Position numbers and translations under genes: made by a program. Positions 1 to 64,000 of a DNA stretch of 64,000 nucleotides are shown one piece after another. The first letter of the stretch is position 1. The number at the start of each line of letters is the position of its first letter. The notes under the pieces are model-generated. The model was not told the origin of the DNA. It did not search any database and worked only from the letters and a program-made list of their open reading frames with translations. The DNA comes from Bacteroidales bacterium (GTDB lineage: Bacteria; Bacteroidota; Bacteroidia; Bacteroidales; WCHB1-69), in assembly GCA_017615795.1 (NCBI GenBank), contig JAFZZK010000048.1, forward strand, positions 32,283-96,282. Reading direction: 5' to 3'.

Positions 1-1220
1 GAATGGATGAAGTTGTTCCAAATGTTGGTGTCGTCTTCAAAATAGACGGTCAGCACTTTGAGGTTCCCCTTGGCGATAGCACTGTTGAGGGCAGGGAAGT
101 TGGCCATTCTGCCGCGCACCTCACGGCAGGTCGGACAAGTGGGATGCTGCAGGTACAGTATCATATACTCACTTTTTATCTGATAAAAGGTGGTGGTGTC
201 GCCGTTGCTCATCACGATGCGGAAATCGGGCAGAATGTCGCCCTCGTGGTTCTTGTCGATGATGGAAAGCTCGTGCTCGTAGCGCGTTTTGCGGGCCACC
301 TCCAATTTGGGATATTGCAGCATGTATTTGAGCATCTTGATGTAGCTGCCCTCCATCTGATAAGGCGAGGTGTTGCTGCCGAGGATTTTTTCGACCCTGT
401 CAAAGAAATTGTAGAATGTGGTTTCGTTGACTTTGGCGGCATCGAGGGCTGCGATAATGCAGGTGTCCAAGTCTGGGCGGTCGAATTGGTAGATGAAATT
501 GCAGAACTCTTTGATCTTGTTCTCGCCTAAGGGGGTGTTTAATATGCGCGGGTCATTCCATGGAAAATTGTCGAAATAGTGTTCCATGTAGAATTTCTGC
601 ATACGTAGCCTGTCGTTGTAGTACTCTTGTGGCGGTTGCGGAGCCTCGATGGAGGATCCGATGACAGAAGCGAGCAGAGTGCCCGGATTTTGGGCAATCA
701 CTTGTCGTTGAAAAGCCTCTTTTTCTGCCATGATGCGTCGTGCACGGGCAGTCAACGAGTCGGCGAAGACGCGCAGCATGTATTGTGGCATGCTCACTTG
801 CGCCTGCTGGAACTCGATGTTCAGCATCTCCATCTGGTTGTCGAATTGCTGCATTTGGGTTACGTATGTGTGGTAGTTGGTGTTCTCGGTGCTGCCGGTA
901 TAGACAATCTTGCCCGTGTCAATGGACGAGGTGAATTTTTGGTTCTTGTCGGAAGAGATGAGGAATGCATCTATCAGGGAACTGTCAGCCAGTACCCAGA
1001 ACAAGCCGGGTTCCAAGGAGGTCTTGCTTCTGTAGGTGAGCTCGGATGCAAAAGGCTCGGCAAAGATGGTTTCCATCTTCCTTGATTTTGTGGAGAAAGC
1101 CTGTATCTTGATAGTGTCGGCTTTGACATTGCGGATCTTCAGCTTGATTTCCGCCTGGGCAAGGGCGTCGCAAGTGAATCCGAGGACTATGAGGACGAGT
1201 AGAGAAAGTCTTTTCATCAT
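1..1220 (-). CDS. Thioredoxin-like (TlpA/AhpC-TSA-type redoxin) lipoprotein; C-terminus cut by window edge
   Basis: Absent from the ORF track because it has no stop inside the window. The reverse-complement frame is open from ATG 1220-1218 to base 1 (hand-translated MMKRLSLLVLIVLGFTCDALAQAEIKLKIRNVKADT..., and near the edge ...MILYLQHPTCPTCREVRGRMANFP...). It has a signal/lipobox-like N-terminus and a CPTC CxxC redoxin motif. Plus-strand ORFs 3..530 and 627..1085 are shadow ORFs of this gene. Confidence 0.7.
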   Translation of the reverse strand, partial: MMKRLSLLVLIVLGFTCDALAQAEIKLKIRNVKADTIKIQAFSTKSRKMETIFAEPFASELTYRSKTSLEPGLFWVLADSSLIDAFLISSDKNQKFTSSIDTGKIVYTGSTENTNYHTYVTQMQQFDNQMEMLNIEFQQAQVSMPQYMLRVFADSLTARARRIMAEKEAFQRQVIAQNPGTLLASVIGSSIEAPQPPQEYYNDRLRMQKFYMEHYFDNFPWNDPRILNTPLGENKIKEFCNFIYQFDRPDLDTCIIAALDAAKVNETTFYNFFDRVEKILGSNTSPYQMEGSYIKMLKYMLQYPKLEVARKTRYEHELSIIDKNHEGDILPDFRIVMSNGDTTTFYQIKSEYMILYLQHPTCPTCREVRGRMANFPALNSAIAKGNLKVLTVYFEDDTNIWNNFIH

Positions 1221-1226
1221 GTTATA

Positions 1227-2786
1227 TTATGCTTTTTTTTGTTCAGACTGAAGGAAACGAAAGGCTTTGCCAAAATATTGTGGCAGGTCGGAGGCGATGA
1301 GCGAGTGGGTGGCGTTTTCCTGGACATACAGGTCGCCGGCAAGGCCATGGAGATGGACTCCCAACAGGGCTGCGGATATGGGGTTGTAGCCTTGGGCCAG
1401 CAGGGCGAGGAGTAGTCCTGTGAGCACGTCGCCGCTGCCGGCAGTGGCCATGCCGTCGTTGCCGGTCGTGTTGAAGAACTGCATGCCGTCGGGTAATGAG
1501 ATGAGGGTGTGATGTCCTTTGAGCACGAGTACGATGTTGTATCGCTGGGCGAATGCGCGTGCTTGTTCCATGCGGTGGAAATCGTTGTCGGCAGGTCCGG
1601 CCAGTCGTTCGAATTCGGCCACATGCGGCGTGAGGATGCTCCATTGCGGCAGGAAAGCGAGCCAGGTCTTGTCGTTGGCGAGCACATTGAGCGCGTCGGC
1701 GTCAATGATAATCGGCATAGTGATGGAGTCAAGCACCTCTTTGACGAGGTTAACGGTCGGGCGGTTGGTGCCTAATCCCGGTCCTATGGCGATGGCGTTG
1801 ATATTGTGGGGTAGCGTTCCCCAGTCTATGCAGCTGACCTGTTGTGGGTCGGTGTCGATATGGAGGATGGCTTCCGGCAACACGGCGGGCACGTATTGTG
1901 CCGCATCTGCCGCAGTGTGGAGCGTGAGTTTCCCGATGCCGCCGCGCATGGCGGCGGTGGCGGACAGTATGGCGGCGCCAGGCATGGATGCACTTCCGGC
2001 AATGAGCAGGCCGTGGCCGAATGTGCCCTTGTGGGCGTAAGGGCTCCTCGGCTTTAGCATTTGTCTCGCGAGATCATAGGAAAACAGGCTGGGGTTCGTT
2101 TCTAAATCGGGTGGGGCTTCCATTCCGATGTCGAGAACTTGCACGTCCCCGCAAAACGGGGCGGTCTCGGGCAGGAGAAATGCCACCTTCTGGAATTGCA
2201 TGGAGAGTGTGAGGTCGGCCATCACGATGTCGCAGGTGTGTGGCGTGTGTTGGTCGGCAAAGAGCCCCGATGGCGTGTCAATCGCCACGACGAGTGCATC
2301 GGATGCATTGATGGCACGGATGGCTGCGGCCTGGATGCCCGCCGCCGGCTTGTTGAGCCCGATGCCGAAGAGGGCGTCGATGATGAGCGCATCTGTGGGG
2401 ATCTCAAGAGGCTTCTCCTCATCGAACATGACAGTGCGTGTGCGCCCGGTGCCCTGCGACCTCTCCCAGCGGGCGTGATTCGCCTTGAACTCAGGCGTGC
2501 AGCGTGGGTTCGGCCCTTGGCAGAGCACCACAGTGACAGTGTCGATGCGTGCGGAGGCGTCCGTGGCTAACTGGCAGGCTACTACAAGGCCGTCGCCGCC
2601 GTTGTTGCCGGTGCCGCAAAAGACGAAGACATGGTTGCACGGGATGTCCTCCATCCATTGATGGATGGCCTTCGTGGCGGCAGTGCCGGCGCGCTCCATC
2701 AACTCCAGGGAGGTGATGTGCTGGCTTTCCATCGTGTGTCGTTCGCTTTCGCGAATCTGGGGCACTGTGAGTAGATATGTGTGCAT
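1227..2786 (-). CDS. nnr: Bifunctional NAD(P)H-hydrate repair enzyme (epimerase / ADP-dependent dehydratase), YjeF family
   Basis: 519-aa ORF. N-terminal YjeF-N signature FCGTGNNGGDGLVVA. The C-terminal carbohydrate-kinase-like half contains ATAGSGDVLTG. Confidence 0.9.
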   Translation of the reverse strand: MHTYLLTVPQIRESERHTMESQHITSLELMERAGTAATKAIHQWMEDIPCNHVFVFCGTGNNGGDGLVVACQLATDASARIDTVTVVLCQGPNPRCTPEFKANHARWERSQGTGRTRTVMFDEEKPLEIPTDALIIDALFGIGLNKPAAGIQAAAIRAINASDALVVAIDTPSGLFADQHTPHTCDIVMADLTLSMQFQKVAFLLPETAPFCGDVQVLDIGMEAPPDLETNPSLFSYDLARQMLKPRSPYAHKGTFGHGLLIAGSASMPGAAILSATAAMRGGIGKLTLHTAADAAQYVPAVLPEAILHIDTDPQQVSCIDWGTLPHNINAIAIGPGLGTNRPTVNLVKEVLDSITMPIIIDADALNVLANDKTWLAFLPQWSILTPHVAEFERLAGPADNDFHRMEQARAFAQRYNIVLVLKGHHTLISLPDGMQFFNTTGNDGMATAGSGDVLTGLLLALLAQGYNPISAALLGVHLHGLAGDLYVQENATHSLIASDLPQYFGKAFRFLQSEQKKA

Positions 2787-2839
2787 GGGCGGGCGAATGG
2801 TCTTGGTTGACTGTCTGTTCTTTTTTCTGAATAAGCCCG

Positions 2840-2847
2840 CAAAAATA
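2840..2847 (-). promoter_or_regulatory. Bacteroidota -7 box (TATTTTTG) upstream of nnr
   Basis: Reverse complement of caaaaata matches the TAnnTTTG consensus about 55 nt upstream of the nnr ATG. The spurious ORF 2491..2850 begins MYFC by reading through it. Confidence 0.5.
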
Positions 2848-2852
2848 CAAAA

Positions 2853-3560
2853 TTATAATCTTCCCTCATGGAGAAAACTGAAGTAGCTGTTCTTGTGGAG
2901 TATGATGTGGTCAAGGACTTCGATGTGAAAAATGTTGCCGGCATCCTGGATGTTCTTGGTCAGCATCTTGTCAGCGGAGCTGGGGGTGACGGACCCGGAG
3001 GGGTGGTTGTGACAGAGTATGAGGGCCGTTGCCTGGTGAAGCAGCGCCTCTTGGAAGATGAGCCGAATGTCCACAGTGGTGGCTGACAGGCCTCCCTTGC
3101 CAATTTGTCCGATGTGCAGAATGCGTGCCGATTGGTTGAGGTAGATGACCCAGAACTCCTCGTGCGCGAGATGTCCGATTCGTTTTTGCATGAGCTCGAG
3201 CACGTCCTGGGCGGAGCTGATGTGCTGACCTTGTTCAATCTTCTCTGCGCGGATGCGTCGCCCCAGTTCGAAGGCGGCTTGCAGGGTGACAGCCTTGGCT
3301 TGCCCGATGCCGTTGATCTCCATCAGTTGTTGGGTGGTGAGCCCCTCTAACCGGTTAAGCCGGTTGCCGCACGCATGAAGGATGCGCTTGGAAAGATCCA
3401 CGGCGCTTTCGGAGGCGGTGCCGGTTCTGAGGAGAATGGCGAGCAATTCGGCATCGGTTAGTGCTGTCGAACCTCTGCGGGCGTATTTTTCCCGCGGCCG
3501 GTCCTCAACGCACCACTGGGATATGGTCAGCTTTGGGACGGGTCGGTTGCGTTGTTCCAT
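2853..3560 (-). CDS. radC: RadC-family JAB/JAMM domain protein
   Basis: 235 aa. Helix-hairpin-helix region INGIGQAKAVTLQAAFELGRR. JAMM motif LILCHNHPSGSVTPSSAD. Confidence 0.9.
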   Translation of the reverse strand: MEQRNRPVPKLTISQWCVEDRPREKYARRGSTALTDAELLAILLRTGTASESAVDLSKRILHACGNRLNRLEGLTTQQLMEINGIGQAKAVTLQAAFELGRRIRAEKIEQGQHISSAQDVLELMQKRIGHLAHEEFWVIYLNQSARILHIGQIGKGGLSATTVDIRLIFQEALLHQATALILCHNHPSGSVTPSSADKMLTKNIQDAGNIFHIEVLDHIILHKNSYFSFLHEGRL

Positions 3561-3572
3561 TGTGCTGGGCTG

Positions 3573-4508
3573 TTAGACGGTGTGCGCTCGTTTCAGCAAA
3601 TAGGGTAGCAGGATCTGGTCGAAACCTTGGGTGATGTCGGCGGGGATTACGTCAATTTGGTGCTGCCCGCACTTGACCTTGATTTCGTGGAAATACTCAT
3701 GTATCGTATTCTGGTAGAATTCGCGGATGTTGTTGGCATGCACCTTGATTTCACGACCCGTTTCCATGTCGACGAACTTGTAGAGGCGGTTCTCGAAGGC
3801 GAAGTCGTATTCGAGGCTCTTGTCGAAGGTGTGGAAAAGCAGCACCTCGTGCTTGTTGTGGCGCAGGTGCCCAAGTGCGAGCATCATCTCGTCAAGGTCT
3901 TTCTGACTTTCCAACATGTCGCTGAATATGATGACGATGGAACGGCGGTGTATTTGCTCTGCAATCTGGTGCAAGGTGTCGGTGACCATGGAATTCCGGT
4001 GCACTTCCGTGCCTATGGGTTGTAGAATCTTCTCTAACTCACGGTAGATCATCTTGTGGTGGGCGTCGCCGCCACGCGCGCTGGTGTGTAACTCGAGCTT
4101 GTCGGAAAAGACGCTCAGCCCAACCGCGTCGCGTTGACTCTTGAAGATCTGCATCAGTACGGCGGCGGCATAGACGGCGAAGAAAATCTTGTTGGGCGCT
4201 GCCAAAGAGTATTGGTCACGAATGGGGAAGTACATCGACGACGAGTTGTCAATGACAAGGTGGCAACGCAAGTTGGTCTCTTCTTCGAAAGTCTTGATGA
4301 ACAGCTTGTCGGTGCGGGCGTAGAGCTTCCAGTCGATGTGCCGTATGGGCTCGCCCGTGTTGTACTGGCGATGCTCGGCGAACTCCACGGAGAAGCCGTG
4401 CATGGGGCTCTTGTGCAGTCCCGTGATGAAGCCTTCCACCACCTGCTTGGCGATGAATTCAACGTGGTCGTATTGGGTGACTTTGGTTAGATCTATCGTG
4501 TAGGCCAT
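3573..4508 (-). CDS. DUF58 (vWA-like) domain protein
   Basis: DWKLYARTDKLFIKTFEEETNLRCHLVIDNSSSM is typical of DUF58. I moved the start from 4616 to ATG 4508 (MAYTIDL...) because the upstream 36 codons read through a promoter box. Confidence 0.8.
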   Translation of the reverse strand: MAYTIDLTKVTQYDHVEFIAKQVVEGFITGLHKSPMHGFSVEFAEHRQYNTGEPIRHIDWKLYARTDKLFIKTFEEETNLRCHLVIDNSSSMYFPIRDQYSLAAPNKIFFAVYAAAVLMQIFKSQRDAVGLSVFSDKLELHTSARGGDAHHKMIYRELEKILQPIGTEVHRNSMVTDTLHQIAEQIHRRSIVIIFSDMLESQKDLDEMMLALGHLRHNKHEVLLFHTFDKSLEYDFAFENRLYKFVDMETGREIKVHANNIREFYQNTIHEYFHEIKVKCGQHQIDVIPADITQGFDQILLPYLLKRAHTV

Positions 4509-4528
4509 CTGCGTGTGAAATTGAGCGG

Positions 4529-4536
4529 CAAAAGTA
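4529..4536 (-). promoter_or_regulatory. -7 box (TACTTTTG) upstream of the DUF58 gene
   Basis: Reverse complement of caaaagta, 21 nt upstream of ATG 4508. Confidence 0.5.
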
Positions 4537-4612
4537 CAAAAAAAATCAGGCGATTCCACTATGGGATGCATCGTGATATTGACGGGTCGAGGCTTTCTTG
4601 TGGTGTAGGTCA

Positions 4613-6283
4613 TCACGGTCGTCTCTCTTTGGGTGTTGTGGTGTTGAATTTCCGCCAGAAATCCAGAAAGCTTTCTTGGAAAGAGAAAGAATACGGGTCG
4701 TCGTCGAGGATGTCGTTGAGGGAGAATAAAATGGGAGCCCTACCTGTCTCGTGAAACAACAGCGCAGGATAGGTGATGCTATCAGGCTGCATGAACGAAG
4801 GATAGCTTGCATATTGTTTGCGATCAAGGTAATACAGCCGAAATGGCCTTTCCAGATGCTGTTCGGTGTCTTTTTGAATCTCACGTTCCAGTAAGGCTCC
4901 CGGGATGTATGGATATAGAATTCCAATATGGACATCGTTGGCGATGGTGTCGTCGAGCAGCCGCAGCAGATGGCGTACGCAGGCGGAACATTCCAGTTCG
5001 TTGTTGACCAGCAACACATGCTTTCCCCGCGGAAGATCGTCCAAGGCGTGAGGCCTGGAGTCTGTGTCCACGAAAAAAGGCGGCGAGGCAGGGTCGTTGT
5101 TTTTGTAGCGCATGATTCTGATTTTAAAAACAGGGTCGTTCCTTTTGAAGTATGCTTCTCGTGCTTGCTTGTACTCGTCGGGAGTCCGGCCATGCCAATC
5201 GGACGTGTCCTCGGCAGAGATCTCCAACAACAGGTCGTTCCAGCTGGTGTGTGCCTTGTCCTCCTGTGTGTCAAAGAGGTTGAAGGGGAAACGTCCGTCG
5301 CTGTAGGGCGCTTGTGAGGTGTCTTGGGCATGGTGGAGTCTTGTGCGGCCAGTTTCGTCGAGGGAGGCGAATGCTGGCCGCGACTTGCCAGTGAGTGTGT
5401 CATATTGTGTGTAGTACAAGAGATAGGTGTTGCCCAAGGGAAAGACGACCTTTGGATACGAATACTCGAAAATCTCGTCCATGGTGGCATAGATTCTCTC
5501 CACCCCGTAGGGCACGGAGAGACTCTTTTGAATGTAATCATCCGAAAAGGGATGCCACTGGGGAAGATCGAAGTTTATGTCCTCCAAATGGTTGCCATTC
5601 AAGCTGTACTTGTGCAACACCGGGAACCTTGTACTTAAAAAATAGAGTGCGGTTGAGTCGTGGAAGAGGTAGCGGTTGGGGTTGGCCTGCACCACATGGG
5701 GCGCTTCGTAGGCGAGATCGCGGATGATCTCTTCGTGGCCACCTCGGATGGGACGCCGAAACCATTTGTATCCTGTGTCGTGATCCTCTTCTAAAATGTA
5801 GAGATATCCTTCGTGCAGGTAGGCAGTCTTGCTGTTGGGATGCGCGTGCATCGCCTCGAAGGAGAACGTGCTGTCGTTCTTCCTTCGATAGAGTAGCAAG
5901 AGGTCCTGTGCCGACAAAACCAAGAAGTCTTTGTCGAAACTTAGATCGTAAATCCAAAGTTTGGTAGCCAACTGCTCTTTCCGTTCCTTGGTGGAGGGAA
6001 AGGGTAGGGGGATGTCGGCTTGGGCATAATCACGGAGCGACAGGGCGTGCAGGACGGCGTTGTATCCTGACTCCTTGTGATGGAAAGCATCCATCTCGAT
6101 GCAGTAGAATACTTCGTCGTGGACACAGCTCTTGAGTCTCGATAGATTCTGGTCTTGGAAGGTGTGTTGAAGAACGATGGATGTGTCAAGATTGAATGAG
6201 GACCCTATCCAAGATTGTCCGAATGCAGCGATGGTCCAGAGTAGGCATGCCCCGAACATCGCCATGATTGTGCGTGGTTTCAT
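4613..6283 (-). CDS. Secreted hypothetical protein with C-terminal thioredoxin-like CxxC segment
   Basis: 556 aa. Signal peptide MKPRTIMAMFGACLLWTIAAFGQ. No family recognised for the N-terminal ~400 aa. C-terminal VLLVNNELECSACVRHLL carries a CSAC motif. Confidence 0.6.
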   Translation of the reverse strand: MKPRTIMAMFGACLLWTIAAFGQSWIGSSFNLDTSIVLQHTFQDQNLSRLKSCVHDEVFYCIEMDAFHHKESGYNAVLHALSLRDYAQADIPLPFPSTKERKEQLATKLWIYDLSFDKDFLVLSAQDLLLLYRRKNDSTFSFEAMHAHPNSKTAYLHEGYLYILEEDHDTGYKWFRRPIRGGHEEIIRDLAYEAPHVVQANPNRYLFHDSTALYFLSTRFPVLHKYSLNGNHLEDINFDLPQWHPFSDDYIQKSLSVPYGVERIYATMDEIFEYSYPKVVFPLGNTYLLYYTQYDTLTGKSRPAFASLDETGRTRLHHAQDTSQAPYSDGRFPFNLFDTQEDKAHTSWNDLLLEISAEDTSDWHGRTPDEYKQAREAYFKRNDPVFKIRIMRYKNNDPASPPFFVDTDSRPHALDDLPRGKHVLLVNNELECSACVRHLLRLLDDTIANDVHIGILYPYIPGALLEREIQKDTEQHLERPFRLYYLDRKQYASYPSFMQPDSITYPALLFHETGRAPILFSLNDILDDDPYSFSFQESFLDFWRKFNTTTPKERRP

Positions 6284-6346
6284 TGCGTGTTACGTTAGGT
6301 TAGATGGTGGGTAGTTCTTGTTTGATTTAATCTTATTTACCGTTCG

Positions 6347-6844
6347 TTACATTCGTGATGTCACGTTGCCCACATTGATGTAAATATAAAGGTCGCCTTC
6401 CCCGTAGCTGTTGTATTGCCATTCTCCTTTGACATAGTAGGTCGTGTTGCTGGATCGGCTCCCATTAGGCACGGAGACGGTGACGGACTTGCTGCCTGAG
6501 TTGTTGCCGGCACGGTTGTGCGTCTCGCTGAACTCAATGATCTGGTTGATGGCGTTGCAGCAGGCCTTGTTGACAGCCAACCAGTTCTGGTCGGGCACGC
6601 TGCTGGTGCCGATTTCGCCCAAGCTCAGTCGCGGCACGCGGCAAAAGCTCCAGCCGGCACCCTCGCAATTCAGTAACGCGGGTTGGCTCGCATCAGCGGA
6701 TGGCGTGTACTGAATGTCATTGTACAAATTCAGCCAAGCCAGATAACCGCCATTGCTCTTGTGAATGATGACGTAGGGACGTTCCCTGGCCGAGAGTGAC
6801 AATGCCATGATGCTGACGGTTAATAATAAAAATAATCTTTTCAT
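6347..6844 (-). CDS. Small secreted cysteine-containing hypothetical protein
   Basis: Start set at MKRLFLLLTVSIMALSLSA (ATG 6844). About 165 aa with cysteines in LLNCEGAGWSFCRVP and KACCNAI. No family recognised. Confidence 0.55.
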   Translation of the reverse strand: MKRLFLLLTVSIMALSLSARERPYVIIHKSNGGYLAWLNLYNDIQYTPSADASQPALLNCEGAGWSFCRVPRLSLGEIGTSSVPDQNWLAVNKACCNAINQIIEFSETHNRAGNNSGSKSVTVSVPNGSRSSNTTYYVKGEWQYNSYGEGDLYIYINVGNVTSRM

Positions 6845-7059
6845 AATTTTTTGATTTGAGTTGAATGTTGATGTTTGATTATTGAACACTTTCCGTTTCG
6901 CCGGAATCGGCTCATAAGCGGCGTCTCCGATTGCAGTTGTTTCGCAATACGCAGAGTTCTCTCTTTCCAGTAGGCTTTTCCGTTCTTTAGTGGTTTGTTT
7001 CTTGTTCCTTGTTTGAATGGGCTTCGGGGTGCCAGCCCTCGACCCTGTTTTAGGTGTGA

Positions 7060-7067
7060 CAAAGATA
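7060..7067 (-). promoter_or_regulatory. -7 box (TATCTTTG) giving a ~200-nt leader for the 6844 gene
   Basis: Reverse complement of caaagata. It is the only TAnnTTTG match I see between 6845 and the divergent AT-rich region. Confidence 0.4.
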
Positions 7068-7288
7068 TATTCTCACTGGTCGTTTGTCAAGAGTTTGGTG
7101 AAAATTTTTTCCTCCTGAAAATGAGATAATTATAAAATATGATTTATTATTTTAACAATTATATGTTAATTCTAAAATTTAATTTCGGAGAATTTTGGTT
7201 TTTTTGGCGCAAATCGTTTCAAAAAAACGGTTGGATTTGCTTGTGGAAAATGGTGTCCGACTTGGTGTGAAAGTTTGGGAAAAATATG

Positions 7289-7296
7289 TACTTTTG
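7289..7296 (+). promoter_or_regulatory. -7 box (TACTTTTG) upstream of the carboxyltransferase gene
   Basis: tatgTACTTTTGcacc lies about 60 nt upstream of ATG 7357. Confidence 0.5.
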
Positions 7297-7356
7297 CACC
7301 GCCTCTTTGAGGAAACATAATTAATTGGTATTTACACAAATATATAAATTCAAGCT

Positions 7357-9135
7357 ATGAAAAAGAAGATAAGATTCTGTTTGGTTTACCGCGACATGTG
7401 GCAGTCTTCCGGCAAGTATCAGCCCCGCGTCGACCAGTTGAAGGAAATAGCCCCCGTAATTGTGAAGATGGGCTGCTTCGCCCGTGTGGAGACGAATGGC
7501 GGTGCTTTTGAGCAGGTGAATCTCATGTATGGCGAGAATCCCAATCATGCGGTGCGCGAATGGACGAAACCTTTGCGCGAGGCCGGCATCCAGACCCAAA
7601 TGCTGGAACGCGGACTGAACGGCCTGCGTATGTATCCTGTGCCTGCCGACGTGCGTCGTCTGATGTTCAAGGTTAAAAAGGCGCAGGGTGTGGATGTCGT
7701 CCGTTCTTTCTGCGGTCTCAACGACTATCGGAACTTAGAGCTCTCCATTAAATATGCCAACGAGTTTGGCCTCATTTCTCAGGCTGCCCTCAGCATTACC
7801 TATTCGCCGGTCCATACGATAGAACACTATATGGAGATTGTGGACAAGTATGTGGAGTATGGTGCGAAAGAGATTGGCCTGAAGGATATGGCCGGCATCG
7901 GACGCCCCGAAATGCTGGGCAAGCTGACTCGCTGTATCAAGGAGAAATACCCACAGGTGGCCGTCCAATACCACGGGCACACGGGTCCTGGCCTTTCGAT
8001 GGCCTCTGTGCTGGAGGTCTGTAAGAACGGTGCCGACATCATTGACGTGGCCATGGAACCCCTATCCTGGGGCATGGTCCACCCTGATGTCATCTCCGTG
8101 CAGGCCATGTTGCGCGATGCCGGCTTCGACGTGCCCGACATCAATATGAGTGCCTATATGGAGGCCCGCACCTTGACGCAGAAGTTTATCGACGATTTCC
8201 TGGGCTACTTCATCGAGCCTAAAAACAAGATATGCACCTCCCTGTTGCTCGGTTGTGGCCTACCCGGCGGTATGATGGGCTCCATGATGGCAGACCTCAA
8301 AGGCTTGAAGGATGCCATCAACCTCTCCCTCCGCAACGCGGGTAAGAAAGAACTCTCAGAGGATGAGCTTCTGGTGAAATTGTTTGACGAGGTGCAGTAT
8401 GTATGGCCGCGTGTCGGCACCCCCGGCTTGGTCACCCCGTTTAGCCAGTATGTCAAGAACATCGCGCTGATGAACATCCTCGCCGAAGCACAGGGCAAGC
8501 CCCGTTATTCCAGCATGGACAAGAATATGTGGGACATGATTCTCGGTCGGTGCGGACGTCTGCCCGGCGAACTCGCTCCTGAAATCATCGAACTCGCCAA
8601 GTCCAAGGGCTACGAGTTTTTCACGGGTGTGCCCCAGGACAACTATCCCGACGAGTTGCCCAAATACCGTGAGATGATGAAAGAGCGGGGCTGGGATTGT
8701 GGCCCGGATGACGAAGAACTCTTTGAATTTGCCATGCATGAACGTCAGTATATTGATTATAAAGAGGGTAGGGCGAAGAAGAACTTCATCGAGGCCCTCG
8801 CCAAGGCCAAACTCAAAGCCGAAGGCGGCAGCGAAGAGAAACTGCCCGAAGAGATAAAGAAGACGCTCATCGACCGTGTGCTGGCCAAAGAGCCCAATGC
8901 CAAGATGATTGTCGCGCCCGTCTCCGGTCAGGTGATCTGGGAACTTGCCATGGAAGAGGACTCCATGCCCAAGGCCATCGGCACTCGTGTCAAGGAAGGG
9001 GAAACTGTATGCTTCGTCGCTGCCTATTATGGCAACGAGGAGGTCCACTCCCTGTATGACGGTCGTATCCTGGAAATCATTGCCAAACAAGGCGACAAAG
9101 TGAAGAAGGGCGATATAATTGCGTTTGTCTTATAG
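7357..9135 (+). CDS. Carboxyltransferase of the OadA / transcarboxylase-5S / pyruvate carboxylase-B type with a C-terminal biotinyl/lipoyl-like domain
   Basis: 592 aa. TIM-barrel carboxyltransferase motifs are present: IGLKDMAGIG and VQYHGHTGPG. The C-terminal ~70 aa resemble a biotinyl-carrier fold (VAPVSGQV...GDKVKKGDIIAFVL) but lack the MKM biotinylation motif. Confidence 0.75.
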   Translation: MKKKIRFCLVYRDMWQSSGKYQPRVDQLKEIAPVIVKMGCFARVETNGGAFEQVNLMYGENPNHAVREWTKPLREAGIQTQMLERGLNGLRMYPVPADVRRLMFKVKKAQGVDVVRSFCGLNDYRNLELSIKYANEFGLISQAALSITYSPVHTIEHYMEIVDKYVEYGAKEIGLKDMAGIGRPEMLGKLTRCIKEKYPQVAVQYHGHTGPGLSMASVLEVCKNGADIIDVAMEPLSWGMVHPDVISVQAMLRDAGFDVPDINMSAYMEARTLTQKFIDDFLGYFIEPKNKICTSLLLGCGLPGGMMGSMMADLKGLKDAINLSLRNAGKKELSEDELLVKLFDEVQYVWPRVGTPGLVTPFSQYVKNIALMNILAEAQGKPRYSSMDKNMWDMILGRCGRLPGELAPEIIELAKSKGYEFFTGVPQDNYPDELPKYREMMKERGWDCGPDDEELFEFAMHERQYIDYKEGRAKKNFIEALAKAKLKAEGGSEEKLPEEIKKTLIDRVLAKEPNAKMIVAPVSGQVIWELAMEEDSMPKAIGTRVKEGETVCFVAAYYGNEEVHSLYDGRILEIIAKQGDKVKKGDIIAFVL

Positions 9136-9171
9136 ATAGTAAGGAAACACGCGCGATATAGCTGAACTTGA

Positions 9172-10077
9172 ATGATGAGGCGTAGATTTTTTTTGTTGAA
9201 GGACAAGAACCTTTTCGTCCAGTTGCTGTTTCTGGTCATTTTCGTCTTTTTGGGAATGACCATGTTCAGCGTGTTGGGACAGGGCGTGGCCTATTTGGCC
9301 TATCATACGATGGATTATCATACGGCAAGCAGTCCTGCCGGATACCTTCGCATTACACAGGCGTTCGGCACTGTGGGCGGGTTCTTGGTCCCTGCGTTGC
9401 TGTTTTCTTATTTCCACGATGGGAAATGGTTCAAGTTCCTGTCTGTTGACAGAAAACCCTATTATATTCTTGCAAATACGGTGCTGGTGATGTCTGTCAT
9501 GATATTGCCGGTGGTGGCGTTGCTGGAACAGTGGAACATGGCCATCCGTCTGCCTGAGTGGATGTCGGGTGTCGAGCAGTGGATGAGACAGATGGAAGAG
9601 TCGGCGGACAGCATTTCGGAGATTCTGATTGGCGATGTGACATACAGGACACTTATTGTTAATATAATAGTAATGGCTGCCCTGCCTGCAGTGTGTGAAG
9701 AATTCCTTTTTCGGGGCACGTTGCAAAATCTGTTGGAAGAGAAGATCGGCAAACCGCACTTGGCCATTTGGATGACGGCCATCATATTCAGTGCCATACA
9801 CTTGCAGTTCTATGGTTTCATCCCTCGAATGTTGCTCGGAGCCTATTTGGGTTATCTCTTGTATTGGAGTCGATCGTTGTGGCTGCCGATTTTGGCGCAT
9901 TTCCTGCATAATGCCATGTCTCTTCTCGTGTCGTTTACGTTCATGAAAAGAGGCGTCGACATCGATGACATGAAATATACCGACATACATGGTGCGACTA
10001 CGCTGGTTGTGTCGTGTGCCGTGGTGGTGGCAATGGGCCTTGCCTTTATGTGGCGTACGCAGAAAGAACTGAAGTGA
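9172..10077 (+). CDS. CPBP family intramembrane glutamic endopeptidase (CAAX protease-like)
   Basis: Multi-pass membrane protein with the three CPBP motifs EEFLFRG, FSAIH and HFLHN. Confidence 0.85.
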   Translation: MMRRRFFLLKDKNLFVQLLFLVIFVFLGMTMFSVLGQGVAYLAYHTMDYHTASSPAGYLRITQAFGTVGGFLVPALLFSYFHDGKWFKFLSVDRKPYYILANTVLVMSVMILPVVALLEQWNMAIRLPEWMSGVEQWMRQMEESADSISEILIGDVTYRTLIVNIIVMAALPAVCEEFLFRGTLQNLLEEKIGKPHLAIWMTAIIFSAIHLQFYGFIPRMLLGAYLGYLLYWSRSLWLPILAHFLHNAMSLLVSFTFMKRGVDIDDMKYTDIHGATTLVVSCAVVVAMGLAFMWRTQKELK

Positions 10078-11224
10078 TGCGGTCGAGGGCCTCCTTGACG
10101 ATAGCCCTGGGGGTGCCGATATTCATACGCATAAAGCCTTTACCATCAGGCCCGTAGTCGAGACCGCTGTTGAGGCCGACCTTGGCTTCGTATAGCATTT
10201 TGTCCACCAATTCTTTGTGGGAAAGTCCAAGCGCGTGGAAATCCATCCAGATAAGGAACGACGCCTCCGGGCGCATCATTGTCACTTGAGGGAGATACTT
10301 TTGAAGATATTGTTCCGTGAAATCAATATTTCCCTGCAGGTAATCTAACAGTTGCAGGCGCCACTCCTCGCCGTGACGGAAGGCTGCCTCGGCGGCGGTG
10401 TAGGCGAAGATGTTGCCTAAGGAGAGTTCGTTGGCATCCAGGAACCCGAAGAACTGTTTCTTGATTTCCGGGTCGGGTACGTAGCAGACGGATGAGGCCA
10501 GCCCCGCCATGTTGAAGGTTTTGCTCGGGGCAATGAAGGTGATGGAGTTGTGGAAGGCCACGTCCGACACGGTGGAGAATGAGGTGTGCTTATGGGGCGC
10601 GAAGGTCATGTCGGCATGGATTTCATCGGCGATGACCAAGACGTGCTGTCGGCGGCAGATTTCGGCGATCCGTCGCAGCTCTTCCGGAGACCAGACCCTG
10701 CCCCCGGGATTGTGGGGGTTGGCAAGGATGAAAACCTTGCACCCGCGGGCCTTCTCCTCGAAGTCCTCGAAGTCGATGGCGAAGCGTCCGTCCACGATGT
10801 GCAGTGGGCTGCTCACGAAGACGCGTCCGCTGTGGTGTGGCACGTTGAGAAAGGGTGGGTACACGGGTGTGGTGACTAAAACCTTGTCACCAGGCTGGGT
10901 GAAGGCCTGCAGCACAAAGGCGATGCCCTGCACGATGCCGGGGATGAAGTGCATGTTCTTCCATTGTGTGGTGATGCCGTAGTGAGTTTGCAGCCAGTTG
11001 GTGACGGCACAGACGTAGCTTTCGGAGAAGAAGGTGTAGCCCAACACCTCGTGGTCGCAGCGCTTGCGGATGGCATCGAGGATGAAGTCGGGGGTCTTGA
11101 AGTCCATGTCGGCCACCCACATGGGCAAAAGGTCGTCGGTGCCGAAGAACTGTTTGAGCATATCGTGTTTCACGCAGTGGGTGCCGCGGCGGGGGACGAT
11201 TTCGTCGAAATTATAAACAGGCAT
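10046..11224 (-). CDS. PLP-dependent C-S lyase / aminotransferase, MalY/PatB family
   Basis: 392 aa. The N-terminus MPVYNFDEIVPRRGTHCVKHD and class I/II aminotransferase layout are typical of PatB/MalY cystathionine beta-lyases. The 3' end overlaps the convergent CPBP gene by 32 bp. Confidence 0.8.
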   Translation of the reverse strand: MPVYNFDEIVPRRGTHCVKHDMLKQFFGTDDLLPMWVADMDFKTPDFILDAIRKRCDHEVLGYTFFSESYVCAVTNWLQTHYGITTQWKNMHFIPGIVQGIAFVLQAFTQPGDKVLVTTPVYPPFLNVPHHSGRVFVSSPLHIVDGRFAIDFEDFEEKARGCKVFILANPHNPGGRVWSPEELRRIAEICRRQHVLVIADEIHADMTFAPHKHTSFSTVSDVAFHNSITFIAPSKTFNMAGLASSVCYVPDPEIKKQFFGFLDANELSLGNIFAYTAAEAAFRHGEEWRLQLLDYLQGNIDFTEQYLQKYLPQVTMMRPEASFLIWMDFHALGLSHKELVDKMLYEAKVGLNSGLDYGPDGKGFMRMNIGTPRAIVKEALDRITSVLSAYAT

Positions 11225-11252
11225 AGTTTCAGTATATTATCGTAATAATGTG

Positions 11253-11260
11253 CAAAAATA
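11253..11260 (-). promoter_or_regulatory. -7 box (TATTTTTG) for the patB-like gene
   Basis: Reverse complement of caaaaata, about 30 nt upstream of ATG 11224. Confidence 0.5.
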
Positions 11261-11304
11261 AGAAAAAAATGGGATGCTTCTTTCCCATTCAGAAAGAAAT
11301 ATTG

Positions 11305-11312
11305 TATCTTTG
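11305..11312 (+). promoter_or_regulatory. -7 box (TATCTTTG) for ddh
   Basis: attgTATCTTTGcaa lies about 22 nt upstream of ATG 11334 and is divergent from the patB promoter. Confidence 0.5.
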
Positions 11313-11333
11313 CAATTTTTAAAATAATAAGAT

Positions 11334-12194
11334 ATGCAAACGAAAATCGCCATCATAGGTTATGGCAACATAGGAAAGGCCGTGGAACAGGCTGTCCTGG
11401 CCGCTGACGATATGCAGTTGGCCGGCATTTACCACCACAATGACAACTTGGATGCGCTGGACGCCGACGTGGCCGCGCTCTGCACGCCCACCCGCGAGGT
11501 GCCGGCGTTCGCGGAGAAACTGCTGCGCAAGGGCATCTCTACCGTGGACAGCTTTGATATCCACGGGCAGATCTTCGACCTGCGCAAGCGTCTCACCCCC
11601 ATTGCAAAGGAGCATCAGGCGGTCAGCGTCATCGCTGCCGGCTGGGATCCGGGCTCCGACTCTGTGGTGCGCGCCCTGTTGCTGGCATTGGCCCCCAAGG
11701 GCATCACCTACACCAACTTCGGTCCGGGCCGCAGTATGGGCCATACCGTGGCCGCCAAGGCCATCCCCGGCGTGAAGGACGCGCTTTCGATGACCATCCC
11801 GCTCGGCACGGGTATCCATCGCCGTATGGTGTATGTGGAACTGGAGGCGGGCGCCGACTTCGCCACGGTGGAGAAACTGCTGCTGCAGGACGACTATTTT
11901 GCCCACGACGAGACACACGTCATCCCCGTGCCTTCCATCGACGCGCTCAACAATGTGGCCCATGGCGTGCATCTGACACGTTCCGGCGTGAGCGGCGAAA
12001 CCCATAACCAGCACTTTGAGTTCGATATGGAGATCAACAACCCCGCCCTCACGGGTCAGGTGCTCGTGTCGTGCGCCCGTGCCGCGGTGCGTATGCGGGC
12101 CGAACAGCGCCACGGCGCCTTCACGATGATTGAAATTCCGCCGATTTACCTGCTCCCCGGCGACGAGGAACAGCTAATTCGCTCGTTAGTGTAG
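11334..12194 (+). CDS. ddh: meso-Diaminopimelate D-dehydrogenase
   Basis: 286 aa. Rossmann N-terminus KIAIIGYGNIGKAVEQAV. Size and sequence are typical of Bacteroidales Ddh. Confidence 0.8.
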   Translation: MQTKIAIIGYGNIGKAVEQAVLAADDMQLAGIYHHNDNLDALDADVAALCTPTREVPAFAEKLLRKGISTVDSFDIHGQIFDLRKRLTPIAKEHQAVSVIAAGWDPGSDSVVRALLLALAPKGITYTNFGPGRSMGHTVAAKAIPGVKDALSMTIPLGTGIHRRMVYVELEAGADFATVEKLLLQDDYFAHDETHVIPVPSIDALNNVAHGVHLTRSGVSGETHNQHFEFDMEINNPALTGQVLVSCARAAVRMRAEQRHGAFTMIEIPPIYLLPGDEEQLIRSLV

Positions 12195-12275
12195 TCTTTG
12201 CCGCGGATTGCGGGGATCACGAGGAAAATTATCCGCGCAGATCCTTGATATCCGTGGAGAAATCAACAAACCAAT

Positions 12276-12307
12276 AAAAAAGACGGGACCTTGCGGCCCC
12301 GTCTTTT
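12276..12307. terminator. Bidirectional intrinsic terminator between convergent ddh and rocD
   Basis: aaaaaaGACGGGaccttgcggcCCCGTCtttt: a GC stem flanked by an A-tract on one side and a T-tract on the other. Confidence 0.65.
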
Positions 12308-12328
12308 GTGTTATGGAAAATAGGTTTC

Positions 12329-13555
12329 TTATTCGAAAGAGAGGATAGCCTCTTTGATGCGGGAGATGGCATCTCTGAGTTCTTCTTCGCTGATGACCAA
12401 TGGAGGAGCGAAACGGATGATGTGCTGGTGGGTCGGTTTGGCGAGCACGCCGAGTTCTTTCATCTTCACGCAGACATCCCAGGCTTCCTTGCCGTTGGTG
12501 GGTTGGATGATGACGGCGTTGAGGAGGCCCTTGCCGCGGATTTGTTTGATGAGCGGGCTGTTGACCTTGTTCATCTCGTCGCGGAAGATCTTGCCGAGGT
12601 ATTCGGCGCGTTCGGCGAGCTTTTCCTCTTTCACCACTTCGAGGGCGGCGATACCGACACGGCAGGCAATGGGGTTGCCGCCGAAGGTGGAACCGTGCTC
12701 ACCGGGCTTGATGTTCAGCATGATGTCGTCGTCGGCCAGAACTGCGGAAACGGGCATGGTGCCGCCGGAGAGGGCCTTGCCGAGAATGAGGATGTCGGGA
12801 CGCACGCCTTCGTGGTCGCAGGCCAGCATCTTGCCGGTACGGGCGATGCCGGTTTGCACCTCGTCGGCCATGAATAGCACGTTGTGTGCCTTGCAGAGGT
12901 CGTAGCATTTTTTGAGGTATCCGTCATCGGGAACGTAAACACCAGCCTCGCCTTGGATGGGTTCCACGAGGAAACCGCACACCATGGGATCTTCGAGGGC
13001 CTTGGCCAAAGCATCGACGTCGTTGTACGGGATCTTGATGAATCCAGGGGTGAACGGGCCGAATCCAGCGTAGGCGTCGGGATCGATGGAGAGGGAGATG
13101 ATGGTGATGGTACGTCCGTGGAAGTTGCCTTCGCAGACGATGATCTTGGCCTGGTTCTCGGGGATGCCTTTTTTGTCATAACCCCAGCGGCGGGCCAGCT
13201 TCAAGGCAGTCTCGTCGGCTTCAGCACCGGAGTTCATCGGGAGAACTTTGTCATAGCCAAAAGTCTCGGTGACATATTTCTCGTACGGGCCGAGGCAGTC
13301 GTTGTAGAAAGCGCGGGAGGTCAGGCAAACCTTCTGGCACTGGTCCATCATGGCAGCGATGATCTTCGGGTGGCAGTGGCCCTGGTTGACGGCAGAGTAG
13401 GCGGAGAGGAAATCGTAATACTTTTTGCCTTCCACGTCCCAGACGAACGGACCTTGGCCGCGGGAGATAACCACGTCCAGCGGATGATAGTTGTGGGCGC
13501 CGTAACGGGCTTCCATGTCAATGGCTTGCTGACTTGTTGTAATTTTTTCTACCAT
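12329..13555 (-). CDS. rocD: Ornithine--oxo-acid aminotransferase
   Basis: 408 aa. [51 protein letters not shown] is a close match to the ornithine aminotransferase N-terminal region. Class III PLP transaminase. Confidence 0.85.
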
Positions 13556-13684
13556 AATTATTGTATTTTAAAGATTTGTTTGTTGTCAAAAAAGCGGGTG
13601 CAAAGATAAGAAAAAATCGTGTTGGATGGTTGCCGTAATTTTCTCTTTCTTGTTGGGGAAACAGATTTTTTGAGTGAAGAGAGG

Positions 13685-14482
13685 TCAGTCCTTGAGGCAT
13701 CGCACGGAAAGACCGTAGTAGAGGCTGCACTCTTTGGCGTCGGCCCCTGTGGCGTCGTATCCGATGGCGCGTCCGGCGCCAAAATGCTCGGCGCTGCGCA
13801 TGGTCGTCCAGAAATAGGCGTACTTTCCGATGTCGCTATAGTTGCCGAAGACAAAATAGCCCGCAGGAATGGCACAGAAGCCGGTGACGTCGTTGCGCTG
13901 CTGGTCGTTGCCGACGGCATGGTACACGCGCGAGCTGTCCCAGCCGGACATGGCGGCCAACGCTTTCCCGATGGAAAGACTGTACTCCATGTATTGTTCG
14001 TTGTCCTGGATGTTGTCGGTGAGTTGGCGCCATTCGGTGTTGGAGGGCACGTGCCAGCCGTCGGGGCAGATGCCTTGCACCCCGGAGGGCGCGTCGTTGC
14101 TGTGGCGGCTGCCGTGCATCACCGCCGCCCAGTTGTAAAGCCGCCCCATGGCCTCGACGTTCTCCTCGATGCCGCCCGGCGCGTAGCGATAGGGTAGCGT
14201 GTCGCTGATGTCCGACTCGCTGCCGGCGGGTATCGGTGTGCCGTCGGCATAATGCGTGGACTTCAGGTTGGTGGCCATCCACAGCTGGTCGCCAATGACG
14301 ACGGCATCGTAACTGTTGCCGTCATAGTCTGTCACAGCATCCTCAAACATCACGACAGGCATCCTTGTAGGCTCGTGTTTGCAGGAGGCCAGGACAATGG
14401 CGCAAATGACAATCCCGAAAAAGATCTTTATGACAGGGAAAGGAATGCTCCAATGGGACATGTTGTTTTTTGTATTTTGCAT
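13685..14482 (-). CDS. FISUMP-domain lipoprotein (Fibrobacter succinogenes major paralogous domain)
   Basis: Lipobox ...IVLASC. Motifs DGNSYDAVVIGDQLWMATNL, LYNWAAV, CPDGWHVPSNTEWRQL, GFCAIPAGY and C-terminal SVRCLKD. Confidence 0.85.
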   Translation of the reverse strand: MQNTKNNMSHWSIPFPVIKIFFGIVICAIVLASCKHEPTRMPVVMFEDAVTDYDGNSYDAVVIGDQLWMATNLKSTHYADGTPIPAGSESDISDTLPYRYAPGGIEENVEAMGRLYNWAAVMHGSRHSNDAPSGVQGICPDGWHVPSNTEWRQLTDNIQDNEQYMEYSLSIGKALAAMSGWDSSRVYHAVGNDQQRNDVTGFCAIPAGYFVFGNYSDIGKYAYFWTTMRSAEHFGAGRAIGYDATGADAKECSLYYGLSVRCLKD

Positions 14483-14572
14483 TTTTATATTTGTGAGGTT
14501 TCAGCTGGCAAAATTAATCAAAAAGTCAAATATTTTCGTAATTTTGTACACTTTTTTCTTAAAGAGTTCTAT

Positions 14573-15328
14573 ATGCTGAAAGACAGTAAGATATGCGTGG
14601 TGCTCCCAGCCTATAACGCGGCACGGACGTTGCAACAGACATACGATGAGATTCCTCGTGACATCGTGGACGAGGTGATTTTGGTTGACGACCACTCTTC
14701 CGACGAGACTATCGAGGTCGCACAAAACTTGGGCATACGGCACATTATCCGGCATGAGTCCAACAAAGGCTACGGCGGCAACCAGAAAACCTGCTACGAC
14801 AAGGCCCTCGAACTCGGCGCCGACGTGGTGGTGATGCTGCATCCTGACTACCAATACACTCCAAAACTCATAGAGTCGATGTGCTACATCATTGTCAATG
14901 GCGTCTATCCCGTCGTGCTGGGGTCGCGCATCCTGGGCATGGGGGCGCGCAAGGGCGGCATGCCCCTCTATAAGTATTTCTTCAACCGATGCTTGACGTT
15001 TTTCCAAAATGTCTTGATGCACCAGAAACTCTCGGAGTATCATACGGGTTATCGCGCCTTTTCTGCTGAGGTGCTGCGTAATATACGCTACCACAACAAC
15101 TCTGACGACTTTGTCTTTGACAACCAGATGCTGGCGCAAATCTTCTATGCCGGCTATGAAATTGCTGAGGTGACATGCCCCACGAAATATTTTCCCGATG
15201 CCTCCTCCATCAATTTCCGCCGTAGTACCCAATATGGCCTCGGTGTGCTATGGACTGCCGTTCAGTATCGCCTGCAGAAATGGCATCTGGGTAAATTTAA
15301 AATCTTTGAAAAATGCCGAAACAAATAG
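14573..15328 (+). CDS. Family 2 glycosyltransferase
   Basis: Start set at MLKDSKICVVLPAYNAARTL (ATG 14573; a TAATTTTG box lies at 14539-14546). The DxD-type region ILVDDHSSDET is present. The ORF-track start at 14252 overlaps the FISUMP gene and promoter. Confidence 0.8.
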   Translation: MLKDSKICVVLPAYNAARTLQQTYDEIPRDIVDEVILVDDHSSDETIEVAQNLGIRHIIRHESNKGYGGNQKTCYDKALELGADVVVMLHPDYQYTPKLIESMCYIIVNGVYPVVLGSRILGMGARKGGMPLYKYFFNRCLTFFQNVLMHQKLSEYHTGYRAFSAEVLRNIRYHNNSDDFVFDNQMLAQIFYAGYEIAEVTCPTKYFPDASSINFRRSTQYGLGVLWTAVQYRLQKWHLGKFKIFEKCRNK

Positions 15329-15384
15329 AGAAGGCCACAGAGGAATGAATAGTGCAAGTTGTAATCGGATATGTAAGAGTAGAC

Positions 15385-15846
15385 ATGAACGAAAAAGAAA
15401 AAAAATATGATCTCCTGTTGCGGCAGGTCCAGTCCTTGGCCGAAGGCGAGGCCGATGTCATAGCACTTATGGCCAATATGGCTGCCGTTATACACGAAAC
15501 GTTCCGGTTCTGGTGGACAGGGTTCTACCGGGTGATCGGCGATGAGCTGGTGCTGGGGCCATTCCAAGGACCTTTGGCTTGCACGCGTATTGCTCGCGGT
15601 CGCGGCGTCTGCGGCACGGCCTGGCAGGAGGCCCGCACGATCGTGGTTCCCGACGTCCATCAATTCAAGGGACATATAGCCTGTAGCAGCGCCTCCCAAA
15701 GCGAAATTGTGGTCCCCGTTTTCAAGGACCATGAGGTCGTTGCGGTATTGGACATTGACAGCGACCGCCTTGATGTCTTCGATGAGACGGACCGAATCTG
15801 GCTGGAGAAAATCGTAGCCTTCCTGGCTTCGAAATTTGAACACTAA
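15385..15846 (+). CDS. GAF domain protein (free methionine-R-sulfoxide reductase-like)
   Basis: Start at MNEKEKKYDLLL. GFYRVIGDELVLGPFQGPLACTRIARGRGVCGTAW and KGHIACSSASQSEIVVP match the fRMsr/YebR GAF family. Confidence 0.75.
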   Translation: MNEKEKKYDLLLRQVQSLAEGEADVIALMANMAAVIHETFRFWWTGFYRVIGDELVLGPFQGPLACTRIARGRGVCGTAWQEARTIVVPDVHQFKGHIACSSASQSEIVVPVFKDHEVVAVLDIDSDRLDVFDETDRIWLEKIVAFLASKFEH

Positions 15847-15880
15847 ACATCTTTAGTACCCCCATAATCCCCAAAATATC

Positions 15881-17374
15881 ATGGATAAGACAGAATTCAC
15901 TCCCCAAGACCTGGAATTTATGCGCCGTCGCGGCAGCGACCCCGCCGTTGTTAAACACCAACTCGAATGCTTCCGTCAGGGATTCGGCTTCGCCGATCTG
16001 GATCGTGCCGCCACCCTCGACGACGGCATCCTCCGCCTTGACCCCGATGTGGTTGACGAGCTTTGCGAAGATTACCCCCACACGCTCGGCGGCAAGAAAG
16101 TCCTCAAGTTTGTGCCCGCTTCAGGCGCCGCTTCCCGCATGTTCAAGGAACTGTATTCCTATTTGACGGACGATTCCCCCGAGACGCGGCAAAAGGCACT
16201 CAATTTCTTGGAAAAATTGCCCAAGTTCCCCTTCTATGAAGCATTGGGTGCAGCTCTGGCCAAGGATGGTTACGACATGGCCGCTGAAACTAAGGCCCAA
16301 AACTACAAGCTCATCGTTCGCTATCTGTTGGAATCCGAAGGTCTCAACTACGGTAACCAACCCAAGGGGCTTCTGCTGTTCCACCGCTATCCCGACAAGA
16401 TTCGCACTGCCGTGGAGGAACATCTCGTCGAGGCTGCGCTTTATGCCCGGAACGACGACGAGTGCCACCTGCACTTTACGGTCTCCCCGCAGCACCAAGC
16501 CGGATTTGAGGCTTTGTTGGACAGGGTGGTGCCTCTCTATGAAAAACAATATGGCGTAAAATACCACATCGACTTTTCCATTCAAGACCCTGCCACGGAC
16601 ACGGTGGCCGCAGAACTTGACAATTCCCCCTTCCGCGACGAGAAGGGCGACCTGCTCTTCCGTCCCGCCGGCCATGGCGCCCTCATCCACAATATGGACA
16701 AACTTGACGCCGACGTGGTTTTTGTCAAGAATATCGACAACGTCATCACGGAAGAGCGTGTGGAACCCACCGTACGTTACAAGAAAGCCTTGGCTGCCCA
16801 TCTCCTGCAGCTGCAGGCGCGCACCTTCCAATACCTCCGTCTGCTCGAAGCCGGCGAGGTGGACGATATGATGCTCTGTGAGATTCTTGATTTTGCCGAG
16901 AGCGATCTCATGATCTCTCTGGGCGAGGATGTTACGAGAGAAATGTTGTACGACAAGCTCAATCGTCCCATCCGCGTGTGCGGCATGGTCAAGAACGAAG
17001 GCGAACCCGGCGGCGGCCCCTTCTGGGTTACCAATGCCGATGGCGAAACATCCCTCCAAATCGTCGAGTCCTCCCAAATCGACAAGAACGATCCCGAGCA
17101 GATGGATATCATGACCCACGCCACGCATTTCAATCCCGTGGATATGGTTTGCGGCCTCAAGGACTACAAGGGCAACCGCTTCGACCTCACCCGCTACGTG
17201 GATCCGGCTACTGGCTTCATCTCCTCCAAGTCATACGGCGACCGTACCCTCAAGGCCCTCGAACTGCCTGGCCTTTGGAACGGCGCCATGAGCCGCTGGA
17301 TAACGATCTTCGTCGAAGTCCCCATCGAGACCTTCAATCCCGTCAAAACGGTGTTCGATCTCCTGAGGAGATAA
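15881..17374 (+). CDS. DUF4301 family protein (nucleotidyltransferase-like)
   Basis: 497 aa. The N-terminus FTPQDLEFMRRRGSDPAVVKHQLECFRQGFGFADLDRAATLDDGILRL resembles what I recall of Bacteroidota DUF4301 proteins. Confidence 0.6.
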   Translation: MDKTEFTPQDLEFMRRRGSDPAVVKHQLECFRQGFGFADLDRAATLDDGILRLDPDVVDELCEDYPHTLGGKKVLKFVPASGAASRMFKELYSYLTDDSPETRQKALNFLEKLPKFPFYEALGAALAKDGYDMAAETKAQNYKLIVRYLLESEGLNYGNQPKGLLLFHRYPDKIRTAVEEHLVEAALYARNDDECHLHFTVSPQHQAGFEALLDRVVPLYEKQYGVKYHIDFSIQDPATDTVAAELDNSPFRDEKGDLLFRPAGHGALIHNMDKLDADVVFVKNIDNVITEERVEPTVRYKKALAAHLLQLQARTFQYLRLLEAGEVDDMMLCEILDFAESDLMISLGEDVTREMLYDKLNRPIRVCGMVKNEGEPGGGPFWVTNADGETSLQIVESSQIDKNDPEQMDIMTHATHFNPVDMVCGLKDYKGNRFDLTRYVDPATGFISSKSYGDRTLKALELPGLWNGAMSRWITIFVEVPIETFNPVKTVFDLLRR

Positions 17375-17386
17375 TATTATAAAAGG

Positions 17387-17437
17387 AAGTCAGGAATTGG
17401 AATTTGCAGACATCCGTTCCTGACTTCTGATTTTCCC
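17387..17437 (+). terminator. Putative terminator hairpin after the DUF4301 gene
   Basis: GGAAGTCAGGAA ...20 nt... TTCCTGACTTC followed by tgatttt. The large loop makes this weaker than a classic terminator. Confidence 0.4.
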
Positions 17438-17447
17438 AATCCCATTT

Positions 17448-18152
17448 ATGAAGGATTCAGCCATCATTTTCAGTTTCTTGGCGGATTTGGTGTCCCATAA
17501 CAACCGCGATTGGTTTCAAGCGAACAAGTCTGCGTACGACAAGGCATGGGGTGTTTTTAACGATTTTTTGGAAGAGTTGATAGCTGAAATAGGCAAGTTT
17601 GAGCCGGCTGTCGCCTATCTTACCCCAAAGGATTGTACGTACCGTATTTACAGGGACTTGCGTTTTTCGCCAGACAAGACTCCCTATAAAGGACATTTCG
17701 GTGCCTACATCAACGAGTGTGGCAAGAAGGCTTTTTATGGCGGCTATTATATCCAGTTGGAGCCGCGACAGGCATTTCTCGCCAGTGGTGTGTGGTGGCT
17801 GCCTACCAAGGAATTGCGTGCCTTGCGGCAGGCCATCATTGACCAGTCCGACACCTACGGCAAGATTGTGAATAATCCTGATTTTAAGGAGATTTGTCCT
17901 GTCATAGGCATGGAGTTCTACAAACGGATGCCCAATGATGTGCCTAAGGATTATCCGCATCCTGAATATGTTATGTGCAAGAACTATACATGTAGTACGA
18001 GCTTGACACCAGAACAGTTTCAGAAGGCAGCCATAAAAGAAATCGCTGAAAAGTTCCGTTTGATGAAGCCTTTCAACGATTTCCTGAAAGAAAACATCCT
18101 CATCAACCTCGAAGAGATGGAGGGGATGAAGGATGTTGTGAAATTCATATAG
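17448..18152 (+). CDS. DUF2461 (TIGR02453) family protein
   Basis: FLADLVSHNNRDWFQANKSAYDKAW and YRIYRDLRFSPDKTPYK are the characteristic motifs. Confidence 0.8.
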   Translation: MKDSAIIFSFLADLVSHNNRDWFQANKSAYDKAWGVFNDFLEELIAEIGKFEPAVAYLTPKDCTYRIYRDLRFSPDKTPYKGHFGAYINECGKKAFYGGYYIQLEPRQAFLASGVWWLPTKELRALRQAIIDQSDTYGKIVNNPDFKEICPVIGMEFYKRMPNDVPKDYPHPEYVMCKNYTCSTSLTPEQFQKAAIKEIAEKFRLMKPFNDFLKENILINLEEMEGMKDVVKFI

Positions 18153-18183
18153 GGGATGCACGGTCGTGCAATCCTACATACTC

Positions 18184-19014
18184 TTAATTTTTCTTAAGAC
18201 CGAGGATGACGCGGGCCTCGTCGGAGGTGGCGACTTCGCGGCCAAGGAGCTTGGCCATGCGGACGACTTTGTCGACGAGCTCGCCGTTGGACTTGGCCAG
18301 AACGCCCTTTTCGAGGTAGAGGTTGTCCTCGAAGCCGACGCGCACGTTGCCGCCCATGACGATGGTCGGAGCGGCGAGGGTGAAGGCATGGCGACCGATG
18401 CCGGTGCTGGTCCAGGTGGAGCCGGCGGGGATGTTCTTCACGAGCCAGCAGAGGTTGTCCACGGTGGCGGGGGTGCATCCGGGCACGCCAAGCACGAAGT
18501 TGAACTGCATGGGGGCGCCGGGCACCTGGCCTTTGCGGGCCATGGTCAGGATGGTGTCGAGGTGACCCATCTCAAAGCACTCGTATTCGGGCTTGATGCC
18601 GCGTTCCAGCATGCGTTTGCCGAAGGCGCGCATGGTCGGCATGGTGTTGTCGAAGATCTCGTCGCCGAAATTGCAGGTGCCGCAGTCGAGTGTGGCCATC
18701 TCCGGGATGGGGGTCGTGTCGGTGGACTGGAGGCGTTCCTCGGGGCTCATGCCGACGGCACCGCCCGTGGAGGGGATCAGGATGACGTTGGGACAGGCCT
18801 TGTAGATGGCGTCTTCGCACTCCTGGAAGCGGGCACGGCTCTGGGTGGGCGTGCCGTCGTCCTCGCGGACATGCAGATGCACAATGGCGGCACCGGCATC
18901 CACAGCCGACTTGGCTTCCTTCACGATTTCCTCAACCGTATAGGGTACCGCAGGGTTCTGTTCCTTGGTGACTTCCGCGCCGCAAATGGCAGCGGTAATT
19001 ATCAGTTTTTCCAT
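18184..19014 (-). CDS. kce: 3-keto-5-aminohexanoate cleavage enzyme (BKACE/DUF849 family)
   Basis: 276 aa. MEKLIITAAICGAEVTKEQNPAVPYTVEEIVKEAKSAVDAGAAIVHLHVRE is typical of Kce/BKACE TIM-barrel enzymes. Confidence 0.8.
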   Translation of the reverse strand: MEKLIITAAICGAEVTKEQNPAVPYTVEEIVKEAKSAVDAGAAIVHLHVREDDGTPTQSRARFQECEDAIYKACPNVILIPSTGGAVGMSPEERLQSTDTTPIPEMATLDCGTCNFGDEIFDNTMPTMRAFGKRMLERGIKPEYECFEMGHLDTILTMARKGQVPGAPMQFNFVLGVPGCTPATVDNLCWLVKNIPAGSTWTSTGIGRHAFTLAAPTIVMGGNVRVGFEDNLYLEKGVLAKSNGELVDKVVRMAKLLGREVATSDEARVILGLKKN

Positions 19015-19144
19015 TTATTAAACTACTAAATTATTAAACTATTAAAAATTAAACTATTAAGCTATTAAATGTAAAATCAATAATCATAAGAACATGTCTG
19101 CTCCATTAATGATTTAATGGTTTAATAACTTAATGACTTTATAA
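19015..19144. repeat. AT-rich spacer made of 8-bp periodic TAYTAANN / TTAATNNN units between kal and kce
   Basis: Units TATTAAAC/TACTAAAT/TATTAAAC/TATTAAAA/(ATTAAAC)/TATTAAGC/TATTAAAT start at 19016, 19024, 19032, 19040, 19048, 19055 and 19063. Units TTAATGAT/TTAATGGT/TTAATAAC/TTAATGAC start at 19106, 19114, 19122 and 19130. Confidence 0.8.
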
Positions 19145-19537
19145 TCAATTTTTCCTTTGGCATTTTTTCGGGGTGACGCAGGTGCCGGAAGCGCGGCATA
19201 CCACGATGGGCTCCTCGAGCACGTCGGCGGCGGAGTCGCTGATGTCAGGACGCGGGGCAATGACCTTGCGGGCTTCGAAGACCATTTTGCGGGAACTGTT
19301 GCCGACCTCCACAATCTCGCCCACGGCCTCGATGAAGTCGCCGGCATAAACAGGCGCAAGGAATTCCACATTGTCGTATGCGCGGAACAGGCCTTCGTCA
19401 CCATCCTGCATGATGAGCAGTTCTGTGGCCACGTCGCCGAAAAGGTCGAGCATACGGGCACCGTTGACCAAATTTCCACCATAATGAGCGTCGTGCGTGC
19501 TCATTCTAAGTCTGATCATTGAAGTTTTCTTTTCCAT
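19145..19537 (-). CDS. kal: 3-aminobutyryl-CoA ammonia-lyase-like hotdog-fold protein
   Basis: Start at [41 protein letters not shown] (ATG 19537). About 130 aa, directly upstream of kce as in lysine-fermentation clusters. The ORF-track N-terminus MYFC... reads through the promoter. Confidence 0.65.
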
Positions 19538-19577
19538 ATAAGTCTTTGTTTTTTGTGAGTGAACGCTTTTGAGGCTG

Positions 19578-19585
19578 CAAAAATA
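19578..19585 (-). promoter_or_regulatory. -7 box (TATTTTTG) for kal-kce
   Basis: Reverse complement of caaaaata, about 40 nt upstream of ATG 19537. Confidence 0.5.
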
Positions 19586-19662
19586 CAAAAAAAGGGAATA
19601 GGAAACAGGTTGTGCCGGCGACTAAAAGCCGATGGTTAATGGCTATTTTTTGTATTTTTGCC

Positions 19663-19670
19663 GTCTGGAT
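19663..19670 (+). promoter_or_regulatory. -7 box (TATTTTTG) for the MBL-fold gene
   Basis: tgTATTTTTGcc lies 10 nt upstream of ATG 19680 and is divergent from the kal promoter. Confidence 0.5.
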
Positions 19671-19679
19671 AAAGATAGC

Positions 19680-20441
19680 ATGCAAGTCACCTTATTAGGA
19701 ACCGGAACTTCGCAAGGCGTGCCCGTAGTGGGCTGCCAATGTGCCACTTGCCAGTCGCAGGACCCGCGTGACAAGCGCCTGCGCACGGCAGCGTTCGTGG
19801 AGACGGGGGATGTCCATATCCTCATTGACGCAGGCCCCGACCTGCGCCAGCAGATGCTCCGTAGCCACATAACCCGCGTGGACGCCATCCTGCTCACACA
19901 CGAGCACAAGGACCACCTTGCCGGCCTCGATGACATCCGCCCCATTTATTTCATGATGAAAGAGCCCATGCGCGTGTATGGCCTGCAACGTGTGCTCAAC
20001 GTGGTCCACAAGGATTTCGACTATGCTTTCAAACCCAATCCCTATCCCGGTGTGCCCGCTCTGCAGCTTTTCCCCGTGCGCGACGATCCGTTCACCATCA
20101 AGGGGGTTGAGATACAGCCTATCCATGTGCGTCACCTTACGCTGCCCATCTTGGGCTATCGCATGGGCAAGTTCGCCTATATCACCGACGGCAGCTTCAT
20201 CGCGGAATCGGAACTGAAAAAGCTGGAGGGACTTGACGTGCTGGTTATCAATGCCCTCCGCATCAAAGAACACTATTCCCACTTCAACCTCGAACAAGCC
20301 CTTTCCATCATCCGGAGACTACAGCCCAAACGCGCCTATCTAACCCATATTTCCGACAAGATGGGCCTCTATGCGGATGTCGCCCCCATGTTGCCGGAGA
20401 ATGTGTTTCTCGGCGTCGATGAGATGACCATTACTGTTTGA
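19680..20441 (+). CDS. MBL-fold metallo-hydrolase (PhnP-like)
   Basis: Start at MQVTLLGTGTSQGVP. N-terminal Cys cluster GCQCATC. HxHxDH motif LLTHEHKDHLAG. Confidence 0.8.
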   Translation: MQVTLLGTGTSQGVPVVGCQCATCQSQDPRDKRLRTAAFVETGDVHILIDAGPDLRQQMLRSHITRVDAILLTHEHKDHLAGLDDIRPIYFMMKEPMRVYGLQRVLNVVHKDFDYAFKPNPYPGVPALQLFPVRDDPFTIKGVEIQPIHVRHLTLPILGYRMGKFAYITDGSFIAESELKKLEGLDVLVINALRIKEHYSHFNLEQALSIIRRLQPKRAYLTHISDKMGLYADVAPMLPENVFLGVDEMTITV

Positions 20442-20484
20442 GGTGGAGACACCGTGTCCCCCAATATCCCAACGACCGACTGTA

Positions 20485-20515
20485 TAAAGAAAAGGGCCGA
20501 CGAATGCGTCGGCCC
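20485..20515 (-). terminator. Intrinsic terminator of the giant C10-protease gene
   Basis: On the minus strand, GGGCCGACG-cauu-CGUCGGCCC (9-bp GC stem, 20494-20515) is followed by UUUUCUUUAU. Confidence 0.7.
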
Positions 20516-20524
20516 TGTGGTTGT

Positions 20525-23500
20525 TTAGTTGTCTAATCGTATAATCCGTTTTGTAACGGTGCCCTTGTCTGTTGCGATGCGCAGGAAATAGGTACCTGCG
20601 GCATGGCCCGAAAGGTTGAGCGCGACCTTGCTGTCGTTCGCATTGACAGTGAGCAGCAGCTTGCCGTACGCGTCATACACCTCAATACGTTGAACTTTGG
20701 GCGCAGAACTCTGAACTTGCAAGGTCCCCGTGGTGGGGTTCGGGTAGACAATGATTTGATCATTCAAGACATACTCCTCAATGCCGACATTGACCTGCAG
20801 GTGCAGTGTCACGATACTGTCGCAGCCATACTGGTCTGAGAACAACTGGAGGTAATTACCGTTCTCGCAGTACTCGGTGCCGTTCCATGTATAGCAGCTG
20901 TCGGCCACGGTGACGGAGAACTCGGTGTTCTGCGGGTGATGGATGGTCAGATGCAGGGTGTCGACCTGCGTGCATCCGTGTACATCAGTATGTTGGTAGG
21001 TATAGGTGCCGCTCTCGTTGTAGGTTGTTCCGTTCCAGGTGAAATATTGGCATTCGTCAATGGTGACCGAGGTGTTCTGCGGTTGGTATATGGTTAGGTG
21101 CAGGGTGTCGACCTGCGTGCATCCATGTGCATCGGTGTGCGAGAACAAGTAGTCGCCACTGGTGCTGTATGTCTGTCCGTTCCATGTGAAGCTGCCGCAC
21201 TCGGTGACGGTGATGGCAGTGTGTTGCGGTTGGTACACTGTGAGATGTAATGTCACGGTGCTGTCGCATCCGTAGATGGTCTGGAACTGCTGGGTGTAGT
21301 TTCCGCTCTGGGTGTAGGTTTGTCCGTTCCATATGTAAGATTCACAGGATGTTATGGTGAAATCTTGCGTCGTGGATTGCTGGATGGTCAGGTGTAACGT
21401 GTCCGTCTGCATGCATCCGTTGCTGTTGTAGTAGCTGTAGGTATAGTTGCCGGTGGAGAAATAGGGCACATCGTGCCAAGTGTAGGAGTTGCATGCGATG
21501 ATGGTGTAGGCTTGGTTCTGTGTGTTGTAGAGTGTCAAGTGCAGAGTGTCAACCTGTATGCATCCGTGGAGGTCTGTGTGCGGGTAGGTGTATGTGCCAC
21601 TGGAAATGTACGTGTTTCCGTTCCAGGTGTATGAGCTTCCGCACTCTGTGGCGGAAAAGGCCATGTGTTGCGGATAGTACACGGTGAGTTGTAGTGTCAC
21701 TGTGCTGTCGCAGCCGTGGGAGGTCTGGAAGGATTGCGTGTAGGTTCCGCTTTGGGTGTAGGTCTGCCCGTTCCACGTGTAAGATTCGCAGGCGGTCGCG
21801 CTGAATTCGGTCGTGGCGGAATTGTGGATGGTCAGGTGCAACGTGACGGTGCTGTCGCAGCCGTGGGAGGTCTGGAAGGATTGCGTGTAGTATCCGGTCT
21901 GGGTGTAGGTCTGCGTGTTCCACGTGTAACTGTCGCAGGCGGTCGCGTTGAATTCGCCTGTAACGGAATTGTGGATGGTCAGGTGCAGGGTGACGGTGCT
22001 GTCGCAGCCGTGGGAGGTCTGGAAGAACTGTGTGTAGTCGCCGCTGGCGGAGAACGTGATACCGTTCCAGGTGTAGCTGTCGCAGGCAGTTGCATTGAAT
22101 TCGTTCGTGACGGAATTGTAGATGGTCAGGTGCAGCGTGACGATACTGTCGCAGCCGGTCGGTGTCTGGAGTGTCTGCGTGTAGTTCCCGCTGGACGTGT
22201 AGGTCTGTCCGTTCCATGTGTAGCTGTCGCATGTGGCTGCATTGAATTCGTGCGATACGGCGTGGTGGATGGTAAGGTGCAGGGTGTCGACCTGGGTGCA
22301 GCCGTTGGCGTCAAAGTGCGGATGTGTGTAGGTGCCGCTTTGGACGTACTGCATGCCGTTCCAGTTGTAGAAGAGGCATGCATCCGCGGTGACGGCGGTG
22401 TGTTGCGGATGACGGACGGTGAGGTGCAATATCACGGTGCTGTCGCAACCTTGCGCGGACTGGAAGGTTTTGGTATAGGTGCCGTTGCCAGTGTAGGTCT
22501 GTCCGCCCCAGGTGTAGTTTCCGCAAGAAGTCTCGTAAATCTCATTAACGACGGCGTGGTTGATTGTCAAGTGCAAGGTGTCGACTTGGGTGCAACCATG
22601 CTGGTCGGTGTGTGAGTGCATGTAAGTGCCGCTTTGTAGGTATAGACTGCCGTTCCAGCTGTAGAACTCGCAGGCCGAGATTCGTGTCGAGGCGTGTTGC
22701 GGATGGAAGACGGTCAGGTGCAGGGTGACGATGCTGTCGCAGCCCAGCGGTGTCTGGAGATTCTGGGTGTAGTTGCCGCTGGACGTGTACGTGATACCGT
22801 TCCACGTGTAGCTGTCGCAGGCAGTTGCGCTGAATTCGTGGGCTACAGCGGTGTTGATGGTGAGGTGGAGTGTTACCGTGCTGTCGCAGCCGCCCGCAGT
22901 CACGAGGGTCTGCACATATTCACCACTCTGGTAGTAGGTCTGTCCATTCCAAGTGTAGGAGTTGCATGCGGTATGATTGAACTCGTTGGTCTTGGAATGG
23001 TTGATGGTCAGGTGTAACGTCACCGTGCTGTCGCAGCCGGCAGAGGACTGGAAGGTCTGGCTGTAATTGCCGCTGGCGGAGAACGTGATGCCGTTCCAGG
23101 TGAAGTTGTCGCAGGCAGTTTCGTAGATGTGGTTGGTCTGGGCATTGTTGACGGTCAGATGCAGGGTGACGGTGCTGTCGCAGCCGTGGGCAGTGAAGAA
23201 GCGTTGTATGAAGTCGCCGCTGCGATTGTAGGTCTGCCCGTTCCAGGTGTAAGGGCCGCAAGAGGATACGGTTAGATCGGTGGACTGGTCGCCGAATATG
23301 GTGAGATGGAGGGTGTCGACCTGCGTGCAGCCATTCTGGTCGTTGTGCGAGTGCAGGTGGGTGCCGGTCTGGGTGTAAGTCTGCCCGTTCCAGGTGTAGC
23401 TGTGGCAGTTGCTGGCAGTATAGGAGAGATGCCGCGCCTTACGGATGGTGAGATGGAGGGTCACTGTGCTGTCGCAACCATGGATGGTCTGGAAATATTT

Positions 23501-26500
23501 CACATAGTTTCCACTTTCGTAGTAGGTGGATTCGTTCCAGGTGTAGCTGTCGCAGTTTGTGGCACTCCATTCCGTGGAGACGGAGTGGTGGATCGTGAGG
23601 TGGAGCGTGACAGTGCTGTCGCATCCGGCGGCGGTACGGAAGTGCTGTATGTAGTTGCCGCTGTTGTAGTAAGTGTTGTTGTTCCAAGTGAAGAGGTCGC
23701 AGGCTGTGGCAGACCATTGCGTGGAAGTCGGATGGTTGATGGTGAGATGCAGGGTGTCAACCCTCATGCAGCCGTATGCTTCCTCGCGGGCGAAAGTGTA
23801 AGTCCCGCTCTCATAATAGGTCGTGTTGTTCCAGGAATACAGGTCGCAGGCACTGACGGTGGTGGATTGATGCTGCGGGGTTATGATGGTGAGATGAAGG
23901 ATGACGGTGCTGTCGCAGCCGTTGACGGTCTGGAAGTATTGTGTGTAGTCGCCGCTTTCGGTGTAGATGGAGTCATTCCAGGTGTAGCTGTTACAGCCGA
24001 ATTGCGTGAGATTTGTGGTAGCAGGTTGGAAGATCGTAAGGTGGAGAGTGTCAATCTGGGTGCAACCATTGGCATCGGGATGAGAGAAAGTGTAGTTGCC
24101 GGAACGGTTGTAGGTCTGACCGTTCCATGTATAGGATCCGCAGGCGCTGGCAGCGAAGGCGGTGTGCTGCGGACGGAAAATGGTGAGATGCAGTGTGTCG
24201 ACCTGCCAGCAGCCGTGGTCGTCGCGGTGGGTGTAGGTGTACGTGCCGCTCTGTGTGCGGCGCATGCCATTCCAGTAGTAACTGTTACAGGCTGAGATGG
24301 TGGTTGACTGGTGCTGCGGGTGGTTGATGGTCACATGGAGGGTGTCGACCTGTGTGCATCCGTGTGCGTCGGGATGGCTGTAGGTGTAATCGCCGCTCTC
24401 GGTGTAGGTTTGCCCATTCCAGGCCCAGGTATAGCTGTCACAATTGATGGCGGTGAAGGAGGTGTGGCGCGGTTGGAAGATGGTAAGTTGTAGGGTTACG
24501 ATGCTGTCGCAACCGTGAATGGTCTGGAAATGCTGCACATATTCGCCGCTGCGGGTGTAGGTGACGCCGTTCCACGTATAGCTTTCGCAGTTGGAGGCAC
24601 TGAACTGACTTGTCGTTGAACGGAATATGGTGAGGTGCAAGGTGTCGACTTGGGTGCAACCGTTGATGTCAGCATGGGCAAACGTGTAAGTGCCGCTTTG
24701 GGTGTAGGTGGTGCCGTTCCATGTGTAGTTGTCGCACTGACTCACGGAGATGGCTTCGTGTTGGGGGGAGAAGATGGTGAGATGCAGGGTGTCGACTTGG
24801 GTGCATCCGTGCTCGTCGGGATGACTGAACGTGTAGACGCCGCTTTGGGTGTAGGTGGTGCCGTTCCAGACGTAGGAAAGACACTCGCTGTCTGTGAAGG
24901 CCTCATGCTGCGGATGGAAGACGGTCAGCTTGAGGGTGTCGACCTGGTTGCAGCCGTTGGCGTCGGGGTGTGCATAAGTGTACACGCCACTTTGGGTGTA
25001 GGTGGTGCCGTGCCAGGTGTAACTGTCACAAACGGCATCTTCCGTTATGGTGGGCATGGGGTGGTTTACGGTTAAATGCAGGGTGACAATACTGTCGCAT
25101 CCGGTGGCAGCTGCGCCAATCATGACAAACGTGGGCGCATTAGTGCTCTGGGTGTAGGTGGTGCCGTGCCAGGTGAAGCTCTCGCATGCCACGGCGGTTT
25201 CAATGCCTTGTGCGGGGATGCAGTTGCCTACAACGACGGTGATGGAGGCTGTTTGACTGCTGCAGCCGTTGGCGCTTCCGGTTACATAGTAGGTCGTGGT
25301 ACTTGCCGGTGACACGGTGATGGATGCTGTATGCGATCCCGTGGACCATACATAGTTGTCGGCACCGGAAGCTGTGAGGGTCGTGCTCTCGTAAAGCGGG
25401 ATGGTTGTGTTGCCCGTGACGGACACTGTCGGAATAGGACGAATGGTCAAGTGGAGGGTGTCGACTTGGGTGCATCCGTTGGCGTCCACATGGGCGTACG
25501 TGTAGGTGCCGCTTTGGGTATAAGTGGTGCCGTTCCACGTGAACGAACCGCATTCGCTGGTTGTGATGGCGGCATGTTGCGGATGGAAGACGGTCAGGTG
25601 GAGGGTGTCGACCTGCGTGCAGCCGTAAGCGTCAGCATGGGCGTAGGTATAAATGCCGCTTTGGGTGTAGGTCTGGCCGTGCCAGGTGTATGCATTACAT
25701 TCGCTGGCAGATACGGCAGTGTGATGCGGATGGCGGATGGTGAGATGCAGGATGACGGTGCTGTCACAACCGGCATTTGTCTGGAAATGCTGGGTGTAGT
25801 CGCCGCTTTGGGTGTAGGTCTGTCCGTTCCAGATGTGCCTGTCGCAGTCGGTCAGGGTGAGGTGCCGGGTGACGGGGTTGTCCACTGTCAAGTGCAAGGT
25901 GACGGTGCTGTCGCATCCGTTGGCAGCGGCACCAGGGTAGGTGTAGGTGGCGGTGTAGTTGCTGCTGGGGTAGTTGACACCGTGCCATAAGTATGGTCCG
26001 CAGGAATGAACGGTTTCAATGCCGAAGACGGGCGTGCAGGCGTGCGTGGAGACGTAGACTTGGACGGGTTGGCTGACACAATTGCCGTTGTAGCCCGTGA
26101 CGGTGTAGGTGGTTGAAGCGGTGGGCGTGACGGTGATGCTGCTGGTGTGCGCACCGGTGGACCAGACGTAGCTCTGTGCGCCGGAGGCGGTGAGCGTGGT
26201 GCTTTGACCTTCCAATACGCTGGTGTTACCCGAGATGGTTACGTTCGGGATTGGCGTGATGGTCAGGTGCAGCGTGTCGACTTGCGTGCAGCCGTGTGCG
26301 TCAGTATGGGAGTGTTTGTAGGTCCCGCTTTGCGTGTAGGTGGTGCCGTTCCAAGTGTATTGGCCGCACTCGCTCACAGTATAGGCTTGATGTTGAGGAT
26401 TGTAGATGGTCAGATGCAGCGTGTCGACCTGTGTGCAACCGTTGACATCGGTGTGTTGGTATAAGAAGTTGCCGCTTTGCAGGTAGATGGTGCCGTTCCA

Positions 26501-29500
26501 AATGTAGGATTCGCACGCATTGACAGTGTAAGCCTTATGCTGCGGCTTGTAAATGGTGAGGTGCAAGGTTACAATGCTGTCGCAACCGTTGGCAGCACCG
26601 TGGGGAATGGTGTAGGTTGCGGAATTGGTGCTTTGCGTGTATGAGATACCATGCCAGGTGTAATTGTTGCAGGCTGTGATGGTCTCAACGCTTTGCGATG
26701 GAATGCAACTGCCTACCGTGACGGTTACGCTGGCCTGCTGGCTGGCGCAACTACCGTTGTAGCCCGTGACGGTGTAGGTGTTTGTTGCGGTGGGTGTGAC
26801 GGTGATGCTGCCAGAGTGTGCGCCGGTGGACCAGACATAGCTCTGCGCGCCGGAGGCGGTGAGCGTGGTGCTTTGGCCTTCAAGGATGCTGGTGTTGCCC
26901 GAGATGGTTACAACCGGAATTGGAATGATGGTCAGGTGCAGGGTGTCGACCTGTGTGCAGCCGTGCGCGTCAGGATGGGAATACTGGTAGGTTCCGCTTT
27001 GCGTGTAGGTGGTGCCGTTCCAGGTGTATTGGCCGCACTCGCTGACAGTATAGGCTTGGTGCTGTGGAGTGTAGATGGTCAGGTGCAGGGTGTCGACCTG
27101 TGTGCAACCGTGCGCGTCAGAATGGGAGTACCTGTATGTTCCGCTTTGGGTGTAGGTGGTGCCATTCCAAGTGTAGGATTTGCACGCGTTGGCAGTAAAT
27201 GCTTGATGCTGTGGATGGAATATTGTCAGATGCAAGGTCACGATGCTGTCGCAGCCGTTGGCGGCACCATGGGAGATGGTGTAGGTCGCAGAGTTGGTGC
27301 TTTGCGTGTAGGTGACACCATGCCACGTGTAGCTGTCGCAGGCTGTGGCTGTCTCTATACTCTGTGCGGGAATGCAGTTGGTCACCGTGACGGTGATGGT
27401 GGCAGGCTCGGTGCTGCAACCGTTCGCCATTGTGCCTATGACAGTGTATGTGGTTGTGGTGGATGGACTGACCGTGATAGACGAGGTGTTCTCATTGTTT
27501 GGATACCAATGATACGAGTTGGCACCACTTGCACATAGCGTGGTGCTGGTTCCTGAATAGATGGTCGTGTTGCCGCTGACGGTAAGCTCGTGTACACCGC
27601 AGTTTGTCGTAAAGGTTTTTTCAGCACCATACTGGGTGCCGGCAGCGGTAGTGGCGTAGGCTCTTACATAATAGGTCATGTTCTCGGCAAGCCCCGTAAG
27701 GTTGCTGGTGAAGGTGCCCGTGCCGGTTCCATTGGTGGTGTGACTGCCGCTGATGGTGGGGTTGTGCGATGAGCTCCAGCAAATGCCTCTGGCCGTGACC
27801 GGCGAGCAGGCGTCGGACGTGACTGTGCCGCCGCAGGTGGCTGTCGAGGTGGTGACGTTTGTGACATTGGCCGTCGTGACGGTTGCAAGAGAAACTGGTG
27901 TGACGGTGACTGTGACCGTGGCGTTGCCCGTGCAACCATGACTGTTGGTGCCCGTGACTGTATAAGGGGTGTTGGCAGTCGGATTGACGGTGATGCTGCT
28001 GCCCGAAGCCCCGGTGCTCCAGGTGTAGCTGTTGGCGCCGGAAGCGGTGAGCGTGGTGCTGGCGCCGCTGCAGATGCTGGTGTTGCCGCTGATGGTGACT
28101 GTGACGGCGCTACAGCCCGTCTTGAAGCTCTTTTCGGCACCATATTGGGTGCCGGCTGCGGTGGTGGCGTAGGCTCTTACATAATAGGTGGTGTTTTCGG
28201 TAAGTCCTGAGAGATTACTGGTGAAGGTGCCCGTGCCGGTTCCATTGGTGGTGTGGCTGCTGGTGATGGTGGGGTTGTGGGATGTGCTCCAGCAGACACC
28301 TCTGGCCGTGACGGGCGAGCAGGCGTCGGACGTTACCGTGCCGCCGCAAGTGGCTGTTGAGGTGGTGACGTTTGTGACATTGGCCGTCGTGACGGTGGCA
28401 AGGGAGGCCGGCGTGACAGTGACCGTGACCGTGGCGTTGCCCGTGCAGCCATGACTGTTGGTACCCGTGACTGTGTAGGGGGTACTGCTGGTCGGATTGA
28501 CGGTGATGCTGCTGCCCGAAGCCCCTGTGCTCCAAGTGTAGCTGTTGGCACCGGATGCGCTGAGCGTAGTGTTAGCACCGCTGCAGATACTGGTATTGCC
28601 ACTGATGGTGACTGTGACGGCGCTACAGCCCGTCTTGAAGCTCTTCTCCGCGCCATATTGGGTGCCCGCGGCAGTGGTGGCGTAGGCTCTTACATAATAG
28701 GTGGTGTTTTCGGTAAGTCCTGAGAGATTACTGGTGAAGGTGCCCGTGCCGGTTCCATTGGTGGTGTGGCTGCCGGTGACAGTGGGATTGTGCGATGTGC
28801 TCCAGCATACACCTCTGGCCGTGACTGGCGAGCATGCATCGGACGTGACCGTGCCGCCGCAAGTGGCCGCTGAGGTGGTGACGTTTGTGACATTGGCCGT
28901 CGTGACGGTGGCAAGCGAGGCTGGCGTGACGGTGACCGTGACCGTGGCGTTGCCCGTGCATCCATGGCTGTCGGTGCCCGTGACTGTATAGGGAGTGCTG
29001 CTGGTCGGATTGACGGTGATGCTGTTGCCCGAGGCTCCGGTGCTCCAAGTGTAGCTGTTGGCGCCGGAAGCGGTGAGCGTAGTGTTAGCACCGCTGCAGA
29101 TACTGTTGTTGCCACTGATGGTGACTGTGGGAGCAGAATGGATGGTGAGGCGCAAAGTGTCCACCTGGTGGCAATGGAGACTGTTCATGAAAGCATAGGT
29201 GTAAGTGCCGCTGGCATTGTAAGAGGTGCCGTGCCAAGTATAGGTGCCTCCGCATTGATTTCGTGTGGTGACCGTGCCGGGTGTCGTGCAGCCGCCTGTT
29301 ACGGAAACACTTCCGTTGACACTGGATTGGCAACCGTCACTCCATACCGCCCATACGGTGTAGTTGTAGTCGCCGTTGATACCGACATTGTCTGTATAAC
29401 TGGTCGAAGCGGTGTTGTTGACAAGTACGCTTCCGTTTCGGTCGATTTGGTAGTGGTCGAAAGTGGGGTTGATGTCTTCGACAGATGCTTTGATAGCAAA

Positions 29501-32500
29501 GCTTCTGCTGTTGTTGGATGTCCAATTGTCGGTGCCATTGCGATAGACGGCACTTTTGTTCGCAGTGGCAGTAGAACCGAATCTTGGAGAAGCACAATCC
29601 TGCGAGTATTCTAAATAAATGCCAAACCATAATTCCTGATTGGCGTCAATGACCACAGGTGTGTTTAATGTTACAGTGTTCCATACCCAGTCGTTGATGG
29701 AATAGATCGGAACCACTTGCTCTGCCACCAAAGTGCCGGCGTTCCTGTTGCTGGCTGTGGATGACCAAGTGCCGCCTTTGAAAACCACGACTTTGCAAGT
29801 CGTTAAATAATCCGTGTTGGGTATGAATGAGATGGCTGTGATTTTCTTGTTGTGGTAGGGTGCGAGGTCGGAGGATTCGAAACGTTGCAAAGCATATAAT
29901 GTTAAGTTGCTGTATTGGATGTAGCTGTTCATATTCGTTACATGCCATGTGAGGTCGTATGTGTTGTCAGACATGGCATCGGGGGCGTCCCACGTGGCTG
30001 TCACGGTAGCCCCGGAGGTCGGGGCAGAGAGTGTTAGGTTTTGGGGCGGATTGCAGTCGCCTGTGCCTTGCCCCACAAGTTGCACCTGCGCCGTGGCACT
30101 GCCGCTGGTCAAAGTGATGGTGCCGAGATCGGGCGTCGTGGGATAAGTGGATGGATTGTAACGCACATACAGCGTCCCGCCACTTGCGGGCAGTGTCTTG
30201 GATGTGGAGAAGCTGACAGAGTCGGTGCTGATCTGGAATGGACTCGTGACGGTGGCTTGAATGCTGGATGTGAGTCCCATACCGCTGATGTTCGTCTTCT
30301 TCACTTCGACATTGAAACCGCTATTGTTGTGGAGTACCAACATGTCGGGATTAGGGTAGATGCTGGCGACGTTCGTGATGGTTAACGAAGCGGAAGAGGA
30401 ACACCCGTTGTCCCATACGGCGGCCACGTTGTAGTGATAGGTGTTGGTTGAGCCTACAACATCATCGTAGTAGGTGTTGCTCGTGTTTCCTAAAACGGTT
30501 CCATTGCGCGATATCTCGTAATGAGAGAGTGTTTGTGTGTTTTGTATGGTGCCCAGAATACAGAGACTGTAATCGGTCCTTTCTCTCCATGATGAGTTGC
30601 CCAAGGCTCCTAGTCCTATGATAGCTCCTTTTTGAGGCTCGGCGGTAGGTCCTAAAGGAATGGGGTGTGATGCGGTAGATTCCAAATAGATGCCGAACCA
30701 CAGTTCTTGAGATGCATCAATGGAGACAGGCGTGGTGAGGGTGAAGGTGTTCCACGTATTTGGGGTGACGGATGAGATGGGAATGGTTTGCTCATAGACC
30801 AAAGTCCCAGGTTCAATGGAAGTTCCCATGTAGCTGCCTCCCTTGAAAACGAGCAGTTTGACCATCGTTGCGCCATCCACAATATAAGAGGTGATCTTTG
30901 TCAATGACTGGCCATGGTAAGGAACCAAGTCCGCTTCGCAGAATCTTTGTAATAGTGTCAATTGACTTGTGCCATAGCCAGACCTAAGGCCCAGGGCTCT
31001 ATCATTCCAACTCAATGTGTGTTCAGTTGGGTCGACTTGGGGCGCATTCCACGAAAGGTGGAGGTGTTGTAAGTCGGAGGAGGAAATGGTGAAGTTTTGA
31101 GGTGGCAGGCAGGTGATGGTACGGGAGAACCCCTGAAGATCTATGCTGGCTGATTTGGAACCGGAAACGAGGTTTACAGTTCCCGTGTTGCTTTGGTTGC
31201 CGGGAGCGGGTTGGTATCGCACGTAAAAGTTGCCGCCGTTAGAGCTTAATGTGATGGATGTGCTGTAGTTTACGGAATCCAGGCTGACGGCAAAGGGACT
31301 GCTGGTGGTGATGGTGATGTTGTTGGTCAGGTTGTGGGTCAGCACGTTTATCTTGCGACCTTCCGTGATAACGCTGTTCTCAGAGAAAAAATTCAAGGCG
31401 TTGATATTGGTCAGAAGAATGGGGTTGGCAGCACTCATGTTAAAGATAGCACCTTGTTCATCGTTGAATACATAGGGACTAGGGTTGATTTGGTTGATGG
31501 TATAATATCCGTTTTGATTGCATCCCCATCCGAAATTGAAATGGAAATAGTTGTCAACCGTATAGCCGTCGCAAATGAAGGCGTGCCCGCCAGTCCCTCG
31601 GCCATGATAAAGGAGAGGTCTGGCCTGGTTGAGTTCGGCTTTGAGGTCGGATATCCACAGGGCGTCGTTGCTGACGCTGCTGCGGTTTCGGTGTGTGCAG
31701 GAGTAGCCGAAATAGGTGTTGAATGCATCGGCAGCATCCGCACTACTGGCTCCACTGCCGCCATTAGCGCTCAAGCCGTAGTCCATGTCCACGCTGACAC
31801 CGCAATGGTACATCAGCTGGGCCACCTCGAACACTTGTGCGGCACTGCTGCTGCTGTTGAGCGAGGTCGGCATGAGGTCATAATTGTAGGTGGTGGCGCC
31901 AAAGTTGGCAGATTGTACTCCATAAGTGGGATGGGTGTAGCTGTGGCTTCCGATACCATGGGACGGGTATTTCCAGTACCACAGAAGCTGGGCCATGGCT
32001 GTGGCAACACAACCTGTTACAGTCTGTGTGCTGCCGTCCATAGGACATAAACTGTTATAGTAGGGCGATTGGTTCCAGCAGGTCTGTATAAGCGGCGCGA
32101 CCACAACAGACCCGTATCGCGTGGGTGTGAAGTTAGACGATGCCAACCGGCTCCAACTGGCCTCGGCATCGACGTTGGTGTATGTCGACGAATTCATTAC
32201 CGACTGTATCTCGGCAGTGTATCCCATTAGCCATTCGTCTAATTGTACGGGTATGTTTTGCGGGTCAAACTGCCCCTCGGTGGAGTAGCCCAATACCGGC
32301 TTCACTCGGTTGTCGCCGCTGACAATCACATAGCCGTCGCCTACGTTGTAGATATACAGGCAGATGGCTGAATCCCCTCTCAAAGTCGCAGGAGCAGACT
32401 TGTAAGTTTTTACCAATATTGGTGTGGGTGTCAACCCTCTGTCGTTAGCGCCAGATCCGATGCGCTCGCGATAAAAGTTGGCCGCCACACGCTTGCTGAG

Positions 32501-32578
32501 CAAGGTGTCGATAGGGGCGGATGTCAGGATTAGCGAGCTTAACAGGAGACAAAATGTCAGGAGTAATGATTTCTTCAT
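20525..32578 (-). CDS. Giant (4017 aa) secreted C10-family cysteine peptidase with repeat stalk and T9SS C-terminal sorting domain
   Basis: Signal peptide MKKSLLLTFCLLLSSLILTSA. C10 propeptide-like segment ICLYIYNVGDGYVIVSGDNRVKPVLGYS. Catalytic Cys context TGCVATAMAQLLWYW and catalytic His context GTGGHAFICDGY, as in SpeB, interpain and PrtT. Next come two copies of a ~345-aa Ig-like/lectin-like/FN3-like module, three 171-aa near-identical units and 41 copies of a 49-aa two-Cys module. The ORF ends with a type A T9SS CTD (IIVYPNPTTGTLQVQS...GTYFLRIATDKGTVTKRII). Confidence 0.9.
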   Translation of the reverse strand: MKKSLLLTFCLLLSSLILTSAPIDTLLSKRVAANFYRERIGSGANDRGLTPTPILVKTYKSAPATLRGDSAICLYIYNVGDGYVIVSGDNRVKPVLGYSTEGQFDPQNIPVQLDEWLMGYTAEIQSVMNSSTYTNVDAEASWSRLASSNFTPTRYGSVVVAPLIQTCWNQSPYYNSLCPMDGSTQTVTGCVATAMAQLLWYWKYPSHGIGSHSYTHPTYGVQSANFGATTYNYDLMPTSLNSSSSAAQVFEVAQLMYHCGVSVDMDYGLSANGGSGASSADAADAFNTYFGYSCTHRNRSSVSNDALWISDLKAELNQARPLLYHGRGTGGHAFICDGYTVDNYFHFNFGWGCNQNGYYTINQINPSPYVFNDEQGAIFNMSAANPILLTNINALNFFSENSVITEGRKINVLTHNLTNNITITTSSPFAVSLDSVNYSTSITLSSNGGNFYVRYQPAPGNQSNTGTVNLVSGSKSASIDLQGFSRTITCLPPQNFTISSSDLQHLHLSWNAPQVDPTEHTLSWNDRALGLRSGYGTSQLTLLQRFCEADLVPYHGQSLTKITSYIVDGATMVKLLVFKGGSYMGTSIEPGTLVYEQTIPISSVTPNTWNTFTLTTPVSIDASQELWFGIYLESTASHPIPLGPTAEPQKGAIIGLGALGNSSWRERTDYSLCILGTIQNTQTLSHYEISRNGTVLGNTSNTYYDDVVGSTNTYHYNVAAVWDNGCSSSASLTITNVASIYPNPDMLVLHNNSGFNVEVKKTNISGMGLTSSIQATVTSPFQISTDSVSFSTSKTLPASGGTLYVRYNPSTYPTTPDLGTITLTSGSATAQVQLVGQGTGDCNPPQNLTLSAPTSGATVTATWDAPDAMSDNTYDLTWHVTNMNSYIQYSNLTLYALQRFESSDLAPYHNKKITAISFIPNTDYLTTCKVVVFKGGTWSSTASNRNAGTLVAEQVVPIYSINDWVWNTVTLNTPVVIDANQELWFGIYLEYSQDCASPRFGSTATANKSAVYRNGTDNWTSNNSRSFAIKASVEDINPTFDHYQIDRNGSVLVNNTASTSYTDNVGINGDYNYTVWAVWSDGCQSSVNGSVSVTGGCTTPGTVTTRNQCGGTYTWHGTSYNASGTYTYAFMNSLHCHQVDTLRLTIHSAPTVTISGNNSICSGANTTLTASGANSYTWSTGASGNSITVNPTSSTPYTVTGTDSHGCTGNATVTVTVTPASLATVTTANVTNVTTSAATCGGTVTSDACSPVTARGVCWSTSHNPTVTGSHTTNGTGTGTFTSNLSGLTENTTYYVRAYATTAAGTQYGAEKSFKTGCSAVTVTISGNTSICSGANTTLSASGANSYTWSTGASGSSITVNPTSSTPYTVTGTNSHGCTGNATVTVTVTPASLATVTTANVTNVTTSTATCGGTVTSDACSPVTARGVCWSTSHNPTITSSHTTNGTGTGTFTSNLSGLTENTTYYVRAYATTAAGTQYGAEKSFKTGCSAVTVTISGNTSICSGASTTLTASGANSYTWSTGASGSSITVNPTANTPYTVTGTNSHGCTGNATVTVTVTPVSLATVTTANVTNVTTSTATCGGTVTSDACSPVTARGICWSSSHNPTISGSHTTNGTGTGTFTSNLTGLAENMTYYVRAYATTAAGTQYGAEKTFTTNCGVHELTVSGNTTIYSGTSTTLCASGANSYHWYPNNENTSSITVSPSTTTTYTVIGTMANGCSTEPATITVTVTNCIPAQSIETATACDSYTWHGVTYTQSTNSATYTISHGAANGCDSIVTLHLTIFHPQHQAFTANACKSYTWNGTTYTQSGTYRYSHSDAHGCTQVDTLHLTIYTPQHQAYTVSECGQYTWNGTTYTQSGTYQYSHPDAHGCTQVDTLHLTIIPIPVVTISGNTSILEGQSTTLTASGAQSYVWSTGAHSGSITVTPTATNTYTVTGYNGSCASQQASVTVTVGSCIPSQSVETITACNNYTWHGISYTQSTNSATYTIPHGAANGCDSIVTLHLTIYKPQHKAYTVNACESYIWNGTIYLQSGNFLYQHTDVNGCTQVDTLHLTIYNPQHQAYTVSECGQYTWNGTTYTQSGTYKHSHTDAHGCTQVDTLHLTITPIPNVTISGNTSVLEGQSTTLTASGAQSYVWSTGAHTSSITVTPTASTTYTVTGYNGNCVSQPVQVYVSTHACTPVFGIETVHSCGPYLWHGVNYPSSNYTATYTYPGAAANGCDSTVTLHLTVDNPVTRHLTLTDCDRHIWNGQTYTQSGDYTQHFQTNAGCDSTVILHLTIRHPHHTAVSASECNAYTWHGQTYTQSGIYTYAHADAYGCTQVDTLHLTVFHPQHAAITTSECGSFTWNGTTYTQSGTYTYAHVDANGCTQVDTLHLTIRPIPTVSVTGNTTIPLYESTTLTASGADNYVWSTGSHTASITVSPASTTTYYVTGSANGCSSQTASITVVVGNCIPAQGIETAVACESFTWHGTTYTQSTNAPTFVMIGAAATGCDSIVTLHLTVNHPMPTITEDAVCDSYTWHGTTYTQSGVYTYAHPDANGCNQVDTLKLTVFHPQHEAFTDSECLSYVWNGTTYTQSGVYTFSHPDEHGCTQVDTLHLTIFSPQHEAISVSQCDNYTWNGTTYTQSGTYTFAHADINGCTQVDTLHLTIFRSTTSQFSASNCESYTWNGVTYTRSGEYVQHFQTIHGCDSIVTLQLTIFQPRHTSFTAINCDSYTWAWNGQTYTESGDYTYSHPDAHGCTQVDTLHVTINHPQHQSTTISACNSYYWNGMRRTQSGTYTYTHRDDHGCWQVDTLHLTIFRPQHTAFAASACGSYTWNGQTYNRSGNYTFSHPDANGCTQIDTLHLTIFQPATTNLTQFGCNSYTWNDSIYTESGDYTQYFQTVNGCDSTVILHLTIITPQHQSTTVSACDLYSWNNTTYYESGTYTFAREEAYGCMRVDTLHLTINHPTSTQWSATACDLFTWNNNTYYNSGNYIQHFRTAAGCDSTVTLHLTIHHSVSTEWSATNCDSYTWNESTYYESGNYVKYFQTIHGCDSTVTLHLTIRKARHLSYTASNCHSYTWNGQTYTQTGTHLHSHNDQNGCTQVDTLHLTIFGDQSTDLTVSSCGPYTWNGQTYNRSGDFIQRFFTAHGCDSTVTLHLTVNNAQTNHIYETACDNFTWNGITFSASGNYSQTFQSSAGCDSTVTLHLTINHSKTNEFNHTACNSYTWNGQTYYQSGEYVQTLVTAGGCDSTVTLHLTINTAVAHEFSATACDSYTWNGITYTSSGNYTQNLQTPLGCDSIVTLHLTVFHPQHASTRISACEFYSWNGSLYLQSGTYMHSHTDQHGCTQVDTLHLTINHAVVNEIYETSCGNYTWGGQTYTGNGTYTKTFQSAQGCDSTVILHLTVRHPQHTAVTADACLFYNWNGMQYVQSGTYTHPHFDANGCTQVDTLHLTIHHAVSHEFNAATCDSYTWNGQTYTSSGNYTQTLQTPTGCDSIVTLHLTIYNSVTNEFNATACDSYTWNGITFSASGDYTQFFQTSHGCDSTVTLHLTIHNSVTGEFNATACDSYTWNTQTYTQTGYYTQSFQTSHGCDSTVTLHLTIHNSATTEFSATACESYTWNGQTYTQSGTYTQSFQTSHGCDSTVTLQLTVYYPQHMAFSATECGSSYTWNGNTYISSGTYTYPHTDLHGCIQVDTLHLTLYNTQNQAYTIIACNSYTWHDVPYFSTGNYTYSYYNSNGCMQTDTLHLTIQQSTTQDFTITSCESYIWNGQTYTQSGNYTQQFQTIYGCDSTVTLHLTVYQPQHTAITVTECGSFTWNGQTYSTSGDYLFSHTDAHGCTQVDTLHLTIYQPQNTSVTIDECQYFTWNGTTYNESGTYTYQHTDVHGCTQVDTLHLTIHHPQNTEFSVTVADSCYTWNGTEYCENGNYLQLFSDQYGCDSIVTLHLQVNVGIEEYVLNDQIIVYPNPTTGTLQVQSSAPKVQRIEVYDAYGKLLLTVNANDSKVALNLSGHAAGTYFLRIATDKGTVTKRIIRLDN
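20785..25060 (-). repeat. Uninterrupted run of 29 tandem 147-bp (49-codon) units inside the giant gene
   Basis: Units 13 to 41 of the two-Cys module (x-C-x-S-Y-T-W-N-G-x-T-Y-T-x-S-G-x-Y ... G-C-[TD]-[QS]-x-[DV]-T-L-H-L-T-[IV]) follow one another with no other domain between them. Boundaries are approximate to within ~20 bp. Confidence 0.8.
27590..29128 (-). repeat. Three near-identical tandem 513-bp (171-codon) units inside the giant gene
   Basis: The marker string ggtgactgt recurs at 29120-29128, 28607-28615 and 28094-28102, which is an exact 513-bp period. Each unit encodes TVTISGN(N/T)SICSGA...YTVTGT(D/N)SHGCTGNATVTVTVTP...ARG(V/I)CWS(T/S)SHNPT...TTYYVRAYATTAAGTQYGAEK, with only a handful of substitutions between copies. 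Confidence 0.9.
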
Positions 32579-32602
32579 TGTGAACGGAATATTATGTTGT
32601 TT

Positions 32603-34267
32603 TTATTTTTCTGTTTTCATTTTCTTTGTGGAGCTTTGCGCTTTTTGCTTGCACCAGCAGCCGAAGGCATATAGGAATCCAAGCAGTGTGAGGGCTACGG
32701 CGATGCGGGCCATGTAGTCTCCGTGGCGCACGTAGAAGGTCTCGCCCTCTTGGGCGTAAACGGTCGCCTTGAGTGCCGTGCGCTCGTCGTAGTTTGTCTT
32801 TTGCAGCACATTCCCGCAGGGGTCGATGATGCCCGAGAATCCGCCGTTGGCGGCGCGCACCACGTATCGGCGCGTCTCCACCGCCCGCAGGCGCGACATC
32901 TCGAAATGCTGCTTGTGCCCTTGGCTGTCAGCCCACCACGAGTCATTCGTGATAACGGTCATCAAATTGGCACCGTTGCGCACAAATTGGCCGAAAAGTT
33001 CGCCGTATATGGATTCGTAGCAGATGGCCGTCCCCACACGCAGGTCGCGGCCGCTCGACTGGATAGCGAATGTGTGTTGTGCACTGTCGACACCCAACGA
33101 GGTGTTGGACCCGCCTAACTTGATGAAGGCGTCACCCAGAAAACCCAGCATCTTGGGGAAGGGCATCTTCTCCACACCGGGCACCAAGCGACACTTGTGG
33201 TAATGGCCATTGTAGTGGTTTTTCCCGTAGCATAAGGCACTGTTGAAAACGTCCACGAACATGCCTCCTCCAACGGATCTTGCTGTCACGCTGGCCGGAT
33301 GGTCGTAAAGAGAGAACAACGACATGCCTAATATGAAGTTGAGGTTGGGGTGCATGCTGATGACGCTGTCTAACAGCGTGAATCCGCTGTAGGCTTGGTT
33401 CTCTGTCGGGAAATTGTGCGTTTGGAGCATGAGCAGAGAGAGATTGTGCGGTACGCTGGATTCGGGGCATACCACCAATGCCGTGCGTTCGTCCATATAG
33501 GGGGTCGCCACGTTGATGAGGCGTCGGATCTGCTGCTCGTTGGTTAGCTCGTACTCCTCTTCCCACGGGTCTGTGTTTTGCTGCACAGCCACCACCTCGA
33601 CGGGTGCGCTCTGGTCGATGGCACGCTTTGCGCCCTGATACATCACGCCCGAGATGATGACGGGTATGACAAAAACCAGCGCGCCGGTCGCGACAAGCCC
33701 CCAAGAGACACGATGGTTGCGGCTGATATGCCGGATGAGACAGTACAAAAGGAAGTTGAGCAGCAACACCCAAAGCGTTCCGCCAGCGGCACCCGTGACG
33801 GCATACCACTGCACCCACTGCGGACAGACGGCGAACACGTTGCCGAGATTGAGCCACGGCCACGTCAGGTCCCAATTGAGATGGAGGTATTCGAAAGAGA
33901 TCCAAAAGGCGACCAGCAAGATGGGATGCAGCCATTCTTGGCGGACTTGCTTCCGGCAGCAATGCCAGAACCCGAACACCCACGCTTGCAGCATCGAATT
34001 GGCCACGATGGCTCCGATAGCGCCGGGAACTGTGCAGTAACCAATCCAATATGTGGTTATGAAATTCCAAAGCATAAACCCTGGCCAACTGTAAAGCCAT
34101 CCCTTTACAAACGGCGCTTTCCCGTTTTTCTCCAACAAGGCGTCGCTCATGAAAAACAGGGGAATCCATGCGAAAAAAATCAGGAACGGCAGCCCATGAG
34201 GATACCAGGCAAGGGCGAGAAGCAGTCCGCTGACGATGCTGAGAAGAAGGAGTTTATACCAGTTCAT
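32603..34267 (-). CDS. lnt: Apolipoprotein N-acyltransferase
   Basis: 554 aa. Multi-pass N-terminal membrane domain MNWYKLLLLSIVSGLLLALAWYPHGLPFLIFFAWIPLFF followed by a CN-hydrolase domain. The stop is only 24 bp upstream of the giant gene ATG. Confidence 0.85.
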   Translation of the reverse strand: MNWYKLLLLSIVSGLLLALAWYPHGLPFLIFFAWIPLFFMSDALLEKNGKAPFVKGWLYSWPGFMLWNFITTYWIGYCTVPGAIGAIVANSMLQAWVFGFWHCCRKQVRQEWLHPILLVAFWISFEYLHLNWDLTWPWLNLGNVFAVCPQWVQWYAVTGAAGGTLWVLLLNFLLYCLIRHISRNHRVSWGLVATGALVFVIPVIISGVMYQGAKRAIDQSAPVEVVAVQQNTDPWEEEYELTNEQQIRRLINVATPYMDERTALVVCPESSVPHNLSLLMLQTHNFPTENQAYSGFTLLDSVISMHPNLNFILGMSLFSLYDHPASVTARSVGGGMFVDVFNSALCYGKNHYNGHYHKCRLVPGVEKMPFPKMLGFLGDAFIKLGGSNTSLGVDSAQHTFAIQSSGRDLRVGTAICYESIYGELFGQFVRNGANLMTVITNDSWWADSQGHKQHFEMSRLRAVETRRYVVRAANGGFSGIIDPCGNVLQKTNYDERTALKATVYAQEGETFYVRHGDYMARIAVALTLLGFLYAFGCWCKQKAQSSTKKMKTEK

Positions 34268-34350
34268 AAGGGTGTAGGGGTTAGGGTGTTTTTTTTAGGT
34301 TTCAGGTTTCAAGTTTCAGGTCGTAAATCGCAAACCGCACGTTTTCGGTT

Positions 34351-36387
34351 TTATTTATTGAACTTATCAATCCCTTCGCGCAGGAACTTGATGTACTTGT
34401 CCTTGTCGCGTTCGTAGTAGGTGGGGCCGGAGAGCACGTTGCCGTCGGGATCCACCACAAAATAGCAGGGCTGGGAGTTCTCGTGATATTTGGTTTGCTC
34501 GATGAAGCGGTTCTTTTCACCCAGCATGGTGATGGGGTCGCCGTCGGCATCCGTGAGCTTGCCCTTCTCGTCGTCAGGCAATGGGATGACTTTGTCGTCG
34601 GCGTACATGGTGCACACGATGACTTCCTCGGCGAAGATGCGCCGCACCTCGGGGTCGATCCAGACGGCGTTTTCCACGTTGCGGCAGTTGGTGCAGCCGT
34701 GGCCGGTGAAGTCGAGGAACACGGGCTTGCCTTCCTTCTTGGCGACACGCAGAGCTTGGTCGTAGTCAAAATAGCCCTTGATGCCAAACGGAATTTCGAG
34801 TTTGTCGGCATAGAGCGGGTCTTCCGTCCATTGGTAGGTGGTGGCACTGTTGCTGCCGCTGCCGCTTTCGGTGCGGACAATGTTGGAGATATCGAAGTCT
34901 TGGGTCGTCATGGGAGGCAGCCAGCCGGAAATGGCCTTCAGCGGAGCGCCGAACATGCCGGGAATCATATAGACCACAAATGCTAAATCGAACAGGGCGA
35001 GTGTGAAGCGGAACCAACTCTTCTGCACGGGATAGTCGTCATCGAGCGGGAAACGGATCTTGCCCAGCAGGTAAAGCCCTAACAAGGTGAAGATGACGAT
35101 CCAGAAGGCGAGGTAGACTTCACGGTCGAGGATGCCCCAATGGTAGGTCTGGTCGGGCACGTTGATGAATTTCAGGGCGAAGGCGAGCTCCACGAAGGCG
35201 AGGATGACCTTCAGCGTGTTCATCCAGCCGCCCGACTTGGGCAGTTTCTTCAGCAGGTTTGGGAAGAGAGCGAAGAGGGTGAAGGGCACTGCAATGCCTA
35301 ACGAGAACCCCAACATGCCGATGATGGGCTTGAGGAACGACCCGCCGGCGGCGTTAAGCGCCACTGCGCCCGCAATGGGCAACGTGCAGGAGAAGGAGAC
35401 CAACACCAAGGTCAAGGCCATGAAGAAGATGCCCACGATGCCTCCCTGGCGTTGGCGCTTGGCAGATCCGTTAACCCACGAGCTTGGCAGTGTGATTTCA
35501 AAATAGCCCAGTAATGAGAAAGCAAAGATGAGGAATATGACGGCAAAGAGCAGGTTGGGAATCCAGTGCGTGCTCATGATGTTGCCGAGGTCGGCTCCGA
35601 AAATGGCCGACAATACCAATCCAAATGTGAGGAATATCAGGATGATGAACAGACCGTAGAGCAGGGCGTCTCGTTTGCCTTTGTGTCCCTCTTTGGAGAA
35701 GAATGAGACAGTCATGGGGATCATCGGGAAGACGCACGGCATCAACAGGCCGACCAGACCGCCGCCAATGGCAAGCAGGAAGTAGCGCCACATAGACTCC
35801 TCTTTCTCAGAGTCTGCCTTGGCAGCATCCTGCTTCTCGGATGCTGGCGCTATAGTGGCAGTGGCAGCGCTGTCAGGTGCAGGCTCCTCGGCGACCTCCG
35901 GCTCGGCAGGTGCCTTGACATTGTCGAATCCCTTGATGTCGAATGAGAACTTCTGCTCCACCGGGGTGCAGCGCCCCTCCCGGCAGGCTTGCCCCTCCAG
36001 CTTGCCTTTGATGGCGAAAGGCTCGCTGTCCTTCACCTTGACGCGCTGCTTGAAGGTAACCTGCTTGGTGTAGAAGTTGGAGTGCGCGTCCAGCAGGTCG
36101 TCGTAGTCGCTCTGCGGGGTCGGCTCGATGACCTTGCCGATGCGCTCGTATTGCGGCGATGCCGTGAAGTTGAAAACCAAGGGCATCTCGATCTGCCCTT
36201 CCCCTTTTTTCTGGGCGTACAGGTGCCACTCGGGCTGGATGGCGGCGGTGAACTGCAACTCCGCCACGGAGTCGTTGACTTTCACGGTCTTATAGTCCCA
36301 TTTTACAGGAGATTCTTGGGCGTTTGAATGGATGTTGCATAGCAGAAAAACTAAGCAAAACGAAAGGAGAATGTTGAGTCTTTTCAT
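34351..36387 (-). CDS. dsbD: DsbD-family protein-disulfide reductase (N-terminal DsbD-alpha-like domain, CcdA-type membrane core, C-terminal thioredoxin domain)
   Basis: Start at MKRLNILLSFCLVFLL (ATG 36387). Membrane core contains LMPCVFPMIPMTVSFF. C-terminal thioredoxin motif FLDFTGHGCTNCR. Confidence 0.85.
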   Translation of the reverse strand: MKRLNILLSFCLVFLLCNIHSNAQESPVKWDYKTVKVNDSVAELQFTAAIQPEWHLYAQKKGEGQIEMPLVFNFTASPQYERIGKVIEPTPQSDYDDLLDAHSNFYTKQVTFKQRVKVKDSEPFAIKGKLEGQACREGRCTPVEQKFSFDIKGFDNVKAPAEPEVAEEPAPDSAATATIAPASEKQDAAKADSEKEESMWRYFLLAIGGGLVGLLMPCVFPMIPMTVSFFSKEGHKGKRDALLYGLFIILIFLTFGLVLSAIFGADLGNIMSTHWIPNLLFAVIFLIFAFSLLGYFEITLPSSWVNGSAKRQRQGGIVGIFFMALTLVLVSFSCTLPIAGAVALNAAGGSFLKPIIGMLGFSLGIAVPFTLFALFPNLLKKLPKSGGWMNTLKVILAFVELAFALKFINVPDQTYHWGILDREVYLAFWIVIFTLLGLYLLGKIRFPLDDDYPVQKSWFRFTLALFDLAFVVYMIPGMFGAPLKAISGWLPPMTTQDFDISNIVRTESGSGSNSATTYQWTEDPLYADKLEIPFGIKGYFDYDQALRVAKKEGKPVFLDFTGHGCTNCRNVENAVWIDPEVRRIFAEEVIVCTMYADDKVIPLPDDEKGKLTDADGDPITMLGEKNRFIEQTKYHENSQPCYFVVDPDGNVLSGPTYYERDKDKYIKFLREGIDKFNK

Positions 36388-36427
36388 ATAGTGTTTTATT
36401 GTTTTTTTACAGGTTTTCAAGAAACGG

Positions 36428-36435
36428 CAAAAATA
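36428..36435 (-). promoter_or_regulatory. -7 box (TATTTTTG) for dsbD-lnt-(giant gene)
   Basis: Reverse complement of caaaaata, about 40 nt upstream of ATG 36387. I see no other TAnnTTTG box between here and the giant gene start. Confidence 0.5.
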
Positions 36436-36525
36436 CAAAAAATAATCGAGAGGAGGACTTTATCAAACGTGAAATGTTGATAAAATGCAAAAATGGAATC
36501 CAGATGCATTTCCGTGAAAAAAATG

Positions 36526-36533
36526 TATTTTTG
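36526..36533 (+). promoter_or_regulatory. -7 box (TATTTTTG) for the transglutaminase-like gene
   Basis: aaatgTATTTTTGcgc lies about 55 nt upstream of ATG 36587. Confidence 0.5.
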
Positions 36534-36586
36534 CGCTCGATATAACTTAAAGTTCAAGGATAACCAATAACTGTAATAACAAACCC

Positions 36587-44904: not shown

Positions 44905-46293
44905 TTACTTAAAGAAGAATCGATGGAAATCCAATCCTAACGCATAGACCATCAGCAGGATGAGCAGCACGAAGCCGATGGTGTTGGCGATGCCGAGGAA
45001 CTTGTCGGATGGCTTCCGACCAGTGATCATCTCCACGAGGATGAAGAGGATGTAGCCGCCGTCGAGGGCTGGAATGGGGATGATGTTCATAAAGGCGAGG
45101 ATGATGCCCAACAGGGCGGTCATGTTCCAGAAGCGCTCCCAGTCCCACGTCTTCGGGAAGATGCTGCCGATGGTCAGGAAGCTGCCCAACTGTGTGGAAC
45201 CCTCCTTGGTGAAGACGATCTTGAACTGTTTCACGTAGTCGGCGAGGGTTTGGAAGCCCATCACGATGCCTTTGGGAATGGATTCGAAGAAGCCGTATTC
45301 CTCCTTCACGCTGCCGAAATACTCGTAGGGCAGCTTGTAGGAGACGCCCATGTTGCCGATAGAGTCGAGGGTGACAGTGCTGTGGCAGAGACTGTCGCCG
45401 CGGTAGTAGGTGAGCTCCACGGGCTTGTTCTTGTTCTCGTTGAAGACCTTCTTGTAGTCGAAGAAGCAGAAGGTGACGGAGTCGTTGACGGCCACAAGGC
45501 TGTCGCCGCGCATCAGTCCGGCGCGCGCCGCGGGCGTGGCGGGCAGCACACTGTCAATGACGAATGGGATGCGGTAGTTGCAGAATGCACTGTTGGTGCC
45601 GGCGCCCACAATCTTACGGGGCAGTGACTTGGGGATGCGGATGAGCTTCCGCTCACCGTCGCGTTCCACCGTCACGGTCTTGACGTCTTCCAAGAGAATG
45701 TCGTTGGCGAAGTCGCCCAGGGTTTGAGGTTTATAGTCGTTGATTAATAATATTTTATCGCCGTTGCGGAAGCCTGCATCCTGCATCTCTTGGGAGAACT
45801 CGAGGCCGTACTTGGCGTTCTCGAGGGGGATGTACTCGCGGCCGTAGGTGAAGCAGAGGGCGATGTAGATGATGATGGCGGAGAGGAAGTTGACCAGCAC
45901 GCCGCCAATGATGATGAAGAAACGCTGCCAGGCGGGCTTGGCGCGGAACTCCCACTCGTGGACATCCTCGCCAAGGTCGGAAGCCTTCGTGGTCTCGTCC
46001 ACCATGCCGTTGATGGAGCAGTAGCCGCCCAGAGGCAGCCATCCCAAACCCCATTCGGTGCTTTCCGGGTGGTCGGCCCACTCCTTGGGCGCGCGGCCGG
46101 AGAAGAAACTGAAATGGTTCTTCCCGTCGTATCGCTTGAAGCGCATGATGGAAAAACCGGGGTTGAAGAAGAGGTAGAACTGGTCCACACGTGTCTTGAA
46201 GATCTTGGCAAAGGTGAAATGTCCCAGTTCATGCGTTAGGATCAGGAAAGAGAGGCTGGCGACCAGCCCTAATATCTGTGTTGCTACGCCCAT
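44905..46293 (-). CDS. rseP: RIP metalloprotease RseP (site-2 protease)
   Basis: Start at MGVATQILGLVASLSFLILTHELGHFTFAKIF (HExxH). PDZ-containing middle region. C-terminal NIIPIPALDGG motif. Confidence 0.9.
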   Translation of the reverse strand: MGVATQILGLVASLSFLILTHELGHFTFAKIFKTRVDQFYLFFNPGFSIMRFKRYDGKNHFSFFSGRAPKEWADHPESTEWGLGWLPLGGYCSINGMVDETTKASDLGEDVHEWEFRAKPAWQRFFIIIGGVLVNFLSAIIIYIALCFTYGREYIPLENAKYGLEFSQEMQDAGFRNGDKILLINDYKPQTLGDFANDILLEDVKTVTVERDGERKLIRIPKSLPRKIVGAGTNSAFCNYRIPFVIDSVLPATPAARAGLMRGDSLVAVNDSVTFCFFDYKKVFNENKNKPVELTYYRGDSLCHSTVTLDSIGNMGVSYKLPYEYFGSVKEEYGFFESIPKGIVMGFQTLADYVKQFKIVFTKEGSTQLGSFLTIGSIFPKTWDWERFWNMTALLGIILAFMNIIPIPALDGGYILFILVEMITGRKPSDKFLGIANTIGFVLLILLMVYALGLDFHRFFFK

Positions 46294-46317
46294 GGTCGTG
46301 TCAATTTTTATAAGGCC

Positions 46318-46325
46318 GCAAAGAT
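46318..46325 (-). promoter_or_regulatory. -7 box (TATCTTTG) for rseP and the genes behind it
   Basis: Reverse complement of caaagata, about 25 nt upstream of ATG 46293. Confidence 0.5.
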
Positions 46326-46435
46326 ACGATTTTTTTTGCAGGACCAATGCACATGTTGGTCAAGCTGTACTGTTCAACGTCTATGCCTGTGCTGAGAATT
46401 TTTTCAAATGTTCTCTTCCTTAACTATACATTGTA

Positions 46436-47119
46436 TTACAGAGGAAAAGAATACTCGGAGGATTCCGTCAGCCGCTCAAATTGGTTGTTGGGACGGATAG
46501 GGTAGTAGTGCCCGTTGACCCAAAGGATGAGGGTGTTTTTGTAGTGGAACAATTTGGCGTTTGTGGGATTCAATCCTTTGATTTTAACGGTGTTGCCTGA
46601 ATGCTGGTATGTCATCCTGTTTCGGATTGGCGTCGTCCATTGTTGCACTTGCAGGGTGGATGGCATCTGGTCAGGCACCGCAATCTCCTGCTTGTCGTTG
46701 TTGAGGTAATGGATGTGGACGTTGAAATTAGACAGCATCTTGTCGGCAGCGACCTCCTCGCGATAGTCGGGGTCGTCACTCATATACAGCCCTTCATAGT
46801 CCATGGTGAGATCTTCGCTTTCGTCCATCATGATGATCGAGTCTCCAGACAGGGAGTCGAGACTTTGGTTGGCGAGCTCATCAGCCGTCGTGGGTTCATA
46901 CTTGTGGATGACATACTTGACCACGGTGTCGTTGCCACGCGTCGCTGTGGTGTCGGGGGGGATCATGTTCACAATGGTCGGATGATGAAAGCCTGTAACA
47001 TCGAGAACCAGCAGGGTGATGATGGCACCAAACAACAATCCGATAAGGCTCGCGATTATGAAAACGGTGCCCTTGTTCGGAGTCTTGGAGGGTTTGTCGT
47101 GGCTGTCTTGTGATTCCAT
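46436..47119 (-). CDS. Membrane-anchored hypothetical protein
   Basis: 227 aa. Charged N-terminus followed by a single TM segment (VFIIASLIGLLFGAIITLLVL). No family recognised. Confidence 0.55.
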   Translation of the reverse strand: MESQDSHDKPSKTPNKGTVFIIASLIGLLFGAIITLLVLDVTGFHHPTIVNMIPPDTTATRGNDTVVKYVIHKYEPTTADELANQSLDSLSGDSIIMMDESEDLTMDYEGLYMSDDPDYREEVAADKMLSNFNVHIHYLNNDKQEIAVPDQMPSTLQVQQWTTPIRNRMTYQHSGNTVKIKGLNPTNAKLFHYKNTLILWVNGHYYPIRPNNQFERLTESSEYSFPL

Positions 47120-47139
47120 TCTTTTGCAAAAAGAGGTTG

Positions 47140-47147
47140 CAAAAGTA
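47140..47147 (-). promoter_or_regulatory. -7 box (TACTTTTG) for the 47119 gene
   Basis: Reverse complement of caaaagta, about 20 nt upstream of ATG 47119. Confidence 0.45.
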
Positions 47148-47161
47148 CAAAAAATCTTTAT

Positions 47162-47707
47162 TTATTCCACAATAATCTGGCTGTTTCTGCTCTTGAGTTG
47201 CTCCTCGGAGGGCTGCATCTGTGTGATGGTGTCCACACTGATGGTGACGGGACGGCCATAGAGGCGTTCGCGTGTCTTCGGAGTCGAGGGCTGCGTGACG
47301 GGTTGTAGCTTGGCGGGAAGTGCCGTTGGTTCCGCATTGGCGGGGACATCGTGTGTGGCTTTTTTACGGGTTGTTCCCGTCACCTGGCTGTTCCCCTCTC
47401 CGGACGGATTGCATGGTGTCTGGTTAATGGTGTCCGGTATGTCGTATTCGCTGCTGTCTGCGGTCGTTGCGGCAATTTCCGTGGGGACAGGTTCGAGCGG
47501 ACTGGATGCGGGTGCGGCATGACGGATTATGCCCCAAGTGACCAAGGCGATTACAGCCACTCCGGCAAGAGAGAGAGCTGCGATTTGCACACCTGAAAGA
47601 GCCGTGTGCAATCCACTGCCGCGAAGGAATTGTCTCCACGCCGCGTGGCGGTAGGGGTAGTCGGTCTGCTCGACCTTTTGCTTGAGTAATTCGTCAAATT
47701 CAGTCAT
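47162..47707 (-). CDS. Putative anti-sigma factor (single-pass membrane protein)
   Basis: 181 aa. Starts 12 bp after the ECF sigma gene stop. One TM segment (IAALSLAGVAVIALVTWGII). Pro/Thr-rich extracytoplasmic tail. Confidence 0.55.
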   Translation of the reverse strand: MTEFDELLKQKVEQTDYPYRHAAWRQFLRGSGLHTALSGVQIAALSLAGVAVIALVTWGIIRHAAPASSPLEPVPTEIAATTADSSEYDIPDTINQTPCNPSGEGNSQVTGTTRKKATHDVPANAEPTALPAKLQPVTQPSTPKTRERLYGRPVTISVDTITQMQPSEEQLKSRNSQIIVE

Positions 47708-47719
47708 ACGCTTCTGTCT

Positions 47720-48280
47720 TTATTCGTTGTTGAGTTGTTGAATCTTGTTCTTGATGCGGGTGCGGGCGGCGTTGACGTGCCATGCTGAGGTGCCCTCGCT
47801 GATGTTCAGCTGCTGGGCGATTTCAGCGTGCGAGAAGCCGTCGAACACGAAGAGGTTGAAGACCGTTCGTGTGGTGGTGGGCAGTTTCTGTATCAACGCC
47901 ATCACTTCATCCGCGCTCATGCGCCCCAGGGCGGCGTTGACATCATAACCTGCGGCCGTGTTGTCGGCCACCTCCTCCAAGTCGGTGAATCCCACGTTGG
48001 CGTCGTACTTGCGCCGGTGGTCCAAGGCGGCGTTCACCATCACCCGCTTCATCCAAGATTCGAAAGAACCAGTCGTTTCATACTTCCCGATGTTCGTGAA
48101 CACCTTCATGAAACCTTCACTGAGCATGTCCTCCGCCTCGTCGGTGCTGTCTGCATAGCGCATGCACAGACGGAGCATCGGGCTGTAGAAATGCTTGAAC
48201 AGCTTGTGCTGCGCGCGGCGGCTGCCTTCCTTGCAACCTTCGACCCAGCGGGCTAACTCTTCATTTCTACGTTCGCTCAT
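47720..48280 (-). CDS. ECF-subfamily RNA polymerase sigma-70 factor
   Basis: 186 aa. A region 2-like segment is present, plus a region 4 HTH (FSHAEIAQQLNISEGTSAWHVNAARTRIK). Confidence 0.85.
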   Translation of the reverse strand: MSERRNEELARWVEGCKEGSRRAQHKLFKHFYSPMLRLCMRYADSTDEAEDMLSEGFMKVFTNIGKYETTGSFESWMKRVMVNAALDHRRKYDANVGFTDLEEVADNTAAGYDVNAALGRMSADEVMALIQKLPTTTRTVFNLFVFDGFSHAEIAQQLNISEGTSAWHVNAARTRIKNKIQQLNNE

Positions 48281-48396
48281 GTAGTATAACGGAATTTGTG
48301 AAACAAATCTTGGGTAGGAATTGTTTTTTTTTTGAAAAATAAAACGAATGTTCCCTTTATTTATTATGATTGTGCAAATTGAAGCCCGTTGTGCCC

Positions 48397-49848
48397 CTAT
48401 GCATACAGATTGTCTTCATCGTGCCGGTGGTTGGCGTACCAAGCCTGTGCGAAGAAGGGGTTGTGTTTGGCCTGGTGGTCGTAGTTCCACGCGGGCGGCA
48501 GGCATTCGGGGCAGAAATGGCCGCCCCAGAGCATCAGCTTGGGCGACATGCGGTAGCGGTGCCCGTCGTGGCACTCCCATTCCAGCTGCTTCTCGGGGTT
48601 GCCGTCGTATTCTGGGGATATCAGCCTGGAACCTCGGAACGCGCCGGCTTGCCGCAGCTCTTCGGTTGTCAGCTGTTCCAAGGGCTTGCTTTCGTCATAG
48701 CCGTGGTCCATGCGTTTGGCCATGGCAGGGTCTTTCGACACGGAAAGGTCCATCTCTTTCCACTTGGGGATACGCTCCCATTGTTCCCGTCCGCCGAAGA
48801 AGGCCTTGACGCGCTGCTCGTCGTGTTTGAGCCACCATTGGGTGCCATATTTCTTCTTGTACGCCATCGGCAGCATGGCTGCCTTGATGATGGGCGCGGG
48901 CACGATGCCCGCCAACTTGAAGTACTTGGGCAGCCGGTCGCCCATCTGTCGGAAATACTCGTCCACGGGTATGTTGGCGCGGAAATGGAGATACGTTTCC
49001 AACTGGTCGGCGTCCAAGTAGAACTGTCCGTGGAAATTACGCAGCACGAACCACTTGGGGTTGAAAATTTTCTCGGGACTGGGACAGTGGATGGCCTTGA
49101 GCAGCCTGCTCTCGAACTCGTAGTTGCTGAGACGGTAGTCGGGGCCGCTGCTGATGTTGTAGAACCGGTTCCAGAATTCGTCGGGCAGATCCATGGTGCA
49201 GAGGTTGGACAGCAGCCGTCCCGAGTCTTCGATGGTGGCCCACTCCAGGGTGCCCATGATGGGCACGTGAAACATGATGGGGTCGTATTTCTTGAGGATG
49301 CCGGGGTAGAGGATGCCCGACTGCCGAAGGCTGACCCAGCGCTTGAGACCTGCATCTGCGAAAATGCGCTCGGCGACGATCTTGCTGACGCTGTAGTAGT
49401 CATAGACGCCTGCCAGGACGGGGTCTCCAGTGCGTCCCCACCGGGTGCCGGCCCCGCGGTCGGAGGTCTGTGCCACCGAGCCGATATAGACCGCCCGGAT
49501 CTCGTCGGCGTTGGGCTGCGCCTGTATGGCCTTCACCACGTTTTGTGAGGACGTGACGTTCACTTTCAGCGTCTTCTCGGGGTAGTAGTCGGCCTCGGGG
49601 GAGACCATCCCTCCCACATGGAGCACATAGTCCGCCCCTGTCACGCCCTTCAACACATCCTCATAGTTCATCAGGTCGCCCCACACAATCTTGATGCGGT
49701 CCTGCAATGGGGCCAACTTCTTGATATTCTTTTCACTATGACGCGCCAACACGACAATGTCGAGCTGATCCTCGTGCTTCAGCATCTCCTGCAGTCCGGC
49801 CCAGCCCATGAGGCCCGTCGCGCCCGTCAGGAAAATGGTCCTTTTCAT
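48397..49848 (-). CDS. NAD-dependent epimerase/dehydratase (extended SDR) family protein with C-terminal Cys/His-rich extension
   Basis: 483 aa. Rossmann motif IFLTGATGLMGWAG. C-terminal WECHDGHRYRMSPKLMLWGGHFCPEC resembles a zinc ribbon. Confidence 0.7.
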   Translation of the reverse strand: MKRTIFLTGATGLMGWAGLQEMLKHEDQLDIVVLARHSEKNIKKLAPLQDRIKIVWGDLMNYEDVLKGVTGADYVLHVGGMVSPEADYYPEKTLKVNVTSSQNVVKAIQAQPNADEIRAVYIGSVAQTSDRGAGTRWGRTGDPVLAGVYDYYSVSKIVAERIFADAGLKRWVSLRQSGILYPGILKKYDPIMFHVPIMGTLEWATIEDSGRLLSNLCTMDLPDEFWNRFYNISSGPDYRLSNYEFESRLLKAIHCPSPEKIFNPKWFVLRNFHGQFYLDADQLETYLHFRANIPVDEYFRQMGDRLPKYFKLAGIVPAPIIKAAMLPMAYKKKYGTQWWLKHDEQRVKAFFGGREQWERIPKWKEMDLSVSKDPAMAKRMDHGYDESKPLEQLTTEELRQAGAFRGSRLISPEYDGNPEKQLEWECHDGHRYRMSPKLMLWGGHFCPECLPPAWNYDHQAKHNPFFAQAWYANHRHDEDNLYA

Positions 49849-49905
49849 GTTGATTTGTTGAATTGTTGATTCCTAAAATGTCACTCTTATCTCAAGTTCT
49901 GTTTG

Positions 49906-52812
49906 CTAATATCCGAAAATATCCTCTAATGTCAGCTTGGTGACGGGACCGAACATCTTGGCAATGGCGTCGAGATCCACTTCGCCGTCGGTGGCAAGGA
50001 TCATGTAGGTCTTGGGCTTGTCTTTGATGTATTGCTTGTTGAACTTGACGATGTCGCCGATGGTGAAGCCGTCAATCAGTTCGTAGAAATCCTTGCGATA
50101 GTCGTGGTTGATGCCCATGCGACGGTTGTTGAGGTAGGTGTTGAGGATGGACATTTTGGTGATGCGGTTGGTGGCGATGCTGTTGCGCGCGCCCTCCTTG
50201 GCCAGATCGAAGGCGCTTTGTGATACGGGCATGGCGTTGAACAGCGAGTCGAAGGCGGTCAGGGCGTCCAGAATCTTGTCATTCTGGGTGCCGATGAACG
50301 AGTAGTTGTACATGTAGGCCGCGGTGTCGGAAGGAATCGAGAAGGAGGATTGGGCTGTGTAGGCCAAAGAGCGCTTCTCGCGCATCTCTTGGAAGACGAT
50401 GGCATTCATGCTGCCGCCGAAGTATTGGTTGTACATCCGGGAAATGGGGATGAGGTCGGTGTTGAGTTTTCCGGCGCGGTTGATGGTGATCAGGCGCGAT
50501 TGCTTGGCGGGGTAGGGGGCGTAGTAGACCACATTGCGGTCTGTAGGCAGGCGGTCGAACTTCTTGGCGGGCGGTGGCGTGCCGAAACTCTTGGGAAGCT
50601 TGTAGTTGGCGGCGAGCGTCTTCTTGAGCTGCTTCACCGTGGCCGGTCCGTAATAGAGGATTTCCGGCTTGTAGCTGAAAAGTCGGCGCAACGACTGGAG
50701 CAGCTGTTCGCCTGTGAGCTGCTGCAGCTGCTCGTTGCTGAGCTGGTATTGTACTAACTCGGGCCCATATTCGCAGTAGGTGCGCAAGCATTCCAGGACG
50801 CTGTTTTGTGAGGACTTGGCGTTCTTGCGCTGCAACAAGACATCGTCGATGAGGTTCTGCATGGCCTTGGCGTCGGGCACGGCGTTGTTCACCACATCTG
50901 TCATCAGCTTGAGGGCTTTGTCCATGTTGTGGCCAAGGCCGCTAATCGTCACGTAGGTTTCATCGTCGGAGCAGGAGATGCTGTAGTTGCAGGCTAATGT
51001 GTAGAAATCGGTCTTGATTCGCTCCACCGTGCGGTCGGGCGTGGCCAAGTTGTTGATGTAGCGGGCGGCATACGGCAACAGGATGTCGTTCATCTCGCCG
51101 GCGGGGAAGACCATGCGCAAGGTGAAGGTCTGGTCCTCGTTGTTGTGCAGGTAGTCGATGGGCACATTCTTGTATTGGTCAAAAGTAATGGCCTTTTGGA
51201 AATCGACGAACACAGGTTTGATGGGCTTGACAGGACGTGCCTTGAGCTTGGTGAAGAAGTCGGACTCGGCATCCCTGTTCACCTGGATGGCCGTGATGGC
51301 GGGCTTGGTTACCTTGGCGGTTTCCTTGGGCTCGCCTTGGCGTTTGTAGACCACTACATAGTTGTTGTCTTTGAAATAGCGGTTGGCGAATTTGACAATG
51401 TCCTCCTTGGTGACTTTTTTGTAGTATTCGAGTTCCTGCGAGGCATGGTACCAGTCGATGTCGTTCTCGAAAGCATGAGCCATGGCGTTGGCACGGGAGC
51501 GGTTGCTCTGGAGCTGGCGCATTTTGGAGGCCTCGATGTTGTTGATGGCGGCCTGCAGCAGCGACTCGTCGAACTGGCCTTTCTTGATGAGCTCGAGTTG
51601 GGCGAGCATCAGGTCGCGCACCTCTTCGAGTGTCTGGCCGTCGTTGGGCCGGCCGGAGAGCACGTAGGCCGAGTTGTCGCATAGGCTGTAGAGATAGGCG
51701 GAGGCGCGGGAGGCGAGGTGCTTTTGGGTGATGTTGAGGTCCATGAGGCCGCAGCGGCCGTTGGACAGAACGTTGTCGAGCATCTCGACGATGTAGAGGT
51801 CGCGGTGGTTGGCGGGCAGGTCGAGGCGGAAGGAGACCGTCACAAACTCGGCCTCATGCCCCGTCACCTCCCGTACAACAGGCGTGGTGATGGTTCTCTC
51901 CTTGGCCACGGCGTAATGCGGCACCTCCTTGCTCTTGAGCTGTCCGAAATATTTGTCAATGATGGCGATTGCCTCGTCATAGTCGAAATCGCCGGCCAAA
52001 CACACGGCCATGTTGTTGGGCACGTAGTAGGTGTCGAAAAAACGGCGGATGTTGGTCAGAGAGGGGTTCTTGAGGTGCTCGGTGCTGCCGAGGGTGGTCT
52101 GCTGCCCGTAGGGGTTGTTGGGGAAGAGAGCGTTGAGCATCGCCTCGGAAGCCTTGCGGCTGTCGCTGGACAGCGACCGGTTTTTCTCCTCATAGACGGT
52201 CTCCAATTCGGTGTGGAAGATGCGGAACACGGGATTCGCGAAGCGGTCGGCTTGGATGTAGGCCCAGTTCTCCAATTGGTTGGAGGGGATGTCCTCAATG
52301 TAGACGGTGTAGTCGTTGGAAGTGGCGGCGTTGGTGCCCTGCGAGCCGATGAACTTCATCATCTTGTCGTACTCGTTGGGGATGGCGTAGCCCGAGGCGA
52401 CGTAGGAGAGACTGTCGATGATGCGGTAGATGCTGTCGCGGTCCTTCTTCTCGTGGGTGCGGCGATACACCTCGAATTGTCGTTCGATTTCGTCAAGCAG
52501 GGGTTTCTCGGCATCGTAGTCGAGGGTGCCGAAATGTTGGGACCCCTTGAACATGAGGTGTTCGAGGTAGTGCGCCAGACCTGTGGTCTCGGCAGGGTCG
52601 TTCTTGCTGCCCACCCGAACGGGAATGAGCGTCTGGATTCGCGGGGCGTCCTTGTAAACCGACAGATAGACCTTGAGGCCGTTGTCAAGCGTGTAGATGC
52701 GGACGTTCATCGCATCGTGCGAGTAGCTGATGTAATCGTAGTGCTTCTGGGCCTGCAAGAACATCGGCAAGGCCAATATCATTGCTGTGAAAAGGAGGAG
52801 GAATCGTTTCAT
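49906..52812 (-). CDS. M16 (insulinase/pitrilysin) family zinc peptidase, two-unit fusion
   Basis: 968 aa. Signal peptide present. Inverted zinc motif GLAHYLEHLMFKGS (HxxEH). Confidence 0.85.
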   Translation of the reverse strand: MKRFLLLFTAMILALPMFLQAQKHYDYISYSHDAMNVRIYTLDNGLKVYLSVYKDAPRIQTLIPVRVGSKNDPAETTGLAHYLEHLMFKGSQHFGTLDYDAEKPLLDEIERQFEVYRRTHEKKDRDSIYRIIDSLSYVASGYAIPNEYDKMMKFIGSQGTNAATSNDYTVYIEDIPSNQLENWAYIQADRFANPVFRIFHTELETVYEEKNRSLSSDSRKASEAMLNALFPNNPYGQQTTLGSTEHLKNPSLTNIRRFFDTYYVPNNMAVCLAGDFDYDEAIAIIDKYFGQLKSKEVPHYAVAKERTITTPVVREVTGHEAEFVTVSFRLDLPANHRDLYIVEMLDNVLSNGRCGLMDLNITQKHLASRASAYLYSLCDNSAYVLSGRPNDGQTLEEVRDLMLAQLELIKKGQFDESLLQAAINNIEASKMRQLQSNRSRANAMAHAFENDIDWYHASQELEYYKKVTKEDIVKFANRYFKDNNYVVVYKRQGEPKETAKVTKPAITAIQVNRDAESDFFTKLKARPVKPIKPVFVDFQKAITFDQYKNVPIDYLHNNEDQTFTLRMVFPAGEMNDILLPYAARYINNLATPDRTVERIKTDFYTLACNYSISCSDDETYVTISGLGHNMDKALKLMTDVVNNAVPDAKAMQNLIDDVLLQRKNAKSSQNSVLECLRTYCEYGPELVQYQLSNEQLQQLTGEQLLQSLRRLFSYKPEILYYGPATVKQLKKTLAANYKLPKSFGTPPPAKKFDRLPTDRNVVYYAPYPAKQSRLITINRAGKLNTDLIPISRMYNQYFGGSMNAIVFQEMREKRSLAYTAQSSFSIPSDTAAYMYNYSFIGTQNDKILDALTAFDSLFNAMPVSQSAFDLAKEGARNSIATNRITKMSILNTYLNNRRMGINHDYRKDFYELIDGFTIGDIVKFNKQYIKDKPKTYMILATDGEVDLDAIAKMFGPVTKLTLEDIFGY

Positions 52813-52856
52813 TCGAGAGGATTTTAGGGGTTAATGGTTGTTTTTAAACATTGCCG

Positions 52857-52864
52857 CAAAAATA
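52857..52864 (-). promoter_or_regulatory. -7 box (TATTTTTG) for the M16 peptidase gene
   Basis: Reverse complement of caaaaata, about 45 nt upstream of ATG 52812. Confidence 0.5.
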
Positions 52865-52898
52865 CATTTTTTGTTGGATAATTGTTTTCGTTGGGTTT

Positions 52899-52962
52899 CG
52901 TTGGGGGTGCCGTTTGATTTCGTTGGGGGTGCCGTTTGATTTCGTTGGGTGCCGTTTGATTT
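52899..52962. repeat. Three tandem ~22-bp units (CGTTGGGGGTGCCGTTTGATTT)
   Basis: Copies at 52899-52920, 52921-52942 and 52943-52962 (the last 2 bp shorter). The GGTGCCGTTTGATTT core recurs at about 53753 on the other side of the transposase gene. Confidence 0.75.
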
Positions 52963-52988
52963 TCGATTGATTTTGATTGGTGCCGATT

Positions 52989-53018
52989 TGTAGAGACGTT
53001 TCACGAAACGTCTCTACA
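52989..53018. repeat. REP-like 30-nt palindrome (copy 1)
   Basis: TGTAGAGACGTTTC-ac-GAAACGTCTCTACA has 14-bp arms and is preceded by GATTGGTGCCGATT. Confidence 0.85.
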
Positions 53019-53063
53019 AACCAACCAACCGGAACACCCCCCCCCGTGAAATATGAAACGTCC

Positions 53064-53666
53064 CTACCTGCATTTGTCAAATATCCATTTCGCCACATTG
53101 TTTTCAATGTATTGTGCAATCCCGTTCAATTCTTCGTTGTTTCGGATGATATGGTCGTGAAAACGGGCTTGCCAGCCGAATTGGATGGAATTTGCCTTGG
53201 CAAAACGTGTGACGGATGCCTTAAACATCCTGATGACAACCGACAGCCACGTTTGCATTTGGGTCGCGAATTGTGTGGACGTTCCTTTTTTTTGCGGTTC
53301 AATATCCTCCACGTCATCCTCGTCGCCCGTCATCACACCGTTGTTGATTCCATATAATGATTCAATGGAACGTTTGTTGTGGGGGGTCTTGCCGCTGTCT
53401 ATCGATACGATTGCGTGTATGTGGTTCGGCATCACCACGAACAAGGGAACGTCTGCGTAGGGATGATGATCGGGTGTTTGCTGGATACAATCCTGTGCAT
53501 AAATGCCGATTGCGGATAATCTCATTCCTTTTTTATCGATTTCTCCGAAATAATGTTCTCTGTTTTTCGTGCATATAGTCACAAAATATAGTCCGCCGTC
53601 ATAATCGTGCCAGTCTGCCCGCGCAGACGGGATTCGGTATTTGTTGAAAAAATAAATGTTATCCAT
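53064..53666 (-). CDS. REP-associated tyrosine transposase (IS200-like Y1 / HUH family)
   Basis: 200 aa. HUH motif VMPNHIHAIV. C-terminal catalytic Tyr context IAQYIENNVAKW. N-terminal YFVTICTKNREHYFG is typical of RAYT/IS200-like proteins. Confidence 0.8.
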   Translation of the reverse strand: MDNIYFFNKYRIPSARADWHDYDGGLYFVTICTKNREHYFGEIDKKGMRLSAIGIYAQDCIQQTPDHHPYADVPLFVVMPNHIHAIVSIDSGKTPHNKRSIESLYGINNGVMTGDEDDVEDIEPQKKGTSTQFATQMQTWLSVVIRMFKASVTRFAKANSIQFGWQARFHDHIIRNNEELNGIAQYIENNVAKWIFDKCR

Positions 53667-53794
53667 AATGATTGAAAATTTATGCCCGCAAAAATATAAT
53701 AATTATTTAAATTATTTCATTTTTTTGAAATATTGTCCGCGATTGTTTGGATTGGTGCCGTTTGATTTCCGTTTGATTTCGATTGGTGCCGATT

Positions 53795-53824
53795 TGTAGA
53801 GACGTTTAATGAAACGTCTCTACA
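53795..53824. repeat. REP-like 30-nt palindrome (copy 2)
   Basis: TGTAGAGACGTTTA-at-GAAACGTCTCTACA, preceded by GATTGGTGCCGATT. Confidence 0.85.
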
Positions 53825-53988
53825 ATCCCGGGACCGATCGTGCGCCAATCCCGGGACCGATCGTGCGCCAATCCCGGGACCGATCGTGCGCCAATCCCGG
53901 GACCGATCGTGTGCCAATCCCGGGACCGATCGTGCGCCAATCCCGGGACCGATCGTGTGCCAATCCCGGGACCGATCGTGCGCCAATC
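53824..53988. repeat. Tandem array, 7 full copies of a 23-bp unit (AATCCCGGGACCGATCGTGCGCC) plus a 4-nt partial copy
   Basis: Unit starts at 53824, 53847, 53870, 53893, 53916, 53939 and 53962. Copies 4 and 6 carry GTGTGCC instead of GTGCGCC. Each unit contains CCCGGG and CGATCG palindromes. The period is not a multiple of 3, so all frames stay open, which explains the cluster of overlapping ORFs in the track. Confidence 0.9.
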
Positions 53989-54052
53989 ATGGTAACGAAT
54001 ACCAATATTGTCCCATTTCGGCATCATTCCCCTGGCGTATCCATTATTTGAT

Positions 54053-64000: not shown

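Follow-up and report, generated by a model that had tools for sequence, protein, structure and literature searches.

The 64,000-nucleotide stretch of DNA analysed here (the window) belongs to a rumen-type Bacteroidales bacterium and carries, on the reverse strand at positions 20525..32578, a gene encoding a giant T9SS-secreted C10 protease of 4017 aa with a repeat stalk, delineated from the open reading frame list, the translation, and Pfam and NCBIfam domains. All features described below lie on this strand. The protein starts with a signal peptide and a C10 head, continues with a duplicated beta-rich region and a stalk of ~2,800 aa in which 41 modules are combined with Ig_7 and fn3-like spacers, and ends in a sorting tail for type IX secretion (T9SS). 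The predicted signal peptide (approximately aa 1-21, MKKSLLLTFCLLLSSLILTSA; 32516..32578), recognised by the hydrophobic N-terminus of the translation, is followed by an Inhibitor_I69 propeptide (aa 50-124; 32207..32431; PF13734, E=5e-17) and a Peptidase_C10 catalytic domain (aa 168-359; 31502..32077; PF01640, E=1.5e-56) bearing the motifs GCVATAMAQ (Cys190) and GGHAFICDGY. Of solved structures, interpain A from Prevotella intermedia (3bba) is nearest to the head (E=4e-42; both catalytic motifs align), and the head is a clear member of the family comprising interpain A and the PrtT-type 'thiol protease/hemagglutinin', C10 proteins with T9SS tails. Its database relatives are likewise named 'C10 family peptidase' or 'PrtT', and those listed are mostly ~700-1,800 aa long, whereas the present protein adds its long stalk. 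The beta-rich region (aa ~406-735 and ~758-1092; 29303..31363) was identified as an internal duplication by self-BLAST (40.6% identity across 340 aa, E=4.6e-69); its parts are Ig-like, fn3-like, and weakly DUF4082-like, all with weak Pfam matches only, and it possibly has a binding role. The C-terminus is a T9SS type A sorting domain (aa 3944-4013; 20540..20749; Por_Secre_tail E=2.8e-14, TIGR04183 E=6.9e-15). From this architecture, we infer an active, surface-anchored protease.

Unit counting, anchored on the terminal motif [TI][LV]x[LV][TQ][ILV], returned exactly 41 units (37 of 49 aa, three of 50 aa, and one of 51 aa) at aa 1098-3929 (20792..29287), and a profile made from them re-found 41/41. 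Types were called by the residues past the second cysteine (A, C-[TNIMWH]-[QR]-[VIT]-D-T-L; B, C-D-S-[TI]-V), and 21 units fell into type A, 20 into type B. The preliminary description, which had counted by eye 41 two-cysteine units of about 49 aa in these same proportions, was thus correct on number and types; its grouping into 12 + 29 units was not, the actual layout being 1+3+3+4+30, i.e. 11+30. Unit 1 (aa 1098-1146; 29141..29287) is an isolated, atypical type A unit with a capping cysteine (aa 1097) just upstream. Beyond it lies a spacer region (aa 1147-1737; 27368..29140) in which four Pfam Ig_7 (CHU_C-associated Ig-like) domains alternate with three fn3-like ones, followed by units 2-4 (B', A, A; 26927..27367). 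An Ig_7-like spacer (aa 1885-1960; 26699..26926) with cysteines in the F-G loop (Cys 1944) and linker (Cys 1958) precedes units 5-7 (B', A, A; 26258..26698), a second (aa 2108-2183; 26030..26257) precedes units 8-11 (B', B, A, A; 25442..26029), and a third (aa 2380-2455; 25214..25441) opens the run of 30 uninterrupted modules, units 12-41 (20792..25213). Ig_7 (PF19081) matched four stretches of the spacers at 36.5 bits (cutoff 27.3), and the three later spacers were placed by an Ig_7 alignment, bringing the stalk total to seven Ig_7 and three fn3-like domains. Units 2, 5, 8, and 12, each the first after one of the last four Ig-like spacers, form a third flavour, B', in which three residues are inserted (QSTNSATY) and one more cysteine stands ~12 residues ahead of Cys1. 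In the last unit, 41, the canonical Cys13 is missing, and Cys16 and Cys25 are found in its stead. Tandem Repeats Finder, run on the DNA, picked up the array only in part (periods of 147 and 294 bp, 67-85% matches), which marks the repeat as old and diverged rather than recently amplified; amino-acid identity between repeats of the array is 38-59%.

No model in Pfam-A or NCBIfam matched the module, even at E<=1 with a three-unit fragment, in agreement with the earlier remark that it belonged to no named family. An exhaustive profile search nonetheless counted 23,704 representative proteins with the module at E<=1e-3 (5,199 at E<=1e-30); it is therefore a very common module absent as an entry from both domain libraries. 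Copies reach at least 77 matched stretches in a listed protein and up to 58 counted among the best 150 proteins. According to the profile matches, the module usually sits just ahead of the T9SS tail (Por_Secre_tail or CHU_C) and behind varied heads, including Peptidase_C25, Peptidase_C10, and fn3 arrays, and the arrays often stop ~81-88 aa short of the C-terminus. Stalk length varies by whole modules among relatives: P0190, whose head is the closest ortholog (75% identity over 1097 aa), carries just five units, with cap and terminal-unit features identical in kind to those of the 4017-aa protein, and proteins grouped in one 90%-identity cluster show array indels of exactly 49 or 98 aa.

Structure prediction and covariation describe the module as a compact five-strand beta unit. 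The AlphaFold2 model of three units had a mean pLDDT of 92.8, with five strands per unit, and that of a single unit a pLDDT of 87.4. Covariation was derived from ~4,000 units of the 150 best-scoring proteins, a sample biased toward relatives of this protein. It placed strand 1 parallel to strand 5 (pairs 4-41, 6-43, 7-44/46, 9-46, and 12-49), joined strands 4 and 5 in a hairpin, and assigned W18, Y23, Y29, L45, and L47 to the core. Given the parallel strands 1 and 5, Cys13 and Cys39 of one unit sit at opposite ends of the module. Comparison of the single-module model with PDB folds gave no significant match (best E=0.38) and profile-profile alignment (hhalign) with Ig_7 reached a probability of only 46%, so that an Ig-derived origin is not established.

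The preliminary description implied a disulfide between the two conserved cysteines of one unit, but covariation and the statistics of co-loss both point to a partner one unit on, Cys13 of unit n going with Cys39 of unit n+1. In the two-unit analysis 13(n)-39(n+1) was the top coupling of all (6.11), and loss of C13(n) accompanies loss of C39(n+1) with an odds ratio of 46 (p=4.5e-56). A self-contained, cysteine-knot-like repeat, each 49-aa unit closing its own Cys13-Cys39 disulfide, would be the usual default for extracellular repeats with two cysteines at fixed spacing; here it is scarcely credible, since co-loss within one unit has an odds ratio below 1 (0.14-0.43), the intra-unit pair falls outside the top couplings, and the parallel register separates the two residues by about one strand length. 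In addition, the last unit ahead of the sorting tail lacks C13 in 16/16 other arrays and keeps C39 in 16/16, compared with 95.7% retention of C13 in internal units, and cysteines at the Ig_7 junctions would be left unpaired. Under the 13(n)-39(n+1) rule, every stalk cysteine of this protein gets a partner. The bond probably runs, as these statistics suggest, from Cys13 at the C-terminal end of one unit to Cys39 at the N-terminal end of the next, and ~40 interleaved, non-consecutive disulfides would staple successive modules. Array starts would be capped by an extra cysteine (found near position 1 in 14.8% of first units and 0.5% of internal ones), array ends would drop Cys13, and at spacer junctions the F-G-loop cysteines of Ig_7 would stand in as partners.

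Each module also carries a candidate glycosylation site. The Bacteroidota O-glycosylation sequon is D-(S/T)-(A/I/L/V/M/T) (PMC8550257), and glycans have been localised to DSI, DST, DTV, and DTL (PMC8729774). Exactly one sequon, adjoining Cys39, occurs at position 40 or 43 in 41/41 units, at 40-42 in type B (DS[T/I]) and 43-45 in type A (DTL); the array contains 42 sequons compared with 12.1 +/- 3.2 in shuffled sequence. Family-wide, the sequon is at position 40 in 76% of non-A units, whereas A-like units have it at position 43 in 213/214 and at position 40 in none. With one sequon per module, the rod is probably coated with glycans at regular intervals. Sequon use in this organism is, however, not guaranteed, since abundant T9SS cargo of P. 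gingivalis avoids O-glycosylation (PMC8729774), and S41, which shares a face with core residues, may be only partially exposed.

Type A units constitute a real subfamily. Among the 19 of 49 aa, P3 is conserved in 17, Q4 and H5 in 15 each, and H33, D35, and H or N at 37 in 16 each, while type B mostly has S/A, V/T, T/E/S, F, T, and mixed residues at positions 3, 4, 5, 33, 35, and 37; these counts bear out the co-conservation of PQH and the H-x-D-x-H segment noted previously. The further suggestion that the two types differ beyond simple drift is supported by 214 type-A-like units of other proteins, picked solely by Q41 and D43, in which P3 (90%), H5 (74%), H33 (93%), D35 (97%), and N/H37 (93%) recur. 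Among the matches, type A occurs only in herbivore-gut Bacteroidales, its relatives coming from rumen and herbivore gut. Histidine makes up 8.3% of type A, 5.2% of type B, and 4.3% of the whole protein, and His46 of the TLHLTI motif is common to both types. The discriminating positions 4, 33, 35, 40, 41, and 43 are mutually the strongest covariation contacts and hence form one spatial cluster, as had been surmised. In type A, the sequon lies three residues further on, and the unit exchanges a hydrophobic end-cluster (V4, F33, T35, S41, V43) for a polar one of His, Asp, and Gln (Q4/H5, H33, D35, Q41, D43) where it meets the module before it.

Whether this cluster binds metal was weighed against a simpler competitor, in which the sequon moved from 40-42 to 43-45 in type A and its neighbours changed along with it. 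On the metal-binding view, H5, H33, D35, H/N37, and D43 would coordinate Zn2+, Ni2+, or Ca2+, perhaps with Q41 and H46 as additional ligands and a site at each A-type junction, so that the array would stiffen depending on metal or pH, or would capture metal. Conservation of these residues in the 214 A-like units, the predicted contacts 33-41, 33-43, 35-41, and 4-35 among the top couplings, and a shift toward Glu of the residue after Cys13 in the unit preceding type A (odds ratio 5.6, p=9e-6) fit such a site, and many such adhesins bind Ca2+ (bioRxiv 10.1101/2024.01.29.577165). Nevertheless, searches of Pfam, NCBIfam, and PDB sequences brought up neither a motif nor a family known for metal sites, and H5 lies, by strand register, on the sheet face opposite H33. 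D43 doubles as the Asp of the shifted sequon, and ordinary hydrogen bonds or salt bridges could account for H33-D43 and D35-Q41-Q4; since the equivalent positions of type B form a plain hydrophobic or neutral cluster, alternative packing suffices to explain the A/B data. A putative metal site in type A is possible on these sequence grounds, but the metal-binding reading as a whole is unlikely. Quite unlikely, too, are lectin- or CBM-like modules whose aromatics Y16, W18, Y23, and Y29 bind plant or host glycans, which would turn the array into a multivalent adhesin instead of a passive stalk. The abundance of conserved Tyr and Trp, the herbivore-gut origin of type A relatives, and the many adhesins among T9SS giants (SprB discussion, bioRxiv 10.1101/2024.01.29.577165) would accord with it; yet W18, Y23, and Y29 touch L45 and L47 by covariation, placing them in the core rather than on a binding surface, no CBM or lectin model in Pfam matched, including at E<=1 on the three-unit fragment, and the module stands behind very different heads, usually beside the sorting tail, with a copy number free to vary between close relatives.

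We therefore think it likely that the 41 modules, jointly with the seven Ig_7 and three fn3-like domains, form the stalk of a C10 cysteine protease displayed at the cell surface, a stalk of variable length that is laddered by disulfides and probably glycosylated. Anatomy, fold confidence, abundance, cysteine-pairing statistics, sequon regularity, type A lineage restriction, and copy-number variation were computed directly; disulfides and glycans would form along the export route expected from known type A sorting domains. Sec would carry the protein across the inner membrane, the periplasm would see it folded, oxidised, and probably O-glycosylated, and its C-terminal end would be retained at the cell surface, so that the presumably rigid and lastingly attached stalk would project the N-terminal protease off the cell.

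Among the closest known systems is the grappling-hook stem GhpA of Aureispira, likewise a giant T9SS cargo, its stem a lengthy series of small beta (Ig-like) repeats; cryo-EM revealed that disulfides connect nearby Ig-like domains of it and that each domain bears glycan density (bioRxiv 10.1101/2024.01.29.577165), features predicted here from sequence. GhpA (PDB 9flp and related entries) was the sole PDB sequence match, with an E of 1.4e-14 that sums many partial matches, and headed the fold matches of the three-unit model, although its match to the single module was the non-significant one (E=0.38). Both share the hairpin motif G-x-Y-x5-(D/N)-x-N-G-C-(D/x)-S, but of the 49-aa module only residues ~22-44 are aligned, and the GhpA repeats are longer and Ig-like, with matched stretches ~83 residues apart. 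GhpA is moreover a heptameric hollow tube, which nothing indicates here, its head is a hook rather than a protease, and PorP/PorE-like genes, which adjoin it, were not found among the scanned neighbour genes. The CHU_C-associated Ig_7, itself present as a spacer in the 4017-aa protein, shares with the module the motifs S-Y-x-W and Y-x-V-x-G-x3-G-C-x5-V-x-V, and the profile-profile alignment takes in module positions 4-48; the module is nevertheless ~23 residues shorter, has at least one strand fewer, and was not picked up by the Ig_7 model even at E<=1.

In Gram-positive bacteria, periscope-type stalks such as those of Rib and SHIRT repeats combine a functional head, a rod of tandem small beta domains, and a cell anchor. 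The same layout is found here, length varies by whole repeats among close relatives in both, and Rib domains appear among the weak fold matches of the module models. They belong, however, to another phylum, with a sortase/LPXTG anchor instead of T9SS and near-identical rather than diverged repeats, and the predicted stabilisation by inter-module disulfides and probable O-glycans sets the present stalk apart from them.

The repeat array is enclosed by a single minus-strand ORF of 4017 aa (20525-32578), referred to here as the giant gene, whose product combines a protease head, a stalk of repeated units and a type IX secretion system (T9SS) tail. Its translation begins with a hydrophobic stretch (MKKSLLLTFCLLLSSLILTSA), a putative Sec signal peptide, and continues with an Inhibitor_I69 propeptide (aa 50-124; Pfam, 62.6 bits, cutoff 25) and a Peptidase_C10 domain (aa 168-359; Pfam, 192.2 bits, cutoff 26), an order that, with both domains above cutoff, assigns the protein to peptidase family C10 (streptopain/interpain). 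A T9SS type A sorting domain at aa 3944-4013, scoring above the curated cutoffs of both Por_Secre_tail (53.6 bits, cutoff 27) and TIGR04183 (54.8 bits, cutoff 23), marks it as T9SS cargo; a weak fn3 domain was also assigned in the Pfam/NCBIfam scan. The head aligned with interpain A of Prevotella intermedia (3bba) at E=4e-42, and its motifs TGCVATAMAQ and GGHAFICDGY, both intact, lined up with the matching motifs of that enzyme; we take the catalytic Cys and His known from the C10 family to lie within them. The region leading from the protease to the stalk (29303-31363, aa ~406-1092) arose by an ancient internal duplication, aa ~406-735 and ~758-1092 sharing 40.6% identity over ~340 aa (E=4.6e-69), and combines parts that resemble Ig, fn3 and, weakly, DUF4082 domains. 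It is conserved, with 75% identity, in a short-stalk ortholog, and possibly serves the head in binding substrates or ligands.

The stalk consists of exactly 41 units (aa 1098-3929; 20792-29287), each ending in T-L-H-L-T-I or a near variant and spaced by 49 aa in nearly all cases. The preliminary description, which had tallied 21 His-rich (type A) and 20 C-D-S-[TI]-V (type B) units, was reproduced on these counts, and its overall account of the array stands with small corrections: the grouping of units with Ig-like spacers ahead of an uninterrupted run was recovered, but the numbers were not, the layout being 1+3+3+4+30. The interrupting spacers match Pfam Ig_7 (PF19081, 36.5 bits), with fn3-like domains placed between the first four of them. 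A third flavour, marked by three inserted residues and an additional upstream Cys, is represented by units 2, 5, 8 and 12, each of which opens the run of units behind one of the last four Ig_7 spacers. Type A units contain 8.3% His vs 5.2% in type B, and mean amino acid identity is 59% between A units, 48% between B units and 38% across the two types.

The module had been described as belonging to no recognised named family, and Pfam-A 2025 and NCBIfam 20.0 agree. None of their models matched it in scans of the full-length protein, of the spacers and of a 3-unit fragment, the last giving zero matches, Ig_7 included, even at E<=1. Nevertheless, an exhaustive HMMER search of 1.84 billion representative proteins with a profile of the 41 units matched 23,704 proteins at E<=1e-3, of which 5,199 also passed E<=1e-30. 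Giants of 2,000-7,000 aa are numerous among them; in the best 150 matches, the median copy number per protein is 27 and the maximum 58. Their heads are diverse (Peptidase_C25, Peptidase_C10, fn3 arrays), their tails are Por_Secre_tail or CHU_C, and the arrays commonly stop 81-88 aa short of the C-terminus, immediately ahead of the sorting tail. Where a source is named, it belongs to Bacteroidota (Bacteroidales, Paludibacteraceae, Niastella, Limnovirga, Saprospiraceae), and the public names of the homologs refer to their other domains or are simply hypothetical. A separate homology search with a 49-column profile returned short fragments only, of 51-89 aa, from Niastella, Limnovirga and Saprospiraceae. 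In the literature searched, neither the module nor a T9SS inter-domain disulfide repeat was found described, apart from the work on GhpA, the grappling-hook stem protein of Aureispira. The module is therefore abundant yet unmodelled, many of its carriers rank among the largest Bacteroidota proteins, and such giants are annotated by their ends only, since neither Pfam-A nor NCBIfam holds a model for it; with a family model, annotation would improve for T9SS cargo proteins numbering in the thousands across metagenomes from gut, rumen and environmental samples. Over the arrays of three homologs (P0077, P0095 and P0045), unrelated Pfam families such as DUF6504, SUEL_Lectin, ATE_N and CysR_MRC2_N reached "significant" E-values for the whole protein in hmmscan, although the number of matched stretches was 0. 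Such hits are artefacts, produced when weak repeat hits are summed, and could misdirect the automatic annotation of module-bearing giants.

The architecture of the module was approached through mean-field direct-coupling analysis, in which residue contacts are predicted from covariation, on 4,418 units extracted from the best 150 matches and the giant protein. Within a unit, the couplings define a hairpin of strands 4 and 5 in register i+j=74 (pairs 28-46, 30-44, 32-42, 33-41) and a parallel pairing of strand 1 with strand 5 in register i to i+37 (pairs 4-41, 6-43, 7-44/46, 9-46, 12-49). W18, Y23 and Y29 couple to L45 and L47 and are thus core residues; the idea that the aromatic residues form a sugar-binding face was rejected for this reason. 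The parallel register places Cys13 beside position 49/50 and Cys39 beside 1/2, hence at opposite ends of the module.

Across 3,238 pairs of neighbouring units, the top coupling was that between Cys13 of unit n and Cys39 of unit n+1 (score 6.11), with further junction couplings 11(n)-1(n+1) and 14(n)-2/3(n+1). Loss of C13(n) accompanies loss of C39(n+1) with an odds ratio of 46 (p=4.5e-56), whereas co-loss of the two cysteines inside one unit has odds ratios of 0.14-0.43. The ends of the arrays follow the same pattern: the final unit directly before the sorting tail lacks C13 and retains C39 in 16/16 arrays, while 95.7% of internal units retain C13, and an extra Cys near position 1 occurs in 14.8% of array-first units vs 0.5% of internal units. 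A disulfide within one unit, which the two-cysteine module had suggested at first reading, is thus disfavoured by covariation, co-loss and terminal-unit counts alike; on this statistical support, the disulfide is inter-modular rather than intra-modular. Applied to the giant protein, the pairing rule leaves every stalk Cys partnered: capping cysteines are found at aa 1097, 1735, 1958, 2181 and 2453, the Ig_7 F-G-loop cysteines can each take the C13 of the preceding unit, and the final unit has lost C13 and carries C16 and C25 instead. Along the stalk, such bonds would form a chain of about 40 interleaved, non-consecutive staples. The shortest path under load would then include only some 23 backbone residues per two modules, and unfolding of the modules could barely extend the rod. 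For two-Cys repeats, self-contained disulfides should accordingly not be presumed when fragments are designed or modelled. Directly behind Cys13(n), Glu is favoured if the following unit belongs to type A and Asp if it belongs to type B (odds ratio 5.6, p=9e-6, for units from proteins with at least three type A units). This trend is in keeping with junction packing of adjacent modules, and is not evident among the window's own units.

AlphaFold2 modelled a 3-unit fragment with a mean pLDDT of 92.8, using as alignment the 3-unit windows of the giant protein itself, and a single unit with a pLDDT of 87.4. The model contains five strands per unit (about residues 5-13, 16-18, 21-23, 27-34 and 40-50). 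In a Foldseek search with the 3-unit model, the GhpA stem was the top match (E=5e-6, low TM), ahead of generic rods of tandem Ig and Rib domains, also at low TM; the single-unit model had no significant match in the PDB. Kinship with Ig_7 was considered in two forms. Membership of the family was rejected, as a 3-unit fragment gave no match even at E<=1, hence none at the gathering score, against a model that the spacers of the same protein do match. As for a truncated Ig_7, hhalign of the module against the protein's own spacers gave a suggestive but weak probability of 46%, and its alignment, which pairs module strand 1 with the Ig B strand, disagrees with the parallel pairing of strands 1 and 5 that covariation indicates; this identity is therefore left unclaimed.

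Besides its cysteines, each unit carries a conserved motif of a different kind. The general O-glycosylation motif of Bacteroidota is D-(S/T)-(A/I/L/V/M/T) (PMC8550257), with glycans localised to DSI, DST, DTV and DTL (PMC8729774). A single conserved sequon of this type is present in 41/41 units: in type B (20/20) it reads DS[T/I] and occupies positions 40-42, and in type A (21/21) it reads DTL and occupies 43-45. With a second, non-conserved sequon at position 20 of one type B unit, the array holds 42, against 12.1 +/- 3.2 in shuffled sequence, and is a predicted substrate of general O-glycosylation. Across the family, position 40 bears the sequon in 76% of non-A units, while A-like units have it at 43 in 213/214 cases and at 40 in 0/214. 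Given this regularity, the "GCDS" segment is best read as a disulfide Cys followed by a glycosylation sequon.

The shift of the sequon is part of a wider exchange. The positions that discriminate A from B (4, 33, 35, 40, 41 and 43) are mutual top covariation contacts, so that the difference amounts to a coordinated swap of one spatial cluster, located at the N-terminal end of the module beside the junction: V/T4, F33, T35, D40-S41 and V43 in type B, and Q4/H5, H33, D35, T40-Q41 and D43 in type A. Type A is a genuine subfamily, P3, H5, H33, D35, N/H37 and H46 being conserved at 74-97% in a set of 214 A-like units taken from some 30 further proteins. The preliminary description had attributed the two flavours to a metal site or another functional difference rather than drift; with these residues conserved in outside units, a functional or structural split stands, and the metal site is retained as a candidate. 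Binding of a metal ion by the His/Asp cluster would agree with the conservation and predicted proximity of its residues, but polar packing, required as soon as position 43 is occupied by the Asp of the sequon, accounts for them equally well. The competing explanation is that the displaced sequon, and not a metal, sets type A apart. Type A is a candidate for metal- or pH-dependent behaviour. When the pattern [HNY]GC[TMN]Q[VI]DTL was scanned in one genome per GTDB species, 162 stretches were found. The best 80 of the 162 all lie in uncultured Bacteroidales genomes, frequently at several loci per genome, and their named sources are rumen, other ruminant gut compartment and horse faeces (hosts: yak, goat, sheep, water buffalo and horse), making the variant a marker of a herbivore-gut Bacteroidales lineage.

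As a whole, the array is a tandem beta-module stalk of T9SS surface proteins, with the GhpA stem as the closest known system. GhpA was the only sequence match in the PDB, confined to the second half of the module (motif SG-Y-x5-D-x-N-G-C-D-S). Both systems have disulfides between neighbouring repeat domains, the evidence here being statistical, and glycan densities on all GhpA Ig-like domains find a parallel in the one sequon per unit. By analogy, the inter-module disulfide principle has experimental precedent in the cryo-EM structure of the related GhpA stem. GhpA assembles into a heptameric tube and has adjacent PorP/PorE-like basal-body genes; genes of this kind are absent among the ten neighbouring genes scanned here. 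The inferred design rule of one inter-module disulfide and one O-glycan sequon per 49 residues carries the cryo-EM findings on GhpA over to a smaller, far commoner module, and suggests how Gram-negative bacteria make long, protease-resistant and possibly inextensible stalks.

Stalk length shifts by whole modules between close relatives. The closest head ortholog (P0190) shares 75% identity across all 1097 head residues and has five units, all type B, vs 41 in the giant protein; cap Cys and C13-less final unit are found in both. Within one 90%-identity cluster, members differ by indels of exactly 49 or 98 aa in the array, and in one pair the rest of the sequence is 100% identical. P0312 corresponds to P0040 with exactly one 49-aa unit removed, and P0310 and P0311 differ from these two by indels of 49 and 98 aa. 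Such whole-repeat variation recalls periscope-type stalks; near-identical DNA repeats of the kind that drives frequent recombination are absent from this array, where repeats match at 67-85%. As strands are 9-11 residues long, each module may add roughly 3 nm, a rough estimate by which 41 modules and spacers would exceed 100 nm.

We regard as rather unlikely, though worth stating, a more far-reaching reading in which the stalk is a two-rail covalent ladder and an almost inextensible rod. The backbone would serve as one rail, leading out of strand 5 of unit n into strand 1 of unit n+1, and the other would be strand 1 of unit n disulfide-joined to strand 5 of unit n+1. With the disulfides interleaved and so few backbone residues bearing load, the rod would hardly lengthen even with every module unfolded. 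In the herbivore gut, the His/Asp junction of type A would switch stiffness or metal binding near rumen pH, and with about 40 non-consecutive disulfides the protein would depend to an extreme degree on periplasmic disulfide isomerisation. To our knowledge, a mechanical design of this kind is undescribed for bacterial surface stalks.

The surroundings of the giant gene are ordinary chromosomal DNA (46-57% GC), and the ten neighbouring genes scanned include those for Lnt, DsbD, a transglutaminase-like T9SS cargo protein, DUF349 and a metallo-beta-lactamase-fold protein; an Rfam scan of the whole window gave no RNA families. Directly upstream, on the same minus strand, lie lnt (apolipoprotein N-acyltransferase; 32603-34267, gap 24 bp) and dsbD (thiol:disulfide interchange; 34351-36438, a further gap of 83 bp), and because of this shared strand and close spacing a dsbD-lnt-giant gene operon is possible. 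DsbD feeds into periplasmic disulfide isomerisation, which some 40 non-consecutive disulfides would need, and its adjacency is intriguing in this respect. At the locus of the closest head ortholog (L079), however, DsbD and Lnt were not found nearby; a conserved functional unit was therefore rejected and the adjacency is treated as coincidence until shown otherwise. Among encoding contigs, no exact record of the DsbD ORF was found.

Divergent from this group is a plus-strand gene for a 794-aa T9SS cargo protein with transglutaminase-core, Big_1 and Por_Secre_tail domains (36587-38971). At L079, an 819-aa T9SS cargo gene (5362-7821; faint Big_1, Por_Secre_tail) likewise adjoins the short-stalk ortholog in divergent orientation, and the similar size and orientation suggest that a pairing of T9SS cargo and C10 protease genes may be conserved. 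The same locus holds a second C10 peptidase (1033-3984, 983 aa) and, directly downstream, another giant gene (12632-20275), which encodes at least 2,728 aa; C10 peptidase and giant genes thus appear clustered in such genomes.

Elsewhere in the window, the segment 55700-64000 has a GC content of 46-48% vs 51-57% in the remainder and contains small to medium minus-strand ORFs only, with Pfam matches for 0/6 of those tested; an island of foreign or fast-evolving DNA is possible. The non-coding gap from an M16 peptidase gene (49906-52812) to a DUF7033 gene (54058-55536) holds a 22-bp tandem repeat of 3.5 copies (52889-52962) and a nearly perfect 23-bp one of 7.2 copies with 97% matches (CAATCCCGGGACCGATCGTGCGC; 53823-53988). 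An AT-rich 8-bp tandem repeat of 6.9 copies (TATTAAAC; 19016-19069) is intergenic, between a 287-aa ORF whose end is at 19029 and the gene for the metallo-beta-lactamase-fold protein (19632-20441). Finally, an in-frame 21/42-bp tandem repeat (39348-39452) is situated close to the 5' end of the plus-strand DUF349 gene (39156-41414).
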